A stretch of DNA of 64,000 nucleotides. Source: Dehalococcoidia bacterium (GTDB lineage: Bacteria; Chloroflexota; Dehalococcoidia; SM23-28-2; RBG-16-64-32). Positions within the stretch are counted from its first letter, which is position 1, and every line of letters begins with the position of its first letter. The position numbers and the translations under genes were made by a program. The stretch covers positions 64,001 through 128,000 of the forward strand of contig CAXXTF010000002.1 in the NCBI GenBank assembly GCA_963665775.2. The letters run 5' to 3'. Below the pieces are notes generated by a model. The model saw only the letters and a program-made list of their open reading frames with translations, did not search any database and was not told where the DNA came from. Below, piece by piece: positions 1-64,000 of this stretch.

Positions 1-990
1 TGGAAATACCAGTCGCGAACCTATCGGCACTGTTTCTGGGATAGCGGGACCATCCTTGCGAACCTCTTGGCCATAACCGCGGCTCATAGCGTGCCAGCCC
101 ATCTGATATGCGGTTTCGTCGACGATCGAGTGAACCGGCTCTTGGGATTGGACTCTCGTCACGAAGCTGCGCTAGTCTTGATTCCTCTCGGCAGCGACGA
201 GCAGATCGCCAGTGAAATGGAGACTGTTGAGCCCTTACATCTTCGAACGGCGCCCCTGTCGCAGTCCGAGGTGGATTACCCAGCCATCTGGGAGATGCAT
301 GGGGCCTCTTCGCTAGCCGGCGAGGCGGAGGTGGCGAGCTGGCGGGGAACACTTCCACCTTTGCGACGTTCCGTTCCTTCGGGCCGCCTGTTCCCGCTCC
401 TGCCGCTGAAGTTGGAAGCGCAACCGAAGGACTCCATCGAGACGATCATTCAGCGCCGTGGCTCCAGCCGGCGCTTCGCTCGGGAGGCTGTAACCGTCGA
501 GCAGCTCTCGACAATGCTGGATGCGGCGACGAAAGAGACTCCGGCCGACTTCCAGGGACGAGGCCATCCCCGCCTCAATGACCTTTACCTGATCGTGAAC
601 GCTGTTGAAGGGTTGCCCTCCGGGGCGTACCTCTATCGGCAGGAAGGGCCTGCCCTGGAGCTGTTGAAAGAGGGAGATTTCCGTTCACAGGCGGGATACC
701 TTGGCCTGGAACAGGCGCTTCCCGCCGACGCCAGTGCGGATGTGTTCATGCTAGCGGACCTGTCGCGCATTTTGGAGCGGTTTGGCAATCGGGGCTATCG
801 GGCGGCTCAGCTGGAGGCCGCGATCATCGGCGGTAGGTTGTACCTCGCTGCTTACGCCATGGGACTGGGCGCCAGCGGCCTGACCTTCTTCGACGACGAT
901 GTGACGGAGTTCTTCGCGCCCTCGGCGAGGGACGGGAGCGTGATGTTCCTGATGGCTCTCGGCCATCCAGTAAGACGAGGAAATCCATAG
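1..990 (+). CDS. SagB/ThcOx-family FMN-dependent dehydrogenase (tandem nitroreductase domains), 5'-truncated by the window edge
   Basis: Frame 1 is open from base 1 (WKYQSRTYRHCFWDSG...). The second domain has IQRRGSSRRF and RGYRAAQLEAAIIGGRLYLAAYAMGLGASGLTFFDDDV, typical of SagB-like nitroreductases. Confidence 0.85.
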   Translation, partial: WKYQSRTYRHCFWDSGTILANLLAITAAHSVPAHLICGFVDDRVNRLLGLDSRHEAALVLIPLGSDEQIASEMETVEPLHLRTAPLSQSEVDYPAIWEMHGASSLAGEAEVASWRGTLPPLRRSVPSGRLFPLLPLKLEAQPKDSIETIIQRRGSSRRFAREAVTVEQLSTMLDAATKETPADFQGRGHPRLNDLYLIVNAVEGLPSGAYLYRQEGPALELLKEGDFRSQAGYLGLEQALPADASADVFMLADLSRILERFGNRGYRAAQLEAAIIGGRLYLAAYAMGLGASGLTFFDDDVTEFFAPSARDGSVMFLMALGHPVRRGNP

Positions 991-1060
991 TCGTACTAGA
1001 ATGCCAGAGGCTCGATGGGCCCCCGCGTTCTCGACCGTGCAAAGGCCTTGATTTGAAGAT

Positions 1061-1378
1061 ATGCTGCTGAGCGACCCTCAGGCTATCCACTCCATCTCTG
1101 ATTTTCTCGGTACTGAAGCGAGGGAAGCCCCTTTCGACGTCCGTGGCGCGCCCGTGTATCAGCTGAAAATTCCCAGCCAGGAGCTGGGAAATGACATCCT
1201 TCTTACGATTTGGCCTTCGCAGAGCCGCGTCGACGTGCGCGTGGGCAAGAGCTACTGGGTGCTACGGGACATAAGCGATGTGGAGCTATACCCGGACGTT
1301 GAGGTCCTCTTCCGACGGAACGACCCGCCTGCATTCCTCTTCGTTTCCGTCCAGGGTAGAGTCGCGATGGTGACATAG
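1061..1378 (+). CDS. hypothetical protein (105 aa)
   Basis: ATG start and globular beta-rich composition; follows the upstream gene. Confidence 0.6.
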   Translation: MLLSDPQAIHSISDFLGTEAREAPFDVRGAPVYQLKIPSQELGNDILLTIWPSQSRVDVRVGKSYWVLRDISDVELYPDVEVLFRRNDPPAFLFVSVQGRVAMVT

Positions 1379-1507
1379 AGGTTCGTCCAGAACGTCTGCG
1401 CACAAGTAGGCCCGCGTTCCCAGCGCCCCAGTCAGGCAACGATATAATGTGTCAAGCGAGACCGGCAAGGATCGCGGTCTTGAAGCGGTAGATCTGGCCT
1501 GCCGCGA

Positions 1508-1539
1508 GAAAGGGGGCCGGTCCTGAAACCGGCCCCCCT
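1508..1539 (-). terminator. GC-rich hairpin, probable intrinsic terminator for the isochorismatase gene
   Basis: GGGGGCCGGT-cctgaa-ACCGGCCCCC stem, followed by a short T run on the minus strand. Confidence 0.6.
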
Positions 1540-1593
1540 CACGTCGCTGCCGCCGATGCTATCGTTCGATACGCTCGCGTTCTACGTCGCGGG

Positions 1594-2244
1594 CTACGCC
1601 CTCATCCCCTGCAGCGCCTCGTCGGTGTCCAGCACGGCGCTCGCCAAGAACCCGAAGTTCGTGAGCGCACTCTTGTAGCCGTCACCCAGTTCGGGGTGAA
1701 TCGCTGCCGCCGTCGCGTCGGCCACGACTGCGACCTCGAACCCCTCCTCGAGGAACTCGCGCAGGTGGGCCTCGACGCAGAGGTTTGCTGACATCCCCGC
1801 CAGGATGACCTTGGACTTCCCCCGCTTCCGCAACTGGAGCGCTAGGTCGTTGCTCTCCGGCCCGTACACCTTGTGCGGGCTGGCAACGATGGTCTTTCCG
1901 TCCTCAATGTAAGGTTTGTACGCCTCGAGCCAGTCCGCCCCAGAGCCCGAAAAGCCCTCGGTCGTGAGGGCCCCCTCGCGGTCGAACATGCCGATCTCGT
2001 GCATCATCTTCTCAACCGTCCCGCCAAATCGCCAGCCCTTGTCGGTTGGGTAGTAGTAGTGGGGGGAGATGAACACGTCGTATCCTCGCTCCTTGGCGGT
2101 GCGGAACAGCTGCTCGATGTGGCCGACCGTGCCGTTGGCCTCGACGCTTTCCCCCACGAGGCCCCAAGTCACACCTTGCGGACTCAGGAAATCGTTCTGC
2201 GGATCGGTCACGACGACGGCTGTGTCCTTTGCGCTAAACTCCAT
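1594..2244 (-). CDS. isochorismatase-family cysteine hydrolase
   Basis: VVTDPQNDFL, K in SPHKVYGP, and AGMSANLCVE (D-K-C triad). Confidence 0.9.
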   Translation of the reverse strand: MEFSAKDTAVVVTDPQNDFLSPQGVTWGLVGESVEANGTVGHIEQLFRTAKERGYDVFISPHYYYPTDKGWRFGGTVEKMMHEIGMFDREGALTTEGFSGSGADWLEAYKPYIEDGKTIVASPHKVYGPESNDLALQLRKRGKSKVILAGMSANLCVEAHLREFLEEGFEVAVVADATAAAIHPELGDGYKSALTNFGFLASAVLDTDEALQGMRA

Positions 2245-2384
2245 AAGATCCCTCCTTTTGGGTTGATACCGGCGGCCCGTTTGATCGTCCTCAATATATC
2301 GGCTCTCTTGTGCGAAAGGGTCTGCGAGCCGACCGTTATCGTCCGGCGTTGCGCCGGATCGCCATCTTGTGCAACTATTCGGGC

Positions 2385-3313
2385 ATGGTACTGAACCGGT
2401 TGCTCGGCAACGTCGCGATTCGGGTCGAGCCGTTCACCCTGTGCCTTGTGAGCACGGGGTGGTGCCTCCGTTTGCCCGGTCCGCCGGGCGTGATGTTCCA
2501 CTTCGTGGTCAAGGGCAGCGGCGTGATGCGGGGACCTGGGGGCGAAACCCACCAGCTGTGGCCCTATTGCCTGGGGGTGGTGCCCCCAGGCACCGTCCAC
2601 TCCCTGGAGTGCGGCTCGACTATCCAATCGACAGAGGTGATACCTCCCCCACCCGAGGGCGGCCCTCCGCCGGAGCTGGTCGCGGGTTCCTCGGACCTCG
2701 CGGATCTGCAGGTGGCGTGCGGAATCGTACACGTGGCGTACGGCGACTCCCTCGGTCTCTTCAGCCACCTGCGCGACGCCTTCGTTGCCGACCTCTCCGG
2801 CTATCCGCAGGTGCGTGCGGCGTTCGAGGGGATACTGGCCGAGCGGGCGAGCGCCTCGCCGGGCAGCGCTGCCCTGTCAGCCGCGCTGATGAGTCAGTGC
2901 CTCGTCTACCTGCTGCGCCACCTCAGCGGAGCGTCCAGCCCTCCCCTGCCCTGGCTGTCGGCGCTCGACGACGAGGAGCTCGGGCGGGCGCTGGATTCGA
3001 TGTTTGAAAACCCGGCGGCGCCGCACACGGTCGAGTCGCTGGCTGAGGAGGCGTTGATGAGCCGATCGGTGTTCGCCGAGCGGTTCCACGCGGCGTTTGG
3101 CTCCTCCCCGATGACGTTCCTGCGCGGCCTTCGCATGCGAAGGCCGCGCAGCTTCTGACCCGCAGCGGCGCTATATCCATCGATCAGATCGCTCACCGGG
3201 TTGGCTTCTCCAGCCGCAGTCACTTCTCGCGCGCGTTTCGAGAGCAGTTCGGCGTGTCGCCGGCGGCCTACCGACTCGCTGCTTCCGGGCAGGTCGCCTC
3301 TCAGATGCCGTAG
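2385..3313 (+). pseudogene. AraC-family regulator with cupin domain, frameshifted near 3140
   Basis: The ORF stops after the first HTH (MSRSVFAERF...LRMRR). The -1 frame continues AAQLL...IDQIAHRVGFSSRSHFSRAFREQFGVSPAAYR to TAG at 3311-3313. Confidence 0.85.
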
Positions 3314-3451
3314 CTACCGGCCCTGAACGGCACAGCGGTCGTAACACTTCGCTAAAGTAGGGTAGTCCCGCCCGCGAAAGTCTATGCGGGACAGAATAGG
3401 GAGGTAAGGTCCAAGCCCAAATCTGTCGAAGCCGCAACCGTCAGCCCGCCG

Positions 3452-4066
3452 ATGCTAGAATACCTGAGTAGAAATGGCGGGAAGGAGACTGATCTCACGG
3501 GCAGGGTTGATCGAACAACCGGTTGGGAAGACGAATATCTAGCCCAGGGTATCCGTCGGAGGGATCCGGGGGCAATGGAGGCTCTGTACGACCAATACAG
3601 CCGTCGGGCTTTTGGCCTCGCCTACCGGATCCTTGGCGACGGCCCTTCGGCGGAGGACGTAGTACAGGAGGCGTTCCTGATTCTGTGGCGCCAGGCCGAC
3701 CGGCTTGACCCAGCCCGCGGCAAGGTGAGCTCTTTCTTGATGACCGTGGTCCATCACAAGGCGATAGACCTCCTGCGCGGCCGTCGCGGCGAGACGAGGC
3801 GTGATTCCCTGGACCTTCCAGCCTTAGCGCAGGATGAGGCTGATATGCTAGAGGGCGTAGCTGAATCGCAGGTACGAGATGCGGTGAGCAACGCTTTGCA
3901 GTCGCTTCCAGAGGAGCAGCGGCAGCCGATAGAGCTGGCCTACTTCAAGGGCCTCACCCACGTCCAGATCGCGGAGTCGCTGGCCGTCCCCCTGGGGACC
4001 GTAAAGAGCCGACTGCGGCTGGGACTGGGGAAGATGCGCTCCGCATTGGAAGGCCGGGTAAGATAG
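3452..4066 (+). CDS. ECF sigma-70 factor, SigK-like
   Basis: AEDVVQEAFL, and LPEEQRQPIELAYFKGLTHVQIAESLAVPLGTVKSRLRLGL (regions 2 and 4). Confidence 0.92.
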   Translation: MLEYLSRNGGKETDLTGRVDRTTGWEDEYLAQGIRRRDPGAMEALYDQYSRRAFGLAYRILGDGPSAEDVVQEAFLILWRQADRLDPARGKVSSFLMTVVHHKAIDLLRGRRGETRRDSLDLPALAQDEADMLEGVAESQVRDAVSNALQSLPEEQRQPIELAYFKGLTHVQIAESLAVPLGTVKSRLRLGLGKMRSALEGRVR

Positions 4067-4770
4067 TGAAGTGTAAAGAGGTCGAAGAGCTCGCCGGGGC
4101 TTACGCGCTAGACGCGCTCCCCGCTGAAACGCTACGAGAAGTGCGGGAGCATTTAGAGTCCTGCCAGCAGCATCCGGAGATCGCCGGGCTGCGGGCTGCC
4201 GCATTGAGTCTGGCCGCAGCCGCCCCGGGGATGGAGCCCCCGCCCGGCCTCAAGACGCGCCTCATGGACGAGATCCGACAGGAGACAGCTCGAGCCGCGG
4301 AGGGCAGGCCGCGCGAGATCGACGGTTCCTGGCTCCGCCGCTACGTTGGGTCCGCCTTCCGCCCCTACGCCCTCGCGGGCGCCCTGGCCATCGCTGTGGC
4401 CGCGCTCATTGGCTGGAACGTGTACCTGCAGACCTCCGGCGACGGCGGGCAAGACGTTGCCATCGTGCGAGCCCTCACGGACAGCGGCGCCGCCCAGGGG
4501 CGCGTCCTTTACTTTCAGGAAGAGGGGGTTGCGGTCATAACCGTAGAGGATCTGGCCCCGCTGCCGACGGATCAGACCTACCAAGTCTGGGCGATCAGCG
4601 GCGACGACGTTGCCACCGGGATCGGGTTGTTCAACACCTCGGCCAGCGGCGAGGCCTCCACGGCGCTAGAAGTCGATCTGACGAACGCTGAGTTTGTAGC
4701 CATCACCATCGAGCCCGCGGGCGGCAGCCCTCAGCCAACCAGCGATCCGGTCCTCATGGCCCAGATCTAG
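4066..4770 (+). CDS. anti-sigma factor, RskA-like (N-terminal HxxxC, TM helix, RskA C-terminal domain)
   Basis: ELAGAYALDAL...HLESC, a TM segment, TYQVWAI, and AITIEPAGGSPQPT. Confidence 0.9.
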   Translation: MKCKEVEELAGAYALDALPAETLREVREHLESCQQHPEIAGLRAAALSLAAAAPGMEPPPGLKTRLMDEIRQETARAAEGRPREIDGSWLRRYVGSAFRPYALAGALAIAVAALIGWNVYLQTSGDGGQDVAIVRALTDSGAAQGRVLYFQEEGVAVITVEDLAPLPTDQTYQVWAISGDDVATGIGLFNTSASGEASTALEVDLTNAEFVAITIEPAGGSPQPTSDPVLMAQI

Positions 4771-4818
4771 GCCCCCAACGCGCGTCCGCGGAATTTTCCC
4801 CTTTTCGCCCTGACAGGG

Positions 4819-4844
4819 TGATCCGTTACCCCTGACCTCCCGAA
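4819..4844 (+). promoter_or_regulatory. candidate SigK-type ECF promoter TGATCC-N15-CCGAA
   Basis: Exact sequence tgatcc gttacccctgacctc ccgaa upstream of the DUF4331 gene. It resembles the mycobacterial SigK consensus (CCATCC-N15-CCGAA). Confidence 0.6.
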
Positions 4845-4910
4845 ATAGTTTTAGATGCTTTGGCGCGAGAGGCCGTTGCAGACAACGCACGACGAGCAAG
4901 GAGGTCAACC

Positions 4911-6194
4911 ATGCAACCATCCACACGTATTGTAGCCCGGACCGGTTCGGCGCTGCTCATAATCCTGGCGATCGCTCTAATCGCGGTGACCCTGACGACC
5001 GTCGACCGGACAAGGGGGGCGGACCACCGCGACTCTCCAAGCGTCGAAGGCGACCCGGCGGCGGACCTCGCCGACGTCTACGCCTTCCGCAGCCCGGAGA
5101 ATAGCGACAACCTTGTCGTCATCATGACCGTCAACGGGCTGACGGCGCCGCCGGAGAACACGACCCGCAACTTCGCGACGGGCGTAACCTACAACATCCA
5201 CGTCGACAACACCGGCGACCTCGTCGCCGATGCCACGGCGAGTATCATCTTCTCCGGGGACCCGCTCAGGTTCACGATTACCGGTCTGACCGCGGAGCCG
5301 ATTACGGGCGACGTCACGCCGCCCTCAACCGACCCTGACGCGCCGGCTCCCGTGATCACCACGGTGGACGGGATCAAGGCTTTCGCGGGCCAGCGCGATG
5401 ACCCGTTCTTCTTCGATCTCGTTGGCTTCCTTGCGTTCGTTGCCGGCCCCTACGTCCCAGCGGAGGGGCTGCGGGCCGCGGGCAACACGCCAGCCTCCGA
5501 CACCTTGGCAGGCACCAACGTCTCCGCCATCGTCATCGAGCTACCGATTACGGCGCTCACCGGCGAGGCGACGTCGGACACCGGAACGATAAAGGCCTGG
5601 GCGAGCACCTGGCGCGACGGGTCGCAGGTGGACCGCATGGCGATCCCCGCCATCAACACAGCCCTCATCCCCAGCGACCAGAAGGACACCTTCAACCAGG
5701 CCGCCCCACTCGATGACGCGGCCAGCTTCGGGGCCACGGCCCAGGCGACCATCGAGGGCCTGCGCGCCGCCGTCAATGCGGTGCTTGATGCGCCGGTGGG
5801 GGCGGAGGACGGCGGTCCGCTCGGCTCCCTCACCGCTGAGCAGGTGAAGGACGCGGTCATCCCCGACGTGGTGACCATCGACTTCTCCCAGCCGGTGGGA
5901 TTCACCAACGGGCGCGCACCGGAGGAGGATGTCATGGATGTCGTCCTGCAGCTGGTGCTGAACCGCACCGCCGGCATCACCGACGCCATCGACGCCAACG
6001 ACGTGGCTTTCCTGCCGACGTTCCCATACCTGGCGCCACCGCACCAGCCAGATGTCGGCGGGCTTCCTACCGCTGGCGGCCCGCCCCCGGCCGAAGGTGA
6101 AAGCTTCAACTGGGCGTTCGCCCTCTTGATAGGCGCAGGCGTCGTCCTCGCGGGGGCCGGCGTGGGACTGCTACGCCGCAGGCCGGCCCGGTAA
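4911..6194 (+). CDS. DUF4331 secreted protein with C-terminal LPxTG-like sorting signal
   Basis: Signal peptide, ADHRDSP, DLADVYAF, FAGQRDDPFFFD, NGRAPEEDVMD, FPYLAPPH. The tail is LPTAG + hydrophobic helix + RRRPAR. RBS aggagg precedes ATG 4911. Confidence 0.85.
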   Translation: MQPSTRIVARTGSALLIILAIALIAVTLTTVDRTRGADHRDSPSVEGDPAADLADVYAFRSPENSDNLVVIMTVNGLTAPPENTTRNFATGVTYNIHVDNTGDLVADATASIIFSGDPLRFTITGLTAEPITGDVTPPSTDPDAPAPVITTVDGIKAFAGQRDDPFFFDLVGFLAFVAGPYVPAEGLRAAGNTPASDTLAGTNVSAIVIELPITALTGEATSDTGTIKAWASTWRDGSQVDRMAIPAINTALIPSDQKDTFNQAAPLDDAASFGATAQATIEGLRAAVNAVLDAPVGAEDGGPLGSLTAEQVKDAVIPDVVTIDFSQPVGFTNGRAPEEDVMDVVLQLVLNRTAGITDAIDANDVAFLPTFPYLAPPHQPDVGGLPTAGGPPPAEGESFNWAFALLIGAGVVLAGAGVGLLRRRPAR

Positions 6195-6245
6195 AGGGAC
6201 CGACGGAAGGCGAGGCTGAGGGCGAGGGTCGAAGGAGATACGTCG

Positions 6246-7556
6246 ATGACACAGCGTGGTGCGCAGGTCGTCGCCGGTCTCCTGGCAACCCTCGCCCTCC
6301 TTATTGCGGGCTGGGGGCTCGTCGACGGCGGGTCGAGCCCCACGACTGCCCCCACAGACCCCACAGCGATGACCAACGCCGTCGTCCGCTTTTTCGAGGA
6401 GCGGGTGAAGCGCGACCCCCACGACTTCGTCAGCTACAACTGGCTGGCCGACGCTTACGTCCAGCGGGCGCGTCAGACCGGGGACGTGGCGGACTACAGC
6501 CGTGCGGAGGCCGCTCTGGAAGCTTCCCTGGACGCCCTCCCGAACGACAATTACGATGCCCTGGTGCAGCTGTCCCTGGTGTACGGCGCCATGCACCGGT
6601 TCTCAGACGCGTTGGAGCTGGCCCAGAAGGCTCTCGCCCTCAATCCGTGGGAGCCATTCGGCTATGCGGTCCTCGGCGACGCGCAGGTGGCGCTGGGCCA
6701 GTACGACGAAGCCGACCAGGCGTACCAAACGGTTACCTTAAAAGCACCGGGGCTCTCGTCCTTCAGCCGACTCGCCTATCTCCTTGAGCTTCGAGGCGAC
6801 CTGGAGACGGCCGAGCTCATGTGGCGGAACGCCCTCTCCACCGACAACGGTCGCCGCCCCGCAAACACGGCCTGGGCACGCGTACAGCTCGGCAACTTCT
6901 ATTTCAACATTGGGGAGTTAGGACCGGCGGAGGAAGAATATGAGCAGGCTCTGGAGATGTTCCCGGAGTATGTCCACGCCCGGGCCGGCCTGGCCAAGAT
7001 CCGCGCTGCCCGCGGCGATTACGACGACGCCGCTTCGCTCTATAGCGCGGTCGTAGAACGCTACCCCGCACCGGAGTACGTCATCGCCCTCGGCGACATC
7101 CATCTTGTCGCCGGGCGGCAGGACGATGCGGAGGTGCAGTATGACCTGGTGTCGGCCATCGACGAGCTGTACAAGGCCAATGGCGTCAACACCGACCTCC
7201 AAATGGCCCTCTTCTTGGCTGACCACGATCTGAATGTCGACGAGGCTGTGCGCCGGGCCCGCGTTGTCTACGACGCACGCCCCAGCATCCAGGCCGCGGA
7301 CGTCCTGGCCTGGGCGCTGTACAAGGCCGGTCAGCACGAGGAGGCGCTGGAGTACTCGCTGGCGGCGCTCGGGCAGGGGACACAGGACGCGATGATGCTG
7401 TTCCACGCCGGCATGATCTACGACCGTATCGGTGAATATGAGAAGGCTCGCGATTATCTGGAGCGGGCCGTCGAAATCAACCCTCGCTTCTCGGTGCTAT
7501 ATGCGGAGACGGCCGCCGATACCATCCAGAGACTCCAGCCGGTGGTGCGGAGGTAG
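6246..7556 (+). CDS. tetratricopeptide repeat membrane-anchored protein
   Basis: N-terminal TM helix and multiple TPR-like helical repeats (e.g. LFHAGMIY...ARDYLERAVEINPRF). Confidence 0.88.
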   Translation: MTQRGAQVVAGLLATLALLIAGWGLVDGGSSPTTAPTDPTAMTNAVVRFFEERVKRDPHDFVSYNWLADAYVQRARQTGDVADYSRAEAALEASLDALPNDNYDALVQLSLVYGAMHRFSDALELAQKALALNPWEPFGYAVLGDAQVALGQYDEADQAYQTVTLKAPGLSSFSRLAYLLELRGDLETAELMWRNALSTDNGRRPANTAWARVQLGNFYFNIGELGPAEEEYEQALEMFPEYVHARAGLAKIRAARGDYDDAASLYSAVVERYPAPEYVIALGDIHLVAGRQDDAEVQYDLVSAIDELYKANGVNTDLQMALFLADHDLNVDEAVRRARVVYDARPSIQAADVLAWALYKAGQHEEALEYSLAALGQGTQDAMMLFHAGMIYDRIGEYEKARDYLERAVEINPRFSVLYAETAADTIQRLQPVVRR

Positions 7557-7559
7557 GCT

Positions 7560-9071
7560 GTGAAGAACAGCGCGTGCCGCTTGAGCCTACTCGGGACAGC
7601 CCTTGTCGTCACGCTGTTGGTGCTGCTGGCAGTCGCAGTCGCCCTCCCCTCTAATGTCGCCGCTCACCCCCTGGGCAACTTCACGGTCAACCGCTACAGT
7701 CGTCTGGAAGTGTACTCAGACGTCATCCGCATACACTATGTGCTGGACATGGCCGAGATTCCCACCTTTCAAGAGATGGGCACCATCGACACGGACGGCG
7801 ACGGTCGATTAGACGAAGCGGAGCACGGGAGATACTCGGCACAGAAGGCCGAAGAGATAGCAAGCGGTCTCCATCTGGCGGTGAATGGCTCGTCGTCTGA
7901 GCTCCGTCTCCTGACCCATGGGTTGAGCTTCCCACCGGGTCAGGGCGGACTAGACACCCTCAGACTGAGTTTGGTGCTTGAGGCGCCGGCGTCCGGCCCA
8001 GAGCTGTTCGTTGAGTACCGGGACGATAATTACGCCGATCGCATCGGTTGGAAGGAGGTCGTGATCCGACCAGCCGATGGCGTGACGCTCGGGGAGTCCA
8101 TAGCATCCTCTGAGGACGTGACCGACGAGCTGCGGTCGTACCCCTCGGACCTGCTATCCAGCCCGCTGAACGTGAGTCAGGCCAGCTTCACGTTCGTTCC
8201 GGGTCGGGGCGCGACCGGCCCGCCAGTACCGCAGTCGGTCTCTGGGCCCGTCGGAGAGCCCTCCGCGAACGCCTTCACCTCGCTGATCACTGTGAAGGAG
8301 CAAACCCTGCCAGTCCTTCTGGTCGCCCTGCTCGCGGCGCTCGGCTTTGGGGCCCTGCACGCGCTGGAGCCCGGTCACGGCAAGACGCTCGTCGCCGCGT
8401 ACTTCGTCGGAGTGAAGGGCACAGCGAGACACGCCTTGCTGCTTGGTCTGACGATCGCCGTCACGCACACGGTGGGGGTCCTGGCCATCGGACTGGTGAC
8501 GCTCTACGGCTCCAAGTTCATATTGCCAGAGCAGCTCTACCCATGGCTGGGCCTCGCCTCCGGGCTGCTCGTGGTGGGTTTGGGCTTGCGTCTTCTCGCC
8601 AGCCGGCTGCCGAGCCGCAAGGCCCACGCGCATGGGCATCAGCATCACGGTCACTCACACCACCGAACGGAAGAGGAGGGGTCGCCGCTGCCTTGGAAAG
8701 GTCTGGTGGCGCTCGGCCTCGCCGACGGTCTGGTCCCCAGCCCCTCCACTTTGGTGGTCCTCCTGGCCGCCATCTCGCTGGACAGGATCGGTATCGGGTT
8801 ACTTCTGATCGTGGCCTTTAGCGCCGGACTGGCCGCGGTGCTGGCTATGGTGAGCCTGCTGCTGGTCTACGCGCGGCAGCTGCTGGAATGGCTCAACTCA
8901 AGGCGATGGCGCCTGCGTCGGAATCCCTACGTCGGGTGGCTGGTCGGGACCATGAGTCCGGAGGGACGGCTGCTTACGGCCCTTCCGGTCGGCGGAGCGC
9001 TGGTGCTGGTTGTCGTGGGACTACTTCTCACGTTAAGAGCGCTGCTGCAGCCTGGATTGCTTGCGGTCTGA
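7560..9071 (+). CDS. NiCoT/RcnA-like nickel-cobalt transporter with extracytoplasmic N-terminal domain
   Basis: AHPLGNFTVNRY, an EF-hand-like DTDGDGRLD, GALHALEPGHGKT, a His-rich loop, and GLVPSPSTLVVLL. Confidence 0.85.
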   Translation: MKNSACRLSLLGTALVVTLLVLLAVAVALPSNVAAHPLGNFTVNRYSRLEVYSDVIRIHYVLDMAEIPTFQEMGTIDTDGDGRLDEAEHGRYSAQKAEEIASGLHLAVNGSSSELRLLTHGLSFPPGQGGLDTLRLSLVLEAPASGPELFVEYRDDNYADRIGWKEVVIRPADGVTLGESIASSEDVTDELRSYPSDLLSSPLNVSQASFTFVPGRGATGPPVPQSVSGPVGEPSANAFTSLITVKEQTLPVLLVALLAALGFGALHALEPGHGKTLVAAYFVGVKGTARHALLLGLTIAVTHTVGVLAIGLVTLYGSKFILPEQLYPWLGLASGLLVVGLGLRLLASRLPSRKAHAHGHQHHGHSHHRTEEEGSPLPWKGLVALGLADGLVPSPSTLVVLLAAISLDRIGIGLLLIVAFSAGLAAVLAMVSLLLVYARQLLEWLNSRRWRLRRNPYVGWLVGTMSPEGRLLTALPVGGALVLVVVGLLLTLRALLQPGLLAV

Positions 9072-9159
9072 GTCGCAGGTACTGGCCGTCTCGTGGGAGA
9101 GGTAGCCAGGCCCGTTATCCGAGAGGAGGGCCGTGCGGACCTGCAAAGGCACCTCGGCC

Positions 9160-9199
9160 GGACGCGATCTCGCCTGGCGAGCGTGAAGCGGCCGCACAT
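9160..9199 (-). pseudogene. possible 5' remnant of an SRAP (SOS response-associated peptidase) gene
   Basis: GAGGT immediately followed by ATG-CGRFTL, the SRAP N-terminal motif. The similarity is lost after about 10 codons. Confidence 0.4.
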
Positions 9200-9394
9200 A
9201 CCTCAAGCGTAGCAGCCAAGTCCCTTCCCGTTAGAGCAGCTGCTGTGGGTTGTCGGGGCCATACTCGACGGAGGACTTCGCTCCCAGAACGCACAAGGCG
9301 CCTCGGGTCAAAGTCTGCACGCGGCCCAGGCCAGGGCCAGCGGAGAGGTGACACTAAGTGTCGATAGGGTAGCCCGCAGCCAGCAATTCACGCT

Positions 9395-9874
9395 CTATTC
9401 CGGGGAGTCAGTCTTGGCACCGCGCCTCTTCGACTCGTGCTGAGTCTTCTCGTCTGGCTCGGTTTGCAGCGCGTCGACAGCCATTCTTAGCGATCCCGGA
9501 AGAGCGGCACGGCCTATCCTCTCTGCAGCACGCTTGATCTCCTCATCGTGCTTCCGGCCATACTGCACCGCTCGTTTAGCGGCCCTTTCCACGTTGGGCT
9601 TCGCTTGGTGTGCCAGGCGGTTGACCTCGGGCCTGATGCCGTTCGCTGCTTGCTTCACACCTTCCGCCGCCTTGCGAGCCATGCGTTGCGCCTCCGGTCG
9701 GTGCTTCTCAGCGGCGGCTCTAGCGACAGCCGCCGTCCTCTTCGCGTGCTCGGCCAGCTCGCGAACCCTCGGTTCGCTAGCCTCTGCTGCCTCCTTAGTT
9801 CGGTCCATCAGTACTTTCCAGAGTGACCCCTCTTTCGGCTTCTTGCTTTTGCGCACTGATGACTCCTCACCCAT
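9395..9874 (-). CDS. Ala/Lys/Arg-rich helical protein (apolipoprotein/LEA-like)
   Basis: Amphipathic helices punctuated by prolines at about 11/22-residue spacing. Confidence 0.6.
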   Translation of the reverse strand: MGEESSVRKSKKPKEGSLWKVLMDRTKEAAEASEPRVRELAEHAKRTAAVARAAAEKHRPEAQRMARKAAEGVKQAANGIRPEVNRLAHQAKPNVERAAKRAVQYGRKHDEEIKRAAERIGRAALPGSLRMAVDALQTEPDEKTQHESKRRGAKTDSPE

Positions 9875-10225
9875 CGCTCACCCCTTTTGCTTGCTCCGGT
9901 ACTCTTATGATCATCATATGCGTGCGGCGAAAGTCACGCCAGGCGTCAGTCGCGTGACCAATACCCAAACCTGCGATACGCACTATGGCTTCATATCGTT
10001 TCCGCATCTCGCCGCCGCTTCGGTCGGTGCGGCCGGTTAATATACGGGGTAGCTGGTCCTCGGCCTCAACTCGGGACCGCTATTCTTAAAAGTAAAGGCT
10101 GGCCCAGGCAGACCGAAGGTTGTTACTCTTGTAGGGAGATGGGAACGTCAGGATCATCCGGGTGATGAACGGGCTGCGACGGGGTCCCGGTTCGGAACCG
10201 ATCGCCTGGAAGTGAGGAGAGCATC

Positions 10226-11023
10226 ATGGATTTGGAGCTAGGCGGGCGCGTTGCGCTTGTCACCGGAGGCAGTCGGGGGATCGGCAGGGCTATCGCCTCG
10301 GAGCTAGCCAGTGAGGGGGTTGACGTGGCGATCTGCGCTCGCGGGCAGGAAGCTCTAGAGGCTACGGCGCATGATTTGGCACGGCAGACGGGCCGAAGGG
10401 TCATCCCAATTGTAGCCGACACCGCCAGGACGGATGAGGTGGAGAGGTTAGTCGAGGCGACCGCAGCCGAATTCGGCCGGCTGGACATCCTGGTGAATAA
10501 CGCCGGAAAGCCGGGTGGATTGGCGCCAGGACCGCTGGCAACCGTCACTGATGAGGCCATGATCGAAGACCTGAACGTCAAGTTCCTAGGATACTTACGA
10601 TGCGCCCGGGCAGTTGCTCCCATCATGCAGCGCCAGGGTTGGGGCAGGATCATCAATATTGGTGGGCTTTCCGGCCGAAGTGGGGGCACGTTCAGCACCG
10701 GGACCCGGAATATCGCCATCGTTCATATGAGCAAGACCCTCTCGCAGGAGTTGGGGCCATCTGGTATCACGGTGAACGTGGTCCATCCAGGCCTCACCCG
10801 TACGGAGTACATGACAGGCATGTTCGCTGAGCGGGCGCAGCGGGACGGGACCACCGTGGAAGAGGTCGAGCGCCAGCACAGCGAAAGCAACGCCATTCGG
10901 CGTGTTGTGGATGCCCGCGAGTTGGCCTATTTAGTATGTTTTCTGGCCTCTCCCAAGTCCTCTGCCGTTACAGGGGAGGTGATTAGCGGGGGAGGCGGGG
11001 CAGACCGTGCTGTCTTTCTCTAA
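10226..11023 (+). CDS. short-chain dehydrogenase/reductase
   Basis: VTGGSRGIG and LVNNAG; RBS gaggag. Confidence 0.93.
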   Translation: MDLELGGRVALVTGGSRGIGRAIASELASEGVDVAICARGQEALEATAHDLARQTGRRVIPIVADTARTDEVERLVEATAAEFGRLDILVNNAGKPGGLAPGPLATVTDEAMIEDLNVKFLGYLRCARAVAPIMQRQGWGRIINIGGLSGRSGGTFSTGTRNIAIVHMSKTLSQELGPSGITVNVVHPGLTRTEYMTGMFAERAQRDGTTVEEVERQHSESNAIRRVVDARELAYLVCFLASPKSSAVTGEVISGGGGADRAVFL

Positions 11024-11237
11024 GGCGGAACGCCTCTGACAGAGGCTGCGGCGGCGGCCAGTGAAGCATACCTTCCGCTCAGCCTTAAGTCGGGTCCGCG
11101 AACCGCCTATCGATCATTCCTAACGTTGGCTGGGCCTAAATCAGTCCCCTGTAATGCTAACATGGAGTCGGTAGCCCAGCGTGAGTCCCTGACGCACTGG
11201 GCACCTGCAACCGGTCACACTCAGAAGGAGGCTGTTT

Positions 11238-11453
11238 ATGTGTTGCGAGAAAGAATACGCGAGGCTTTTCGACGCTGGTGTATCCTTACAGCAAGCGCTC
11301 GGTGAGATGCCCCCTACATTCGTCTTGGGGTCAGGGGGACTCCAGTTACATGGCCAGATCAAAATTTTGATGGAGAAGGCGGCGGGAGCAGAGGAAACGT
11401 TTCGAGAAGCGAGGACGGCCTACGAGATAGCCTCGCGTCAACACGGCGGCTAG
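11238..11453 (+). CDS. small hypothetical protein
   Basis: Strong RBS (aaggagg) before ATG; no family recognised. Confidence 0.4.
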   Translation: MCCEKEYARLFDAGVSLQQALGEMPPTFVLGSGGLQLHGQIKILMEKAAGAEETFREARTAYEIASRQHGG

Positions 11454-11628
11454 GGAACGGCGATTATCCATATCGTTGGCGTTGCTGGTCGCCCAGGGCT
11501 GCTCGAATCTAGGCAGCGCCACCGTCCTCGACTGCTCCCTGGGCGCCGAGGCGTCGGGTGTGAAGCGGACCATGCGGATGTCGGATGTCTGAGGCTCTCC
11601 CCCTCTCCATGTGCGGGGAGTGGCTGCG

Positions 11629-11733
11629 GAGCCCTTCCTCATCGTTCGCGGGGAGCTGCAGCGCCGGGACGGCACCGTGAACGTCCTGGCGGCAGGAGCG
11701 GACGTGGCACCAGAGGCCCACAACTTCGGCTGA
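11629..11733 (+). pseudogene. 3' remnant of a DnaE2-like error-prone polymerase gene
   Basis: Translates as EPFLIVRGELQRRDGTVNVLAAGADVAPEAHNFG*, matching the end of the DnaE OB-fold plus an S(R/H)xF-like tail typical of DnaE2. Confidence 0.6.
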
Positions 11734-11790
11734 CCGGTCCAAATATGACCACAGATTAAGTCTGCACGGTGGGTCAGCGAATCAGGAGAC

Positions 11791-12456
11791 TTACCGCTGG
11801 TAGGTTCTGGGAAGCACGTCGACAGAGTCCCCGAGCTCAATCTGAAGCGCCTGGATAACGTCATGGGTGCTTTCAGGGGAATCGACGGTTACCCAAAAGT
11901 GAGTCACTTTGCCATCAATACCGTAAATCTCTTGGGCCAAGCTAAGGGGCAGAAGGATCGAGCGCGAAAGTGAAGCTGGGGCGGTCGAGAACTCGCCCGC
12001 CACCACCAACTCGTAAGCGGTCCCGTCCAGGGCGAAGGTATCGCCCGTCGTTAAGCCGAGGGAGTCGGCGTAGAGTTCCCCCATCAACACAAAGTTCTTG
12101 TTGTCGTCTTCGCCCCCAAGTTCCCTTCCCGCTGTCAGCTCGGCTTCCATTAGGTGTACGTCGGGTTGGCCAGTCATGATCCTCATCGGCGCACCAACCT
12201 CTACACCGACGACATCGAATGTCTCCATCCTTAACCGTACGTATTTCTCGACACGAACGACGTGCTCGAAGCTCAGAATCTCCTCCGAGAGGCCTTCCAG
12301 CAGCGGCACGCCCTTTTCCAATGACTTGACGACTATGAGATCAGTCCCTTCCTCGTGGGCTGGATCGTCATGATCTGCTGGACCCGAATCATCCCCTGTA
12401 CACGCCACAAACAGGGCGATCAGCGCTGCAACAATTAGGGCCGCAATTAGGGGCAC
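11791..12456 (-). CDS. lipoprotein with MacB-like periplasmic core domain
   Basis: Lipobox FVAC; GRELGGEDD...VLMGELYADSLGLTTGD and LPLSLAQEIYG. No permease TM domain. Confidence 0.7.
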   Translation of the reverse strand: MPLIAALIVAALIALFVACTGDDSGPADHDDPAHEEGTDLIVVKSLEKGVPLLEGLSEEILSFEHVVRVEKYVRLRMETFDVVGVEVGAPMRIMTGQPDVHLMEAELTAGRELGGEDDNKNFVLMGELYADSLGLTTGDTFALDGTAYELVVAGEFSTAPASLSRSILLPLSLAQEIYGIDGKVTHFWVTVDSPESTHDVIQALQIELGDSVDVLPRTYQR

Positions 12457-12525
12457 TGAGGCGGCGGCGGACGTCGGGCGATTTCCCTGCGACAGGTTAT
12501 CCTTTGCAGTATTTAGAGTGGGCTC

Positions 12526-13332
12526 CTACTTAACTATGAGCCGGGCTTTAAGCCCGGAGATCTCATCGAGTATTTCATAGATCCCAGAATCAGTTGGGGT
12601 GAATTCAAAAGTTGTGATCTCCCCCAAGCCAACATTAGGAGAGGCGGCAGAGTAGAACGGAAGCACAGAGATGTGGTGCTCTCCATCAGTCGCAAGGAGG
12701 TAGACTTTAACTGGAATCCCCTTCTGGACGGTTATCTCTTCTGGAACAACCCGAGGAGGATCTCCACCGTAGATCAGAGAGAAATATTGGACCCCTTGTT
12801 CGGCGCGGATTGAAGCCGCCGCCTGCTCATCCTCGACTACGAACAGCGTGGCATTGAAGCCGTGACCGACGTTGCTGATCTTGAACTCTCCGACCTGATC
12901 AGGAAGAAACTCGAAAACCGCGATCTCTCCTGGAAAGACAGTTTCCGAAGTGTTGAAAAAGGGCTCAATGGTGAACTGGTTGACGTGTTCCCTGTGAAGA
13001 CGACTGAAGTAGAGTCTAACTGGTACGTTAACTTGGAGAAAGACAATGTTAGGGAAAAAAGCGATTGCCGCATAGTTCTCCAGGAGGGCCAGCTCCTGCA
13101 GTGCCAGCCCTGATGGCGTTTCGCCCACGCCAGACGCGGGCGTCGCGGCCGTAGGCGACGATGGCCCGGCTGTACTCGATATCGGCGCGGTCGTGGGCGA
13201 GGATGTCGCTGCGGTAGGCTCGGACATTGGGGTTGTGGTTCCTCCAGCACAGGCAGCTAATAGGGCCAGGCTCACTGCCGAACAGGCGATTACGTGCCGA
13301 GTCACGCTTTCCATTACTTCCTCGGCAAACAT
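12526..13332 (-). CDS. lipoprotein with two cupredoxin-like domains
   Basis: Lipobox LAAC, a Ser/Thr/Pro linker, and two repeats of P..I.V..G.PV.L....FEF.P...G.(F/Y).I. Confidence 0.7.
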   Translation of the reverse strand: MFAEEVMESVTRHVIACSAVSLALLAACAGGTTTPMSEPTAATSSPTTAPISSTAGPSSPTAATPASGVGETPSGLALQELALLENYAAIAFFPNIVFLQVNVPVRLYFSRLHREHVNQFTIEPFFNTSETVFPGEIAVFEFLPDQVGEFKISNVGHGFNATLFVVEDEQAAASIRAEQGVQYFSLIYGGDPPRVVPEEITVQKGIPVKVYLLATDGEHHISVLPFYSAASPNVGLGEITTFEFTPTDSGIYEILDEISGLKARLIVK

Positions 13333-13576
13333 ACATCATGAATCGGCGGTCGAACAAGCTTCACGTTAGTGCGCGGGGGGTAGCGCGCTATCCACAGTAG
13401 GAACGGTACACCCTTACCGACCGAACACGACGTGTGGGTAGTGGCCGCTTTGAGGGCCCATCGTTCGAACCTTCTGCCTGGCAGGTAGCGCATCCAGAGG
13501 GCCAAACTGCGGGCGAGAGTAGATAGGGTCGCCGGTGCCCGCACGCGGCTCGTGCCGCTAAGGTAAGACGGATATG

Positions 13577-14602
13577 TCATGGAGCCCCTGCCACACACTG
13601 CGAGCCTAGTCCTCCCCCGAAGTGTATGCTGACAATAGGCCTGAAATCAGATGAGAAATCGCCCGCAGCTTCGCAGAAGACCGTGCCGAGCTGCTGAATC
13701 ACCCTTAGCCGCTCTGGTCTGTCCTGAGCCTCGACCGCTTGAGAGAATTCTTGGAATAGCTCCACTTGCTCGTCGAAGTATTGGAGCAGGCGGTTGTGGT
13801 CGTCACGAAACTCGTCGCTCGGGTCTAAGTCATGTATCTTATCGTGGGTTTCATCCAGAAGATTGCCCAAGTCTGGTCCGATGAGTTCGAACAAATTGTA
13901 ATAGTCCTCGGGGGCAATGAGAGCGGCGTAGCTTACCGCACCGAACAACTCTGGGTCGGCCGTATCCCGAAGAGCCTCCACCCTCGGGGCGAATTCGGCG
14001 TCGAACTGCTTCACGATACTGTGAAGCTCCTTGTCGTAAGCGCCCCCCGGGACGTCTCCATCGCCGGCACAAAAACGGCTGGTAGGATGGTCAAGGGTGA
14101 ATACCGCTTGGCAGAATGGCGCTGACACTGCCAGAGCTAACCGGGCCTGGATTAGGCCCAGTTCTGTGTTGGCGACTGTAAAGGCCCCAATATCCCCTTC
14201 TTCTGCTGCTTGGCCGACCTTTCTGTCGGCGGCTACCTCAGTGCGGATACCTTCTAACGCGACATCATGGTCGGCGCGGAATCTCTCAGGTGGGTCGAGT
14301 CGCTCAAACGCCTCCAGGACCGGGTCGAACGTCGTGCCGGCCCCCGCTTCCTTCAACGCGCCAAGGAACGCATCAGCGGAAGCGAAAGACTGGATCAGGA
14401 TTCCCCGGAACTTCTCAAAATTGGGCCCAGACTGCCGGAACGCGATACTAACTCGTCGTAGATAGTCCTGCTCGTCTGGGCTAACCGTTGCCACGACCTC
14501 AGCTGTCGGCGTAGCTTCTGACGACTCGTTGTCTCCCCCACAAGCAGCCAGCAGCGTTACTCCGAGTATGGCTGCCCCGACTGCCAGAGCCTCAACCTTC
14601 AT
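13577..14602 (-). CDS. helical lipoprotein with internal duplication
   Basis: Lipobox LAAC; duplicated LDPPERFRADH / LDPSDEFRDDH motif; probable start MKVEALAV. Confidence 0.7.
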   Translation of the reverse strand: MKVEALAVGAAILGVTLLAACGGDNESSEATPTAEVVATVSPDEQDYLRRVSIAFRQSGPNFEKFRGILIQSFASADAFLGALKEAGAGTTFDPVLEAFERLDPPERFRADHDVALEGIRTEVAADRKVGQAAEEGDIGAFTVANTELGLIQARLALAVSAPFCQAVFTLDHPTSRFCAGDGDVPGGAYDKELHSIVKQFDAEFAPRVEALRDTADPELFGAVSYAALIAPEDYYNLFELIGPDLGNLLDETHDKIHDLDPSDEFRDDHNRLLQYFDEQVELFQEFSQAVEAQDRPERLRVIQQLGTVFCEAAGDFSSDFRPIVSIHFGGGLGSQCVAGAP

Positions 14603-14966
14603 GCCCAGCACGGTTGCACCTCCCCCTAGGGCCTCAATGTCGATTATACGACGCGATGAGCGATTACGGTTTTGATGGCTCGGCTGGCCGTCTCTCCACT
14701 CCCAGGCGAGATCATAGACGCCGCGCTGCTGCGCCATCATCATGTGCAAATAGAGATGGCCGTGGCGGCGACGCTCCGAGGGGCTAAACCTCCAAGCAGG
14801 GGGCATCTCGCACCCCGGCGGCCTGTTCTACACTACCGAGGGCCGGTTAGCCACGTCACCGGACGGAGGCGGAGAATTGAGAGGCGCTTGAGATACGGAA
14901 CGGACTCCAGTGGAAGCCGGTGGCCGATTCTCTGATTGGAACCGGTTCAGGAGGAGAGGATCAGGT

Positions 14967-15200
14967 TCAGAACAGTACCGCGATCCCTATTACGACTAAG
15001 ACCAGGGCAACCAGCATGGTCGCCACCAGAGCGAGTTCTACTGCCGCCAAACCCTGCTCGGAGGTCACCCGTTGGCGTGCCGACCCGGGCCGCCGATAAG
15101 CGATGCGGGCCGCGGTCGGTTCATCCCCTGGGCCCGTCCTCCGTGCCAACACGCTTTCTAATGAGGGCCGATGCCTTCCGATAACGCCTCCAGAGAGCAT
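14967..15200 (-). CDS. small Flp/TadE-like prepilin
   Basis: SEQG|LAAVELALVATMLVALVLVVIG: Gly(-1), Glu(+5) and a hydrophobic helix. Start uncertain. Confidence 0.5.
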   Translation of the reverse strand: MLSGGVIGRHRPSLESVLARRTGPGDEPTAARIAYRRPGSARQRVTSEQGLAAVELALVATMLVALVLVVIGIAVLF

Positions 15201-15427
15201 ACTGACGCGCAGTATAACACTTCCCGGTGGCGTAAGGCCAGATGTGTGATGTGTCGGGAGATGTGAGATGAGCGCGGGGGTGAAGAAGAGTCGGGCCTGG
15301 GTGTAGGGTCGGCGTCCATTCGCCCTGGAACCACACTCATGGCAGGCGATAGTGGCGCGTCGCCCGCCGCCAGCCAAGGAAGTCCGGCAACACGATCCGC
15401 TAGATACGGTGAGCAGATCGATTCCTT

Positions 15428-15481
15428 AATGTACCGAACGAGTACATTCTGTTGACAGTAGAAATGCGCACGCTATAGAAT
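15428..15481 (+). promoter_or_regulatory. inverted repeat AATGTAC-N7-GTACATT abutting a sigma70-like promoter (TTGACA 15452-15457)
   Basis: Perfect 7-bp inverted repeat directly upstream of TTGACA, with TATAGA/TAGAAT 16-18 bp later. Precedes the regulator-haem operon. Confidence 0.5.
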
Positions 15482-15525
15482 CGACCCAGACGCTTTACAC
15501 CGTGACTTGCACAGGTTAGTGAGGT

Positions 15526-16212
15526 TTGTCCTTGATCGCCTGTTACCGTGATAATGCTGAAGTTTTGCCCACTCGCTGGATAACCCTGGGCCGGGCCTGC
15601 AAGCTTCTCGGCGTCAATGAGTCGACCCTAAGACGCTGGGCTGACGCCGGCCAAGTCCGCTCCTTCCGAACGCCGGGCGGACATCGTCGCTTCTCTCAAG
15701 AGGAGCTGGGGGCCCTAGTAGCCGGGCAGGGAGGAGCCAGACGGGAGCCGTATGACTCCCTCAGCGAGATGGCCCTATCCCGAATTCGTGGCCGCCTGCA
15801 GCAGGACGGAGGCCAGACTGCCTCCTGGTACTCGGGTCTCCCTGAGGAGAAGCGCGAACGGCTGCGGCTGCTGGGCCGTCGCCTCGTCGTCTTGGTCTCC
15901 GCATATCTCACCAAGGGCGCGCGGCGCACTCAGCTTGCGGAGGAAGCCAGGGAGATCGGAAATGACTACGGCCGCCAGTTGGCTGAGAGCGGATTGAGCC
16001 TGCACGACGCCTTGGAAGCCTTTTTCTTCTTCCGTAAAAGCCTTGATGAGACGGCGATGGAGGTGGCCCAAAAGAGCGAGCTCTCTACCGAAGAGGCCGT
16101 CGAGGTGTGGGAACTCCTATCCGATCTAGCCGATCAAGTGCTGCTTGCTATAGCTGAGACGTACGAAGGGGGCGCGACCTCCCCCGCTACCGCCACCACT
16201 ACACCCGCCTAG
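15526..16212 (+). CDS. MerR/excisionase-type HTH regulator with helical C-terminal sensor domain
   Basis: ITLGRACKLLGVNESTLRRWADAGQVRSFRTPGGHRRF. Confidence 0.85.
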   Translation: MSLIACYRDNAEVLPTRWITLGRACKLLGVNESTLRRWADAGQVRSFRTPGGHRRFSQEELGALVAGQGGARREPYDSLSEMALSRIRGRLQQDGGQTASWYSGLPEEKRERLRLLGRRLVVLVSAYLTKGARRTQLAEEAREIGNDYGRQLAESGLSLHDALEAFFFFRKSLDETAMEVAQKSELSTEEAVEVWELLSDLADQVLLAIAETYEGGATSPATATTTPA

Positions 16213-16234
16213 CTAGATATAGAAAGAGAGCCGT

Positions 16235-17494
16235 ATGTTAGGTGTAACCCGACTTCTCTGCGGGACCGCCACGCCAGGCGATGCCTTGCGCTTTGGCCGG
16301 CAGAGTGGGCAGCTCCCGCCCCATCTCCTCCACTACTCGCAGGACAAGAAGCCAGTCGTCGTCTGGAATCTCACCCGCAGCTGCAACCTGCACTGTGCCC
16401 ACTGCTACACAGACTCCTATGACAAGCACTACGAGGGCGAGCTCTCCACTGAAGAGGCGATGAAGGTCATCGACGAGCTGGCCCAGTTCGGTGTCCCCGT
16501 CATCCTCTTCTCCGGCGGCGAACCACTGCTGCGAGAGGATCTCTTCCAGCTGATCCGCTACGCCAAGGAGAATGGTATCCGCGGCGTCCTATCGACCAAC
16601 GGGACCCTGATCAGCCCGCAGGTGGCGCGCCAACTCGCCGAGTTCGGCCTCTCTTACGTAGGCGTCAGCATCGACGGCCCGGAACACGTCCACGACAAGT
16701 TCCGCGGCAAGAAGGGGGCATTCCAGCAGTCTCTGCACGGCATTCGAAACTGCCTGGCGGAAGGCATCCGGGTGGGCATTCGCATGACTCTCACCAAGTA
16801 CAACCACGAGTACATCGATGACATATTCCGCCTCCTCGAGGAGGAGGAGATTCCCCGTATCTGTTTCTACCACCTGGCCTATGCCGGTCGGGGCGAGCGC
16901 CTCCAGGAGAAGCATGGCGTCGACCTCAGCCACGAGGAGACCCGTGCTGCCGTCGACAAGATATTCGACCATGCCCGGGACTTGGACCGCCGCGGCATCA
17001 GCAAGGACATCCTCACCGTGGACAATCACACGGACGGGGTCTACCTCTACCTACGCGCCCTCCAGGAGCAGCCGGACAGGGCGGATGAGATATACCAGAT
17101 GCTGAAGTGGAACGGTGGTAATCAGTCAGGCGTCGCCGTAGCCGATATCGATTACCTGGGCAACGTCCATGCCGATCAGTTCTGGTCCACTTACACCTTC
17201 GGCAACGTGCGGGAGCGGCCCTTCGGCGAGATATGGACGGATACCTCGGACTCAGTGATGCGCACGCTGAAGGACCGGCGTGGCCAGATCACGGGCAAGT
17301 GCTCCAAGTGCCCCTACTTCGAGATCTGCAACGGCAACCTGCGCGTCCGAGCCTGGTCCTACTTCGGCGATATGTGGGCCGAGGACCCCGCCTGCTACCT
17401 CGATCACGAGGAGCTGGGCATCCCTAGAGACGAGACGACCGCTAGCCCCGATGCCCCAGAGCCGGTGCCCCTGGCGAGCATACCCTGGAGGTAG
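16235..17494 (+). CDS. ahbC: radical SAM/SPASM protein, AhbC (12,18-didecarboxysirohaem deacetylase)
   Basis: CxxxCxxC (CNLHCAHC), AhbC-type N-terminus (GDALRFGR...DKKPVVVWN), SPASM cysteines, and haem operon context. Confidence 0.82.
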   Translation: MLGVTRLLCGTATPGDALRFGRQSGQLPPHLLHYSQDKKPVVVWNLTRSCNLHCAHCYTDSYDKHYEGELSTEEAMKVIDELAQFGVPVILFSGGEPLLREDLFQLIRYAKENGIRGVLSTNGTLISPQVARQLAEFGLSYVGVSIDGPEHVHDKFRGKKGAFQQSLHGIRNCLAEGIRVGIRMTLTKYNHEYIDDIFRLLEEEEIPRICFYHLAYAGRGERLQEKHGVDLSHEETRAAVDKIFDHARDLDRRGISKDILTVDNHTDGVYLYLRALQEQPDRADEIYQMLKWNGGNQSGVAVADIDYLGNVHADQFWSTYTFGNVRERPFGEIWTDTSDSVMRTLKDRRGQITGKCSKCPYFEICNGNLRVRAWSYFGDMWAEDPACYLDHEELGIPRDETTASPDAPEPVPLASIPWR

Positions 17495-17495
17495 G

Positions 17496-18134
17496 GTGCG
17501 GTACTATCCGGTCTTTCTGGACATCGCTGGTAAGCCGGTAGTGGTCATCGGCGGTGGCGAGGTAGCTCTGCGCAAGGTGGAGGGGCTGCTAGCTGCCGGC
17601 GCTCAAGTCACCGTCGTGAGCCCGGAGCTTTACCCTGAGCTGCGCGGCCTTGTCGAGGAAGACCGCCTGCGGTACGAGCGGCGGGAATACCGCTGGGGAG
17701 ACTTGGAAGGGTACGCCCTGGCCTTCGTGGCCAGCGACGACCGCTCGGCGAACGCCGCGGTCGCTAGTGAAGGCCGAGAGCGCGGCGTCTGGGTCAACGC
17801 CGTGGACGACCCGGAGCGCTGCGATTTCATCATGCCGAGCATCGTGCAACGGGGCGATTTCGTCGTCGCCATCTCCACCAGCGGCGGCAGCCCGGCCATG
17901 GCCCGCAAGCTGCGAGAGGAGATGGAGCGGTTCCTGACGGATGACTACGTCCTCTTGCTGGATCTGGCCACAGAGGTACGGCGCGACCTGCGCGAGAAGG
18001 GGATTCTGGTGGATCCCGAGGTCTGGAACATCGCTCTCGATGGGGAGTTGCGGGGCCTCTTAGCAGAGGGACGCCAGGTCGAGGCGAAGGATCGCCTGGT
18101 TCAGTCTCTGTTGCAGCCAGCAAGGGAAGGATGA
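17496..18134 (+). CDS. sirC: precorrin-2 dehydrogenase/sirohydrochlorin ferrochelatase (CysG N-terminal/SirC)
   Basis: YYPVFLD, VIGGGEVALRK, NAVDDPERCDF, AISTSGGSPAMARK; GTG start at 17496. Confidence 0.9.
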   Translation: MRYYPVFLDIAGKPVVVIGGGEVALRKVEGLLAAGAQVTVVSPELYPELRGLVEEDRLRYERREYRWGDLEGYALAFVASDDRSANAAVASEGRERGVWVNAVDDPERCDFIMPSIVQRGDFVVAISTSGGSPAMARKLREEMERFLTDDYVLLLDLATEVRRDLREKGILVDPEVWNIALDGELRGLLAEGRQVEAKDRLVQSLLQPAREG

Positions 18135-18204
18135 GGCGCTCCTCGCCGGGGGAGCGATCGGTAGCCCCTCGAAAGCAGGAGCGCTGAGAAAGCCAGCGAG
18201 TGTT

Positions 18205-19149
18205 GTGTCCCAGCGCACTTTCATCATTGGCACTCGGGAGAGCCGCCTGGCTGGGCGCCAGACGGAGATAATCCTGGAATCCCTCCGCTCGGCTCGTCCC
18301 CAGGCGCCCTTCGAAGTCCGCTCGATTCGCACCACCGGCGACGCGTCCCGCGCCTCGCTCAGCGAAATCGGCGGTCGCGGCGTGTTCGTCATCGAGCTGG
18401 AGCGGGCCCTCCTCTCCGGCGAAATAGACTTCGCCGTTCACAGCCTCAAGGACCTGCCCAGCCTGGAGACTCCGGGCCTAACCATAGCGGCCGTGAGCCG
18501 CCGCGAGGAGCCCCGGGACGCCATCGTAGCCCGTGACCGCCTCACCCTGGCCAATCTCCCATCGCGCGCCGTCGTCGGCACCGGCAGCCCCCGTCGGGCC
18601 GCCCAGACCCTGGCCCTGCGGCCCGACCTACGCATCGCCGACATCCGCGGTAACGTGGACACGCGCATTCGGAAGGTAGAGCAAGGGGAGTACGACGCGG
18701 TAGTACTGGCCGCCGCCGGCCTGGCCCGCTTGGGCTGCCTGGAGCGGGCCACGGAAATCCTGCCGGTCGAGGTGATGCTCCCCGCCGTGGGGCAGGGCGC
18801 CCTGGCCGTCCAGGTCCGGATCGACGACGCGGAGGCGGCGGCACTCGTCCGGACGGCCGACGATCCCTCTACCCACGTAGCCACCGATGCCGAGCGAGCC
18901 TTCGAGCGCGCCCTCGGCGCCTGCCTGCCGGACGGCAGGGCGGGCTGCCAGGCCGCCATCGCCGCCCTGGGCGAGGTAGGGGGAGGCCGACTGCATCTGC
19001 GCGGCCTCGTCGCCGACCCGACGGGCGGCCGCCTCCTCCGGAGCGAGGTCGAGGGTCCTGTCGCCGACGCGGATGAGCTCGGCAGTCGGCTGGCCGGGCA
19101 GCTCATCGATCAGGGAGCGGCGGCCCTGTTGCTGGAGGCGGCGTCATGA
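18205..19149 (+). CDS. hemC: hydroxymethylbilane synthase
   Basis: IGTRESRLA, AVHSLKDLP, IRGNVDTR, LPAVGQGAL. Contains a 7-aa in-frame insertion next to the cofactor Cys. Confidence 0.95.
   Translation: MSQRTFIIGTRESRLAGRQTEIILESLRSARPQAPFEVRSIRTTGDASRASLSEIGGRGVFVIELERALLSGEIDFAVHSLKDLPSLETPGLTIAAVSRREEPRDAIVARDRLTLANLPSRAVVGTGSPRRAAQTLALRPDLRIADIRGNVDTRIRKVEQGEYDAVVLAAAGLARLGCLERATEILPVEVMLPAVGQGALAVQVRIDDAEAAALVRTADDPSTHVATDAERAFERALGACLPDGRAGCQAAIAALGEVGGGRLHLRGLVADPTGGRLLRSEVEGPVADADELGSRLAGQLIDQGAAALLLEAAS
18919..18939. repeat. 21-bp palindromic insertion (GCCTGCCTGCCGGACGGCAGG) in hemC
   Basis: Removing it restores LGAGCQ; contains the hairpin CCTGCC-ggac-GGCAGG. Confidence 0.7.
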
Positions 19150-20675
19150 GCGGCCCGGCCAGGGTATACCTCGTCGGAGCTGGGCCCGGCGACCCCGGAC
19201 TTATCACAGTGGCCGGCCTGGAGCGCCTGCGCGAGGCCGAGGTCATCGTCTACGACCGCCTGGTCAGCCCCCGGCTCCTGGAGCACGCCAAGGCTGGCGC
19301 CGAACTCATCTTCGTCGGTAAGGAGGGCGGCGGCCCCCAATGGAGCCAGGACGATATCAACAACCTTCTCGTCGAGAGGGGTAGCCAGGGCAAGACAGTC
19401 GTGCGGCTCAAGGGCGGCGACCCGTTCGTGTTCGGCCGCGGCGGCGAGGAGGCCAGGGCCCTGTGGGCCGCCGACGTCGCCTTCGAGGTCGTCCCCGGCG
19501 TCACTTCGGCTGTCGCCGTACCCGCCTACGCTGGCATACCCGTGACCCATCGCGGCGCCGCCTCCTCCTTCGCCATCGTTACCGGCCACGAGGACCCGGA
19601 GAAGGAGGAGTCCGCCCTCCACTGGGACCGGTTGGCCACCGCCGTGGATACCCTGGTCGTGCTCATGGGGACGAAGACGCTGCCCGAGATCGTTGAGCGA
19701 CTCACGGCCCATGGCCGGCCTGCCGATACCCCCACGGCCGTCATCCAGTGGGGGACGACCCCCAACCAGCGTACCGTGACCGGCACCCTGGCCGACATCG
19801 TAACGCTGACAGAGGAGGCCGACCTCACATCGCCCGCCGTCGCCGTCGTGGGAGAGGTGGTGCGGCTGCGAGAGAGCCTGTCCTGGTTCGAGGACAGGAA
19901 GCTGCTGGGCAAGCGGGTCCTCGTCACGCGCACCAGCGAGCAGGCCAACACTCTGACCGATCTCCTGACTCGGAAAGGGGCGATCCCGATTGAGCTTCCG
20001 ACTATAGAGATCGAGGAGGTGACCGGTGAAGCGCCTCAGGCCGCCCTGGACGGCCTCCTGGCCGGTGGCTATGCCTGGGTGGTCTTCACCAGCGCCAATG
20101 CGGTCGAGATCTTCTTCCGGTTGCTGAGCGAAAGGGGGCTGGACGCCCGCGCCTTCGCCGGCGCCAAGGTAGCCGTAATCGGCACGGGGACGGGGCAGGC
20201 CCTGGCCCAGCACGGCATCACCGCCGACGCCATCCCCGCCGAGTTCATCGCCGAGGGGGTCGTGGAGGCCCTGCGTCCCCTCCTGCAGGCCGGCGACCGC
20301 GTCCTCCTGCCACGGGCTGAGGGCGCTCGCGCGGAGCTCGTCGACGGGCTGAGCGCTCTCGGCGCCGAGGTCGACGAGGCGATCCTGTACCGGGCCACCG
20401 TGCCCAGCCAGGCGCCGGATGAGGCGCTGTCGCTCCTGCGAGAGGGCCGCATCGATGTCGTCACCTTCCTCAGCTCATCCGCGGTGCGCAACCTGGTGAC
20501 CCTGCTGGAAGGCGACCTAGAATGTCTGCGGACGCCGCCGCTGGCCTGCATCGGCGAGATAACCGCCGGGACGGTCCAGGAGGTGCTGGGACGGCCGGCC
20601 GACATCATTGCGGCGGAGCACACCGTGTGGGGCCTGGCGCAGGCGCTGGAGGAGCGATTCGCCAGCATCGGATAA
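19146..20675 (+). CDS. cobA-hemD: uroporphyrinogen-III C-methyltransferase / uroporphyrinogen-III synthase fusion
   Basis: VYLVGAGPGDPGLIT and RLKGGDPFVFGRGGEE, then RVLVTR...FTSANAV (HemD). Confidence 0.95.
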   Translation: MSGPARVYLVGAGPGDPGLITVAGLERLREAEVIVYDRLVSPRLLEHAKAGAELIFVGKEGGGPQWSQDDINNLLVERGSQGKTVVRLKGGDPFVFGRGGEEARALWAADVAFEVVPGVTSAVAVPAYAGIPVTHRGAASSFAIVTGHEDPEKEESALHWDRLATAVDTLVVLMGTKTLPEIVERLTAHGRPADTPTAVIQWGTTPNQRTVTGTLADIVTLTEEADLTSPAVAVVGEVVRLRESLSWFEDRKLLGKRVLVTRTSEQANTLTDLLTRKGAIPIELPTIEIEEVTGEAPQAALDGLLAGGYAWVVFTSANAVEIFFRLLSERGLDARAFAGAKVAVIGTGTGQALAQHGITADAIPAEFIAEGVVEALRPLLQAGDRVLLPRAEGARAELVDGLSALGAEVDEAILYRATVPSQAPDEALSLLREGRIDVVTFLSSSAVRNLVTLLEGDLECLRTPPLACIGEITAGTVQEVLGRPADIIAAEHTVWGLAQALEERFASIG

Positions 20676-20736
20676 GGAGTGGGAGATGGACGTGCGAGAG
20701 TTCGTAGCACAGTCAATATAGGTTGGTGTTCTCCCC

Positions 20737-21735
20737 ATGACTACCACCCGCACGCTCCCCCAGGCCTTCCGGCGGCTGCGTCGCTCGGAGGGGCTGCGTG
20801 CCCTGGTGCGAGAGACCCGCCTCTCGCCCGCAGACTTCGTCTATCCCCTGTTCGTCGCCCACGGGCAGGGTTTGCGGCGGGAGATCGAGTCGATGCCAGG
20901 CCAGTACCAGCTCTCCGTCGATCAGCTCGCGGCGGAGGCGGAGGAGCTGCGGTCGCTGGGCATCCCCGCCATGCTGCTGTTCGGCCTGCCCGCCGCCAAG
21001 GATGAGGCCGGCTCCGAGGCCTACGACCCCGACGGCATAGTCCAGCGGGCGGTCCGCGCCCTCAAGCGGGCCGCGCCCGATCTGGTCGTCATCACCGACG
21101 TCTGCCTCTGCGAGTACACCTCGCACGGACACTGCGGTGTCGTGGTCGATGGCCCGGACGGGCAGGCCGAGGTGGACAACGACCGCACCCTCCCCCTCCT
21201 GGCCCGCATCGTCCTCTCCCACGCCGAGGCCGGCGCCGACATCGTCGCCCCCTCGGACATGATGGATGGCCGCGTGGCCGCCATCCGCACGGCCTTGGAC
21301 GAGGCGGACTTCGGCCACACGCCTATCATGGCCTACGCCGCCAAGCAGGCCTCCGCCTTCTATGGCCCCTTCCGCGTCGCCGCCGAGTCCGCCCCCCAGT
21401 TCGGCGACCGCCGCGGCTACCAGATGGACGCCGCCAACGCCCGCGAGGCGATGCGGGAGATCGAGGCCGATATCGAGGAGGGGGCCGACATCGTAATGGT
21501 CAAGCCGGCGCTCCCCAACCTGGACATCATCGCCCGCGCCCGCCAGCGCTTCGAGTTGCCCCTGGCCGCCTACAACGTCAGCGGCGAGTATGCCATGGTC
21601 AAGGCCGCCGCCCTCGCCGGGCACCTGGACGAGCGATCGGCAGCGCTGGAGGTGCTCACCGCCATCAAGCGGGCCGGCGCCGACATTGTCATCACCTACC
21701 ACGCCAAGGACGCGGCGAGATGGCTGCGAGAATAG
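20737..21735 (+). CDS. hemB: porphobilinogen synthase
   Basis: [36 protein letters not shown]. Confidence 0.97.
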
Positions 21736-22178
21736 CCACCGAAATATGGCCGCAGATGGACACAGATAGAGCACAGATCAGCCGCCCTGCCCCACGAAAG
21801 GATGGCGCGTATCCCCACAAGGAGCTAACCGAGAAGATAATCGGGGCGTCGTTTGAAGTGCACCAAGAGCTGGGGCCTGGCTTCCTCGAGAGGGCCTACG
21901 AGGCAGCCCTTCTCCAGGAGCTAGAAAACCTGGATGTTCCCGTCTCCTCCCAAGCGGAAATCGCCGTCCACTACAAGGGGCGGCCGGTCGGCGTCTACTA
22001 CGCGGATCTGCTAGTTGACGGTAGTGTCATCTGTGAGATCAAGGCAGTTGAGCGGTTATCATCGGCGCACCAGGCTCAACTGCTCCATTACTTGAAGGCA
22101 ACCGGTATTGAAGTCGGTCTCTTGTTGAACTTCGGTTCCAAGCGAGTACAGGTAAAGCGGATGATCCTTTCAAAATGA
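21720..22178 (+). CDS. GxxExxY protein (PD-(D/E)xK-like)
   Basis: [18 protein letters not shown]...[14 protein letters not shown]...GLLLNFG. Start uncertain. Confidence 0.92.
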
Positions 22179-22212
22179 AAAAATCTGCGACAAATCTGCG
22201 TCCATCTGTGGC
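21749..22212. repeat. imperfect inverted repeats (CAGAT-periodic) flanking the GxxExxY gene
   Basis: 21749-21767 gccgcagatggacacagat versus the reverse complement of 22194-22212, gccacagatggacgcagat (17/19). A third CAGAT/ATCTG unit lies inside each. Confidence 0.75.
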
Positions 22213-22900
22213 TAGCGTCGAGGCCGTCGCCTTCGACGGCTACGGCACGTTGTTCGACTTCACGGAGCTGAACTTCATCGTCACCTTCGCCGAGATCTGC
22301 GACCACCAGGGGCTACAGGCGGACGCCGCCGAGGTCTGGCGCCGCTTCCTTCGCGCCGCCTACCTGCTGCGCGCGGAGAATCACCACCGGCCCATCTTCA
22401 AATACTATGGGCAAGCCTGGACCGACCAGTTCCAGCGCGTCTTCCGCCAACTTCGTCTGGCCGGCGACCCCTCGGCCGCCGCTCTCTACCTCAAAGAAAA
22501 GGTGGCGGCGGCCCCCGCTTTCGAGGAGGCCTATCCCGTCATCGACGCCCTCCGCCCCCACTATCGCCTGGCCGTCCTCTCGAACTCCGACAACGATTTC
22601 CTGATGGCCTGCCTGGAGCGGAACGGCCTCCGGTTCGACACTGTCGTCACGTCCGAACAAGCTCATGCTATCAAGCCAGACCCGGCCATCTTTCTGGAGT
22701 TGGCCCATCGCCTCGATCTGCCCCCAGAGCGCATCCTTTACGCCGGAGACAACCCCGTGGCGGATGTCCTGGGCGCCCGTCGGGCAGGCCTGAAGGTGGC
22801 CTGGATCAACCGCTCCGGCCGGCGCCGGCCACGCCGCGTGCCGCCGCCCGATCTACGCCTCCGTTCCCTCAGGGAGCTCCTCCCTTTCCTGGAAAAGTGA
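22175..22900 (+). CDS. HAD-superfamily hydrolase
   Basis: [29 protein letters not shown]. The true start may be GTG 22208. Confidence 0.9.
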
Positions 22901-22901
22901 T

Positions 22902-24203
22902 ATGACTGAGCCCAACCGCCAACGCCCTCGCTCCCGGCAGCTCTTCGCCCAGGCCCAGCAGCTCATGCCGGGCGGCGTCTCCAGCCCCGTTCGTGCCTTC
23001 CGGGCCGTGGGAGGCGATCCGCCCGTTATCGCCTACGCCAAAGGCCCCCGCATCTTCGATGTCGACGGTAACGGCTACATCGACTACGTATGCGGCTACG
23101 GTCCCCTCATCCTGGGTCACGCCCATCCGGAGGTGGCCGCCGCCATCGCGGAGGCCGCCGCCCGCGGCACGGCCTTTGGCGCCACGACGGAGCTGGAGGT
23201 GGATCTGGCCCGCCTCATCAGCGAGGCCATACCCTCCATCGAGATGGTGCGCTTCGTTAACTCCGGCACGGAGGCCACCATGTCCGCCCTGCGACTGGCC
23301 CGCGCTTTCACGGGCCGGAGCAAGGTGGTGAAGTTCGAGGGCTGCTACCACGGCCACGCCGACGGTCTCCTGGTCCAGGCCGGCTCCGGCGTCGCTACGC
23401 TGGGTCTGCCCGATAGCCCGGGCGTGCCTGCCAGCTACGCCGCGGAGACGTTGGTCGTCCCCTACAACGACCTGAAGGCGATCCGTCTCCTGTTCGAGGC
23501 GCACCAGGGCCAGATCGCCGCCGTCATAGTAGAGCCGGTAGCCGGTAACATGGGCGTCGTGCCGCCCAGCGCCGGTTTCCCGCAACTCCTACGCGACCTG
23601 ACCTTGCGGCACGGTGCCCTCCTCATCTTCGACGAGGTGATCACCGGCTTCCGCCTCCATTACGGAGCGGCCCAGGCCATCCTGGACGTGGAGCCAGACC
23701 TCACCTGCCTGGGCAAGACCATCGGCGGCGGCCTGCCTGTAGGCGCCTACGGCGGCCGGCGGGAGATCATGGAGCAGGTGGCGCCCCTGGGCCCGGTCTA
23801 CCAGGCAGGCACGCTCTCCGGAAACCCCCTGGCTATGACGGCCGGCATCACCACCCTGCGTCTGCTTCAAGATAAGGACGTTTACCGGCGTCTGGAGGAG
23901 AGCGCCGTCCGGCTGGAGGATGGGCTGCGTCGCGTCGCTGGGGAAGCAAAGGTCGCCGCCCACCTCAACCGGGTCGGCTCGCTGCTCACCCTCTTCTTCA
24001 GCGACGAACCCGTGACCGACTACGCCAGCGCCAAGCGGTCCGACACCAAGCGCTATGCCGCCTTCTTTCGCCAGATGCTGGAGCGCGGCGTCTTCCTGCC
24101 GCCCTCCCAGTTCGAGGCCCTGTTCGTCTCTCTCGCCCACGGCGCGGAGGAGATCGAGGCCACCGTCGCCGCTGCCAGTGACGGCCTGAACGCCATCCGC
24201 TGA
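22902..24203 (+). CDS. hemL: glutamate-1-semialdehyde 2,1-aminomutase
   Basis: [44 protein letters not shown]. Confidence 0.97.
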
Positions 24204-24299
24204 CAGGCGCGGGGAGGATATTGTCAGCCCCGAACACGGGGAGTATACTACTCTCCGGCCCCACCTAATATTGTATACGCGATTAAGTAGGTGAACGCT

Positions 24300-25430
24300 A
24301 TGAAGATATCCTGTCTCAAGGAAAACCTCGCCAAGGGACTCTCCATCGTCGGGCGGGCGGTGGCCGTCCGGAGCACGCTCCCCCAGGCCTCGCACGTCCT
24401 CCTGGCCAGCGATCAGGGGCGCCTCAAGCTGGTCGCCACCAACCTGGAGATCGCTACTACCTGCTGGATCGGCGCTCAGGTGGAAGAGGAGGGAGCGATT
24501 ACCGTCCCGGCCCGGCTCCTGACCGACCTTGTAGCGTCCCTCCCCGACGATCGCATAGATATGGATGTGGCAGGGCGCCCTCGTCAGCTCCACATCACCT
24601 GCGCCCGCAATGAGGCCACCATCGCTGGCATGGACGCCGAGGACTTCCCCCCGGTGCCTTCCGTGGAAGACGGCCCTTCCCTGAAGCTCGACCCGAAGGC
24701 GTTACAGCGGGCTATCGCCCAGGTGGAGTTCGCCGCCGCCGCCGCTGACACCCGCCCCGTCCTCACCGGCATCCACATCCTGGCGGAGGACGGCCAGCTC
24801 ACCCTGGCCGCCGCCGACGGCTTCCGACTCGCCGTCCACAAGCTGCCCCTGGAGCAGGATGCGCCGGAGCGGGTTGAGGTGATTATCCCGGCCCGGGCCC
24901 TGAGGGAACTGGAGCGCCTCATCGCCGACGAGGAGTCCCTGGAGGCAGCGTTCAACGCCACTCGCTCCCAGGTCATCTTCCGGCTGAAGACGGTGGAGAT
25001 AGTGGCCACTCTAGTCCAGGGCACCTTTCCCAACTACAGTCAGCTCATACCCCAGTCCTGGGCCTCGCGGGCGGTCATCGACATGCGCCAGTTCCTGCAA
25101 GAAACCCGCATCGCCGCTATCTTCGCCCGAGACGGTGCCGGCATCGTCCGGCTGCAGGTGGAACCCGGGCAAGAGGCGGCACCCGGCAAGATGATCATCT
25201 CCGCTCGCGCCGAGGAGATCGGCGAACACCACGGCGAGATCGACGTGGCGGTGGAGGGTGAGCCGTCCAAGGTCGCCTTTAACAGCAAGTACCTACAGGA
25301 CGTGCTCCAGGTACTGGACTGCAGCCAGGTAGCGCTGGAGACCTCCAACCCGTCCAGCCCCGGCGTCATCCACCCGATCGGCTCCGATGACTACGTGCAC
25401 GTGGTCATGCCGATGTTTGTTCAATGGTGA
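24300..25430 (+). CDS. dnaN: DNA polymerase III beta sliding clamp
   Basis: ATNLEIA, RPVLTG, AADGFRLA, GTFPNY, FNSKYLQD, VVMPM; not adjacent to dnaA. Confidence 0.96.
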   Translation: MKISCLKENLAKGLSIVGRAVAVRSTLPQASHVLLASDQGRLKLVATNLEIATTCWIGAQVEEEGAITVPARLLTDLVASLPDDRIDMDVAGRPRQLHITCARNEATIAGMDAEDFPPVPSVEDGPSLKLDPKALQRAIAQVEFAAAAADTRPVLTGIHILAEDGQLTLAAADGFRLAVHKLPLEQDAPERVEVIIPARALRELERLIADEESLEAAFNATRSQVIFRLKTVEIVATLVQGTFPNYSQLIPQSWASRAVIDMRQFLQETRIAAIFARDGAGIVRLQVEPGQEAAPGKMIISARAEEIGEHHGEIDVAVEGEPSKVAFNSKYLQDVLQVLDCSQVALETSNPSSPGVIHPIGSDDYVHVVMPMFVQW

Positions 25431-26958
25431 CTAAATCCTGAGGCTGAGTAGTCATCATCAGCGGAACAACACCCCGAATCCGTGCTTCGGTGTTCGACGC
25501 CGCAATCTGGGCGTCCGTAGCCCGCAGCAGTAGGTCGAGCTTGTCGACATCGGCTGATTCGAGCCAGGAACGTAGCCGCCTGCTGTACTCGGGAGCGCAG
25601 ACTCGCAGACCATCGAGGTCGATTCTTGACCTGGCTTGGGGCTCCAACCTTTGACGCTCTGCTTCAAGGGTTGTTCTCTGGACGCTTAGCTCGCGCCGCT
25701 GCTCCTCCAGAAGGTCGCCCGGCAAGCCGCCATCGGTGAAGAGCCGAACTAGTCGCCGCTGACGCGCTTCGACTTCCCGAAGTGCGTCGTTGACTCGCTC
25801 TAGTTGGCTTGTTTCAACATCATCGCCCGTTAGCCGGATGACTTCCGAGATGATGCGGTCCGGATCAGCAAGTAGGTCCGCAATGGCACGCATGACGGCG
25901 CCTTCGAGGGTTGCAGTCGCCACGTACTTCGAGTCGCATCGCTTGTCCCACTGACTCCCGTAGCTATGCCGGCATCGGTAGTAGGAGTAACGGCCCTTCA
26001 TCAGGACTTGCCCGACCATAGGCGCTCCGCAAGCGAGACAGCGAAGGCGGCCACGGAGCGGATAGGCTCGCGAAGGCTTCGACCGGCTATGGCGGTATGG
26101 GTCTTCCAGAATGGTCTTCGCCCGTAGGTAGAGCTCAGGACTGACGATTGCAGGTGTAGCGCCCGCAATCTCAATCCATTCGTTCTGCTCGCGCTCTGAA
26201 ACACGCACCTTCCACCGGCCAGAGCGGCCATCGCGATACTTCTCTGACTTCGTCCGACGGTAGATAGACCGGCCAGTGTAGGTCTCGTTGAGAAGCATGC
26301 GGCGAATGGTCAGCGGATACCACGGGCCGCCGGCAAACGCAGGAACACCTCTTGCGTTGAGGCTAGCGGCTATACCGTGGCAGCTTCCGCCTTCTGCGAA
26401 CTTCTCGAAGGCTTCTCGTACAATGTCGGCCTCTCTCGGCTCGACGCGCCGAGTGCCACTCGCCTGGTCATACCTGTAGCCATAGATGCCTCGACCTGTC
26501 GCCTGGGGGAGCTTCCCGCTGCGGGCTCGCTGCGCCTTACCGCGCTGAGTTCGCTCGACGATTTTCTCGCGCTCGACTTCGGCTACGAAGGCTCGTGCGG
26601 CGAGTATGAACCGGCCAACAGCAGTGTCCTCGAACTTCTCTGTCACGAAGTCGAGCTTCACGCCGGTCTGATTTGCCTCATCGAACAGAACGCCGATTTG
26701 GTTCTGGTTGCGGGAGAGCCGATCAATCGCGAACGCAAGGATAACGTCTGCATCGGCGTCTCGAAGGAGCTTCCGAACCTGCTCCATACCCGGACGATCG
26801 AGCGTGAAGCCGCTCGCTGCATCGCGTACGGTGCCAACAATTGCCCAGCCCTGAGCCTCTGCGTACTCAGCGCAGGCCCTCTCCTGGGTCTCTAAGGAAG
26901 TGCCATCACGCTCCTGAGCATCGGTCGAAACCCGACAGTAGATCACGCATCTAGTCAT
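25405..26958 (-). CDS. large serine recombinase (integrase)
   Basis: YCRVST catalytic motif, DRLSR, GIYGYRY, Zn-ribbon CLACG...YYRC, coiled coil. The last 8 codons and stop lie inside dnaN. Confidence 0.95.
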   Translation of the reverse strand: MTRCVIYCRVSTDAQERDGTSLETQERACAEYAEAQGWAIVGTVRDAASGFTLDRPGMEQVRKLLRDADADVILAFAIDRLSRNQNQIGVLFDEANQTGVKLDFVTEKFEDTAVGRFILAARAFVAEVEREKIVERTQRGKAQRARSGKLPQATGRGIYGYRYDQASGTRRVEPREADIVREAFEKFAEGGSCHGIAASLNARGVPAFAGGPWYPLTIRRMLLNETYTGRSIYRRTKSEKYRDGRSGRWKVRVSEREQNEWIEIAGATPAIVSPELYLRAKTILEDPYRHSRSKPSRAYPLRGRLRCLACGAPMVGQVLMKGRYSYYRCRHSYGSQWDKRCDSKYVATATLEGAVMRAIADLLADPDRIISEVIRLTGDDVETSQLERVNDALREVEARQRRLVRLFTDGGLPGDLLEEQRRELSVQRTTLEAERQRLEPQARSRIDLDGLRVCAPEYSRRLRSWLESADVDKLDLLLRATDAQIAASNTEARIRGVVPLMMTTQPQDLVTIEQTSA

Positions 26959-27149
26959 TTGCTCTTCTCCGGCTTCCGCCCTGGGGGCTGAATCTCGTCA
27001 TCGTTCGTGCCGTACGCCTTATCGATGGCCGCTCGGATGAGCTTGGCGATGGGCACGCGCTGCTCGAACGACAGGCGTCTAAGGGTCTCGTACTCGTCCT
27101 CGCTGATTATGAGCATCATTCTCTGCATAACACTATTATTATATGGCAA
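26955..27149 (-). CDS. ribbon-helix-helix (CopG-like) protein
   Basis: RMMLIISEDEYETLRRLSFEQRVPIAKLIRAAID; ATGA overlap with the integrase. Confidence 0.8.
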   Translation of the reverse strand: MPYNNSVMQRMMLIISEDEYETLRRLSFEQRVPIAKLIRAAIDKAYGTNDDEIQPPGRKPEKSK

Positions 27150-27162
27150 TTAGAAGGACCCG

Positions 27163-28158
27163 TCAAAGGGCCTGCCCTTCCATGGCACTATCTACACGGA
27201 TCTGGGACGCAATGCACTCATGGCTCCTGAGCAGGCGGTCCACTGTTGCGACACGCCGGCAAGCCAAGACCAACTTCACCGAGTGGTCATCATAGCCGTG
27301 CTTGCGCAGCCAGACCACAAACGCAGCCGTTAGCTGACTCAAGGTCAGCCCGGGCCACCCAGCACTCTCGCACATACACTTGATACGGTTCCGGATTGCC
27401 CCCTTGGAGAGATGCTCGCCTTCCTTGCGACCGGGAAGCACGTAATTATCGCGCTGCAAACCGGACGTCAGGGCCAAGCTGAGCAGGGGCCTTGCACCCA
27501 TTGGGACAATCAGGCAGGTGGTGCGGCGTCCTCTCCGATGCACAGTGACTTCACAGAAGGTCGAGGCGCTGTCATCCCGCCAGGTAACATCCGACCATCG
27601 CAGTTCGCAAATTTCATCCAACTCAAGGCCGCTGAAGCAGGCCAGCCCTGCGATGGTGCCGTCAAGCGGCGAGCGAGAAACTGCAAGTCGGAGTATGGCT
27701 TCGAGAGCGTCAGGGTCTGGCGTTGGACTGCGAGGACGAATGCGTTCTCTCGATCCCGGTAGCGACAGGCCGCTATCGTGCCAACCGCTACCCTTCCTCT
27801 TGGGCAACGAGGATTGAAAGGCGGTGATCCAACCTCGCCCCTCACCGTCACCCAGCTGGAGCATGGCGAGCCTTTGTAAGGCCCTGGATCGTGTGAGCAC
27901 CGTAGAGTGTCCGCTGGAGCGGCCTGCAAGTTCGATTAGCTCGGCGGCGCTGTCGGGTCGGTCGAACAAGTCTGCAAGCGCCATCCCGAGATGTGTCTTG
28001 GCGTCCTTTGCCAAGGAACGGAGCTGCGAGACCTCGGCCGCAATCGTCGAAGCCGCCTTGCCACTCTCCAGTCGCGCTTCTTTGAACCGGCCAATCAGCG
28101 CCTTCGTCTCAGGAGAAAGTGAGAAGCTTCCGAATAGGTCTAGCGCTCTCTGGGTCAT
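27163..28158 (-). CDS. tyrosine-recombinase-fold protein lacking catalytic residues
   Basis: SGLELDEICELRWSDV (box I Arg replaced by Glu); no HxxR or C-terminal H/Y is discernible. Confidence 0.7.
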   Translation of the reverse strand: MTQRALDLFGSFSLSPETKALIGRFKEARLESGKAASTIAAEVSQLRSLAKDAKTHLGMALADLFDRPDSAAELIELAGRSSGHSTVLTRSRALQRLAMLQLGDGEGRGWITAFQSSLPKRKGSGWHDSGLSLPGSRERIRPRSPTPDPDALEAILRLAVSRSPLDGTIAGLACFSGLELDEICELRWSDVTWRDDSASTFCEVTVHRRGRRTTCLIVPMGARPLLSLALTSGLQRDNYVLPGRKEGEHLSKGAIRNRIKCMCESAGWPGLTLSQLTAAFVVWLRKHGYDDHSVKLVLACRRVATVDRLLRSHECIASQIRVDSAMEGQAL

Positions 28159-29465
28159 GGCCCCGTGCCTACCGCGTCAAGTACTGGAGAATCGGTCTCC
28201 ACCGGGAGCGCTTGTCCGGGACGGGATGGTAGTCTTGCCACAGACTGCCTTAGGCGAGTGAGTGAAGGCTGGACGTAGTGGTCGTCCATCCGCCGTGTTG
28301 AGGTCCAGTTGCCGGCGGTGGCTACTGTCGCTCTCGGCACCACCGCAGTGCTGATGGTGGCAAAGGCCCGACGGAAGGCATGTGACGTATAAACGGGGAC
28401 GCCGACGCTGATACACGCCTGCTTCAATTCACTAGTCCAAGCCTGATAGGTCAGCGGCTGGCCGAGGTCGTTTCGCCAGAAGCGCCCGAGTACGCCGAAC
28501 CCGATACGGTCAGGTAACCCAGACGCTTTGGCCCAGGTGTTGAACTGCTCAACGTAGCGGGCCAGCGGCTCAGTGAGATCGTCAGGTGCGGCGAGTTCAT
28601 AGGGCTCGCGCTTGCTCTTGGCCCTGAGGAGACAACGGATGCGTCCATCCCTCAATCTGTGCGCGCTCGCGCCATCGAGCGTGAGCAGGCCGCCGATACG
28701 CAAGCCCCGGCGCGTCATCAGGCTGAAGATGATCTTGTTGCGGGAGCCGCGCCAGTCAGGCTTGCCGGCGAGTTCGTCCTGAATTGCCGCGATTTCTTCG
28801 AGGGAAGGCGCCGGGCCACCCCGTCCGCGTGTCGCCCCGACAGGCAGGCGATAACCCGTGCCCACGGGTTCGGCGACCGAGCGAAGGGCGCGTACCAGCG
28901 CATCTCCAGCATCTGCTATACCTTCGCGTCTGAGCTCTGGTTCCATAAGCTCGGTGAACGAGCGGAGGACGCTGCGGCGTTGAGCCACTAGCCAGGCCGA
29001 GACCTCACGGCTCCTATCAGCGGTGGTTGCTGTTGCGAGGAGACGACCAAGAAGCTGTTCGTCTCTCAGGAGTTCGAGGATGCCCACGCTGCGGCCTGCT
29101 AGGTTGCCTGCAAGGCCCAGCATGTTGCGGAGGACCCAGCGATACTGCCGTCTAGTCCTCCCCGTCCATCGGGCTGCAATTCGTTTGTCGTAGAGGGTCA
29201 CAAGGGCCTCTGCCTCCCGATGTGACTTTGGCGGCAGCGGTCGCCTTCGCCTGACAATCGCTGTGTCCTCGCCTAAGCCAGGCAGACCACGCTGTACAGG
29301 GCGACTGTCGATCTTCGGAGTCTGGGTTTCCTGCCGGACTGTCGATCTTTGCTTAGTAGTGGTAGTAGTTGATGCCGGAGTACCCAGGGCATTCGAGATT
29401 GGAGAGGCTGGGCGGTTCATGAGAACAGGCGATTGCTCTCGGGCAAGGAGTGCAAGGCTCGTCAT
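28155..29465 (-). CDS. tyrosine recombinase
   Basis: RGLRIGGL (R), RAKSK (K), SHAFRRAFAT (HxxR), GNW...DDHY (W, Y). Confidence 0.85.
   Translation of the reverse strand: MTSLALLAREQSPVLMNRPASPISNALGTPASTTTTTKQRSTVRQETQTPKIDSRPVQRGLPGLGEDTAIVRRRRPLPPKSHREAEALVTLYDKRIAARWTGRTRRQYRWVLRNMLGLAGNLAGRSVGILELLRDEQLLGRLLATATTADRSREVSAWLVAQRRSVLRSFTELMEPELRREGIADAGDALVRALRSVAEPVGTGYRLPVGATRGRGGPAPSLEEIAAIQDELAGKPDWRGSRNKIIFSLMTRRGLRIGGLLTLDGASAHRLRDGRIRCLLRAKSKREPYELAAPDDLTEPLARYVEQFNTWAKASGLPDRIGFGVLGRFWRNDLGQPLTYQAWTSELKQACISVGVPVYTSHAFRRAFATISTAVVPRATVATAGNWTSTRRMDDHYVQPSLTRLRQSVARLPSRPGQALPVETDSPVLDAVGTGP
29303..29373. repeat. about 70-bp element containing two GACTGTCGATCTT boxes; second copy at 50496-50562
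   Basis: Direct alignment of the two copies shows high identity, with 1-bp and 3-bp indels. Confidence 0.85.
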
Positions 29466-29656
29466 TGTGACGACTCCCTGTCACCGTTTCGCTCAGGAAG
29501 ACCGACCTCGGTGAGTATCCGGCGCCACAGCTCTGACCACGCCGAGCTGGTGGTGGCAGTCGTTGTCCACTCAGCGTGGATCTCCAGCTCGGCGGCGGAG
29601 TGGCGCGAGGGCTGCTTCTGCGATGGCGTGAGCTCCGGTTTCGGTTTGCGAGTCAT
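29462..29656 (-). CDS. small hypothetical protein (WxxLWRRIL motif)
   Basis: ATG start; ATGA overlap with the tyrosine recombinase. Confidence 0.55.
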   Translation of the reverse strand: MTRKPKPELTPSQKQPSRHSAAELEIHAEWTTTATTSSAWSELWRRILTEVGLPERNGDRESSQ

Positions 29657-29744
29657 CCTGCCTTGAGGCTAGAACTCGCTTTACGGCACTCGTCCGGCGC
29701 CGAACGTTCTTCAAACGCATTTCAAACGGTTTTCGTCCGCACAC

Positions 29745-31457
29745 TCAGGGCAGGTCCAGGGTGTAGACGCCTCGGGCTCCGGCTTCGACGATTAGCCTTT
29801 TCCAGAGGGGCGACTTGCCGAACATGTCACTCATACTGCGCGAAAGGCTCTCTGTCCGGTCTCTGATCACGCCCCAACTCATGGGTGGGTCGCGTCTCTC
29901 CCATGCCTCATTCAGCAATCGCATGACCGGCCGTTGCACTGGGGTCAATGCATAAGACTTGCCTCGGAAGACGATCGACTCGTAATTTTCTCCGTGAACG
30001 AGCCCCTTTCGTCTGCCGCGATCGATCTCGAGTTCCTTCTCCGCACCGGCGCAGAGGCTAACCAAGCAAGTGGCAGGCAACAGCCCCCTGGCCAGCTCAT
30101 CGGCGTGGCCTGCAATTTGGGAAGCCATCACGCTGATTACCCCTTTTGCGTGACGCTGATGCATGCGGACAAGCTCCAACCCGTCTTCTGCCACCGTCTT
30201 ACTGGATGGATCGAGACATTCGTCGAGCTGTGGATACTCATTGATCATCTGGTCTTCGGTCAGGTCGTACATTCGCAGCGCATGGCGAAAGTACGAGGTC
30301 GCCATAGTCCGTGGTTCGCCATCCAGCAATGGTTGGGTGAAGATGTCGACTTCGTAAGCTTCCGCCGGGTCGTATTCTTCGATGCCAGCCTCCATCGTCC
30401 CAAACCTGCGGTCTATGCACTGCGAGCATGTCCCGCAGTGGGGCTGCATCCTTGCCCGGCCTCTTGGGTGAGCGCATGAATGCGTAAGCGAGACGAGGTC
30501 AAGCGCAGCGAGGGGCTTCAGCAAGTCGAATGTCTCGGGTCTCGTCTGGTTCCACAGCGGATTCCAGACGCTAACGTCCGCTTCTGCCACCAGACCGGCG
30601 AGTCGCCGAAAGAGGAGGAGAAACTTGGGATGCGTTGACCGGCTCGCGCGCGCCCCGATGGCCTGGTCTGTGAAAGGCAGGTTCACGCTGACGATCCCAT
30701 TGTCGGCCAGGCGAATATCATCAATGCCCAACGCAATCCCGACCGCTGTTCCCAGGCTCGCATAGAGCATTGACCGGGTCCGTTGAGTATTCTCCTTTGC
30801 ATCGGCGCCCTTGAGGCTGACGACAGCGTCAGCAGTGCGAAAACCCTGCCGGGCGAAGCGCCGTCTGACTTCCGTCAGCAAATCGCGGCGGTGGCCAATA
30901 GCAGCTTTGGATGCGCGATGACTTACTAGGAACGGATTTCTGTCCTGCTGGTGAGCTGACAGCGCAGCGCACAAACTGTCAGCGCCGCCAGAGAACAGTA
31001 CGACGCATCCAGGCTGTCCGTGAAGCCCCGCGTCTGTCTCCACGAGTCTCATCTGAACAGTGCCGGATTCCACTAGCTTCTCGAAGCGGAAGTCCCAGCC
31101 GTCTTCCGTCAAGAAGTTGAGCGTCTCCCGCAGAGCTAGGCTAACGTCGCTGGCATTCCAGAAGTCTGGGTCGCTGACCGGGATAGCCATCAGCATCTGT
31201 CGGCGCCAGTCTTTTAGGTACACGTCGGCTTCGCCGCCCCTTGACGCCGACTCGTCAGCGAGGAAGCAGTAACTGGCGATGCGAACGAGATCGCGCATCC
31301 TCGGTGAGAGGTTGCCGAGGACGGGGCCGGGTAGCTCAAGCCGGAAGTCCGTTACTGTTTTCCCTTCGTTGTGGGCATCAAGGGAATGGCGATGTGGGAC
31401 CCTCGACCACTCCGACGGAATGCTCAGACCCTCACAGGCAAAGACGTGCCCCTTCAC
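29745..31457 (-). CDS. QueC-like (QatC/Cap9-like) PP-loop ATPase with Zn site and C-terminal winged-helix-like domain
   Basis: VLFSGGADS, ENTQRTRS, DNGIVSVNLP, SRSTHPKF, SC...HCGTCSQCIDRR, plus an extra C-terminal domain of about 90 aa. Confidence 0.85.
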   Translation of the reverse strand: MKGHVFACEGLSIPSEWSRVPHRHSLDAHNEGKTVTDFRLELPGPVLGNLSPRMRDLVRIASYCFLADESASRGGEADVYLKDWRRQMLMAIPVSDPDFWNASDVSLALRETLNFLTEDGWDFRFEKLVESGTVQMRLVETDAGLHGQPGCVVLFSGGADSLCAALSAHQQDRNPFLVSHRASKAAIGHRRDLLTEVRRRFARQGFRTADAVVSLKGADAKENTQRTRSMLYASLGTAVGIALGIDDIRLADNGIVSVNLPFTDQAIGARASRSTHPKFLLLFRRLAGLVAEADVSVWNPLWNQTRPETFDLLKPLAALDLVSLTHSCAHPRGRARMQPHCGTCSQCIDRRFGTMEAGIEEYDPAEAYEVDIFTQPLLDGEPRTMATSYFRHALRMYDLTEDQMINEYPQLDECLDPSSKTVAEDGLELVRMHQRHAKGVISVMASQIAGHADELARGLLPATCLVSLCAGAEKELEIDRGRRKGLVHGENYESIVFRGKSYALTPVQRPVMRLLNEAWERRDPPMSWGVIRDRTESLSRSMSDMFGKSPLWKRLIVEAGARGVYTLDLP

Positions 31458-31460
31458 GCC

Positions 31461-32234
31461 TCAGCCTCTTTTCAACTCGCTGCGCATCTTGCGAAGGGCG
31501 TACGCTACGAACGCCCGCGTGTCCCCCTCGGTAATTGCGCCTTGTGACTCCCACTGGTGCTTCGAGTACCAGCCCCCCGCGAAGTCGCGAAGAATGAAGG
31601 CTGTTTCTCGTGCGTGCCGGTCTATGGCTTCAATGGCTTCGCGGCTATCTCCGACGGTGCGAAGGCCGGGAGAAGCGCCGACGAGGTTCGGAATCTCCTT
31701 ATCGACGTAAGAGCAAAGCGTTCGTGCTAGAAAGTCGCCGAAGAACCGCTGCGCCAACTGGGCGAAGTGTTCACGTGTGCTGTATGTGCGAAAGGCCGCC
31801 CGGAGGTCGCTCAGGGCGGTTCCAAACAGGCTGGGTCCCTGCTGCCCCACCGTCTCCGTCAACGCTCGCCGAAGAGCCAGTGAGGCCATCTCGGCCGTTG
31901 CGCCGGACTTCGGGTCTTGCATCGCCTGCGTTCGCACACGGTCCGTTACAGCCGCGATGAAGCCCAGCGTGGGCGTGTCGGCTTCAAGAGTGAGGCCCAG
32001 CGCGTCCAATTCGGTGAGGAAGCCGTCGCTACGGGCAGCCCAGGTGACACGGGTAAGTAGCCAGAAGCAGTAGTTGAGGGCGGGGTCGTCTCGAAGCGAG
32101 ATCAGGTGTCGTTCGGCAGCCTCAGTGGTGGCCCTTGCAATAGCGGCGCCGTCTGCAGGCGTCTCACCAAGCAGTGCGACGACCGCGTTCCACTTCAACC
32201 GATGAGGGAGGCGTCCTAAGCGAATATGACCCAT
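31461..32234 (-). CDS. helical protein with N-terminal MGHxRLG, putative QatB-like partner of the QueC-like enzyme
   Basis: Starts MGHIRLGRLP, is all-helical, and ends 3 bp before the QueC-like gene. Confidence 0.65.
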   Translation of the reverse strand: MGHIRLGRLPHRLKWNAVVALLGETPADGAAIARATTEAAERHLISLRDDPALNYCFWLLTRVTWAARSDGFLTELDALGLTLEADTPTLGFIAAVTDRVRTQAMQDPKSGATAEMASLALRRALTETVGQQGPSLFGTALSDLRAAFRTYSTREHFAQLAQRFFGDFLARTLCSYVDKEIPNLVGASPGLRTVGDSREAIEAIDRHARETAFILRDFAGGWYSKHQWESQGAITEGDTRAFVAYALRKMRSELKRG

Positions 32235-32280
32235 GAGTCGTCCTTCCGGCGGGTAGGCCGGGGTTTTAGTCGATCGCCTC

Positions 32281-32495
32281 GACCTGCCCCATGAACGCTA
32301 CCACACGCTATGTTAGTGCAGCCATTGCCATAGTCTCGATGTATGGCGGGGTGGAGCCTGGCCATGGCAGGATCGCTTGCGGTGCTAGCGGCCGGCAACC
32401 AAGAACGCTATACGGGCGCACCGCACTGTAGTTTCATCGCCACGGCTCGCATAGCACCTGTGCTTCTGACCTGCACCCATAAACGCTACCAGACG
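32281..32495 (-). mobile_element. degenerate right-end fragments of the IS3 element (two stacked ends)
   Basis: 32281-32466 aligns with 56850-57036. A second end motif, tgacctgcacccataaacgctacca, starts at 32467. Confidence 0.8.
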
Positions 32496-32637
32496 CCACG
32501 CTTGCACCCAGTTTGGTGACGGCGCTCGATGGTTGACCGCCCACCACAACTGGTACTACAGTACTACAGCCAGCATGCCTAGAGGCACCTTCCCTTCATT
32601 ACGGCGCGGGATCCAACCGCAGAAAGGGACCACTCAA

Positions 32638-35600
32638 ATGGCGCGAGTGGCCGGAGCCGAGCCCATCTATCGAGTCGCTGATCTCTTTCGGCAACGTTGC
32701 CTCATCGAAAGGCGATCACTCTTATGGGGTGAATCAGCTGTGTGGACGCCGGACAATCTGTCCGCGCTGTGGGACGCTTTCGACAAGAGTCGTGACGAGA
32801 GCGACAGGTCCTTCTTCGACAAGCTTCGAGACCAAATCAGTGAGCAACCACCCGACGTCCATCGTGTGGCCGCGGATATCTTGGCACTATATCACCTGTT
32901 CCCGTCAAATATCGCCGCCGAAACGAAGCTCAACAACGTCAAGACAGTCATCAGCTGGAAACTCCAGGGAGATCTGCCAGATTTCCTGCTATTGGAGAAG
33001 GCCTATTCGAAGGGCATAGGAAGCGGAGGCACGGGGTACCTCACAGGAAGGCCATGGCACTTCGCCTTCCTAATCAAGTTCTCACAAGGAATCCTCTCGG
33101 GAGAAGCCGACCCACTCGACCCGACATCCTGCCAGAAACTCGCCGACTCCGTTGAGAGCCAGATTCGGAGTAGTCGGGCTGCGCGACACGTGATCCTGCA
33201 CCTGCTACACCCGGACAGGTTCGAGCGAATCGCTAGCGAGAGGCACAAGCGCCAATTGATTGAAGCCTTCCAGGACCGAGCGGCCGCGGCAGAAGATCTT
33301 GACGATGCGCTGCTCAGCATAAGGCGTGCTTTCGAGGATGAGTATGATCGAGCGGACTTCGATTTCTACGACAAGGACGTTATCGCCCACTGGAACGCCG
33401 ATTTCTATGGAACCGACGGGGAGTCAGATCCTACCAAGATTGCAGAGCTGCTGGAGAACAAATCGTTAGCGGACAGGGACGTAATTAGCGAAAAGGGCTG
33501 GCAGAAAGCAGTACGGCCCATTACCCGACCCTTCCTACAACGAATAGCAGACAAACTCGGAACCGGGGTGAAATTCTTCTCTGGGAGAGATGCAAAGCTA
33601 AAACGGGAATCCTATGACACGCTCGCCGTCGAATTGGATGGCGTCTCCGCGGTCGTCTATGTTGGATGCGCAGATAACGCTGACGGGAACCTTGAGCAAC
33701 AACTCAGTTGGGGACTGCACTCCTGGGGGGCAGCCGACTCCGCCGAGCAGCGCATACGCGCAGCGGAGAGCCTGAGCATACCAGGATTTACCCTGCGAGC
33801 TATTGACGGGATCAAGGCCAGTGGATTCGGCGGAACAACCGTTGTCCTATTCAGGTCGAGGTCGGCCGAAGAACTTCGAGGTTTGCCGGAAGATGAGCTT
33901 GTAGGCGAAATCGCTGACGACCTCAAAACCATCATTGCCAAAGCTTCTGCTCCGGTCGAGGAGCCCCGCGTCTGGATAGAGAAAACAATCGTACATGGGC
34001 GGCCGCATCGTCAATCCGGAGAGCACGCTCTCGGCAAGGTGCTCTGGTCCCCGCAGCACAGCAGAGGGGGCGGCGACATATATCACTTCATGCGCGACGT
34101 GAAGGAGGGCGACATCGTCCTGCACCTGACGGACAACGAGGCGTTTGCCGGCATGTCAATTGTCGGCAGCCCGGCTGAAGATTTCGCGGGCGTGGCAAAC
34201 TCGGAATGGGGCGAGGGCGATTCATACTTGGTGCGACTCCGGGACTTCGAGAGACTAGATCCACCACTGTCGCGAGAGGTCGTCTTTGAATCCCCTTATC
34301 GAGAGCAGCTCGTCGCGTTACTAGAAGAGGGAGAGAAGAATCTCTTCTATAATCGAGGGCCGAGCCTCAATCAGGGTGCACACCTGACACCCGCGCCCAC
34401 GGCACTGGTCGCTATTCTGAACGATGCGTACCGCCAGGTCGCCGGGCGGCCCCTCGTCGAGTTGACGCCCCCGAAACTCAACGCTCTGCTTGTCGGTACA
34501 GCGGCCTATCAGGAGAAGCACGCTCTGCTCGTTGAGGAACAACTCCAGTCCCAAGATCGAGCGACTTCATGGTGGCACATCCCAATCACAGGTGATCGAG
34601 AGCGAGTGCTGATCGAATCGGGTTACGTGTACTTGTACAGGGGCCAGCCCGGCCAGGAGTTGACGCACCGCTATCATGTGGTCGATCACAGCACCACGAG
34701 CGGCAACACAGGAATCGCCTGCCCCTGGCCCGAATTCGCGCAACCAGAGTTGCTGGACAGGACAAGCGCCGGCCCCGACAGCGACGAAGTATTCAAGACG
34801 TGGCTCTTGATCGACCGCGTCGAAGAGCTCGATCCCCCTATTGATTTGAGCTAGGTCGAGAAGGCGGACGGTGAACCCGCAGATCCGAGCGCCCTTGTTG
34901 GAGGATTTGGACTGTGGCGCACTAAGAAAAGCAGTCGCGCCCACACGTGGATCTTTCAAGCGAATCCGGCGATTTACGACATTCGCGGCTCCATCCAAGT
35001 GCTTCAAGAGGATACTTGGCTCGTGCGGCAACATGGCAACGAGATTCGGCCAGGAGATAGAGTGTACTTGTGGGAGGCCGGACCGAACGGCGGCATTATT
35101 GCGACTGCCGACGTTCTCAGCCAGCCCAGCACGATGTTGTTGCCTGACGAGTCTACGCCTTTCGTTAGAGAGCCGTCCAAGCTGGAAGGTCCACAAAATC
35201 GCGTTACGGTTCGTATTAACAATCTTGTAGACCCGATCCTAACCCGGGAAGAAGTGCTTAGGCAGCCAGAGCTCGCGAACCTCAGCATATTGCGACAACC
35301 GCAAGGGACAAATTTCAGCGTAGATCGAAGACAGTCTGAGGTGCTCGAACGTCTCCTTGCCGAGCGGGATGAGGCGCTGATCAATCCTGAGTACAGTCTG
35401 AACCAGTTGGCTCTTGAGACCGGCTTCGACGAAGCGACGATGGAGCGCTGGGTGCGCGCAATCGAAAGAAAAGGCCAAGCGATAATCTACGGACCGCTAG
35501 GCACTGGCAAAACCTATCTGGCGCAGCAGCTCAGCAGACACATTGTTGGTGGTGCTGACGGACTACAAGATATCGTGCAGTTCCACCCAGCGTATGTCTA

Positions 35601-36213
35601 TGAAGATTTCATACAGGGCATCCGACCTCAGGCCAGCGAAGGTGGCGGACTTGACTATCCGGTGATTTCCGGTCGCTTCGTCGAATTCTGTGCAAAGGCT
35701 CGGATGCGACAGGGACACTGCGTTCTAATCATCGACGAGATCAATAGGGCGAATCTGGCAAGGGTATTTGGCGAGCTGATGTACCTGCTTGAGTACCGCG
35801 GCCGCGAGATCCCGATGGCTGGTGGCGGCACCTTGAAAATCCCCGAGAACGTCCGAGTCATAGGCACCATGAACACCGCCGACCGCTCGATCGCTCTGGT
35901 GGATCATGCGCTTCGCCGAAGATTCGCGTTTTTGGCCCTCTATCCTGATTATGAGGTCCTGCGGAAGTACCACGCATCCACCGGCTACCCCACAGATCCG
36001 TTGGTGGGTGTCCTGCAGGCACTGAACCGACAGATAGGCGACCGGCATTACGAAGTCGGAGTCACCTTCTTCCTGTTGAAGAATCTGGCAGACCATATTG
36101 AGGACATTTGGCGAATGGAGATCGAGCCCTACCTGGAGGAGTATTTCTTTGACCAGCCCGAGAAGGTAGCTGAGTTTCGCTGGGATAGGGTTGGGGAGAG
36201 ACTTTCTCCGTGA
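32638..36213 (+). pseudogene. mcrB: large multi-domain McrB (several EVE/PUA-like reader domains + AAA+ GTPase) with in-frame TAG at 34852-34854
   Basis: The two ORFs share frame 1 and read through cleanly (...PPIDLS*VEKADG...TWIFQANP). Motifs IIDEINRAN, MNTADRS, LRRRF. Walker A reads GPLGTGKT. Confidence 0.88.
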
Positions 36214-37424
36214 ATGCCCCTCCCACCCAAATTGTGGAGCTCACAGAGTACGCCACCAAGAGCTTCCCACGCGAGGACATCCCTGACAGCGTAGCCGAGG
36301 CGTTATGGCGGAACCATAGCGCTAAGGTCGCGGTAGAGTTCCCATCACCGAAGACCGCCTATAAGTGGGAACTCACCGCCCAGGGCTGGGTAGGCTACAT
36401 TCCCTTGTCTCCAGAACTGCGTTTGTGGCTTCGCCCAAAGGTGGAGCTGTCCAACCTGTTTCACATGCTTGAATATGCGTACCACCTCAAGAGCTTCATC
36501 TTCCTTGAGGGCCTTTTCGAGTGCCAATCACTCCAGGAATTCTACGAGCGCCTGGCGAATGTCCTGGCCAAACGAATCCTGAACCGCGGCCGCCAGGGAT
36601 TCTATCGAACCTACGTACCCAGAACAGAGCGCCTGCCCTACCTGCGCGGCCGACTCGAGATTCCATCACTGGTACGAGCACCTTGGGACGCAAACATGCA
36701 GTGCCACTATCATGAGCACACCGCTGATGTCGAGGAGAACCAGATCCTCGCCTGGACGCTCTTCACGATAGCCCGGAGCGGCATGTGCTCGGAGCGCGCC
36801 ATGCCGGCAATAAGCCGGGCGCACCGCGCCCTGCAGGGATTCGTAACGCTCGTCCCGCAGGGCCCAGAGGCATGTACAGGGCGGCTCTATCATCGGCTAA
36901 ACGATGACTACAGGCCGTTGCACGCCTTATGTCGGTTCTTCCTAGAGCATAGCGGGCCACATCACGAGACGGGCGATCGAACTATGGTGCCATTCTTAGT
37001 TGATATGGCACGCCTTTTCGAATTGTTTGTCGCAGAATGGCTGGCAGCACACTTGCCGGAGGGGCTGGAGTTGAAGCCTCAAGAAAGTGTAGCCATCGGT
37101 GATGGAGACACTCCTGGCTTTGTAATCGACCTAGTGCTATACGACACGGCCAGTGGCACCGCACGCTGCGTGATGGACACGAAGTATAAGACCCCGACGG
37201 CACCTTCGACTGAAGACATCGCTCAGATAGTTGCCTACGCTGAGGCTAGGGGCTGCCAAGATGTGATCCTGATCTACCCAACTGAACTGCCGAGGCCGCT
37301 TGATGCCACTGTCGGGAGTATTCGAATCCGAAGTCTGGCCTATTCTGTGGACACGGACATCGAGCAGTCAGGGCTCGACCTGATGCATAACCTACTCAAT
37401 GCCGGGCAGTCCGGCGGCTTCTAG
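36210..37424 (+). CDS. mcrC: McrC-family restriction nuclease
   Basis: DMARLFELFV, IDLVL...MDTKYK, DIAQIVAYA, LIYP; GTGA overlap with mcrB. Confidence 0.9.
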   Translation: MNAPPTQIVELTEYATKSFPREDIPDSVAEALWRNHSAKVAVEFPSPKTAYKWELTAQGWVGYIPLSPELRLWLRPKVELSNLFHMLEYAYHLKSFIFLEGLFECQSLQEFYERLANVLAKRILNRGRQGFYRTYVPRTERLPYLRGRLEIPSLVRAPWDANMQCHYHEHTADVEENQILAWTLFTIARSGMCSERAMPAISRAHRALQGFVTLVPQGPEACTGRLYHRLNDDYRPLHALCRFFLEHSGPHHETGDRTMVPFLVDMARLFELFVAEWLAAHLPEGLELKPQESVAIGDGDTPGFVIDLVLYDTASGTARCVMDTKYKTPTAPSTEDIAQIVAYAEARGCQDVILIYPTELPRPLDATVGSIRIRSLAYSVDTDIEQSGLDLMHNLLNAGQSGGF

Positions 37425-37563
37425 CCTCCCTATTAATTGTGTGGTGCCACAATTTCACCCGTATCTGGCAGGGTTAACGGCATGAGAGAAGAAGGCTACG
37501 AAATGGAGTCCGACTGCAGGCACGTTGCATCCAGCGATGATCCGTTCACGGCCCGCATGCGCT

Positions 37564-37638
37564 ACGGAGCTGACCCCACCTCAAATCTCTCGGGTTTTTC
37601 TACCCCCTCATCTGTCCCATTATCGCTGACGGTCTACA
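37564..37638 (-). mobile_element. isolated 75-bp copy of the left end of the IS at 42755-44280
   Basis: Identical to 44206-44280, in direct orientation. Confidence 0.9.
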
Positions 37639-38194
37639 CCCAGGTACATCAGGCTCCGGAATCGTCAACACTGATGCGTTGGGCTTCCAATGGGTTGAAT
37701 TGTCTTCGTCAGAGGATGAAGGGAAGTCATTTGCCGTGAGATTTCCGGAAGATACGACTTTGTCATTTCCAACAAGCGATGCGAGAGCAAGAATCAGAGG
37801 ATTCCGATTCAAAGTCAGGTACAACATAGCCACAGAGAAGATTGCAATATATGGTGAAGATTACGTTTCCTTGGTCATGCATGCGATTTTCGAAGACAGG
37901 AAATTCGCCATTTCTCCAGATGGAGCAATCCATGTATTCGGTTCTCCTTGACAGATACCTTGGTTTCGAACTATCGACTTTCGTACTGGAAGGGACTCGA
38001 TGACCAACATAGCCCGAGAGAGTACCATTGAGGTTCCGGGGGTACCCGTAGGATTGCAATCCCTCGCAAAGGAGGACATCGGGATACTGTTAAACGCAAT
38101 ATCGACAATTGCTGACGCACAGGGAATACAATTCCTGCTCAATAAGATTCGTGTGACCGACTGTTTTGAAGACGGAATTTCCTAGTTTAAGGTC

Positions 38195-38223
38195 TTGACC
38201 TTCCGCCCTCCCTGTGCGATAAT
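38195..38223 (+). promoter_or_regulatory. transposase promoter TTGACC-N17-GATAAT overlapping the left TIR
   Basis: Exact spacing visible in the sequence. Confidence 0.6.
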
Positions 38224-38265
38224 CATAGTGTGGACAGTGATTACGTACTAAGAAGGACGGAAGGT

Positions 38266-39153
38266 ATGAACATTATAACAGTTTTCGAGCGGTTTCCAAC
38301 CCAAGTAGATTGCATCAAACACCTGGAAAAGGCTCGTTGGGGCGATCAAGCAACCTGCCCCTACTGCACCTCCACCAATACCAAGCCACTCCAGCATCGT
38401 CACCGCTGCTACACTTGTAAGACCTCTTTCAGCGTTACAGTCGGCACCATCTTCCACCATACCCATATGCCCCTTCAGAAGTGGTTCCTTGCAGTTACGC
38501 TCATTCTGAATGCTAAGAAGGGGTTATCAGCCCTGCAACTTTCCCGTGATCTCCAAGTGAACAAGAACACTGCTTGGAGAATTGCTATGCAAATCCGTAA
38601 GGCGATGACCCAATCGGAACAACGTGGACTGCTCACTGGCATCGTGGAGATGGACGAAACGTACATCGGCGGCAAGCCTCGCAAGGGTACTAAAGGCGAC
38701 GGGCCGGATGGCCAGCATCTCCGGGGGCGCGGCACCAGTAAGACCCCCGTGGTGGGGGCCGTGGAACGCGGCGGCAAGGTCACGGCAAAGGCGACCGACA
38801 AGACCAAACTCCGGGGATACCACCTTCGAGCCTTTGTCCGTGAGCGTGTCAACACGTCTAGTGCGGCTCTTGTCACGGATGAGTACAAAGGCTATCTGGG
38901 TATGGACAAGGTACTCCCACACGCCGTTATCAAGCATCAAGACTGGTACGTCGATGGCGATATCCACACGAACACCATCGAGGGGTTTTGGGCATTGCTC
39001 AAGCGGGGCATGTTCGGCCAGTACCATAGCGTGAGTCGAAGGCGTCTACAACGCTACGTAGATGAGTTCTGCTATCGCTACAATCTCCGACACATGGAAG
39101 CTCAGGCAGCATTCGACCAGACTATTAACCGAGGATTGGGGGGGACGGCATGA
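38266..39153 (+). CDS. IS1595-family DDE transposase
   Basis: CPYC Zn finger, VEMDETYIGG, VTDEY, HTNTIEGFW, YVDEFCYRYN. Confidence 0.95.
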   Translation: MNIITVFERFPTQVDCIKHLEKARWGDQATCPYCTSTNTKPLQHRHRCYTCKTSFSVTVGTIFHHTHMPLQKWFLAVTLILNAKKGLSALQLSRDLQVNKNTAWRIAMQIRKAMTQSEQRGLLTGIVEMDETYIGGKPRKGTKGDGPDGQHLRGRGTSKTPVVGAVERGGKVTAKATDKTKLRGYHLRAFVRERVNTSSAALVTDEYKGYLGMDKVLPHAVIKHQDWYVDGDIHTNTIEGFWALLKRGMFGQYHSVSRRRLQRYVDEFCYRYNLRHMEAQAAFDQTINRGLGGTA

Positions 39154-40028
39154 GCACAGAGCCTTTGAAAGTTATTGCAGGAGCACCAGACCGCCCGTTG
39201 GTGATCGGTGATATTGAGATACCCTGCTACGTAGTGGAGGATGAGACACGGGTTTTGAGTCAACGTGGCGTTACGGCAGGCATAGGGCTTAACCCTGATG
39301 CAGGCTTTAGAATGCCGCAATTCATGGCCTCTAGGAGCATTGCCAAGTACGTTTCGGCGGATTCTATGCCGGCCTTGAAACATCCAGTCCGCTTCAAAAA
39401 TCCCGTTGGGGGAGGTGTTGCTTTAGGCTATCCAGCAACGCTCCTGAGTGACATTTGTGGTGCGGTTCTAGCATGTCGGCGGGCTGGTACTCTGTCACCC
39501 GTGCACACTCACATAGCGGAGCGATGTGAACTTTTATTACACGGCCTTGCCAACGTCGGCATCGTCGCCCTGGTGGACGAAGCTACAGGCTACCAGGACG
39601 TCCGGTCACAACGTGCCCTCGCAAAAATCCTAGAGGAGTTTATAGCCAAGGAACTCCAGCCGTGGACCAGGACCTTTCCCTACGAATTCTACACGGAGAT
39701 TGCCCGTCTGAAAGAGTGGCCAGAGATATACAGCATAAAGCGTCCGTCAGTGATTGGCCACTATACGAATGATATTGTTTACGCCCGCATCGCGCCCGGA
39801 CTCCTTGAAGAGTTGCAGAGCGTCAACCCAATGCTGCCAACTGGTAGGCGAAAGAACCGGCATCATCAATGGTTCACGCCAGACTTGGGGCATCCGAGGC
39901 TGAAAGAGCACCTAGCAGCCGTCACAGCCTTAATGCGGGCCGCCCCGAACTGGGCCGCTTTCCAGCGTAGCCTACAGCGTGCTTTTCACAAACTCAATGA
40001 CGACTTGCCTTTACCCATAGAGGATTAG
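39150..40028 (+). CDS. P63C-domain protein
   Basis: IGDIEIPCYV...RVLSQRG, ALVDEATGYQ, WTRTFPYEFY, NDIVYARIAPG, HHQW. Confidence 0.85.
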   Translation: MSTEPLKVIAGAPDRPLVIGDIEIPCYVVEDETRVLSQRGVTAGIGLNPDAGFRMPQFMASRSIAKYVSADSMPALKHPVRFKNPVGGGVALGYPATLLSDICGAVLACRRAGTLSPVHTHIAERCELLLHGLANVGIVALVDEATGYQDVRSQRALAKILEEFIAKELQPWTRTFPYEFYTEIARLKEWPEIYSIKRPSVIGHYTNDIVYARIAPGLLEELQSVNPMLPTGRRKNRHHQWFTPDLGHPRLKEHLAAVTALMRAAPNWAAFQRSLQRAFHKLNDDLPLPIED

Positions 40029-40030
40029 CT

Positions 40031-41253
40031 ATGGCTGCTAACTTCTCTCATCAGACCATCTGGACAGGTGACAACCTGGACATCCTCCGAGGGATGAACA
40101 GCGAGTGCGTGGACCTCATATACCTGGACCCGCCTTTTAACTCCAACAAGACCTATGAGGCCCCCATTGGCTCGGAAGCTGCCGGTGCTGCTTTCAAGGA
40201 CACGTGGACGCTGTCTGACGTGGATGAAGCATGGCATGGGGAGATAGCGGACAGGGAACCGGTGCTCTATGCCATCATAGATGCTGCCGGGCAGTCTCAC
40301 GGCAAAGGTATGAAGTCGTACCTGATTATGATGGCGGTTCGGCTACTGGAGATGCGGCGTGTCTTGAAGGACACGGGGAGCATCTACCTCCACTGCGACC
40401 CTACGGCCAGCCACTACCTGAAAATGCTGATGGACTCCATTTGGGAACCACGCAACTTTCTTAATGAGGTCATCTGGTACTATCGAGGGGCGGGAGTGCC
40501 CAAGAGTGCTCGTGCCCGACGGCATGACACCATCCTATGGTACGCAAGGCAAGCCGGTAGTCACTGCTTCAACGCGGATCCTATACGTCAACCGTATGCA
40601 GAGACTACCATTGAACGATTCAGTCACTATATAGGGAACATTAGAGGTGGCACGGATTTTGGCCAACAAGCATTGAATCCCATTGGGAAGCATCCAGACG
40701 ATGTCATAACCCATATTCAGCCAATCGCCCCATCAGCCAAGGCAAGGATAGGCTACCCAACTCAGAAGCCAGTAGAGTTGCTTGAAAGCATCTTCTTATC
40801 TTCAAGTAATCCTGGCGATCTTGTCCTAGACCCCTTCTGTGGCTGTGCTACCGCTTGCATTGCTGCGGAGAAGCTGGGTAGGAAGTGGGTCGGCATTGAC
40901 ATATCCCCAAAGCAGCAGACCTAGTTAAACTGCGACTGCATAACGAGATCGGGCTATTCTGGCAAGGGGCGCACCGGACGGATATACCGATGCGAACGGA
41001 CCTGGGAGTTCTCCTCAACTACCGGACACACAAACATACCCTGTTTGGAAGGCAGGAGGGGCTCTGTGCTGGCTGCCAAGTGATGTTCCCGTTCAGGAAT
41101 ATGACCGTTGATCATATAGTCCCGCAGTCAAAAGGCGGGACAGATCACCGAGACAATCTACAACTGCTGTGCAATGCCTGTAACTCGATGAAGGGTGCAG
41201 GGACACAGGAAATTTTCATAGCCAAGTTAACGTCCACGGGCATCAGAAGTTAG
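40031..41253 (+). CDS. beta-class N6A/N4C DNA methyltransferase with an HNH endonuclease domain in the -1 frame
   Basis: DPPF, YPTQKP and DPFCGCAT in frame 2 (ends 40924). After the shift near 40910 the -1 frame reads AADLVKLRL...CAGC...VDHIVP...NLQLLCNACNSMK. Confidence 0.88.
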
Positions 41254-42244
41254 AGTATGTCAAGACCTTAAACTAGGAAATTCCGTTTGAAGATGACGTT
41301 AATCGATTGCTCAATGAGCGCTCAGGTCTTACAGGGTATGTGGCTGCCCGAAACAATGCGCACGCGATTGGCAAGACCCTTTGGATCCGCTCCCAGCAAG
41401 GAGACCTTAGCTTTGCAGTGATTATCGATGCGAAACAGATAGGCTCGTGGGGGCTCAAGAATCCGCGGTGCCTGACAACCGTACTCCACGAGCTGATTCA
41501 CGTACTCTACGAAGAGCGCCACTTTAAGAGGCTGGGAGAGGAAGAGTACACCGCCGATGCCGACACAAGGGAGCGATGGCTGGACGGCTGGGCCAGCTCG
41601 CTTCTTGATGAGTTCGACGTGGACCGCCTTGTCAACGCTCTAGTTGGCGGACTAGCTACAAAGGATGACGGGCAGCCTTGGTCTCTGCGAGAACTGGATG
41701 AGGATCAGGGGATAGATTGGGTTCAGGGGCTGCTTGATAGTCTTGCCCAGACGCCACGTTTGATAGAAGAACAGGTATGGCAGTTTCAGACTAGGCAAAT
41801 GGGGATCGACGACCTCGCCACGGTGGTGATTCCCGACATCAACGACCTTCTCAAGTTGCTGAGCCGTACCGCTTCGAGGTACGTGGGAACCGAGCTTTGG
41901 CCAGACATTGTAGAGCGAATCAAGGAGACGGACGCCTCTCAACGTTTCTTCAAGGAGCACCTCGATACCATCCTTGGTCAACTTGATGATGCTCAGTTGC
42001 CGTTTGAGGAGTCCGTTCAGATTGTTGCGCATGCAGTAGAAGGGATATTCCACAACAGCGGCCTCAGCTTTCAGACAGTTCCCGAAGGCGTTTACATCTC
42101 CGTTGACACGCCGTCGCGTTAGCTGGAAGTCCCTGGGGGTTGAAGCGCGGTCAAGGATGGTGAAGGCTTGTCCGATGCCCAGACTGTCCATCCTGGGGCC
42201 GGGACATTGGGCAGCCAGTGTAATAGCGACCATCGCAGGGAGGT

Positions 42245-42694
42245 ATGGGACATGCATCGGGTGATGGCGCTGCTTCTGACCACCCTGACATGTCATGGCT
42301 GGCGGGTAGCAGACCCCAGGGAGCCTCACAGAGCCCCCAACCACATCTCGAAGACAGTACCACCTACTATCCACTTTGGCCCGCCGAAACGGACCGGGAG
42401 GCGCTGGCTGCCCTCTACAACGCAACCGACGGTGAGAACTGGGAGTACAGTGTTAACTGGCTGAGCGACGCGCCCCTCGGCCAATGGTTCAGCGTCATCA
42501 CAAACGACGACGGGCGCGTTACAGGGCTGGAACTCTGGGACAACGACTTGAGCGGGGAGATACCGGCGGAGCTGGGCAGCCTCTCCAACCAGATAGCTCT
42601 GAACCTCTACGACAACGAGTTGAGCGGGTGCGTGCCAAGCAGCCTGGAAGACCAGTTGACCCCCGATGGCCTTGGCGACCTGCCCTTCTGCTGA
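42245..42694 (+). CDS. short leucine-rich-repeat protein (probably a fragment)
   Basis: DREALAALYNATDGENW, GRVTGLELWDNDLSGEIPAELGSL. Confidence 0.7.
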   Translation: MGHASGDGAASDHPDMSWLAGSRPQGASQSPQPHLEDSTTYYPLWPAETDREALAALYNATDGENWEYSVNWLSDAPLGQWFSVITNDDGRVTGLELWDNDLSGEIPAELGSLSNQIALNLYDNELSGCVPSSLEDQLTPDGLGDLPFC

Positions 42695-42754
42695 AGCCAC
42701 GCGCCCTCAGCCGAGGACGGACGGCATATCGTCCATATCGTCTGGGCGGCTGAC

Positions 42755-44280
42755 TGTTGGCAACCAGCAAAATTGGGACACATTGAGACCCGAGAGATCA
42801 GGGGTCGGATAGAGGTCTCGTAAGCTCCCTGATGGCCCTATTGTGCTGTCTTCGCCGTTCGATTGTTTGGGCCTGCACCTCCTTTCTTCTTAGTAGGATC
42901 TCCTGCCGCCTTCCCTTGAGGACATCCGAGGGCGTCACGTTGCCGAGGGCCTTGTGATAGCGTCGGTAGTTGTAGTAGCTGACGAAGGCCACGATGGCCG
43001 CCTCCAAGTCTGAAGGCATCTCATACGGCAGTTGGTTCACATCACGCTTGAGGGTCTGGTGGTAGCGCTCCAGCTTGCCGTTGGTCTGAGGATGGAAGGG
43101 CGTTGCCAGGATGTGCTTGATGCCCACCATACCCAGGTAGTCTCTGAAGGCTCTGGATACATAGCCGGGGCCGTTGTCGCTCAGCAGCCTGGTCCGGTCT
43201 GTTATCGGGATCTGGTCCATGCCGGTCCTGTCCACGGCCTCTTGGACCACCTCTATGAAGGAGTCGGATGTCATATCCCTCTGAAGCCTGTGGCCCAGGC
43301 CTGTCCTGAGCTTGTCGAAGGGATGAATCGTGAGTAGTCGTCCATGACGGTGACCATGTAGTAGTAGCCCCAGCCCACCACCCTGAAGTAGGAGGCATCG
43401 GTGGCCCACATCTGGTGGAGACCGGTGGTCTTCCGATGGTACTCCTTACCCGCAGCCAGCTGCATCTCAGCCCTCTTCACCAGCCCCTCCCTGGGCAGGA
43501 TGCGGTAGACAGTAGACTCTGATACGGAGAAGCCCTGGTTGTCGGTGGTCCATGCGGCCAACTGCCGGCAACTCAACTCCGGCATCTCCCTGGCTGCCGA
43601 CAGAACGTAGTTGATCTCCTGGGAAGTCAGCTTGTTCCATGGGGGATTGCCACCTCCCACGTCGTCCTCAAGTCCTTGCTGCTCCTTCCGCCTCAGCCAC
43701 CGGTAGTAGGTGATCCTGGGGACTCCTAGCCCACCCAGGATCCTGCGTTTGGGGAGACCGGAGGAAGCCACCTTGTCCAGCACCTCCGCCTTCTCTGCGC
43801 CACTCATCCGTTGATACTGTCGGCGCCCTGAGGCATTGGTATGGACGTTTTTTTGAGACGATAGACCTCAAGGGACAGATCGGCGACCAACTGCTTTAGC
43901 TCTCCGTTCTCCCGCTTGAGCTGATGGACCTCCTCCCTGGTGGCATCTCGCACGCTGTCGGGGGTGAGCCTCTCCTTGCCCGCTTCCATGAACTCCTTGG
44001 TCCACGAGTAGTAAGAGTGACGCTTGATGCCCTCCCGCCTGCACGATACGAATCTTCTCTTCCGGGGTGTACTTGCGCCTAGTAGCAGCCTTAACCGTTC
44101 CGATGAATGACCTGGCCGCCTCTGTGCGTTCATCAGCGGCCGCTGTTTTACCTGTTTCTGTCTGGGACATCTTTGGCTCCTCTATCTGAAGTGCTCTACC
44201 TCATCACGGAGCTGACCCCACCTCAAATCTCTCGGGTTTTTCTACCCCCTCATCTGTCCCATTATCGCTGACGGTCTACA
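42755..44280 (-). mobile_element. degenerate IS3/IS481-like element with multiple frameshifts
   Basis: TGT...ACA ends with imperfect IRs (...TGGGACA). Fragments RRKYTPEEKIRIV, WATDASY, SDNG, HPQTNGKLER. Confidence 0.85.
43299..43321. repeat. 23-bp REP-like insertion (CCTTCGACAAGCTCAGGACAGGC on the minus strand) frameshifting the transposase
   Basis: Removal restores DDYSRFILGHRLQ. Confidence 0.75.
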
Positions 44281-44299
44281 GTGAAGGAGAAACGATAGC

Positions 44300-44311
44300 G
44301 AACAGCTGTTC
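44300..44311. promoter_or_regulatory. GAAC-N4-GTTC LexA (SOS) box candidate
   Basis: cGAACagctGTTCt in intergenic DNA; matches the Gram-positive/Chloroflexota LexA motif. Confidence 0.4.
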
Positions 44312-44521
44312 TTTTTGTCAATGGCCTGAGGACAGACCAATATGCCGGGCGAATTCGGCGAATTCCATGCCGCTCAGCGTGCGGCCATACTTCCAATCCT
44401 CCATGTATTGACTGAGAGCGGGTTTCAAATTACTTGTATGCGTGCCAGGGGGGGAGTAAAATCATTTTATAGGGTCCAAGACGCAATATTTTCATTTCCC
44501 GGTACTCGGAGGATAAACAAA

Positions 44522-45238
44522 ATGTTTGGTCGGAACAGAGAAAAGAAGCGGTTCTCCTGGCGATGCGCCGTGCTGCTGGTGGCGGGGAGCCTGCTTTTGG
44601 CGGCCTGCGGCGGCGACGACACCGTGATGTCTCTGAGCGATATCGACGAGACCACCACCGGGGCCGAACTTATAGCGTCGCTTTCCGAAGGTGAAGCCGA
44701 CTGCCTGCGTGCTGCGATAGGGGACGCGAGCTACGAGGCTATGCAGGACCTGACCCTGTCCGAGAGTGCTATGGGATTCGATACGTTCCCGCTGCAATGC
44801 CTGGAGCCGGACAACGCCATCGACCTGAGCGTAGCCATGATGTCGCTCCAGGCGGGCGGGCTGTCCGATGATAGCCAGGCCTGCATCAAGGACGTTTTCG
44901 CAGACTTCGGGGTGCCGGGCGAGGGGATGAGCATGACAGACTCCATGCGCTCCTTTATAACCATGCAGCTCTGCCTGACCGACGAAGAAGCGCAAGCCAT
45001 GTCGGGACCTGTTCCGGAAGAAGACGCATTTCCTTTGCCCTCCCAACTACGCTGCGTATCCGAGCAGACAGACCTGGAGAACCTGTTCATCGTCTACCAG
45101 GCCTTTGCCGACCTGGAGTCGAGCACGGAGCCGCCCACACCATCGCCGGAAATGACGAAGGCGGTGGCCGAGATAATGGCGGCCCAGGAGACCTGCGGCA
45201 TTCCCACCATCATCCAGGGGGAGGGGTCAGCGCCCTAG
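44522..45238 (+). CDS. Cys-rich acidic lipoprotein
   Basis: Lipobox LAAC and repeated 'E/Q.A.C(L/I)' helical units; probable ATG at 44522. Confidence 0.7.
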   Translation: MFGRNREKKRFSWRCAVLLVAGSLLLAACGGDDTVMSLSDIDETTTGAELIASLSEGEADCLRAAIGDASYEAMQDLTLSESAMGFDTFPLQCLEPDNAIDLSVAMMSLQAGGLSDDSQACIKDVFADFGVPGEGMSMTDSMRSFITMQLCLTDEEAQAMSGPVPEEDAFPLPSQLRCVSEQTDLENLFIVYQAFADLESSTEPPTPSPEMTKAVAEIMAAQETCGIPTIIQGEGSAP

Positions 45239-45492
45239 GCGGCGGCTCGGGTTACTGCCTGAGCTGAGATATCCGGGGTGTGGGAACCGACGTTGGAGTC
45301 GGATCATCGGCGTGGACAGATGCGTGAGTCTTGGAGGCATCCGAGGATTGAGTATCCATCGTCGGAGCATTCGTTTCCGTGTCATTTGGTGCGCCCTGGG
45401 GTGATGAAACGTTTGCGGCTGTGTTAGCTACGTTGGGCGCTGGTCTCGACATGTCCTATGGTGGGCTCCGCTATGTGGCAGACCCTGGAAGC

Positions 45493-46378
45493 TCACAGGG
45501 CAACCTCCCACCGAAAAGTTTGTAGTACAGTCCCCGTTGGCCCACCATCGTGCATACTAGATAGAACGGAACCATGTAGGGTCACCTTTACGGCCGCCCC
45601 TCCCGGTATCAAGGTGTCATCTGGCACAGGTGCAGTGTATCTGAGCAGGGCGTCACCGGGCACGACGACGATCTCCTTGATAAAGGACTGGATGAAGGCC
45701 CTGCGCTCGGTCAGTTCGCTCTCCTTCAGGAAGTCCTTCATGTCCTTGGCGTAGGCCGCGATGGTGTTCACGTCGTCGAGGACCTTCCGGCGCTGGGCCA
45801 GGACCGCCCTCGCCTGCTCAGCGAAATACTCCAGACGCTCCTGCCGCTCTCGGTGCTCCCTGATGCGGTCTGAGGCGTCGGTCATAACGGCGTCGGACGT
45901 CTCTATGAAGTGCCAGATGCGGCCCAGCTTCCGCTTCACTTCCTCAAGCTCATCCTCGATGGTCTCCAGCCTCTTGCGCTGCTCTCGGGTCACGCCGTCC
46001 ATCTCCTCGGCCACCACCTTGACCAGATCTCGGATGTTGCCCTCAGTGAGGATGTTGGAGCGAATCCTGGCGACCACCAGCTCCTCGAAGCGGCGGGCGT
46101 TGAGCGTGGGAGTCTTGCAGGCGTCCCTGCCGAGCTTGATGGTCGACTGGCAGACGTAGTAGGAGTACTTGCCGCTCTGGGCGAACCGGCCGATGAGCGG
46201 CGTGTTGCACGTCTTGCACTTGGCGAGGCCGCTGAGCAGGTAGGAGCTTCCGACTCTTCGGGGGTGGCTGAACTTGGGTGCGCGGGAGCTCAGATGCTTC
46301 CCGACACGCTGCAACTGCGCCCTGGTGATGATGGCGGGAAACGCCTTCTCCACCCGCACAGGGTCGGCGTTGTCCTTG
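45493..46378 (-). pseudogene. C-terminal half of a large serine recombinase truncated by IS3
   Basis: DPVRVEKAFPAII, YLLSGLAKCKTC, YYVC; paralogous to 52611-54190. Confidence 0.88.
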
Positions 46379-47651
46379 TGACCTTGCCCCCGAAAACGAG
46401 TCCAGGCCCAATGTTAGTAATCAGGGGTTCTGGACCAGAGAAAGGGGGCAGAAGGATTGGGCAGGCAGCATCACACGGCAGAGGAGATCATCAACAAGTT
46501 GAGGGAGGCGGAGGTCGGGCTGGCTAAGGGCCTGGCTGTGCCCGAGGTCTGCAGGAAGCTGGGCGTGGCAGAGCAGACCTACTACCGCTGGCGGAAGGAG
46601 TAGGGCGGCCTGAGGAGGGAGCAGGCCAAGCGGCTGCGGGAGCTGGAGCAGGAGAACCTGCGGCTGAAGAAGCTGGTAGCCGGTCTCTCCCTGGACAACG
46701 CCATCCTGAAGGAGGCGGCGCAGGGAAACTTCTGAGCCCGGCCAAGAGACGACAGGCGGTGGCCTGGGTGCGGAATGCGTTGGGCCACGCGGTCATCTCG
46801 GAGCGCCGGGCCTGCCAGGCCCTGGGGCAGGAGCGATCGACGCAGCGGCGGTGGGGTTCTCCTCCCGACGATGAAGGGAGGCTGCTGAGGCGGATGGTGG
46901 AGCTAGCGACCGAGTACGGGCGCTACGGTTACCGACGGGTGACCGCCCTGCTGCGAGAGGAGGGTTTTCGGGTGAACCACAAGCGGGTAGAGCGGCTCTG
47001 GCGGCGGGAAGGGCTGAAGGTGCCGGCGAAGCAGCCGAAGCGGAGGCGGCTCTGGTTGACAGACGGCTCCTGCGTTAGGCTCAGGCCGACTGAGCCCAAC
47101 CACGTCTGGAGCTACGACTTCGTGTTTACCCGCACCAGCGACGGCCGTCCCCTGCGGCTCTTGACGGTGCTGGACGAGTTCACAAGGGAGTGCCTGGCTA
47201 TCCAGGTGGCGAGGCAGATCACCAGTGATGACGTGCTGGCAGAGCTGGCCCAGCTCTTGGTCGAGCGCGGGACGCCTCGCTACCTGCGCTCGGACAACGG
47301 GCCAGAGTTCACGGCACGTGCGCTCCGGACCTGGCTAGAGCGGGTAGGCGTGCAGACTCTGTATATCGAGCCCGGGAGCCCCTGGGAGAACGGCTACATC
47401 GAGTCGTTCAATGGGAAGCTACGTGATGAACTATTGAATGGGGAGGTGTTCGACACGGTGCTGGAAGCACAGGTCCTCTGCGAGCGGTGGCGACGGAACT
47501 ACAACGAGGTGCGCCCGCATAGCGCTCTCGGCTACCGGCCGCCAGCACCGCAAGCGATCGTGCCATGGCCGGGCTCCACCGCGCCATCCCTGGAGACTAC
47601 GGCGATGGCCACACTAACATAGCCTGTGGTAGCGTTTAGGGGGGCAGGTCA
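46379..47651 (+). mobile_element. IS3-family element, copy 1 (orfA with internal TAG at 46601)
   Basis: TGACC...GGTCA ends, orfA/orfB with GGGAAAC slippery site (46723-46729), and the DDE orfB (WSYDF, SDNGPEF, ENGYIESFN). Confidence 0.95.
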
Positions 47652-47704
47652 CCTACGGTGCACTTGGTTGTCCGAAAGCCGAAAGATCCTGTACTATCAC
47701 GTGC

Positions 47705-49300
47705 GTGATCGGTCAATTGAAGTATGTCGCTGCGGTGGCCGCTCTTCTTCTTACCCTGTCAGCATGTGGGGGGGGCGGTGGAGGGCAACAAGTCCTCACT
47801 TGGGAGCAACTAGAGAATGCCGCTTATCCAGTTGAGTTCGCGGAACCCGATGGAATAGCACACCTAGAAGATGGCGAGTTTCGCCAGCAGGCGGCTCCTG
47901 GCTCTGCTACACAGACCGTTGTTCGCTTGGCCGAAATACGCAGCTTCGGCCGGATCGATAACGGCAGCTCGATCGATGCAGCGCCCATCCTTATCGTGGA
48001 CCCCGGCGGCTCCGGGACGTTCATTTTTCTTGTGGCAGCGCTCAACATCGATGGGCAGCCAGAGATGGCAGCGACCATACTACTAGGCGATAGAGTGGCA
48101 GTTCGCTCGCTCAAGATCGTGGACAGCCAGATCGTCGTTGGCATGCGCGTAAGGGGGCCTGATGACCCGTTCGCGTACCTGACGACTGAAGTTACTCGTA
48201 CCTATGCCCTTGAAGGAAGCGATCTAGTTCTGCTAAGCGAAGAGACTTCCATCGTTCCGCCACCAAGTCCCAGCGATTACGGGTTCGAGCCCGAGCGCAT
48301 CGAGGTCGATGAGGGAGAAAAGGAAACCGTCATGGGGCGTTTAGCCCCAGGGGAACTTGGTGATCACGTTCTTGGAGGAGAGGCAAGACAAGAACTCCAA
48401 GTCGCATTGAGGAGCCAGTTCTCAAATGCCATTCTGTCGGTTTATGGGCTTACTGACGGACAAGTCCTGGTCAGTGTGACGGAGTTCAAAGTTCAATTCA
48501 CCGGCATCTTGCCCAGTAATCAGGACTATGCGATTAGAGTAGTCACGCTGGCTGGAGATGAACTGGACTATCGCCTTGATATCCAGCTTCAGGGGCGTCC
48601 ATCTACCTCTCCTCCTCCAAGCTCTTCGAAAAGCCCCACTCCGGACACCCTGACGGCAACTCCCGAAGCGGCCGCGCCGGTGACCCCAACCCAGGCAAGT
48701 CCAGTTAGTGGTGTTCAGCCACCGTCCGGGGGTGGCTTGTTCGTCTATCTCACTTTCGACGACGGGCCCAGCGCTCCCTTCACGGGTCAAGTGCTCGACC
48801 TTCTTGCCCGTTTCAATGCGAAAGGCACGTTCTTCGCGCTGGGAACCAACGCGCAAACAATGCCGGAGCTTACTCGGAGGGCTGCGTTGGAAGGCCACTC
48901 CTTCGGCAACCACACCATGTCGCACGGTTCTCTCCAGGGAATCGACCACGACGCCTTTTTCAACGAGGTGACAGCAGCTCAGTCAGTTATCGACGAGTTG
49001 GTGGGTGCTGCCTCGACCCGGTGCCTGCGACCTCCCTACGGAGCGACTGACTCCTTTACCCGCGCATATGCTGCGGAACTCGGCTATGCCGTAGTGCTTT
49101 GGGACGTCGATCCACGCGACTGGGCACGACCCGGAGTCGACGAAATCGTTTCCTCCATAGTGGAAGGAAGTGGGCCAGGAAGGATAATCCTTATGCACGA
49201 CGGCGGTGGTGATCGGACTCAGACGGTTGCCGCACTCGAACAAGTGTTAGTCCAGCTCTCCGACTTGGGTTATGCATTCAAACCTCTATTGTGTGCCTGA
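47705..49300 (+). CDS. lipoprotein with NodB polysaccharide deacetylase domain
   Basis: Lipobox LSAC; LTFDDGP, GNHTMSH, RPPYG, ILMHDGGG. Confidence 0.92.
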   Translation: MIGQLKYVAAVAALLLTLSACGGGGGGQQVLTWEQLENAAYPVEFAEPDGIAHLEDGEFRQQAAPGSATQTVVRLAEIRSFGRIDNGSSIDAAPILIVDPGGSGTFIFLVAALNIDGQPEMAATILLGDRVAVRSLKIVDSQIVVGMRVRGPDDPFAYLTTEVTRTYALEGSDLVLLSEETSIVPPPSPSDYGFEPERIEVDEGEKETVMGRLAPGELGDHVLGGEARQELQVALRSQFSNAILSVYGLTDGQVLVSVTEFKVQFTGILPSNQDYAIRVVTLAGDELDYRLDIQLQGRPSTSPPPSSSKSPTPDTLTATPEAAAPVTPTQASPVSGVQPPSGGGLFVYLTFDDGPSAPFTGQVLDLLARFNAKGTFFALGTNAQTMPELTRRAALEGHSFGNHTMSHGSLQGIDHDAFFNEVTAAQSVIDELVGAASTRCLRPPYGATDSFTRAYAAELGYAVVLWDVDPRDWARPGVDEIVSSIVEGSGPGRIILMHDGGGDRTQTVAALEQVLVQLSDLGYAFKPLLCA

Positions 49301-49943
49301 GGAACAGGGGCCGCCGATGGCTAGGTAGACCCCAGTTGGATTCTAGGGAGCCTTGTACCTAACCCGGGAGGGCGGCTGGTGAGACGCCCTCAAACCGGCA
49401 GCGCCACAGGTGCCACTGGCCCGCCAGCCGCGGCATCTGCCCAGACCGCGACAGGCTCTACGACTTTAAGGCCACCACGCTAGACGGGATTACGGAGTCT
49501 CAGGAGGCGTAGTGGACGGCGTGACCGCCTACATCTCCTCGCAGACACGGCACGGCGCCTCATCAGTGTCGCGCCTTCTCTCGGAACGGCATTCCGCTTG
49601 CAGCGTTATTGAGACGTGCCGAGGAGCGTTCTCGACCTCGCCCGGATCCTTCCCGGCGCGGAGGAGGCTCTGCGAGCGATTGGCCACGTGACACCATGAC
49701 GAGATCGTGTTGCCAACAGCTTTTTTTCATTACCAAAGGTAATGTTTGGTAAGGGTTTGGTAAGGAAAACGACCTCACGCTTGCGTAATTCGGACAAGGA
49801 GCATCCTCTCCGAGGGTGAGGCCGCGCGGGAGGCCGGTCTATCCCACCGACCCGCAGGTGTCGCCCTCCAAGGTCTGTTCCTTCCTCGGGGACCCCGGCT
49901 ATGGGGCCCCCGTTCAAATCAGTGTGTGTATCTGCGCGTCGTT

Positions 49944-50225
49944 TCATTTGACATAATACCCCCGTTGTTCAGGGGTACGTGGGGCAAGGGGGCCTCTACC
50001 GTCGAGCCATTCTTCGTCAATGGCCCCAGCATCCCCACGAATGGCCTTAGTCCTAAGCCGTGCCTCCTCCTGCTCATCCTCCCCCTTCTTCTTGTCCTTC
50101 AGCTTGAAGACAATCATCTTGGCGAGCCAGCGTTCGTTTGGCCTTGCCCTGCCGTACACCTGTGCTAGCTCTTTAAGCCAGACGCGTAGCTCTTCATCTA
50201 GCTGTACTGTTACTTCAGTGGTCAT
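49944..50225 (-). CDS. small hypothetical protein, RHH-like N-terminus
   Basis: RBS ggagga before MTTEVTVQLDEELRVWLKELA. Confidence 0.5.
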   Translation of the reverse strand: MTTEVTVQLDEELRVWLKELAQVYGRARPNERWLAKMIVFKLKDKKKGEDEQEEARLRTKAIRGDAGAIDEEWLDGRGPLAPRTPEQRGYYVK

Positions 50226-50495
50226 CCTATCCTCCGACAGTTCGAACGGGCTTCTTCTCGTAGTTGATCCACGTCCAGCCCGTGCTCGGCGACCGGCGAC
50301 TTCCATATGTCATTCCGCCGGCACATGGTGCGCGGATCGGGCTTGCCGACCGCGAAGAAGGCGCCCGGAAGCGCCGGCCTCAGCGTGGCATCCGTGGCAA
50401 CGTACGTCTCCTCACCGTCTGACCGTCGCGGACCATGCGCAATAGGAGCTTTCGGACCGTGCCACCCTTCATGGCAGCTCCCCACTGGACAAGCT

Positions 50496-50562
50496 GACTG
50501 TCGATCTTCGGAGTCTGACTCCCTGCGAGACCGTCGATCTTTGCTTAGTAGTTGTAGTTGAT
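50496..50562. repeat. second copy of the element at 29303-29373
   Basis: gactgtcgatcttcggagtctg...gaccgtcgatctttgcttagtagttgtagttgat. Confidence 0.85.
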
Positions 50563-50671
50563 CCTTAGCCTTGCCGTAGCTTCGTTCATGCTCTATCTCG
50601 CACAGGGATACGCCGCCCTCTGGGAGGCACTCTCCAGAAGCACATCCTGCAACCTACACACTCTAGATTCC

Positions 50672-50968
50672 CTACGCCGTAGGCTGCGGCTGGTAGCGCT
50701 CGACCTGTATTCGGTCTTCACCCTTGCGCGCTTGCGCTAGGTCGTAGGAAGTCTGCCGTCGCAGCCAGAAATCCGCGCTGGACCATCCAGCCTTTTCAAG
50801 GCGAATGGCCATGTCGGGCGAGATCGCCGCGTGGCCGTTCAAAACCCGCGAAAGGGTGTGACGGGCAACGCCCAAGACCTCCGCTGCCTCTGTGACACTC
50901 AGGCCAAGAGGATCCAAGCAGTTTTCCCTGATGCTGCCGCCAGGGTGAGGTGGATGTTTCATAGTCAT
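50672..50968 (-). CDS. higA: HigA antitoxin
   Basis: PPHPGG.I...[14 protein letters not shown]...ISPDMAIRL...FWLRRQ..YDL. Confidence 0.92.
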
Positions 50969-50984
50969 GGTCTCTTCCCTCTTA

Positions 50985-51263
50985 CTAGTGATAGTCGACT
51001 AGATCGACGTCGTACACGTTGCCATTTTCAAACCGGCACGTGATCCGCCAGTTGCCCGAAATCGAAATGCTCCACAATCCTTTCAGATCACCCCTGAGGG
51101 GATGCAGTCTGTATCCCGGCAGATCGACGTCGCTCGGCTTGCTGGTTGCATCGAGGTCTGCCAGGGCGAGAGTAATCCGATCCAATTGGTTCGCACCTAC
51201 GCCGCTGGGGTCGCCTCGTTCATAGAGCCGCCTTAGACCCCGATGGTGAAACGACCGGATCAT
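50985..51263 (-). CDS. higB: HigB (RelE/ParE-type) toxin
   Basis: [14 protein letters not shown]...[27 protein letters not shown]...DYH. Confidence 0.92.
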
Positions 51264-51411
51264 AGAAAGAGCATACCGTGTGCCGGTACACTTATCAATA
51301 GCCTCACTACTGTCTCCAACTCTTCGAGACCGCCTTGCGTTTTCCTGCAGTGCTCCCACATGCCGCTCTCGGGACTCGCTGGCCTCCCCAGTAGCGTCTT
51401 GCTGCCGTAGT

Positions 51412-52061
51412 AGTGTCCCAGGAAGTGGTGTAAGAGACAGCAGGGCCAGGCAAGACAAGGGGCCACCGTGTCACCCTCATCAACGACAAAGATGAAGATG
51501 GACGTGTCGGGTCTGTCTGCGTGAGGGGCTGCGGGTGCTGGTCCAGGCAGTGATGGAGGCCGAGATAGCACCAATACCGGGGCCAGCTTTGGCGAGCGCA
51601 GTTCGGAGCGGATCACCTACCGCAACGGCTACCGGGTCTGGCCTTGGGACACGCGCGTGGGCACCCTAGAGCTGCAGGTCCCGAAGGTGCGGGAGGGCAG
51701 CTACCTCCCCTCCCTGCTCGAACCCCGCCGGGCGCAGCGAGCGGGCCTTGCCCGCCGTCGTGTAGTAAGGCCGCACCCACTTCATGACCCAACCTGCTCT
51801 CCAGAGTCCCGCGGCGTACACAGCCGTGGCTGGCGACCATGGTGTGGACGATCTACCAGCAACCTTCTTCCCGCCCTGCGGTCCGGCGGCTCATCGGCGC
51901 GGTCCTCGCCGAGCGGCACCACGAGTGGCAGGCCGCCCGCCGCTATCTGCCCACTCTTGCCGCCGACATCGGCACCGCATGGAGGCATGATGATTCTGCC
52001 CGGAGGGGCAGCCTGATCAATCAGCGAGGGTGACGCTCTTACACCGCCTGACGGGACGTGA
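51412..52061 (+). mobile_element. internally deleted IS256-family remnant
   Basis: RNGYR...TRVGTLELQVPKVREGSY and RLIGAVLAE..HEW fragments; IR-like ends gtcccagga..gtgtaag / cttacac..gggac. Confidence 0.8.
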
Positions 52062-52610
52062 TCCTGGATAGACGCCAACGCACAGATCTTCGACATGGCT
52101 CTCCAGGCAGGCGCCGTTCGTTCATCAGATACGAAGTCTGCTGGCCGGATCGAGCTCGTGACTAATGGCCGTTTGGGGAGAACGAGCGCCCCGCCTGCAC
52201 GCTTTGAGTCCGAGCAATGTCGTGGACTGAGGTTGCTATGAGCTCAAGGTTAGCGTCAACTCAAATGGTACGCTAGCGATTTGGCTCTGGTTGAACAGTG
52301 ATCCCGATGTTCGTCCAGTGGTGAGTAAAGGTATACCGTTTAGGCTTCAAGTGCAGTGCACTGGCACGACCTAGTAGCACGCCTAAGAGCCTGAGACTGC
52401 CCAAGGCTAGCGCCTTCTGAGCTTTAAGGGGTGGCGTTTAGGCACCCCAGTCTCCCGCACTACGCGACCTGTAGCCGACGGCTGTATCCTGAGTCTTGTA
52501 CAAGACATATGTCGGAGTCAGCGAGGATTTCAAGCCTAGACATTTCCGTACATAGCAGGTGTATAAAGGACCCGAGGGCAGGGTAAAGCTTTCTGACCAA
52601 AAAGCTTGGT

Positions 52611-54190
52611 TCAAGTCCGCTTAGGTGGGCCGGACTTGACAAAATCAAGAACCGAGGCCGATTCCGATGTCGCCCCGTCGCTCGGCATGGGCACGGTGTA
52701 CGTCAGCGTCGCCTCGTCTCCGACCACCTCGATGCCCTCGACGAAGTTGCGGATGAGCGCCTTGCGCTCGGGGAACGTCCCGTCCTTCAGGAAGTCCCGG
52801 AAGTCCGCAACGTACTTCACTATCTCCTCGGTGTTGGGAAGGGCAACCCTGCGCTGCTCAAGCTGGCGCTCGGCGTCGTCTCGCGCAGCCTCCAGCTGCT
52901 CCTCGCGGTGCCTCAGAGAGAAGATGCGGGGCGATAGGACCTCAAGGGTCAGCTCGCTCGTCTCAACGGCCTCGTAGAGCCTCTTAAGCCGCTTCCTCAC
53001 GTCGGATAGCTCCGCCTCTATGACCTCCAGCCTGCCGGATATCTCTCCGGCAATGGCGTCGATCTCCTCGGCCACCAGCGTCACAAGCGCCACGATGGTC
53101 TCCTCGTTGAGGATGCGCTCCCTGATCTTCTCCACCACGAACGTCTCCAACCTGGGGGCGTTCAGGTAGCGGGCGCTGCACGTCCCCGCTCCCTCCCTGA
53201 ACAGGGTGCCGCAGATGTAGTAGGCGAACTGGCCGCTCTTGGCTCCCTGGCCGGAGTAGGACTTGCCGCACACTCCGCACTTGAGCAGCCCGCTCAGCAG
53301 GAACTTGCTGCCCACTCTCGCGGGCCTCTGCACCTTCGGCGCGCGGTCCCGCATCGCCTGCTGCACGTCGTCGAACAGCTCCCTCGACACAAGCGCGGGC
53401 CACGCTCCCTCCACACGCACCGGGTCCTGGGCCTTCTCTCCCTTGCTGGTGCGGCCCCAGACGGCGGTGCCGGTGTAGGCTTCGTTGGTCAGCAGGTAGT
53501 GGAGTCCGCCCTTGTTCCAGCGCTTGCCCCTGTTGGTGATGCCCCTGCCGTTCAGGGCCTTGCATATCTCCTTCAGGCCGTTGCCCCGCAGGGAGCTCTC
53601 GAATATCTCCCTCACTACCGGTGCGGCGGCAGGATCGACCTCCAACGTGGGGCGCTCCTTCACCCCGTCGCTGATCTTCACCCGCTTGTAGCCGAAGGGG
53701 CGTTCGAGGCGAGGAAGAAGCCCCGTGAGGCGGCCTCCCGCATCCCACGCACGACGTCCTGGGCAAGATTTTCGCTGTAGAACTCGTCCACGCTCTCGAT
53801 GATGGCCTCCATGAGCTTGCCCGTGGGGGAGTCGTCAGCGTGCTCGGTGATGGACACCACCCTGATGCCCTTGCGCCGTAGCATGGACTTGAAGGCGACG
53901 GCGTGCTCGCGCTTCCTGGTGAAGCGGCTGAACTTCCAGACGAGAATTACGTCGAAGGGGGCCTTCGGCTGGCTGCCCTCCTCGATCATCTCCCTGAACT
54001 GGGGCCGGTCAGCCACGCGTCCGCTTTCGGCCTCGTCCACGTACTCGCGGGCTACGGAGTAGCCGTTGGACTTTGCGTAGTCCTTGAGTGCCCTGAGCTG
54101 GGCGGACACGGACAGGTCCACGTCCTGCCGGTCGCTGGATACCCTGGCGTAGAGCGCCGCCGGTGTGAGCGGCTGTAGGTGCTTCTTCAT
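52611..54190 (-). pseudogene. large serine recombinase with a 1-bp frameshift near 53697
   Basis: YARVSS...KFSRFTR in 53678-54190. The frame switches at a C/G run (APFGYKRV expected) into the recombinase/Zn-ribbon part. Confidence 0.88.
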
Positions 54191-54214
54191 TCTGTCCTCC
54201 TTGGCTATTGCTCT

Positions 54215-56017
54215 CTATTTAGTCTCGGTCCACTCATCTGAAGCTGGACCGGGCCATCTTTCTGACACGAGCTGGGCCATTCGTCGGCTTCTGCATCGAA
54301 TGGTTTTCTCGTCCCAAGAGGGCTGAGACAACAGCTCGTTGTTGAGTAACAGAACGGCGTACTTTTGGAGTTCGTCGCATTTGCTCGTCCACGGGTCGTT
54401 GGACATGGATGAGTTGAGTTTTTGGGTCGCGAGCGTGAGATTGCCAATTGAGTGGATGAGTGTGCTGCGTTGGTATGTCGCTGCATCCTCATCAAGGCCC
54501 TCTGGGAGTGGCCACTTCTCTTTGTCCCAACCTACCGGCATCAAGTGCTCTATTGTCAGATTTGGCGGTACGTTAGTCTGTTCAGACTTTCCCGAGGAAC
54601 GCAACCGGCGCTCAACGCCTTCGAGCACCAATCGTAGCCTGCCCCTGGTCAGCAGGCGATAGAGCGGAGAAGACTCCAGGGCATCGGCCACGGCTTCGTC
54701 GCTGGGTCATTCCCTGGCGTATGCAGTCTGCTCTTTCAGGAATCCGGCGGTAACTGTGTCGGCCTCGCCCAGTCCACTCTCCCGCAAGCGGCTGGCCAGT
54801 TCCAGGACTAGCCTGTTGTAGTCCTTCGTGGTCTGACGGCAAATCATCCTACGGACCAGGAAGCTCTCCAAGGCATTGAAGGCCCTGATGCGCGTTCCTT
54901 CTTCAGCTGACAGGAGCAGCAGAAGTACGGGGGTGATCACGCGGGCCTGCATGACATCCACATGGTAGCAGAACGACTTCTCCTCGGGACTGCGGCCTCT
55001 GGTCGATTCGAAATCACGGTAGTGCACCAGATCTTGCTTGACCTCCGCCATCACTACGTGAACCTCCTGGCCATCAACGTAGCTGCGGAACACGTCAAAC
55101 ACCCTTGTTGGCGAGACCTCCGAACCGGTGCGCATCGCCAGCCAGTAGTTGAGGAGCATGTCCAAGCGCGGCCTGAACAGGCGGCCTTGTCTGACCTCCC
55201 TCCACCACCACCCATCGTCCAAGTTGCCCCAGATGTCACCCTGCCGGTCTCGCTCCCGGGAGAGAACATAGTTCTTGATGAGGTCGGACTGTTCAAGCGG
55301 AGTGCCACGAGCATTTAAGGTCTCGAATATGAGATTCGGATCGTCCTGAGAGCCGAGGTCAATCACAACCATCTGGAGCATCGACGTTGCCGCAGCCTCA
55401 AGTGCATCGATCCTGTGTTCAATTGGTCCTGCCGCGTCTTGAAGCCATTTGCGAACTTGTAGTTGGAAGAACTCGTGCGCTTGGACAATCAGCGACTCTT
55501 CGAAGTCGTTTACGGCGAGTCCATTGTCCATGGCGTGCCTGAACGCTTCCCTGTCGCCCCTGGTGGGCCACAGCTTGAAGATGTGAAGCCTATCGTCCCC
55601 AATGAGTTCTTCGTCGTTGGTAACAAGCTTGGCCAGACGCCTTGCGACTCTCTTGAGGTATGGTTGGTCTGACTCTTCGCAAATCTGTTGAATGGCATCC
55701 AGAAGAAGTTGCAGTGTTGTCACACTCTGTTGGCCGTCAATCACTTCACGCTGGTCGATATCCTTTGCCGCCGTGGGGACCTGCTTGAGAACGACGGCGT
55801 CCAGGAAGTGCGGACTTGTTTTCTGCTCCGCTTCGACTCCGTCGTCACCCGAGCGCTCCAGTTCCTCAAGATAGTTTTCGGCCACGTTGCGGACATCTTC
55901 CCAGAGCGGTTCCCATTGGTCGTCCTGGGACCAAACGTAGGGACGCTGGAAAGGCGGGATGGTGTAGCGGACCTCTTTCTGGAAGAGGTCTTTAGGAGTG
56001 AGAATGTCCGTGTGCAT
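54215..56017 (-). pseudogene. GmrSD-family (DUF262 + DUF1524/HNH) type IV restriction enzyme with in-frame TGA at 54707-54709
   Basis: FQRPYVW, IDGQQS (canonical DGQQR), IFETLNARG, then ARE*PSDE and IEHLMP...IGNLTL...N. Confidence 0.9.
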
Positions 56018-56071
56018 CAGGACCTCCTGTATATTCTTGGACTTCCATGGTGGCTAACGTTCTCTCTGCCT

Positions 56072-56407
56072 CTATTCATTCACCAGGACGTCGATCGTGG
56101 TGCCAAGCGCATTGGCGATGCGGGCCAAGGCCGAGGTCGATCCCGGTTTTAGCCCACGCTCAATCTCGGAGATGTACCCTGCGGCGACACCTGTTTTCTC
56201 GGACAGTTCCCTCAGAGTGATGCCTTGGTGGTTCCGAAACGCCAGGATGGGACCCTTCCCTCGCATAATGTCGAGAGCGACCTCGTGGGAAACACGCACG
56301 CCGTCGTCAGCGTCCTGGGCGGCCAGCGTGTCCTCAAGCTGGCTGTTGCGCTCGATGAGAGCGTCGTACTCCCTTCGAGTCAAGGTGATGGTCTCTTCGC
56401 TAGTCAT
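56072..56407 (-). CDS. XRE-family HTH antitoxin
   Basis: ITLRELSEKTGVAAGYISEIERG; overlaps the relE-like gene. Confidence 0.85.
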   Translation of the reverse strand: MTSEETITLTRREYDALIERNSQLEDTLAAQDADDGVRVSHEVALDIMRGKGPILAFRNHQGITLRELSEKTGVAAGYISEIERGLKPGSTSALARIANALGTTIDVLVNE

Positions 56408-56657
56408 AAGCCTCCCTCCTGTGTCGAACTCTCAGGACTATCAGGGTTGAGGGCTCGCCATGTTGAGTGGTGAAGATGACGCGGTGGTGGCCGACTCTCA
56501 ACCGCCTGTAGTCGCTGCCAGTCAGTGCAGTGACCTGCCTAGCAAGCGAAGTGGGGTTCTCGGCATACTGCTCAATCTTGGCGATGATCCGCTCTCTGTC
56601 TCGTGCGGCAAGGCGGCGCATATCCCTGATCGCCCGCGTCCCCCATTCGATTTGCAT
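56400..56657 (-). CDS. RelE/ParE-family toxin
   Basis: YRRLRVGHHRVIF...VRHRREAYD. Confidence 0.88.
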   Translation of the reverse strand: MQIEWGTRAIRDMRRLAARDRERIIAKIEQYAENPTSLARQVTALTGSDYRRLRVGHHRVIFTTQHGEPSTLIVLRVRHRREAYD

Positions 56658-56848
56658 TCTCTCATACACACACTCTATTTTCTCATTTGGAGAACAGGTC
56701 GTCAAGGGAGGATATCCGGTGCTGGGACCAGGGTAGCGCTGAATCTGGCTGCCGAGCGCGCAGGTGGAAGCGGGCGACGATGCACAACCTAAGTCGCACC
56801 CTCTCTCGTTCTCGGTGGGAGTATGCCCCGCGATCTACGCTCCGCAGT

Positions 56849-58121
56849 TGACCTGCCCCCCTAAACGCTACCACAGGCTATGTTAGTGTGGCCATCGCCG
56901 TAGTCTCCAGGGATGGCGCGGTGGAGCCCGGCCATGGCACGATCGCTTGCGGTGCTGGCGGCCGGTAGCCGAGAGCGCTATGCGGGCGCACCTCGTTGTA
57001 GTTCCGTCGCCACCGCTCGCAGAGGACCTGTGCTTCCAGCACCGTGTCGAACACCTCCCCATTCAATAGTTCATCACGTAGCTTCCCATTGAACGACTCG
57101 ATGTAGCCGTTCTCCCAGGGGCTCCCGGGCTCGATATACAGAGTCTGCACGCCTACCCGCTCTAGCCAGGTCCGGAGCGCACGTGCCGTGAACTCTGGCC
57201 CGTTGTCCGAGCGCAGGTAGCGAGGCGTCCCGCGCTCGACGAAGAGCTGGGCCAGCTCTGCCAGCACGTCATCACTGGTGATCTGCCTCGCCACCTGGAT
57301 AGCCAGGCACTCCCTTGTGAACTCGTCCAGCACCGTCAAGAGCCGCAGGGGACGGCCGTCGCTGGTGCTGGTAAACACGAAGTCGTAGCTCCAGACGTGG
57401 TTGGGCTCAGTCGGCCTGAGCCTAACGCAGGAGCCATCGGTCAGCCATAGCCGCCTCCGCTTCGGCTGCTTCGCCGGCACCTTCAGCCCTTCCCGCCGCC
57501 AGAGTCGCTCTACCCGCTTGTGGTTCACCCGAAAATCCTCCTCTCGCAGCAGGGCGGTCACCCGTCGGTAACCGTAGCGCCCGTACTCGGTCGCTAGCTC
57601 CACCATCCGCCTCAGCAGCCTCCCTTCATCGTCGGGAGGAGAACCCCACCGCCGCTGCGTCGATCGCTCCTGCCCCAGAACCTGGCAGGCCCGGCGCTCC
57701 GAGACGACCGCGTGGCCCAACGCATTCCGCACCCAGGCCACCGCCTGCCGTCTCTTCGCCGGGCTCAGAAGTCTCCCTGCACCGCCTCCTTAAGGATGGC
57801 GTTGTCCAGGGAGAGGTTTGCTACCAGCTTCTTCAGCCGCAGGTTCTCCTGCTCCAGCTCCCGCAGCCGCTTGGCCTGCTCCCTCCTCAGGCCGCCATAC
57901 TCCTTCCGCCAGCGGTAGTAGGTCTGCTCTGCCACGCCCAGCTTCCTGCAGACCTCTGGCACGGCCAGGCCCTTAGCCAGCCCAACCTCCGCCTCCCTCA
58001 ACTTGTTGATGATCTCCTCTGCCGTGTGACGCTGCCTGCCCAAGCCTTCTGCCCCCTTTCTCTGGTCCAGAACCCCTGATTACTAACATTGGGCCTGGAC
58101 TCGTTTTCGGGGGCAAGGTCA
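56849..58121 (-). mobile_element. IS3-family element, copy 2 (inverted relative to copy 1)
   Basis: Same 1273-bp length, near-identical. orfA is intact (57765-58043) but the slippery site reads GGGAGAC. Confidence 0.95.
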
Positions 58122-59558
58122 TTTATGCTCGGGCGACCAGTAGTAGCTCGTGTAGGGGTTCAGGCGGGCCATGACTCCCCTGGGGTGACGGGCTCGTAGC
58201 TCGTACTCGAGGTAGAACGGTATCTCAAGGCCCTCTGCGGTCATCTGCCCCACGGCGTCCGGGGCGATGGCGGAATCGCCCCAGTTGTAGGCCCGGTCGG
58301 ACCTGGCGGTGGGGACGGACCACAGCAACTCGCTGTCGGGGTCGTCCCTGGTCTCGGCCTCCAGCTTCGAGAGGAACCACGTGATGCTGTCGGCGTGCTT
58401 CGTCTGACGAGCCCACGTGTCAATGCGGTGGCCAAGGTGTCGCCGTCGGCTCTGCCGGTCTGTCGTGAGGGCCGTGCTCCAGATGCCCTGCGTCGTGGGA
58501 AGCTGGGCGCGGTCCCGGTGGGTGACGTAGCGGATGCCCTCGGCTGACAGGGTATAGCGGGTGTCGCCGCGTTTTCCTCGACGCTCGACAAGGCCCCAGG
58601 TGTTCACGAGGCTGCGGATCATCTGGCTCACTCGCCCCTCAGAGACGCCGAGCCAGTTGGCAAGGTGCTCACGGGGGATCATCGGGTGGTCGGTCACTAG
58701 GTCAAGCGTCCGCTTCTCAGCCGGGCTGACGCCAAACGTCGGCGCAGCCTGCGCCATCCCCTCAGGGTGGGGAATTGATGCCCGCTTCCGCTCCGGCGAT
58801 TGAGTGCGAAGCGCTCTTCCGGGGCTGCCGTGGGAGCTGACGGCCTCCAGCGAAAAGAACCTGCTGCCGATCACCCACGAGGTGCAACACCAGAGGCGAA
58901 GGTCCCGTCTTTCCAGCGCGTCCCTCGACTCCACGGCGACGTAGCAGTCGCGAAGGTTCCGTTCCTCGCAGAACCTCGTCGTCAGCCTCTGCTCCCAGAT
59001 GCTGGGCATCAGGATCAGGATGGTGTCGGGCCGGCGGGTGTAGTCGTATTCCGCTATGGCCCGCAGCCGGTCGTAGAGCGACCGGCGACGCAGGGCCAGT
59101 CCCTGGCGCACCACGCCAAAGCTGCGGCCGTCGTGCAGGGTGATGGTAGCGTCGAACCGGCCTTTGCGGTAGAACTCCACGTGGGACCGGAGGCCGTCGA
59201 CGCCGGGGGACATTGAGGCGGCGAGTCGGTAGACGGTGGCCACCGCGTCCATCCGGCGGATCAGCAACGCGAGCCACTCCCGCGACACCGGGTAGGCTCG
59301 CACGAAGTCCGAAGGCGTCTTAAAGCCGAGTATCGCGGCGGCCTCGCGGATGCCCTTGGCCGTCAGGTAGTATCTCCGGCTCGAAGGCAGTTGGGCGGTG
59401 CCGTGACTCACCCTCCCAACAATGCGATCAGACAGCAGGCCGGTCAGGGCGCGGTGGACGGTCGCGTGGGCCTCGCCCAGGATGCCCGCCAGTTCCGCCG
59501 AGTCGACGAAGGGCATCCCGCTGAGGTAATGGAGTAACTCTCGGTCAGTAAGGGACAT
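58122..59558 (-). pseudogene. replication-relaxation-like protein with duplicated wHTH + PD-(D/E)xK modules, 3'-truncated by IS3
   Basis: YYLTAKG / YTLSAEG wHTH repeats and IAPDAVG...FYLEYE; the stop codon is supplied by the IS end. Confidence 0.7.
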
Positions 59559-59651
59559 GTGTCGAGCCTAGCAAAGGATTGGCATAGTGCGCAGCCAGCG
59601 CATGTCAATGTTGTCGAGCCGCTTGCGTAACTATTGTGTTAATGTTACTAT

Positions 59652-60935
59652 TTGAGTATGCCCAGACTATCAATGCTACAGATGATGCTCCTTGAAGAGC
59701 TTCAGTCAGCACCAGCCAAGTCCGTGACAGAGCTCGCCTCGCGAGTGGGCAAGCTCCGCCCGTCCGTCAGTCGCTCCCTAAAGCTGCTACAGCAACATGC
59801 GCTGGTGACTTACGAAGATAGCGAGTGGCGTGCCACTCGTCCTGGTCAAGCTGAATCAGACCGCGCCAAGCAGAAACTAAAGGATATGGAAGCGCAACTT
59901 CAGCGCACCTTCCGAGCCCTAACTCCGCGCGTTTCCATGCCCGTGATAGCACCGGAGACATTCCGCACTATCAAGACACTATCCTCGAGAATGGAGTCCA
60001 TTCTATCGAATCTGTTGACTACCAGTGAGGTCACACGCGCAGGTGCACTTGCACTTAGTCAACTCCATGTGTCCCACACCGAGGCGATCCGACGCGCAAT
60101 TGAACCTCTAGCCCAGTCGCAGATCCAAAGCGCCGCTCTTATCAAGGCTGCGATGGGCACTCAGCTCTTGCCGGACTTCGCGTCTCTTATGCAGACCTAC
60201 AACCGACACTTGGCGAACGCAATCGACGACAGCCTTGCACTCCGAAATCTCTCACTGTCCCGTATCCCGGAACTCCCTGTGGCACGGCTTGGCAGCTTTA
60301 CTCCCCTATCAGTCCATTTTCCAGCAATCACGGAAGCAGTGGAGGCCTTGAGCCGAGAGTTACCATCCCATATTGCAACTCTAAACAGGATGTCGCTGCC
60401 CGAGCATACGCTGGTCTCCGTGTTAGTGCCACCCACGGCAACGGCGGCCTACAGCAGGTCAATGCGTCTCTGGATAGAGGAAGACTCAGGAACTAGCCCT
60501 CCTGAGTCATATCTGCTTGAAAATCCGCACGCCCTAATACATCTGGGCCTCTCAGCGCTCGGTCCGGGATTCGTCGAAAAGCACCAAGGCGCCTGGAATG
60601 CCTTCCGGCAGGGCGGCCCCGACTCTCTTCGGCACGCTGCGGTATCAATGCGTGAACTGATTCGAATGTTCTTCAAACAATTGGCACCGGACCAGGACTT
60701 GGAAGAGAAAGATTCAACTCGCCTCAAGGCCAGGGTTCGTCACATTCTCCAAGGCAGCGGCAGTGGCGCTCAGTTCGTAACGCACATGGCCTTGGGTCTT
60801 GATGGGTTATTCGACCGGCTGAATGCTTACACCCATGGGGATGAGACGGACAAATCCGCTCTGCAAGGGATAATGATTGCTGCGGACGGGGTGTTGCTCT
60901 TCGTTCTCCACAATGTCCATCGTTCCTCCGAGTAG
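59652..60935 (+). CDS. MarR-like wHTH + helical region + C-terminal predicted pPIWI-associating nuclease-like (HEPN-type) domain
   Basis: SVTELASRVGKLRPSVSRSLKLL; GAW.A.....PD..RH...S.REL.......LAPD; final xTH motif. Confidence 0.7.
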   Translation: MSMPRLSMLQMMLLEELQSAPAKSVTELASRVGKLRPSVSRSLKLLQQHALVTYEDSEWRATRPGQAESDRAKQKLKDMEAQLQRTFRALTPRVSMPVIAPETFRTIKTLSSRMESILSNLLTTSEVTRAGALALSQLHVSHTEAIRRAIEPLAQSQIQSAALIKAAMGTQLLPDFASLMQTYNRHLANAIDDSLALRNLSLSRIPELPVARLGSFTPLSVHFPAITEAVEALSRELPSHIATLNRMSLPEHTLVSVLVPPTATAAYSRSMRLWIEEDSGTSPPESYLLENPHALIHLGLSALGPGFVEKHQGAWNAFRQGGPDSLRHAAVSMRELIRMFFKQLAPDQDLEEKDSTRLKARVRHILQGSGSGAQFVTHMALGLDGLFDRLNAYTHGDETDKSALQGIMIAADGVLLFVLHNVHRSSE

Positions 60936-61094
60936 CGTCACTATTGCCCCCGCTGCCTACTGCGGAGGCAGGGCTGGTAAGATATAACCCTATGTGTTCA
61001 AGCAGATCAGAGGTGATATGGCCCAAAGGTATAGCTCCTGCTCAAGATGCTGGGAATCCTAGTCGAGCAGAGGCGCAAGCCAGCTTCGGCGCTC

Positions 61095-64000
61095 CTACCC
61101 GCCCGCTAGCAGCCTTCTCACAGGGTTCTCGACGGCCTTGCGTACGGTTTGGCCTTCGGTCGATTCGCGTAGCCATCTTCGCAGCTCCCGACGGGCGATG
61201 GTCACAGTTAGCCTGTCTCCACGCTGCTCCCTGAGCTCTTCCAACTTCTTTCCCGCTCTGGCTGCTGCCGTTGCCCCGGCCTCAGCGATGGCGGCGTGTA
61301 ACTCCTGTGCCGGGTCGAACTCCGGGATAGGCAACTTCCAGAGGTGTTTATGAAGATCGCGGGCTCCGAATTGACCCTTCGACATCAACGGTCTCACAGC
61401 TTCTTGCAGGACGTCGCTATTGATGACAGCCAAGAGGTAGTTGGCTTCGTCGATGGTCCTGCACGGAATCCAGTAGAGAAGATGGTCAACCAGTGGCCCG
61501 CTGTCGTGAAGCAACGCAGCCGTCGGCTCCCCAGACTTGGTGTACACCACCCGCACCGGCCTGTCGCCTGCATCTTGCTGCCACTCCAGTTGTGACGAAA
61601 GGTTGCGCACGTAGTCCAGCCTCTCCAACAGCTTCAGCCTGTTGGCCAGAGCCTTGTTGTCCTCCCACAAGCGGCTGACCATCTGCCAGCGCTCCCGCAT
61701 CCGCCGTTCCAGCCCTCCCAGCCGGATGCCGCCGGGACCGTCGTCATCGGTGGGAATAGCGATGTCGCCCCGCTTCAGCGGCAACAGCACCTTCAGAGGT
61801 TCCAGAGTGACATAAGGGGCGATGGTCTCCCCCAGATGCATATCGAACAGATGCCGGTTCTCCACGGTCTGCCCGGTGATGGCGGTCAGGTCCAGGTCTT
61901 TCCACGGAGCCTTGTCCTGGCTGCCCTGCCGGGGGTTCACTGTGACCGTGGGCGCTGCCTGCACGACCGCGGTGTTCTCTGTTTCGTTGACGAAGAACAG
62001 GCAGCGCGGGACGATGGTCGCACCCTGCCGGGAATGACCGCCATAGGGGGACTCTCCAGCCGCGCCGGTGTCAGTGATGACTGTGGACTCCCTCCGCACG
62101 TCGTCGGCTCCCGCCTTCCCCTGCCACCGCTCGACAGAGCCTTCCAAGGGCTTGCCTGAGGCGTCTTGGGAGACCTTGCGGGCGAAGACCACAGAGGCGG
62201 GTATTGGGAAGAAGCTATTGGGTTCCAGCTGTTCCAGGTCCCAGGCCGGTTTGAGGGTAAAGTCCACCGGGACGCTTGTTCCTGACTTGCCTGCCCGCCA
62301 CTGGCCCCTGCGCCACTTGGAGTACTGCCCGGCTTGTAAAGCGCTGTGGGGCAGTACGAAGCCGATGACGCCCCCGTTCTTCAGGTACAGGTCAACGCTG
62401 CGGGTGAAGAACAGCCCCGCAACGTCCTGGTGGGTGGCGTAGCGGCCTCCAGCCCATATGCCATAGCGGTTTCGGCTCAGGTTCTGCAACTCGTCCCGCA
62501 GGATATCGGCGGTCTGGTTGTAGTTGATCCAGGGCGGGTTGCCGATCACCACGTCCATCTTGGAGCGCGACAGCACAACCGGGCGCACCATGTTGCGGGC
62601 GTAGTAGGCCCAGATGTGGTTGCGTCCCCGGTCGTGGAGCCGCTTCATGGTTGCTATGGTGTTGCCGACGACTTGTCGCTCGGTAGGGTCGTTGACGCGG
62701 TTGTCGTCCAGGGCCAGGAAGGGGTCGTCTCCCCGCTTGATGGAGGCCGAAACGTGCCCCATCAAGGCGTCGAAGGTCTCGGCCCGTTCCATAAGGCTGA
62801 CGGGAAAGACCAACTCGGTGTTTCCCTCATCCTCTACTTGGACCGTGACGTTGTGCTCGGCGAACATGTCGCCTGCCCGGAAACGCAGTTGCAGGGCGTC
62901 GCCCAGGTAGACGGGGATGGACAGAGATGCGTCGTATCCGGCGGTGCCTGCGGCGTTGATGGCCGGTCGAGCGGCCAGGGTCCATGCGGCCCGCGCCAGG
63001 TGCACCGCCACCGGGTGAACGTCGATGCCGGTGACTGCCTCCCGCAGCCTGTTGAGGACTTGCCTAGGTTCCCAGTTGGCTTTTTCCGCGGCGGCGATGA
63101 AGTGGGACACCGCCTCTGCCACGAAGGTTCCGGAGCCGCAGGCCGGGTCCAGCACACGCTGGTTCAGCGGGTCGGCGATCAGTTTCCGGACCATGACTCG
63201 GGCCAGCCATGCGGGGGTGTAGTACTCCCCCAACTGACGCCGCTCCTCCGGCGGGATGACGGACTCGTAGAGGGTTGCGGCGGTGTCCGGCGGGGCCTCC
63301 GCCCACTCGAACCGGGCCACCCGGCGGGCCAGGGTTTGCAGCAGCGGGCTGCCTCCAACCTCGTTGGGCCATGCGAAGAAGTCCGACTCCAGCACACCCT
63401 GCAACCCGGTGGCGCTATGCAACTCCCGGCCCTGGAGCAGGTCGGCGGGGTTGTTGGCTGCCAACCGGCGTATGTCGATGCCGAAGGAGGCCTGCACGAC
63501 CATGCCTATCACGGCACTCAGATAGGTGTGGCGGACGAACAGGTCGTCCATTTCCTCCGGGCCTACGCCGACCTTCTCCAACCTAGCGCGCGACTCCTCG
63601 CTCAATCCCTCCGGGGTGTAGGCGACTTCGCCCAGGGCGGTGCGCAGCAGGTCGTACCACAGCCGCCGCTTGACCCGGATGGTCTCCAAGTCGGCGTTCT
63701 CCTCGTAGAGGGCTTTCAGAGAGGCGATGTCGCGCTGATAGGAGGGGCTGTTCGGGCCGAAATCCCCAGAGATTCCCTCTCTATCGGGCCTAACCCCTTC
63801 AAGGGATACCAGGGCCGAATCCCGCAGCCACTCGTGGAGGGCGATTCAGTGATCCGGCTCCTCCAGGGTGAAGGCGTAGGGGCGGACAAGGCGCACCTCG
63901 CCTGCTCCGGGCCACCGCTTGCCGTCGGTGAGCACGCCCATCCGGACCCGGCCTGTTTTCTCCGATTGGGCCAGGTAGTCGTCCAGTTGCTCGACATACT
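61095..64000 (-). pseudogene. type IIG-like restriction-modification enzyme (N6-adenine MTase + TRD); N-terminal nuclease separated by an in-frame TGA at 63846-63848
   Basis: GEYYTP, DPACGSGTF, GNPPW. The same frame upstream reads QLDDYL...GVLTDG...EEPDH*IALHEWL. The gene continues beyond the window. Confidence 0.88.

Follow-up and report, generated by a model that had tools for sequence, protein, structure and literature searches.

The 64,000-nucleotide stretch of DNA analysed here (the window, C2:64001-128000 of a 2.35-Mb genome in two contigs) probably, with a likelihood of roughly 0.8, carries a 26.9-kb integrative element that has entered the final codons of dnaN by means of a serine integrase of its own, whose open reading frame (ORF) runs across the core of attP. 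The target would be the highly conserved 3' end of dnaN, into which the large serine integrase of the element would insert it, and the right arm of the element would bring synonymous last codons and a stop codon, leaving dnaN intact. This geometry is well supported, whereas a regulatory role for the accompanying change in the integrase tail is unproven. The overlap, the two att sites with their symmetry, the restored dnaN end and the link of the whole family to dnaN are seen in the sequences, and from them we infer the exact crossover dinucleotide, the excised form of the element and any effect of the lost tail on activity.

Overlap of dnaN with the integrase gene and the attachment sites

The convergent ORFs of dnaN and the integrase have 26 bp (25405-25430) in common. 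An earlier reading made from the letters alone (the sequence-only reading) had pointed out this overlap and had let the island content begin exactly there. The ORF coordinates, 24291-25430 on the + strand and 25405-26958 on the - strand, bear out the overlap, and the G+C content, which is 0.66-0.68 up to 25 kb and drops to 0.59-0.61 beyond that point, agrees with the proposed island boundary. All three beta-clamp domains of Pfam are matched by dnaN. The integrase matches Resolvase (PF00239, E 4.9e-33, residues 5-149), Recombinase (PF07508, E 2.7e-22) and then Zn_ribbon_recom (PF13408, E 3.8e-10), and these matches identify the 517-aa ORF as a large serine recombinase. Residues R9, S11 and R80, together with the four zinc-ribbon cysteines (C307, C310, C329, and C341), are invariant among 49 family members. 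The 517-aa frame is intact and keeps every invariant residue of the family. The dnaN codons M-P-M-F-V-Q-W, read in antisense, encode its last seven residues, and the stop comes from GTC-ATG of dnaN, which in antisense yields Ala and TGA.

Table 1. Features of the dnaN-integrase region and of the putative element (window positions)
Feature	Position	Strand	Details
dnaN (sliding clamp)	24291-25430	+	379 aa; C-terminus VVMPMFVQW-stop; ORF list and Pfam
Large serine integrase, integrated (truncated) form	25405-26958	-	517 aa; C-terminus LVTIEQTSA-stop; ORF list and Pfam
attL	25386-25437		left half dnaN (B arm); probable crossover CC 25410-25411; P' arm TGTTCAA 25418-25424, AAATC 25433-25437
Small ribbon-helix-helix gene	26955-27149	-	overlaps integrase start by 4 bp; RHH_3 E 4e-4, below the cut-off of Pfam
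Cargo of the 26.9-kb element	27163-52235		two tyrosine recombinases, QatC-like gene, McrBC pair, DNA methylase
Cargo, further genes	27163-52235		IS1595 and IS3 copies, truncated unrelated serine recombinase, HigB/HTH pair
Left-arm stretch continuing the integrase frame in the predicted excised form	52236-52304	-	22 residues GSLFNQSQIASVPFELTLTLSS and TAG stop
attR	52278-52324		P arm GATTT 52278-52282, N8, TTGAACA 52291-52297, N6; CC 52304-52305; dnaN-like right half GATGTTCGTCCAGTGGTGA
Probable scar of an older element (B)	52306-52434		keeps P' arm and last codons of a third-frame integrase

The sequence-only reading had found no matching second att site in the window and had suggested looking for a core-like repeat downstream. 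Such a repeat is present at 52304, and the statement that the window lacks it was wrong. Exact and 3-mismatch searches with the 27-nt junction, as well as general repeat finding, missed this partner site, which was recovered by tblastn with the dnaN tail. The tblastn search returned VIPMFVQW at window positions 52298-52321 and MPMFVQW at C2:1026475-1026495 on the opposite strand. Both extra sites carry the codons of the relatives, TTC GTC CAG TGG TGA, on the right and a common non-dnaN arm on the left. The pattern CCGATGTTYGTNCARTGGTRA occurs twice in the window, at 25410 and 52304, where 100 shuffles gave an expectation of 0. In the 2.35-Mb genome it occurs three times, and the reversed control pattern does not occur.

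An identical 8-bp core, CCGATGTT, is directly visible in attL and attR. When the right arm of the site at 25410 is reverse-complemented, it agrees with the left arm of the site at 52304 in the motif GATTT-N8-TTGAACA-N6, which leads to a central CC, and attP rebuilt from these two arms reads GATTT-N8-TTGAACA-N6-CC-N6-TGTTCAA-N8-AAATC. The sites thus comprise imperfect inverted half-sites over about 50 bp with a short central crossover, and the rebuilt attP has the form of a typical serine-integrase site, with two imperfect inverted half-sites around CC. Because of the symmetry of the arms and the 8-bp identity between attL and attR, the crossover centre was placed at this CC. The crossover dinucleotide would then be the CC of the proline codon of dnaN in V-M-P-M-F-V-Q-W-stop. 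Centres at 25410-25411 and 52304-52305 delimit an element of approximately 25411-52304, that is, 26.9 kb. The two sites are in direct orientation. The core (25410-25417) lies inside the integrase ORF, and the pair of att sites supports the earlier proposal that the crossover falls both in the last codons of dnaN and within the integrase gene.

The 3' end of dnaN appears to be native as protein and foreign in its codons. Of 29 dnaN loci from relatives in the same order, 27 end in MPMFVQW-stop; another is cut short by the end of its contig, and the remaining one has a different sequence after YVH. The window dnaN closes with TTT GTT CAA TGG TGA, compared with TTC GTC CAG TGG in most relatives, and the Phe codon TTT is found only in the window and in one relative (L011) among the 29 dnaN loci. 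Another relative (G003, locus L013) has the same CTAAATCCTGAGG after the dnaN stop, directly before its contig ends. The last five codons and the stop of dnaN, from about 25411, are supplied by the element, with the protein unchanged and dnaN intact. The suggestion of the sequence-only reading that the dnaN end is preserved upon integration is supported in this form, by synonymous codons that the element supplies.

The DNA to the right of the partner site appears to be a remnant of an earlier event. The last codons of an integrase of another frame class, reading THHWTNIGIT, are found there within an ORF at 52273-52404 (- strand). Over 137 bp rightward from 52298, the sequence matches the DNA directly 3' of dnaN in genome G019 at 98.5% identity. 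The dnaN proteins of G019 and the window are only 72% identical. As judged from these sequences, the present element was probably inserted between dnaN and an older scar. The third site, at 1.026 Mb, is 0.94 Mb away and inverted, and it carries the original host flank; its right flank is homologous to the DNA downstream of dnaN in genome G027. It probably represents an older attR that was carried off by an inversion. The comparison with an empty site, which the sequence-only reading had proposed, succeeded in part: the flank in G019 serves as a stand-in, whereas a synteny search among the relatives yielded no empty site, and the counterparts of the genes found after dnaN in those genomes are at other places here, e.g., at about 1.03 Mb of C2.

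Recurrence of the arrangement in Chloroflexota

A protein search with the integrase gave 594 matches at E <= 1e-30, and the source names, where given, are Dehalococcoidia or Chloroflexi. Among the best 120 of the 594 homologues, 82 end in T[IT][EGAV][QR]T[SWL][AG], the antisense of M-P-M-F-V-Q-W, and the variable positions of this motif match the synonymous third bases of the dnaN codons. The same motif is internal in 23 and absent in 15 of these 120. We also compared 79 genomic loci from species-representative genomes. A convergent dnaN overlaps the integrase frame at 46 of them, in other genomes than that of the window, a recurrence that places the overlap beyond chance. The overlap is 26 nt long in 16 of the 46 and ranges from 20 to 1053 nt in the others. 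A PMFVQW-stop pseudo-tail is present without a dnaN body at 19 loci; the remaining 14 have neither dnaN nor the pseudo-tail, or are cut by a contig end. The sequence-only reading had suggested a search for integrases with TIEQTS-like tails and a test of whether they adjoin dnaN, and the tail and locus counts bear out such a link. The arrangement at the dnaN end is family-wide in Chloroflexota.

The same comparison revealed variation in how the integrase frame crosses the site. Subfamilies span it in all three antisense frames, with tails of TIEQTSA followed by a stop, SPLNKHRHDDV within a longer end, and HHCTNMGMTTWT followed by a stop. Where the host dnaN has GTG-ATG, the integrated integrase frame reads on through the antisense of dnaN. 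The TGA directly after TSA is kept at eight of the 19 pseudo-tail loci, and the others read on. The proteins encoded at these eight loci therefore end alike without an adjoining dnaN body. The sequence-only reading had held that close homologues with the same tail away from dnaN would speak against it; only formally do such homologues exist at these eight loci, because a dnaN-like pseudo-tail underlies each of them. For five of these loci, the genome was searched for dnaN. In two cases the integrase shares a contig with dnaN, about 50 kb downstream of it and with unchanged geometry, and thus belongs to the interior of a tandem array; in two of the other three genomes dnaN is located on a different contig, and no dnaN was found in the third. 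One contig also holds both a locus that adjoins dnaN (L091) and a long-form locus (L103), 87 kb apart. In Chloroflexota, the end of dnaN thus appears to act as a hotspot at which islands with defence genes are stacked in tandem.

Within the order, the integrase is sparsely distributed: only two of the 64 other genomes have a match at E <= 1e-60, and in one of these (G053) the integrase is next to dnaN. Viral contigs contributed seven loci. One of them, a long form, duplicates a locus from the genomes, and none of the seven is a demonstrable free circle.

The integrase tail in the integrated and excised forms

The sequence-only reading had proposed that the integrated and excised forms encode integrases with different tails, and the rebuilt attP supports this, with a predicted 517 aa in the integrated and 538 aa in the excised state. 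In a scripted rebuild of attP, the integrase frame is 538 aa long, and its last 22 residues derive from window positions 52239-52304 (- strand); the arm of the third site, treated in the same manner, also gives a 538-aa frame with a similar tail. In the free circle, the integrase frame would thus run 22 codons into the left arm. Integration would move the left arm 26.9 kb away, and the frame would instead meet Ala and TGA from the antisense of the V-M codons. Integration is therefore predicted to remove the last 21 residues of the integrase.

We applied a Nei-Gojobori count to the two left arms of this genome. Of the six frames, that of the integrase alone is free of stops in both arms, and its pN/pS is 0.29 (0.10 distally) compared with 0.45-3.2 in the other frames. 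The distal 12 tail codons differ by seven synonymous and two non-synonymous changes. These values, from one pair of 22-codon sequences, are no more than suggestive of selection on the tail as protein. Long-form homologues carry a similar tail motif, S/W-x-F-N/R/K followed at some distance by V/A/F-P-F-R/E/G. AlphaFold2 models of two long-form homologues have the usual serine-integrase build, and the tail is predicted as a beta-strand in both. The confidence of this strand is modest in one case (pLDDT 70-81) and low in the second (about 57), and the preceding stretch stays below 50 in both. Long paired helices at about 386-469, a candidate coiled coil, are present in AlphaFold2 models of two homologues that share 56% and 51% identity with the integrase of the window. 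Foldseek ranked cryo-EM complexes of serine integrases with att sites highest, and the identity to solved members is 15-20%.

Three explanations of this geometry have to be weighed. The one that survives best, with a chance slightly under even, is mere compaction: attP would be placed at the extreme 3' end of the integrase gene, residues past the core would be dispensable, and the conservation of the tail would reflect a constraint on a DNA binding site. The use of all three antisense frames by the family fits this explanation, as do the position of the first nine tail codons inside the attP half-site (TTGAACA, AAATC) and the low confidence of the linker before the tail in the models. A serine-integrase half-site is about 25 bp long, however, and the best-conserved part of the tail, VPFELTL, is located 30-50 bp from the centre, beyond the half-site. 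Moreover, this part changes mostly synonymously, in the ratio of 7 to 2 mentioned above, and the stop codon is at the same position in both left arms.

A built-in switch of directionality or stability, which the sequence-only reading had raised as a possibility, seems less probable and is best regarded as tentative. Only the circle would make the full 538-aa enzyme, whose additional C-terminal strand would be required for complete activity or for activity in another direction, and the clipped 517-aa form and convergent transcription from dnaN would stabilise the integrated state. The tail is putatively conserved as protein and recurs in homologues that are only 45-64% identical, and the modelled beta-strand would be consistent with a function. 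A consensus scan of the + strand, which is weak evidence, detected nothing that resembles a terminator from the dnaN stop to the body of the integrase gene. A recent preprint counts the extreme C-terminus of the phiC31 integrase as one of several acidic patches in contact with the directionality factor (bioRxiv 10.1101/2025.05.02.651858). For myxophage Mx8, a review places attP inside the int coding sequence and describes a new int 3' end and an altered enzyme behaviour upon integration (PMC6070905). On the other hand, the eight loci away from dnaN keep the same stop, other subfamilies span the site in other frames, and the integrated tails follow the codon choice of the host.

The broader proposal that the directionality control of the whole family is written in its gene geometry appears rather improbable. 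The circle would encode the full enzyme with an extra strand, and the integrated form would be both altered and silenced. Integration would clip the strand and set the gene tail-to-tail with the essential and constantly transcribed dnaN, and the silencing would last until a newer element, or excision, gave the tail back.

The QatC-like gene of the cargo was identified with an E value of 3.7e-51. The small ribbon-helix-helix gene is possibly a regulator. As a conserved partner of the integrase it was rejected, because with the window gene as query it is found upstream in just 3 of the 79 loci. No candidate for a directionality factor was identified. The contig depths of dnaN and the integrase in run X24 are equal (71.8 and 72.7). 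The four sequencing runs are stored as assembled contigs, and these break at a conserved stretch of 33 bp, with break points at 25406-25417, where many organisms share the sequence. Among these contigs there was neither an excision joint nor a loose end of use, and they speak neither for nor against excision. The IS copies and the recombinase fragment inside the element suggest that it may have lost its mobility. It is doubtful, however, that the island has decayed so far that its integrase is a fossil, the site at 52304 a leftover scar and excision no longer possible: the IS copies and two recombinases, one truncated and the other split, within or next to the island, the displaced and inverted third site with its host flank, and the equal contig depth are in line with such decay, but the intact 517-aa frame with R9, S11 and the four zinc cysteines, the direct orientation of the two att sites, and a 96%-identical integrase protein on a second large contig (2.8 Mb) argue against it.

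Comparison with known systems

If the main reading of an element integrated by its own enzyme into dnaN is correct, an essential replication gene joins the known landing sites of mobile elements. Serine integrases are tools of genome engineering, and the control of their direction is an active structural question. The system described here would provide a natural test case, in which the C-terminus of an integrase is rewritten by its own reaction and is available in a 517-aa and a predicted 538-aa version. The att sites and the core are defined well enough for use in recombination assays.

The integrase resembles the large serine integrases of phiC31, Bxb1 and A118/LI in its three-domain build and in its att sites, which are short and imperfect palindromes around a central dinucleotide that is itself not palindromic; a coiled coil, as the paired helices of the homologue models suggest, may be a further common feature. 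It differs from them in its target, the 3' end of dnaN, and in that its ORF spans the attP core, so that its C-terminus would depend on the integration state. In the main texts of the openly accessible literature, we found no description of this family, no integrases that target dnaN, and no case of attP located within the ORF of a serine integrase.

Mx8 Int is a tyrosine recombinase that targets a tRNA gene region. Its IntP/IntX is the nearest precedent, with attP within the integrase gene and a new 3' end upon integration (PMC6070905). In contrast, the enzyme studied here is a serine recombinase, and its new end would come from the antisense of an essential protein-coding gene.

The use of a conserved gene end as a landing site, with a replacement end borne by the element, is also known from tRNA/tmRNA islands and dusA-specific integrases (PMC4482086), where tandem arrays form and scars accumulate in a similar manner. 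Those systems reportedly employ tyrosine integrases and longer repeats, whereas the element in the window has an 8-bp core and dnaN as its probable target.

Junctions at the dnaN end and a distant, inverted att-like site

Beyond the window, contig C2 of the source genome (G000) carries a third att-like site (locus L123), in which a dnaN-like right half is joined to a left arm of the element type. To the right, the site is flanked by DNA with homology to the sequence downstream of dnaN in one relative. Because this site lies 0.94 Mb from dnaN and in inverted orientation, it points to a large inversion that started within the old island.

In two relatives (loci L003 and L004; genomes G017 and G002), the last 12–20 dnaN codons are present again approximately 0.6 kb downstream, 557–578 nt past the dnaN stop. 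Since a serine-integrase core is far shorter than this repeated segment, the dnaN end is also used by another kind of insertion. Two further relatives (L031 in G004 and L014 in G012) have unusual dnaN ends at the same codon. In one, dnaN diverges from the family past ..YVH and continues without a stop; in the other, the contig stops at the codon of this divergence. These ends represent either assembly breaks at this codon or a different junction.

Repeats, recombinases and shared mobile DNA

The cargo contains two direct repeats of 75 nt with identical sequence, spaced by 6.6 kb. Between them lie an IS1595 transposase, a P63C-domain gene, a methylase and IS3 fragments; this arrangement could represent either a composite unit or a duplication. 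Two more serine recombinases belong to other families, with 22–28% identity to the dnaN type. One is broken into two ORFs; the other lacks its N-terminus and adjoins an IS3 copy.

Locus L028 of another relative (G019) has stretches of sequence, as well as a multi-copy IS end, in common with G000 contigs C1 and C2 at 98–99% nucleotide identity. Since the DnaN proteins of the two genomes are only 72% identical, this similarity points to a recent exchange of mobile DNA.

Defence genes

Genes of defence type are found both within the element and past it, and the entire region 3′ of dnaN is a defence island.

Coordinates of the features (window positions unless a contig is named)
Feature	Position	Strand	Content
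Third att-like site	G000:C2:1026472-1026495	-	
Direct repeat, first copy	37564-37638		
Direct repeat, second copy	44206-44280		
Serine recombinase	52611-54190	-	
Serine recombinase	45493-46359	-	
Cargo defence cluster	29745-37424		QatC-like protein (570 aa); two proteins without family match (257 and 773 aa); EVE-AAA McrB and McrC
Defence-type genes past the element	54215-56017 (-) and 59652-63689		Split GmrSD-type restriction gene; gene with pPIWI-associated nuclease domain; Eco57I/MmeI-like methylase fusion

Follow-up and report, generated by a model that had tools for sequence, protein, structure and literature searches.

Why should a single operon carry two tandem tyrosine recombinases, one of them without its catalytic nucleophile, together with a large serine integrase? 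We addressed this question in 64,000 nucleotides of Dehalococcoidia DNA (contig CAXXTF010000002.1), hereafter the window, in which the operon comprises the following genes:

29462–29656, minus strand: 64-aa ORF from the ORF list, translationally coupled to YR1
28155–29465, minus strand: YR1, an Xer-like simple tyrosine recombinase of 436 aa (PF00589)
27163–28158, minus strand: YR2, a tyrosine-recombinase fold without the nucleophile, 331 aa (PF00589)
26955–27149, minus strand: RHH-like small protein of 64 aa (sub-threshold RHH_3 match)
25405–26958, minus strand: large serine integrase (LSR) of 517 aa (Pfam domains Resolvase, Recombinase and Zn_ribbon_recom)

The ORF list matches exactly the five co-directional minus-strand genes and three ATGA overlaps described in the first-pass annotation. 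The coordinates give 4-nt overlaps at 29462–29465, 28155–28158 and 26955–26958, which read ATGA because the downstream genes begin with ATG; a 13-nt gap lies between YR2 and the RHH gene. YR1 and YR2 score 31.7 and 28.4 bits against the Pfam model PF00589 (cut-off 27.1), and the small protein at 26955–27149 matches RHH_3 with E=4e-4 and 20.7 bits, below the Pfam cut-off of 21.6. The RHH protein is 82% identical to its counterpart in locus L001; in other loci its slot holds a Cys-rich protein of 77 aa or one of the HTH_17/MerR type. The 64-aa ORF at 29462–29656 matches no Pfam or NCBIfam family. It has relatives in locus L003 (37.5% identity over 40 aa) and on contig C6 of genome G462 (46%), and is kept in other genomes upstream of an 80-nt site described below; a second copy adjoins the 871-kb site of genome G461.

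The two tyrosine recombinases differ sharply in their active sites. The R, HxxR, W and Y first noticed in YR1 belong to a complete catalytic hexad, R256, K283, H362, R365, W387 and Y397, which is invariant in all eight homologues. YR2 has E at R-I, S..T for H..R, R/C for H/W and L for Y, and is short of four of the six catalytic residues. These calls rest on a family alignment and on a profile alignment to solved XerA, which agree with the earlier description of a full ORF with E for the catalytic R and without HxxR and Y. The loss extends across the family. We found 27 close relatives, and the 20 that were aligned include none with the tyrosine and one with R-I; 32 columns are invariant in this close family, whose members fall to ~35% identity. 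A profile search returned 141 representatives at E≤1e-10 that have the substitution pattern in common. In a wide alignment of 90 full-length proteins (295–420 aa, out of 172), the nucleophile column holds Y in one and L in 71, and the HxxR histidine is kept in six. R-I is kept in 41 of the 90 and the HxxR arginine in 43, so that YR2 may conceivably retain some residual active-site role, for example in activating YR1 in trans. Between the window and L001, dN/dS is 0.18 for YR2 (dS 0.78) and 0.28 for YR1. The YR2 AlphaFold model (pLDDT 81) contains both Xer/Cre domains, and the ORF is full-length in every locus but L001, a MAG sequence with a short frame break near codons 28–33. The alignment and dN/dS proposed at the outset as checks on the inactive paralogue take it beyond local decay, with homologues that likewise lack the catalytic residues; judged by its sequence, YR2 is non-catalytic, conserved and under selection.

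The surroundings of the operon place it at one end of an integrated island, delimited by these features:

24291–25430, plus strand: dnaN (beta sliding clamp), the integration target (ORF and homology)
25409–25430: dnaN att core, the last ~22 nt of dnaN, a repeated core sequence
29745–32234, minus strand: QatC-like protein (570 aa) and 257-aa partner, the first cargo genes
52302–52325, plus strand: right-hand boundary of the LSR-integrated island, a displaced dnaN 3' end (…CCGATGTTCGTCCAGTGGTGA)

The 3' end of the LSR gene overlaps the convergent 3' end of dnaN by 26 nt, and the dnaN 3' core is present in three copies in this genome (the dnaN end, 52304 and C2:1026492). The displaced copy is followed by a second LSR gene, which is split (52611–54190). 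Directly upstream of the module and co-directional with it lie the QatC-like gene (29745–31457) and the 257-aa gene (31461–32234). The former product is called QatC by PADLOC and scores 187 bits against NCBIfam NF041925, below the cut-off of 280. Locus L055 carries the same pair, 42% and 52% identical, upstream of its YR pair. A defence island of ~27 kb, integrated into the dnaN 3' end, occupies window positions ~25405–52325, and the module forms its left edge, next to dnaN. The LSR would have inserted the island into the last dnaN codons, bringing a replacement dnaN 3' end and leaving the displaced copy at 52304. The dnaN gene is 59–67% identical to those adjoining the same module in L001–L003. 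Homologues of dnaN were found in 54 of 61 relatives; small dnaN-3' relics lie downstream of dnaN in 3 of 29 relatives, and an LSR in none of the 29. The catalytic-domain motif YxRVSTDAQ is invariant in four of four LSRs. LSR islands at gene 3' ends, with tandem stacking, are known, for instance the SCC elements with Ccr and the fdxN element with XisF. The present island resembles them in its Resolvase, Recombinase and zinc-ribbon architecture, its replacement 3' end, the displaced target copies at its ends and a second LSR element in tandem. XisF and CcrB are the best NCBIfam matches, with scores far under the equivalog cut-offs (107 against 375 and 101 against 900). It differs from them in its target, dnaN, and in the YR1/YR2 pair that accompanies the LSR.

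How tightly is this pair bound to the integrase? In 13 of 14 loci YR1 is the gene immediately upstream of YR2, and this gene order, together with the 4-nt overlap in the window, makes the pairing an obligate one. Among the ten loci with at least 1 kb of downstream sequence, seven have an LSR downstream of the pair. The order YR1, YR2, small gene, LSR is kept with gene overlaps in these seven, the most divergent of which have YRs ~31–36% identical and LSRs ~26% identical. The co-occurrence that was initially seen once is thus found elsewhere, in very divergent loci included. The three recombinases do not behave as one co-evolving unit, as the first-pass annotation had them. The pair occurs without an LSR in L005, in L052 and beside a P4-type tyrosine integrase in the same genome. 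Between the window and L001, YR1, YR2 and RHH are 73–82% identical, against 47% for the LSR and 59% for dnaN, whereas L001 and L003 share 90% identity in the LSR and 48–50% in the YRs; identity falls near the LSR start. By these comparisons, YR1-YR2-RHH and the LSR diverged independently of each other. The pair is patchy in its distribution, occurring in 4 of 61 relatives including G000, which is also the one positive genome among 401 sampled Chloroflexota. A full-text literature search found no published description of a YR1/YR2/LSR module.

The adjacency in seven of ten loci, very divergent members included, could mean that YR2, with or without YR1, controls the LSR as a directionality factor, an att-binding architectural protein or a dominant-negative brake, and so times excision from dnaN. 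Directionality factors (RDFs) of serine integrases have been recruited from unrelated proteins, which would suit such a role. An inactivated YR domain also serves as a sequence-specific DNA-targeting subunit in TnsF of Tn6022, according to the excerpted account in PMC10293859. We nevertheless consider control of the LSR unlikely. The pair occurs in the LSR-free contexts named above and has diverged independently of the LSR, and the usual RDF or regulator slot is already filled by a separate small DNA-binding gene; the constant, active YR1, the conserved 80-nt site and the fusion of YR2 to RuvC are left unexplained. TnsF itself, in the same excerpts, combines zinc fingers at the N terminus with tandem CB domains and an incomplete catalytic domain, and works with TniQ and the Tn7 transposase at comM. 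The Tsy transposon encodes a non-catalytic YR-derived protein in an operon that also holds an active YR and an HTH protein (PMC10293859). These are like YR2 in that a non-catalysing, YR-derived protein is retained on a mobile element. Compared with TnsF as described there, YR2 has the full two-domain fold, a YR partner and no Tn7 genes nearby.

A complex prediction of YR1 with YR2, the heterodimer model first suggested as a check, scored 0.54, the best of three controls reaching 0.10. Of 80 solved complexes, 58 reach the pass mark, as do 2 of 110 mismatched pairs, and passing scores of at most 0.60 come from seven of the 80 solved complexes and both passing mismatches. Contact agreement between runs was at least 54%, and partner pLDDT at least 77. 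The model exceeds its controls and offers weak support for a heteromer; the score may mirror mere likeness because solved YR assemblies exist.

The substrate of such a heteromer is suggested by a repeated sequence of ~80 nt, present twice in the window:

29287–29366, minus strand: site S1, ~80 nt, inside the 5' part of YR1, defined by paired 13-mers
50480–50558, minus strand: site S2, a second copy in the same orientation as S1

S1 contains two direct 13-mers (AAGATCGACAGTC) that are 34 nt apart and in different reading frames. Five matches were counted against 1.37 expected, and none of 100 shuffles gave at least five. The paired 13-mers recur at the 5' edge of YR1 in L002 and L003; the L001 contig begins inside the site. 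No 13-mer match was found in the distant YR subfamily (L004, L005, L010, L055 and L056), and the YR1 5' region of L010 has no second copy in its genome. Among 61 relatives the site is present in two, G000 and G438, exactly those with a full-length gene of this YR clade. Since it co-occurs with the whole element, it would be usable by any shared element function. The two regions of G461 that were covered hold 13 copies, which occur in both orientations and share a sharp left boundary. At 871 kb in G461 and on contig C6 of G462, the left flank is sm64-like but the right flank differs. Site copies inside islands therefore have recombined flanks, a shuffling that homologous recombination across the 80-nt repeat could also produce. 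S1 and S2 are intact direct repeats 21.19 kb apart that bracket the defence cargo, so deletion has been too infrequent to remove it. Public-run contigs showed no joint at the site among the matches listed, and in X4 and X7 contigs bridge it. Most YR sites have an inverted-repeat core; none is obvious here, the 13-mers being direct repeats, and as a hairpin the consensus fold of the site reaches −2.9 kcal/mol, with compensatory change in none of eight pairs. We regard the 80-nt site as a likely candidate substrate of YR1/YR2.

This arrangement recalls integrons (IntI, attI, attC), in that a primary site lies at the recombinase gene's own 5' edge and further copies punctuate a cargo array, here often of defence genes. 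It differs in that the site does not fold into an attC-type hairpin, the cargo blocks span many kb, the sites occur in both orientations and the recombinase is a two-protein pair; the match to the NCBIfam XerA/integron-integrase model is weak (14–17 bits against 220).

Four of the G461 copies lie ~205–230 nt from a dnaN-core relic, in the relative orientation of the intact module, and have no recombinase genes. That these reduced elements retain the site beside the att core, and that the pair is found with integrases of both kinds, would also suit a relaxase-like DNA-processing module with the 80-nt site as origin of transfer. YR1 would nick the site to mobilise the excised island, YR2 would be a relaxosome accessory protein, and recombinase-less derivatives would retain the site for mobilisation in trans. 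Relaxases resembling tyrosine recombinases are known: MobK requires its catalytic tyrosine (PMC8152469, in excerpt), and excerpts of the SE paper mention a Clostridium case (PMC9345347). Our credence in an origin of transfer is nonetheless low. The scanned cargo genes of the window and G461 include no conjugation, coupling-protein or T4SS genes, YR1 has the complete recombinase hexad and a two-domain Xer-like layout, the site lacks an oriT-typical hairpin or inverted repeat, and the YR2-RuvC fusion suggests four-way junctions rather than nicked oriT DNA.

Tandem tyrosine recombinase operons on mobile elements are also found in RIT elements, in Tn554 (TnpA/TnpB) and in SEs (IntA/IntB). Excerpted descriptions give RIT three YRs with distinctive added domains (PMC8138268) and SEs one-strand, figure-eight products with both IntA and IntB of the RHRY type (PMC9345347). 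None of these is known to include a YR without the nucleophile or to adjoin a large serine integrase, and no NCBIfam or Pfam model of the RIT, Tn554 or SE recombinase families matched the module proteins. The YR pair could be an independent small two-recombinase transposon of this style, its LSR linkage reflecting insertion preference; the higher identity of YR1-YR2-RHH than of the LSR and dnaN between the window and L001, the differing contexts of the pair and its patchy distribution would fit. We think this quite improbable, as the gene order and overlaps persist in seven loci down to ~31–36% YR identity, the pair has no terminal inverted repeats or target duplications around it and the site on one side only, and known multi-YR transposons keep their catalytic residues throughout, as the excerpts show for IntA and IntB (PMC9345347). 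That YR2 is a decaying, functionless duplicate of YR1, as the four missing residues might suggest, is scarcely credible and ruled out by the conservation data: the ORF that is full-length in all loci but L001, the 32 invariant columns, the dN/dS of 0.18 and the 141 representatives with the same substitutions.

A known system close to our preferred reading, a heteromeric site-specific recombinase, is XerC/XerD. At plasmid cer/psi and CTX-phage attachment sites, these two partners recombine DNA with strand exchange by one of them. Each binds its own half-site, in some reactions cleavage by one partner alone gives a Holliday junction completed by other functions, and the sites carry a long accessory sequence beside the core. 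Both XerC and XerD have all catalytic residues and are encoded by host housekeeping genes. YR1 and YR2 resemble them as a pair of paralogous simple tyrosine recombinases; by contrast, the YR2 family lacks the nucleophile (Y in 1 of 90) and the pair rides on mobile islands, and matches to the NCBIfam models for XerC (19 bits, cut-off 335) and XerD (14.5 bits, cut-off 330) stay below threshold.

A connection with four-way junctions comes from P0098, P0106 and P0140 (538–543 aa, 45–48% mutual identity), in which a YR2-type domain is fused to the Holliday-junction resolvase RuvC. The YR part aligns to the YR2 profile with an hhalign probability of 98.9, against 11 for the YR1 profile. The RuvC portion can be aligned with the E. 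coli enzyme (1hjr) across the GxDP and E motifs. Such fusions are rare, with three full-length examples and two shorter relatives (375–379 aa, 62–65% query coverage).

YR2 may be an architectural or regulatory subunit, as the first-pass annotation inferred, and the evidence favours, more narrowly, a partner that does not cleave within a recombinase that forms Holliday junctions. YR1 and YR2 would form a separate, portable, Xer-like two-protein module, in which YR1 performs the chemistry and YR2 provides DNA binding and synapsis. They would bind each other and act on the ~80-bp site at the YR1 5' edge and on its further copies inside islands. Because only one of the two can cleave, a YR1(2)YR2(2) synapse would exchange a single strand pair and stop at a Holliday junction. 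Completion of the reaction would then fall to replication or a junction resolvase, in some lineages the RuvC domain borne by YR2. Recombination between sites would excise, invert or swap cargo between the fixed integration module and the remainder of the island, and also between elements stacked in tandem at dnaN. We hold with about even confidence that, in these islands, the LSR provides the anchor and a half-active Xer-like heteromer reshuffles the cargo through Holliday junctions formed at the sites.

The recombinase module beside dnaN consists of five minus-strand ORFs with three 4-nt start/stop overlaps, and the ORF listing finds all of these exactly where the first-pass annotation had placed them.

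Genes of the module at the dnaN-proximal end
29462-29656, minus strand: sm64, a 64-aa ORF (ORF listing)
28155-29465, minus strand: YR1, putatively active tyrosine recombinase, 436 aa (PF00589)
27163-28158, minus strand: YR2, its nucleophile-less paralogue, 331 aa (PF00589)
26955-27149, minus strand: RHH, ribbon-helix-helix-like protein, 64 aa (ORF listing)
25405-26958, minus strand: LSR, large serine recombinase, 517 aa (Resolvase, Recombinase and zinc ribbon)

Both tyrosine recombinases score barely over the PF00589 cut-off of 27.1 bits (YR1 31.7 bits, YR2 28.4 bits). Residues R256, K283, H362, R365, W387 and Y397 of YR1 are invariant in 8 of 8 homologues, and with its full R-K-H-R-(H/W)-Y hexad and its CB and CAT two-domain layout YR1 belongs to PF00589. 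LSR is by its domains a large serine recombinase, combining an N-terminal catalytic resolvase domain with the Ser nucleophile (PF00239, 114.7 bits), a recombinase domain (PF07508, 79.4 bits) and a zinc ribbon (PF13408, 40.4 bits). Its YxRVSTDAQ motif is invariant in 4/4 sequences, and its closest NCBIfam neighbours, XisF and CcrB, are both far under cut-off. The LSR gene reaches at its 3' end 26 nt into the convergent dnaN (24291-25430).

YR2 is a conserved non-enzyme. A word-indexed search recovered 27 relatives; none of the 20 aligned has the nucleophile tyrosine, TVDRLL replacing the Xer motif T..RY, and the first catalytic arginine (R-I) is kept by one alone, the most distant. In the register fixed by a profile alignment to solved XerA, E stands in place of R-I, S..T in place of H..R and LGR in place of LGH; the nucleophile Y is replaced by L. 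A MAFFT pairing of YR1 DDHY with YR2 DDHS was dropped and this canonical register preferred, because the alignment to XerA supports it. An exhaustive profile search returned 1026 proteins at E<=0.001, of which 141 reach E<=1e-10. The residue census was made on 90 proteins of 295-420 aa out of 172, shorter and longer ones being dropped: the nucleophile column holds L in 71/90 and Y in 1/90, and R-I is kept in 41/90, the HxxR arginine in 43/90 and the HxxR histidine in 6/90. Between the window and L001, one of the other loci with YR2 relatives, dN/dS for YR2 is 0.18 at a dS of 0.78, compared with 0.28 for YR1 and 0.22 for LSR (the latter from the pair L001-L003). The single tyrosine in the census and this dN/dS dispose of local decay, which the first-pass annotation had named as the outcome that would undo its reading. 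The AlphaFold model of YR2 (pLDDT 81) contains both core-binding and catalytic-fold domains, and Foldseek against the PDB ranks XerA, IntI, Cre and XerH at the top with probability 1.00. YR2 is thus predicted to keep the tyrosine recombinase fold with its CB and CAT domains, and lacks the catalytic tyrosine and the RHR triad.

Full-length YR2 occurs at 14 loci: the window, a second copy in the same genome (L010), five species genomes and seven metagenomes. YR1 lies immediately 5' of YR2 in 13 of them, the exception being L054, with just 214 nt upstream. Where at least 1 kb follows YR2, LSR lies downstream in 7 of 10 loci (window, L001, L002, L003, L051, L055 and L056; internally deleted in L002) and does not follow in the remaining three (L005, L010 and L052). 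Gene order is kept in L055 and L056 though the tyrosine recombinases are 31-39% and LSR 25-27% identical to those of the window. The small gene between YR2 and LSR differs by locus: it encodes RHH in the window and L001, and the slot holds a 77-aa Cys-rich protein in L002, L003, L051 and L052 and an HTH_17/MerR protein in L055 and L056. The second pair, L010, has no LSR; a P4-type tyrosine integrase and genes for tRNA-Glu/Gln are close by. The tyrosine recombinase family is rare and patchy, found in 1/401 sampled Chloroflexota genomes (the window's own) and in 4/61 relatives including that genome; related loci come from Dehalococcoidia and Thermomicrobiales MAGs.

Identity between the window and L001 is 73% for YR1, 78% for YR2 and 82% for RHH, against 47% for LSR and 59% for dnaN; L001 and L003 are 90% identical in LSR, 76% in dnaN and 48-50% in YR1/YR2. 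In a sliding comparison of the window with L001, nucleotide identity is mostly 75-87% across YR1, YR2 and RHH, with a dip to 68-70% by the YR2-RHH junction and values of 57-75% inside the LSR gene. Since the identities of the YR pair and of LSR disagree, the architecture is assembled from two modules, recurrent and without a single co-diverging unit. The three-recombinase operon of the first-pass annotation is accordingly retained as a recurrent architecture, the pair co-occurring with a serine integrase elsewhere, and given up as one co-diverging unit. What that annotation observed was borne out; its interpretation of the dead paralogue as a subunit in a new element class is supported in part. 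In L005, from a Dehalococcoidia genome, the YR pair is found between a 306-aa ORF with the ComEC N-terminal domain DUF4131 alone (5707-6627) and a 161-aa HsdM N-terminal fragment (9108-9593), with no LSR within 8 kb. This suggests insertion into or beside broken genes.

Three proteins of 538-543 aa from different sources (P0098, P0106 and P0140; 45-48% mutual identity) came up in the profile search with a YR2-type domain and, after it, RuvC. The YR2-type domain matches the YR2 profile with an hhalign probability of 98.9, versus 11 for the YR1 profile, and has a VDRLL-type motif where the tyrosine would stand. An alignment of the RuvC portion with E. coli RuvC (1hjr) extends across the GxDP and E motifs, and one fusion is named in its source 'Holliday junction resolvasome RuvABC endonuclease subunit/integrase'. 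RuvC on a non-cleaving partner is what would be expected if the active partner leaves a Holliday junction that needs another resolution. Fusion loci gave no viral locus and no match in the 401 sampled Chloroflexota genomes, an empty answer that proves nothing.

A conserved DNA site of about 80 nt accompanies the module and recurs once in the window.

Copies of the conserved site
29287-29366, inside the 5' part of YR1: S1, 75-80 nt, recurring as S2
50480-50558, same orientation as S1: S2 (repeat comparison)

Within the site, AAGATCGACAGTC occurs twice as a direct repeat, at a spacing of 33-34 nt. With up to two mismatches allowed, the window contains 5 matches to this 13-mer where 1.37 are expected, a count attained by 0 of 100 shuffles. 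The two 13-mers in S1 occupy different YR1 reading frames, which argues for a function at the DNA level. Paired 13-mers at equal spacing are present at the YR1 5' edge in L003 and L002, and the L001 contig starts inside the site. A different contig of the L001 genome bears a second copy, with an sm64-like ORF and YR1 codons 9-57; unrelated DNA begins right after the second 13-mer. Among the 61 relatives, a 20-nt site pattern is found in two, the window's genome and G438, exactly those with a full-length gene of this YR clade. The pattern has 0 matches on viral contigs, the distant YR subfamily, with L004, L005, L010, L055 and L056, yielded no equivalent repeated site, and blastn gave none for the second YR pair of the window's genome. 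A folded-DNA site was considered and rejected: RNAalifold on 15 copies gives -2.9 kcal/mol, no compensatory pairs and no conserved hairpin.

The genome of L003 (G461) matches the site at 20 places (E<=10), 13 of them clear copies in the two regions examined, 833-881 kb, by the YR pair, and 1264-1286 kb. These copies occur in both orientations and have in common a sharp left boundary, ...CTACTAAGC. In this genome, too, the site connects an sm64-like ORF, with a portion of the YR1-upstream region, to a different right flank. Four copies lie 205-230 nt from a dnaN 3' core, oriented as in the intact module; they look as if they were the intact module minus the 4-kb recombinase block. The position of these copies beside the dnaN core suggests that recombinase-less derivatives keep both cis elements. 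Six copies are followed by a conserved tail of ~230 nt, and four of the tails end in a dnaN core relic. Two copies (C1:845210-846357 and 861848-862840) have another ~1 kb in common, within which lies a 217-aa ORF without known family.

Public sequencing runs were compared as Logan contigs over a 20-kb stretch containing S1, outside which lie S2 and the right end. No joint at S1 is found among the joints listed. Contigs span S1 in runs X4 (27977-30625) and X7 (26917-32325) and end inside it in X2 (29328-29357) and X6 (29292-29321), with mean word depths of 70 and 34.7 for the neighbouring contigs in X2. The ends are at most a hint of population heterogeneity, or else of other strains. In all four runs many contigs return by 43-52 nt at 42590, 20-23 letters of other sequence intervening, and depth is very high. 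The ORF there (42245-42694) has a weak leucine-rich-repeat match, and 42540-42590 looks like a variable tandem-repeat (LRR-like) region common to many other organisms.

G+C falls from ~0.66-0.68 before 25 kb to 0.52-0.61 past it, and the ~38 kb beyond the module is a defence island, encoding a QatC-like protein, McrBC, a methyltransferase, GmrSD, HigBA and a pPIWI-associated nuclease together with several IS copies and two further serine recombinase genes. The last 21 nt of dnaN are repeated at 52304, with differences at three synonymous positions only. Short copies of the dnaN C-terminus, displaced to 0.5-1 kb downstream, are found at 3/29 dnaN loci of relatives; 0/29 have an LSR within 1.5 kb downstream. 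In L001, L002 and L003, the YR1-YR2-small gene-LSR module adjoins the dnaN 3' end. On the strength of the displaced core, the relatives' loci and these three modules, we read 25405 to ~52325 as an island that LSR probably integrated at the 3' end of dnaN and behind which another element is stacked. A tRNA was rejected as the target, the window having no tRNA genes. A second integrase gene follows the displaced dnaN copy, with the GmrSD genes next to it.

Second LSR gene behind the displaced dnaN copy
52611-54190, minus strand: second LSR gene, split
53678-54190: its first ORF, Resolvase domain
52611-53681: its second ORF, Recombinase and zinc ribbon

The stretch 52302-54190 resembles a second tandem element at this target, one whose integrase carries a frameshift. 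Another copy of the dnaN 3' core lies at C2:1026492, on the opposite strand. This third core and a homologous element arm occupy C2:1026475-1032801, ~0.9 Mb away, and C2:1031425-1032801 holds the genes found after dnaN in several relatives. These positions point to a large inversion or rearrangement that includes the att region, or else to an assembly join.

The cargo shows several further features. The QatC-like protein (570 aa) scores 187 bits with the QatC model, under the cut-off of 280, and E=3.7e-51 with PADLOC QatC; QatA, QatB and QatD have no match among the neighbours scanned. It is preceded by a 257-aa protein without known family (29745-32234 for both genes), and the same gene pair precedes the YR pair in L055 (1-2597; 42% and 52% identity), so that the two genes possibly form a distinct QueC-like defence module. 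An IS of ~1274 bp with an rve-type transposase is present at 46378-47651 and 56849-58121, with a 186-nt end fragment as a remnant at 32281-32466, just upstream of the 257-aa gene. This IS has >20 near-identical copies on both contigs of the genome, one adjoining the second YR pair. Perfect 75-nt direct repeats 6.6 kb apart (37564-37638 and 44206-44280) enclose an IS1595-type transposase, a P63C-domain gene, a DNA methyltransferase and IS3-type fragments, and are possibly the borders of a composite insertion; a perfect 28-nt inverted repeat pair lies at 38172/41259. At 45493-46359, abutting an IS copy, is an N-terminally truncated serine recombinase, its zinc ribbon the sole detectable domain, with 96% DNA identity to C2:958729-959570. 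Possibly it is what remains of a further integrase module, in which case the 27-kb island would be composite. At 59652-60935, a MarR-type HTH is fused to a predicted pPIWI-associating nuclease domain, and an 864-aa ORF adjoins it on the opposite strand (61095-63689); 59652-63689 is possibly a prokaryotic Argonaute system.

XerC and XerD are housekeeping partners, both catalytic, whereas this family occurs in 4/61 relatives and 1/401 phylum genomes and scores 19 bits against 335 (TIGR02224) and 14.5 against 329.6 (TIGR02225). RIT elements have three consecutive catalytic tyrosine recombinase genes (RitA, RitB and RitC); here there are two, the second non-catalytic, and the third recombinase is a serine enzyme. 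Integrons combine an IntI-type integrase with attC sites, imperfect hairpins; the scores here are 14.4 and 17.3 bits against 220 (NF040815), and the 15 site copies have no conserved secondary structure. A precedent for an inactivated tyrosine recombinase domain retained as a DNA-targeting subunit is TnsF of Tn6022 (PMC10293859). The accessible text of a classification of tyrosine recombinases holds no wording on inactive or catalysis-lacking members (PMC8138268), and the open full-text literature, with supplements and subscription journals outside this scope, yielded no nucleophile-less recombinase paired with a tyrosine recombinase and an LSR.

In tyrosine recombinases all four protomers of the synapse are potentially active. 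We tentatively propose a two-tier platform for building defence islands, one possible reading among several, in which LSR would be the anchor at dnaN and a half-active heterotetramer of YR1, which cleaves, and YR2, which cannot, would swap cargo, with a RuvC-bearing partner in some lineages. YR1 and YR2 would occupy the ~80-bp site as a heteromer, YR1 would exchange one strand pair, and the junction would then be resolved via replication, host enzymes or fused RuvC; we infer binding, cleavage and the junction intermediate, the sequence facts themselves being observed. The predicted YR1-YR2 complex scores 0.54 versus 0.10 for the best control, with runs sharing 54% or more of their contacts and a partner pLDDT of 77 or higher, at a pass mark reached by 58/80 solved pairs and 2/110 mismatched ones and in a range, <=0.60, where scores are oftener wrong than right. 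The prediction lends weak support to the heteromer, and solved tyrosine recombinase assemblies may explain the pass. Such Holliday-junction-only exchanges would capture, excise and swap multi-gene cargo blocks among stacked elements and recombinase-less satellites. Direct site copies would lead to excision of cargo and inverted copies to its inversion; copies on stacked elements would swap integration modules and cargo, a pattern like that in the identity matrices, while LSR would integrate the island at dnaN independently.

Other readings fare less well. It is unlikely that YR2 is a directionality or regulatory factor of LSR, which follows it in seven of the ten loci with enough downstream sequence and is missing after it in three. 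Distinctly unlikely is a tyrosine-recombinase-type relaxase with the site as oriT: the accessible account of MobK describes a relaxase of this kind, but there are no transfer genes among the cargo genes scanned. An independent transposon with two tyrosine recombinases is very unlikely. Tn554- and SE-type elements (Tn554 compared by description) have two catalytic recombinases, small accessory genes and core-type inverted repeats at their ends, and the accessible text on SE elements gives RHRY as kept in both IntA and IntB (PMC9345347); YR2 lacks RHRY and no terminal inverted repeats surround the YR pair. That YR2 is a decaying duplicate is hardly credible, given the residue census and dN/dS.

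The module is a variant of known site-specific recombination modules, with a new mechanism that is plausible and testable. Its parts are two recombinases, a ~80-bp site and an LSR whose core has been mapped, all compact and defined and therefore directly testable; if the half-active heterotetramer is real, YR1/YR2, the site and LSR might serve as orthogonal genome-engineering tools. The system would be integron-like by function, without kinship to IntI/attC, and in lineages where the dead partner carries RuvC would use a hybrid mechanism not described before, tyrosine strand exchange with nucleolytic junction resolution. To our knowledge, the only other instances of the route of exchanging one strand pair and then resolving are special cases among Xer and integron reactions. 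A widespread family with an obligate, permanently inactive partner that is now and then fused to RuvC would mean that nature has fixed this route. For streamlined Dehalococcoidia genomes, it would provide a concrete and testable mechanism for the cargo exchange of defence islands, with the fixed integration module sitting at dnaN and the internal sites as the places where cargo is swapped.

Follow-up and report, generated by a model that had tools for sequence, protein, structure and literature searches.

A two-gene variant of the QatBC system with an added, predicted DNA-binding domain in a Dehalococcoidia genome

Two described systems come closest to the gene pair analysed here, the QatBC core of QatABCD and Cap9 of type IV CBASS. 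In QatABCD, the partner protein QatB and the enzyme QatC are encoded, in that order, in an operon with qatA (a KAP NTPase) and qatD (a TatD nuclease), and these last two genes are reported beside approximately 34% of the genes of the QatC cluster (PMC13329287). QatBC alone is reported to protect E. coli from lambda-vir, and the G2D substitution of QatB to abolish this defence (PMC13279940); an N-terminal peptide of QatB has been detected in its NDG-modified form (PMC13639016). The motifs described for canonical QatC are D(x)4R(x)nWxR, RxRxxx[FY], ExG, HP, P(x)4TK and a Zn site of the form Cys...CGxCxxC..RR, and the enzyme is reported not to complement a queC deletion of E. coli (PMC13329287). 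In the QatC of P. aeruginosa, two invariant threonines (T278/T280) are described as taking the place of the Tyr/Asp of QueC (PMC13279940). For Cap9, also of the QueC family, the presumed target is reported to be the N-terminal Gly in an adjacently encoded partner, which would be deazaguanylated (10.1101/2025.04.06.647259; PMC13279940).

The pair lies in a stretch of 64,000 nucleotides of a Dehalococcoidia bacterium (positions 64,001 to 128,000 of contig CAXXTF010000002.1), referred to here as the window. A sequence-only reading of the window had noticed an intact 257-aa helical protein starting with Met-Gly, 3 bp upstream of an intact QueC-like enzyme, and its coordinates are exact: 3 nt separate the stop codon of the first gene (B) from the start of the second (C), and both open reading frames are intact (Table 1). 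B, C, two tyrosine recombinases (Y1 and Y2), a small ribbon-helix-helix (RHH) protein and a large serine recombinase (LSR) follow one another on one strand. The same reading took the neighbouring restriction genes to be broken, which was not confirmed: the adjacent McrB-like and McrC-like ORFs are whole. The broken genes near the pair are recombinase and transposase genes.

Table 1. Features of the B-C locus; positions are those of the window.
Feature	Position	Strand	Description
Gene B	31461-32234	-	ATG-started ORF, 257 aa; all-helical QatB-fold protein, presumed substrate/partner
B N-terminal motif MGHIRLGRLPHRLKW (residues 1-15)	32190-32234	-	Presumed acceptor Gly2 and docking peptide
GGAAGGA, Shine-Dalgarno-like	32241-32247	-	6 nt before the ATG of B; direct sequence reading
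Gene C	29745-31457	-	GTG-started, 570 aa; QatC-clade QueC-like PP-loop enzyme with extra C-terminal domain
C residues 1-145, QatC-type N-terminal extension	31023-31457	-	D56, D68, R73, W84, R86 and W100 invariant (42-sequence alignment)
C PP-loop SGGADS, residues 156-161	30975-30992	-	S156, G157, G158, D160 and S161 invariant in 42 sequences
C residues 146-360, QueC-like Rossmann core	30378-31022	-	phmmer and 42-sequence alignment; holds R226/R228, N253-G254, S272-R273-S274-T275-H276-P277 and Zn site C328/C341/C344/C347
C residues 361-481, helical C-terminal extension	30015-30377	-	Predicted to hold B (complex model)
C residues 482-570, OmpR/PhoB-type winged-helix domain	29748-30014	-	Structure model
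Three CGTT(T/C)G hexamers, 11-nt spacing	29701-29728	-	First one 16 nt past the C stop; weak candidate operator
Y1, tyrosine recombinase, 436 aa	28155-29465	-	First gene downstream of C; Pfam Phage_integrase 1.6e-07
Y2, tyrosine recombinase, 331 aa	27163-28158	-	Pfam Phage_integrase 1.7e-06
Small ribbon-helix-helix protein, 64 aa	26955-27149	-	Pfam RHH_3 4.1e-04, 20.7 bits, just below the 21.6-bit cut-off
LSR, 517 aa	25405-26958	-	Pfam Resolvase 4.9e-33, Recombinase 2.7e-22, Zn_ribbon_recom 3.8e-10
dnaN	24291-25430		3' end shares 26 nt with the 3' end of LSR (convergent overlap)
McrB-like ORF	34999-36213		404 aa, whole; full-length Pfam match
McrC-like ORF	36210-37424		404 aa, whole; full-length Pfam match

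The enzyme can be placed by its sequence. C is matched by the QatC profile of PADLOC (3.7e-51), by solved QatC structures in a phmmer search (9vlk_A, 9.7e-30; 9zee_B, 1.1e-25) and by the NCBIfam QatC model NF041925 (5e-55), with which it scores 187 bits, below the 280-bit equivalog cut-off; on this yardstick canonical QatC proteins reach 306-513 bits and the long-form relatives of C 207-212 bits. The four motifs that had been named for C (SGGxDS, QRTRS, STHP and CxxCxxC) are all present, as SGGADS (156-161), TQRTRS (224-229), STHP (274-277) and CGTCSQC (341-347). An alignment of 42 long-form enzymes retains the QatC signature motifs D..R..WxR, RxRxxx[FY], (E/D)NG, HP, Px4T[KR] and a four-Cys site followed by RR, and shows conservation of the helical extension throughout the family as far as a GxLP..CLL motif. 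In C itself, R226-x-R228-xxx-Y fits RxRxxx[FY] and H276-P277 fits HP, while the remaining motifs show departures: D68-x4-R73-x10-W84-x-R86 has a spacer of 10 residues instead of 7, D252-N-G254 stands where the family consensus is ENG, P300-x4-T305-R where it is TK, and the Zn site C328...C341-G-x-C344-xx-C347..R350-R351 has a Cys spacer of 12 residues instead of 19. The positions aligned with T278/T280 of QatC, where QueC and Cap9 have Tyr/Asp, are S272 and S274 (the consensus of the family has S and T), so that the hydroxyl is kept but the threonines are not. Judged by its sequence, C is a QatC-clade enzyme of the ATP-pyrophosphatase fold with a remodelled QatC active site.

The likeness of B to QatB, on the other hand, is visible in structure only. 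Searches with B found no match among the profiles of Pfam, PADLOC (QatB included), NCBIfam or PHROG; a search of the PDB with the B-family profile yielded no chain of QatB at E<=10, and comparison of that profile by hhalign with a thin profile of four canonical QatB sequences gave a non-significant probability of 9%. The AF2 model of B (pLDDT 86.4) is all-helical and its top Foldseek match is QatB. By VIA-align it fits QatB 9y02_A with a Z of 13.7 and an rmsd of 3.9 over 204 of 211 residues, the next match having a Z of 5.5, and the alignment runs from residue 7 to 257 of the model and from 64 to 286 of the chain. From these models, B is QatB-like in fold. The QatBC core (9y01/9y02, 9vlk, 9zee) shares with the present pair, on the side of the enzyme, the N-terminal extension, the PP-loop, hydroxyl residues in place of Tyr/Asp in the active site, the four-Cys Zn site and the helical C-terminal extension and, on the side of the partner, the helical fold, the N-terminal Met-Gly and the order of the two genes.

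The partner proteins differ at the N-terminus. A search with the B-family profile gathered 1443 representatives (50% identity) at E<=1e-3; among 131 full-length representatives, 121 begin with (M/V/L)G and 117 with MGH, and residues G2, G7, R8, L9 and W15 do not vary among 32 sequences. The family motif is MGHxRLGRLP, whereas the four canonical QatB proteins all start with (M/V)GTS and MGTS is absent from B; the sequence-only reading had put forward the different N-terminal motif and had made the conservation of Gly2 a test of its proposal, and both hold. The long disordered tail of QatB (30-90 residues, about 63) is also absent: B has approximately 11 residues ahead of its first helix, which runs from residue 13, and pLDDT below 50 is confined to residues 1-4 of the AF2 model. 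Lacking both the long tail and MGTS, the N-terminus of B must reach the active site by a different route.

Modelling of the two proteins together suggests that they form a QatBC-like 1:1 complex. The predicted complex has an ipSAE of 0.91, compared with 0.00 for the best of three controls, in a test whose pass mark 58 of 80 solved complexes attain, as do 2 of 110 pairs of mismatched proteins; at least 78% of contacts recur between its runs, and the partner pLDDT is at least 87. The predicted interface includes residues 1-11 of B and, in C, residues 73-87, 224, 252-274, 329 and 345-349, at or beside conserved active-site residues. Residues 462-472 of C belong to it as well, and so do a loop (261-268) and helices (379-427) of C that parallel the QatBC interface described in PMC13279940. 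The pass may, for its part, reflect likeness to the QatBC structures already solved.

Beyond the QatC-like part, C carries a module that the canonical enzyme lacks. Canonical QatC proteins (n=4) have 423-457 aa and the long-form enzymes 543-914 aa, with an added C-terminal domain that is swappable among them. The approximately 90 additional residues of C had been said to resemble a winged helix, and the model of residues 461-570 bears this out: residues 482-570 (pLDDT approximately 88-93) fold as beta strands, three helices and a beta hairpin, for which DSSP on the C-terminal model gives E26-28, E34-37, E40-43, H48-60, H68-75, H82-86, E96-98 and E104-107. VIA-align superimposes 85 residues on CovR (3rjp) with a Z of 9.1 and an rmsd of 2.6, and DNA-binding domains of the OmpR/PhoB type (ToxR included) make up 47 of 50 among the structural matches listed, with Z of 7-9.1, rmsd of 2.6-3.3 and 79-85 residues aligned. 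The fold is shared with the effector domains of CovR, PhoB and OmpR but there is no sequence-family match, residues 471-570 having no Pfam family at E<=1; in those proteins the effector is joined to a receiver domain, whereas in C it is joined to a QatC-like enzyme. On structural grounds the module is an OmpR/PhoB-type winged helix, predicted to bind DNA. In 11 of the 42 relatives its place is taken by a PD-(D/E)xK nuclease domain of the DpnII/MboI type (in L026, Pfam REase_DpnII-MboI at 9.2e-09 and 35.5 bits, with a cut-off of 27), D...ExK being found in all 11 nuclease-type tails listed, and the tail of L033 is matched by HTH_17 of Pfam. The link to DNA that had been proposed for the pair is supported by the winged helix of C and, in its relatives, by a restriction-endonuclease-fold or HTH domain. 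The version of the pair in the window has no recognisable killing domain.

The two genes travel together. C directly follows B in 73 of the 76 loci with a B match, across many phyla and mostly with a 4-nt overlap, which is far beyond chance. No KAP-NTPase or TatD cluster recurs across the 73 pair loci, the qatA and qatD families lie outside the 25 commonest Pfam families in the neighbouring ORFs scanned (115 of 320), and recombinases are the sole recurrent third genes. The tree groups the 42 long-form enzymes in a single clade (SH-aLRT 95), apart from the four canonical QatC proteins (SH-aLRT 100). Consistent co-occurrence with qatA and qatD, which would have made the pair a truncated known system, is thus not what the loci show, and the proposal of a minimal substrate and enzyme pair is supported, with QatC motifs and a match to solved QatC in C, the QatB fold in B and recombinases as the only recurrent neighbours. 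The pair is a variant of the known QatBC system, new in the conserved Met-Gly-His start of the partner and in the extra, predicted DNA-binding domain of the enzyme. A third set of QatC-like genes occurs in Alphaproteobacteria (loci L092-L097). Its enzyme, of 455-463 aa, reaches 110-138 bits against the QatC model and branches separately in the tree; a gene for a small partner precedes it, and a third gene of approximately 395-416 aa follows. The partner, of 185-205 aa, starts with MSDGPHRS or MTDGPHRS and has no Gly2, and its residues 9-15 (LPMRRHW) resemble LPHRLKW of B.

The 7-deazaguanine pathway of the host bears on the substrate. The host assembly (2.35 Mb in 2 contigs, 91% complete) was searched with profiles genome-wide and contains no KAP_NTPase over the cut-off (the lone weak match, of 19.6 bits, lies approximately 1.2 Mb from the pair), no SMODS CD-NTase and no TGT, and its sole TatD is on the other contig, in agreement with the earlier remark that none of these genes is nearby. 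In this the locus differs from the Cap9 system, which has a CD-NTase partner and the TGT-like Cap10; Cap9 itself is described as a minimal enzyme of approximately 185 aa that keeps the QueC substrate-binding motifs (PMC13329287), as opposed to the 570 aa of C. The genome has no QueC besides C and no QueE-like gene either, so the presumed substrate may not be made, and the carboxylate that C would use may be one other than 7-carboxy-7-deazaguanine. Among the four alphaproteobacterial hosts of canonical Qat, a QueE-like match was found in none and QueC is absent in three, and no queuosine or 7-carboxy-7-deazaguanine pathway is evident in 23 of the 51 host genomes examined and in 3 of the 4 canonical-Qat hosts. 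A pathway-poor host is therefore not special to the B-C variant.

The pair is probably a self-contained, divergent QatBC-type conflict module, directed against phages or mobile DNA and carried as cargo by an integrative element at the 3' end of dnaN. Its mobility and patchiness fit defence cargo: none of 40 related genomes yielded B, and 38 of the 73 loci have site-specific recombinase genes no more than 4 kb away, concentrated in the first kb (25 ORFs per 127 flanks, compared with 11 per 468 flank-kb between 4 and 10 kb). What speaks against this reading is the rarity of homologues in phages and plasmids, with none among 50,697 phage records and a single one among 72,556 plasmids (a RefSeq record in which both genes are annotated as hypothetical proteins). 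By analogy with the work on QatBC and Cap9, Met1 of B would be removed and the peptide GHIRLGRLP would enter the active site of C, which would activate a carboxylate with ATP (7-carboxy-7-deazaguanine in the systems studied) and couple it to the alpha-amine of Gly2. Judging from the domain architecture, the complex would be anchored to DNA through the module added at the C-terminus: the OmpR-like winged helix of C would bind it and the DpnII/MboI-type module of the relatives would cut it, and in this way the fused module may replace the DNA-directed roles that QatA (which binds DNA) and QatD (a nuclease) have in QatABCD.

That the pair is instead a regulatory or accessory module of the integrative element, which controls the tyrosine and serine recombinases and hence excision and integration at dnaN and has no anti-phage role, seems rather unlikely to us. 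The winged helix of C would then bind element DNA, for instance between C and the recombinases, and modification within the pair would set recombinase expression or activity. The single-strand order of the genes is consistent with this: the step from C to Y1 is repeated in L012 and L018, and L018, from a Dehalococcoides MAG, keeps the same order against dnaN, down to the convergent overlap of LSR and dnaN. Contigs of two further runs also retain B, C and the recombinases, and their fit to the window ends at 32325, just upstream of B. All 10 loci with the window-type winged helix (the window, WIN, together with L001, L002, L005, L006, L011, L015, L018, L021 and L060) have an LSR on the strand of C and at most 3.5 kb downstream, seven of them with a gap of 143-324 nt after C, whereas 0/14 nuclease-type loci have one within 4 kb. 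This association fits a recombinase-linked role as well as it fits defence; the winged-helix loci are, however, close kin in the tree, so that it reflects few independent events. Direct hexamer repeats with a spacing of approximately 11 nt follow the C stop in WIN, L001, L060 and, most strongly, L006, but the statistic is weak: chains of at least three are found in 4/11 winged-helix loci and 6/36 others, only L006 is individually significant, and approximately 7% of 200 mononucleotide shuffles reach the chain of the window, which is not significant alone. Recombinases are lacking within 4 kb in 35 of the 73 loci, many of which have short flanks, and conflict is what is suggested both by the exchange of the C-terminal module for a nuclease domain and by the role in defence already known for QatBC. 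Genes for defence, moreover, often adjoin integrases.

A narrower proposal, which we hold to be distinctly unlikely, makes the winged-helix pair a sensor-regulator of serine-recombinase elements, in which the capping of Gly2 of B by C switches the binding of the winged helix to repeats just ahead of the recombinase genes. As the cap, this proposal takes either a carboxylate different from the 7-carboxy-7-deazaguanine of the host or one brought by an invader, and through the switch, infection or stress would bear on whether the island is excised or integrated at dnaN; if so, N-terminal protein conjugation of the nucleobase type would be a control device for the behaviour of mobile elements. The evidence speaks still less for an addiction or abortive-type stabilisation module, similar to a toxin-antitoxin pair, that harms cells which lose the island or are perturbed, and such a role is very unlikely. 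In its favour, the operon is compact, with just two genes that overlap and lie on mobile elements, its distribution is patchy, and the predicted DNA-binding domain of C could autoregulate; nevertheless, B and C match no known toxin or antitoxin family, and the conservation of B as a partner of the QatB fold, its N-terminal Gly invariant, points to an enzyme and its substrate, not to a toxin and its antidote. This reading also overlaps abortive-infection defence, from which sequence does not separate it.

It is highly improbable that C is a small-molecule 7-deazaguanine biosynthetic enzyme of the QueC type with a regulator domain, and B an unrelated neighbour. The PP-loop and the Zn-binding cysteines are indeed those of canonical QueC, and Pfam QueC matches residues 279-355 (5.6e-07), but over model positions 135-207, its C-terminal third, and TIGR00364 gives 24.7 bits against a cut-off of 150.3. 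Unlike QueC, C is extended by further domains at both termini and has a protein partner of its own, to which it is coupled in nearly all loci; its active-site motifs are those of QatC, reported, as noted, not to replace QueC in E. coli, and the genome has neither TGT nor a QueE-like gene. A decayed QatABCD that has lost qatA and qatD is scarcely credible, for although many broken mobile genes surround the pair in the island, neither B nor C is damaged, loci from many phyla have the two-gene form as a rule, and the long-form clade is separate from canonical QatC.

The reaction of QatC and the way in which modified QatB arrests phages are two questions that the QatABCD papers leave (PMC13279940), and the B-C family offers natural experiments on both. 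With an acceptor peptide of approximately 11 ordered residues in place of a disordered tail of approximately 63, the N-terminus of B should be easier to trap in the active site, and hosts that lack a queuosine pathway make the substrate question directly testable. The DNA-binding and restriction-endonuclease-fold domains fused to the enzyme suggest DNA as the site of action and hint at what QatA and QatD contribute. Finally, the family is large and both genes are annotated as hypothetical in the RefSeq plasmid record noted above, so that the pair may escape defence-system catalogues in which the presence of all four qat genes is required.

The two-gene module that the sequence-only reading had placed at 29745-32234 consists of two minus-strand ORFs at exactly these coordinates: a gene for a 257-aa protein, B, the presumed substrate and partner, and, 3 nt past its stop codon, the gene of a 570-aa PP-loop enzyme, C. 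A GGAAGGA run lies 6 nt ahead of the B ATG, and the motifs claimed for C were all found (SGGADS at residues 156-161, TQRTRS at 224-229, STHP at 274-277 and CGTCSQC at 341-347). The 773-aa ORF upstream of B has no match in Pfam, PADLOC, NCBIfam or PHROG and no homologue in any of the 79 homologous loci surveyed. Next to it come McrB-like (EVE + AAA_5, 404 aa) and McrC-like (404 aa) genes, both intact, and the three genes, which span 32533-37424, may form one unit. Past the island, the stretch 38230-54190 is a mosaic of mobile-gene remains.

Features around the B-C gene pair (window positions unless another locus, L-numbered, is named)
Feature	Position	Strand	Remarks
dnaN	24291-25430		convergent with the serine recombinase gene
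Large serine recombinase	25405-26958	-	3' end overlaps the 3' end of dnaN
Small ribbon-helix-helix ORF	26955-27149	-	after the two tyrosine recombinases
Tyrosine recombinase	27163-28158	-	downstream of C
Tyrosine recombinase	28155-29465	-	downstream of C
Hexamer repeats	29701-29728		three copies, p ~0.07-0.10
C	29745-31457	-	GTG start, 570 aa
B	31461-32234	-	ATG start, 257 aa, N-terminus MGHIRLGRLPHRLKW
21-nt motif CCCATRAACGCTACCASACGC	32288-32308
21-nt motif	32476-32496
773-aa ORF	begins 32533		divergent, upstream of B; no family match
IS1595-type transposase	38230-39153
P63C-domain protein	39150-40028
N6_N4 DNA methylase	40031-40924
IS3-type integrase-core ORF	42798-43409
Serine-recombinase fragment	45493-46359		zinc ribbon only
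IS3-type integrase-core ORF	46759-47622
21-nt motif	47622-47642	-
Serine recombinase split over two ORFs	52611-53681, 53678-54190
21-nt motif	56858-56878
Hexamer repeats, L006	12548-12640		six CCCAC(A) copies, reached by 0/200 shuffles
Hexamer repeats, L001	3388-3450		three copies, p ~0.07-0.10
Hexamer repeats, L060	11343-11390		three copies, p ~0.07-0.10

On sequence comparison, C is a member of the QatC branch within the QueC family. It matches the QatC models of PADLOC (3.7e-51) and NCBIfam (5e-55; 187 bits, below the 280-bit equivalog cut-off), whereas QueC proper gives just 24.7 bits against a cut-off of 150.3. A phmmer comparison with PDB sequences returned the solved QatC chains 9vlk_A (9.7e-30) and 9zee_B (1.1e-25) over residues 55-356. 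The residues that are invariant in an alignment of 42 members (D56, D68, R73, W84, R86, W100, S156, G157, G158, D160, S161, H180, R226, R228, N253, G254, C328, C341, G342, C344, C347 and R350) correspond to the QatC-specific motifs in the available text of Libby et al. (PMC13329287), although spacer lengths differ. In the QatC of P. aeruginosa two invariant threonines replace the Tyr and Asp of QueC (available part of PMC13279940); at these positions C has S272 and S274, and the family consensus is S and T.

The NCBIfam QatC model, run on 401 alphaproteobacterial genomes, yielded three score classes. Canonical enzymes (4 genomes, 306-513 bits, 423-457 aa) are flanked by an MGTS-type partner on the 5' side and a TatD-like ORF on the 3' side, while the long form, that is, an enzyme of the C type with an extra C-terminal domain (2 genomes, 207-212 bits, 619-675 aa), has an MGHVRLGRLP partner. 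The third class comprises L092-L097 (5 genomes: G208, G254, G203, G176 and G360), with 110-138 bits and 455-463 aa; here the partner ahead of the enzyme has 185-205 aa and starts MSDGPHRSLPMRRHWK or MTDGPHRSLPMRR, without Gly2, its residues 9-15 are similar to LPHRLKW of B, and a protein of ~395-416 aa follows the enzyme. In a maximum-likelihood tree (first 470 residues, 51 rows, quick search) the 42 long-form enzymes form one clade (SH-aLRT 95), and the 4 canonical (100) and 5 third-type (100) enzymes, the latter a separate clade, fall outside it, with the caveat that these last two long branches meet.

Protein B has no match in four profile libraries (Pfam, PADLOC, NCBIfam and PHROGs); its relatives, 460 in a word-indexed search, are nearly all of 257-262 aa. 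The AF2 model (pLDDT 86.4) is all helical, with the first helix from residue 13, and its top Foldseek match is the solved QatB 9y02_A (E 0.068). VIA-align superimposes the two with Z 13.7 and rmsd 3.9 over 204 of 211 residues, the next entry having Z 5.5; since model residues 7-257 pair with QatB residues 64-286, B has the globular fold of QatB but not its disordered tail of ~63 residues. A profile of the B family found no QatB chain among PDB sequences at E<=10, only a chance Mx2 match (E 0.36), and hhalign against 4 canonical QatB sequences gave a probability of 9%. The putative homology between B and QatB is thus a proposal from predicted structure and gene context.

The N-terminal glycine, on whose conservation the sequence-only reading depended, is well kept. 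The B profile, searched with HMMER against 1.84 billion representatives, gave 1443 matches at E<=1e-3, of which 963 reach 1e-10 and 379 reach 1e-30; N-termini were counted in the 131 of the 150 best matches that have at least 240 aa. An (M/V/L)G start is present in 121 of these 131, MGH in 117; in the remainder, four carry the motif internally (an apparent miscalled start), five seem N-terminally cut and one starts MSR. Across 32 aligned relatives G2, G7, R8, L9 and W15 are invariant. The canonical QatB N-terminus is given as MGTS in the available part of PMC13279940, and the 4 canonical examples analysed here begin MGTS or VGTS.

The complex of B and C was modelled with ESMFold2 on our own alignments and scored 0.91 in three runs (best of three controls, 0.00), a level attained among solved complexes by 58 of 80 and among mismatched pairs by 2 of 110; the runs agree by at least 78%, with a partner pLDDT of at least 87. 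In this model, which the sequence-only reading had proposed as a check, B residues 1-11 are predicted to lie within the confident interface, and the C residues of the predicted interface (73-87, 224, 252-274, 329 and 345-349) are at or beside conserved active-site residues. The C loop 261-268 would pack against B 174-179, and the C helices 379-427 and 462-472 against B 87-130 and 182-201, mirroring the loop and C-terminal extension of the QatBC interface in the published part available to us (PMC13279940); the winged helix (482-570) is placed outside. The model supports binding between B and C, although its pass may reflect likeness, because QatBC complexes have already been solved.

The pair is widespread. 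The 79 loci come from species-representative genomes of many phyla, including Chloroflexota, Acidobacteriota, Planctomycetota, Myxococcota, Pseudomonadota, Gemmatimonadota, Nitrospirota and one Parcubacteria-group MAG. phmmer matched B in 76 of them, and C lies directly 3' in 73 of the 76, most commonly with a 4-nt overlap. In 67 loci one ORF encodes all of C (543-914 aa); in 6 of the 73 (L006, L007, L046, L063, L065 and L071) it is broken into 2-3 ORFs, which may represent frameshifts, decay or assembly errors, and in L007 its reading frame continues into a resolvase-type N-terminal domain.

When the flanking ORFs were clustered all against all, few families recurred apart from the pair itself and its antisense shadows. 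Large serine recombinases were present at 30 loci and tyrosine recombinases at 24, followed by DUF2924 (14), N6_N4/ParB-type methylases (10 and 8), small HTH_17 proteins (7) and PrimPol-D5 primases (6). Of 320 ORFs that lie no more than 3 kb from the pair, a Pfam tally took in 115, those of L001-L030, the others being covered by the clustering and its representatives; in those 115 it counted Phage_integrase 11, Recombinase 7 and Resolvase 6 times, with KAP_NTPase and TatD absent from the 25 commonest families. The claimed absence of qatA, TatD, CD-NTase and TGT genes nearby stands: the host genome (2.35 Mb, 91% complete) has no KAP NTPase over cut-off, no SMODS CD-NTase and no TGT, and its sole TatD is on the other contig. 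In 40 genomes from the family or order of the host the B profile had no match, which fits horizontal acquisition. B was not found in a phage collection. Among 72,556 plasmid records its sole match, at 23% identity, is L099 on the Leptospira noguchii plasmid NZ_CP091938.1 (62720-65364), where genes of 260 and 621 aa, both annotated 'hypothetical protein', overlap by 4 nt between IS982 and other hypothetical genes.

Past residue ~470, where the whole family shares a GxLP..CLL motif, the C-terminal tails diverge among members. Of the 42 aligned sequences, those of the window itself, L001, L002, L005, L015, L018 and L021 have the window type, which is also present in L006, L011 and L060. Its model (residues 461-570, 10-row alignment) has a mean pLDDT of 80.7, with 88-93 across fragment residues 31-110. 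The best Foldseek matches are OmpR/PhoB-family regulators (VanR 7lz9, E 0.027), VIA-align pairs it with CovR 3rjp (Z 9.1, rmsd 2.6, 85 residues aligned), and 47 of the 50 VIA-align entries listed are OmpR/PhoB-type DNA-binding domains (including ToxR), each matched over the whole domain. A different tail, REase_DpnII-MboI in Pfam, is found in 11 of 42 members (L026, 9.2e-09 and 35.5 bits against a cut-off of 27; L004, 26 bits), all 11 of which keep the D...ExK pattern, and L033 carries an HTH_17/MerR-type helix-turn-helix (7.7e-05). Pfam, run on ten tails, gave nothing usable for the window, 'GYRLNP' and long coiled-coil types, and a word-index search with C residues 470-570 returned just 4 close relatives, a figure that does not reflect the wider distribution of the domain. 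Because nuclease, winged-helix, coiled-coil and another tail type are mixed in one 13-row, mostly Chloroflexota subclade, the C-terminal module must have been exchanged on a conserved enzyme core.

In 38 of 73 loci, HMMs built from the recombinase clusters detect a site-specific recombinase no more than 4 kb from the pair, and density falls from 25 ORFs in the first kb of 127 flanks to 11 per 468 flank-kb at 4-10 kb. L018, from a Dehalococcoides MAG, repeats the gene order of the window (B, C, two tyrosine recombinases, small ORF, serine recombinase), as does L012, and in L018 this series also ends convergently against dnaN; between L018 and the window the serine recombinase is much closer (1e-173) than B (44% identity). 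In L006, L011, L015 and L021 all genes are on one strand, with a tyrosine recombinase gene ending 66-130 nt ahead of B and a serine recombinase gene beginning 143-324 nt past C.

Contigs of four sequencing runs, from four studies, were placed on 24001-44000. They carry the recombinases, C and B, and in all four runs break at 25402-25427, the junction of dnaN and the recombinase gene. In the window (25402-25430) and in L018 (17390-17541) alike, the serine recombinase gene runs convergently over the 3' end of dnaN. These overlaps and breaks suggest an element family aimed at the dnaN 3' end. At the other side, contigs of the runs X6 (record 21) and X8 (record 30) follow the window as far as 32325, beyond which come 66 and 68 letters unlike it; the contigs bearing the 773-aa gene in X1 and X2 begin at 32283. 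The interval 32283-32325, a short way upstream of B, is marked out as a junction where the cargo varies. Most of 32672-37340 is without contig cover in X6 and X8, which cannot be read as absence; no contig of the four runs spanned the island, and its far boundary was not found.

The main rival explanation assigns to B and C the control of the adjacent recombinases. The winged-helix form is strictly linked to serine recombinases, with such a gene at most 3.5 kb downstream in 10 of 10 window-type loci and within 4 kb in 0 of 14 nuclease-type loci, although this does not represent many independent events, because the winged-helix loci are close kin. Direct hexamer repeats with a spacing of ~11 nt stand right after the C stop, the hexamer differing from locus to locus. 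Among winged-helix loci, 4 of 11 have a chain of at least three after C; the nuclease type has 1 in 12 and the remaining loci 5 in 24. L006 alone exceeded all of 200 shuffles, which were mononucleotide, and the signal, a weak one, is no more than suggestive of winged-helix operators. It is on account of the strict linkage and this weak signal that control of the recombinases is kept in play, as an improbable role. The 21-nt repeats upstream of B had been another operator candidate. The motif occurs four times in the window, where chance would give none: twice in the 298 nt that separate B from the divergent 773-aa gene, and twice at ORF 3' ends, those of 46759-47622 (an IS3-type transposase by Pfam) and 56878-57741 (unannotated). 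The copies at the ends of transposase-type ORFs led to rejection of an operator role, and the repeats are probably relics of insertion-sequence ends.

The supply of a deazaguanine substrate is a puzzle. Apart from C, the host genome has no QueC-family match, TGT or QueE-like gene, so the host seems to lack queuosine synthesis and insertion; TGT was present in 14 of 14 control genomes. Its best QueE-model match is a SPASM radical-SAM protein (30 bits), and its PTPS gene has neighbours unrelated to queuosine synthesis. Among 51 long-form hosts, mostly MAGs of completeness not established, a full-length QueC (>160 bits) occurs in 22 and a QueE-like match (E<=1e-8) in 25, by a model that is not fully sensitive, since it missed 4 of 23 QueC-positive genomes. 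Neither is found in 23 of the 51, including L004, L005, L006 and L040, titled single chromosomes or complete genomes; 3 of those 23 have a weak QueC paralogue (58-90 bits). A gap in 7-carboxy-7-deazaguanine supply was rejected as a trait separating the variant from canonical Qat, because four canonical-Qat alphaproteobacterial hosts show a similar one (QueE-like match in 0 of 4, QueC lacking in 3 of 4), which makes it a general QatC puzzle. The gap agrees with the suggestion, in the available text of Gao et al. (PMC13279940), that QatC may use another substrate; an NDG-modified QatB peptide from E. coli, reported in the part of PMC13639016 at hand, points the other way.

The literature search, in main texts, found no account of a QatBC of the long, two-gene form whose enzyme is fused to a DNA-binding or nuclease domain and no paper on QatC together with a serine recombinase. 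Stand-alone, two-gene or fused forms are unmentioned in the available text of PMC13376578 and PMC13639016, as are integrase, recombinase and endonuclease in that of PMC13329287. There, only ~34% of 'Cluster 2' of Libby et al. have qatA/qatD neighbours; the long-form proteins may lie inside this cluster, perhaps already in its supplementary neighbourhood tables. According to the accessible part of PMC13279940, QatB and QatC suffice for protection from lambda-vir, and this protection is lost in G2D and PP-loop mutants. The best-supported account, which we consider fairly probable, is that B and C form a self-contained conflict module of the QatBC type, carried as recombinase-proximal cargo of integrative elements. 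B would serve as N-terminal Gly substrate and partner and C as the ATP-dependent modifying enzyme, whose swappable C-terminal module would give contact with DNA, by binding in the window and by cleavage in its relatives.
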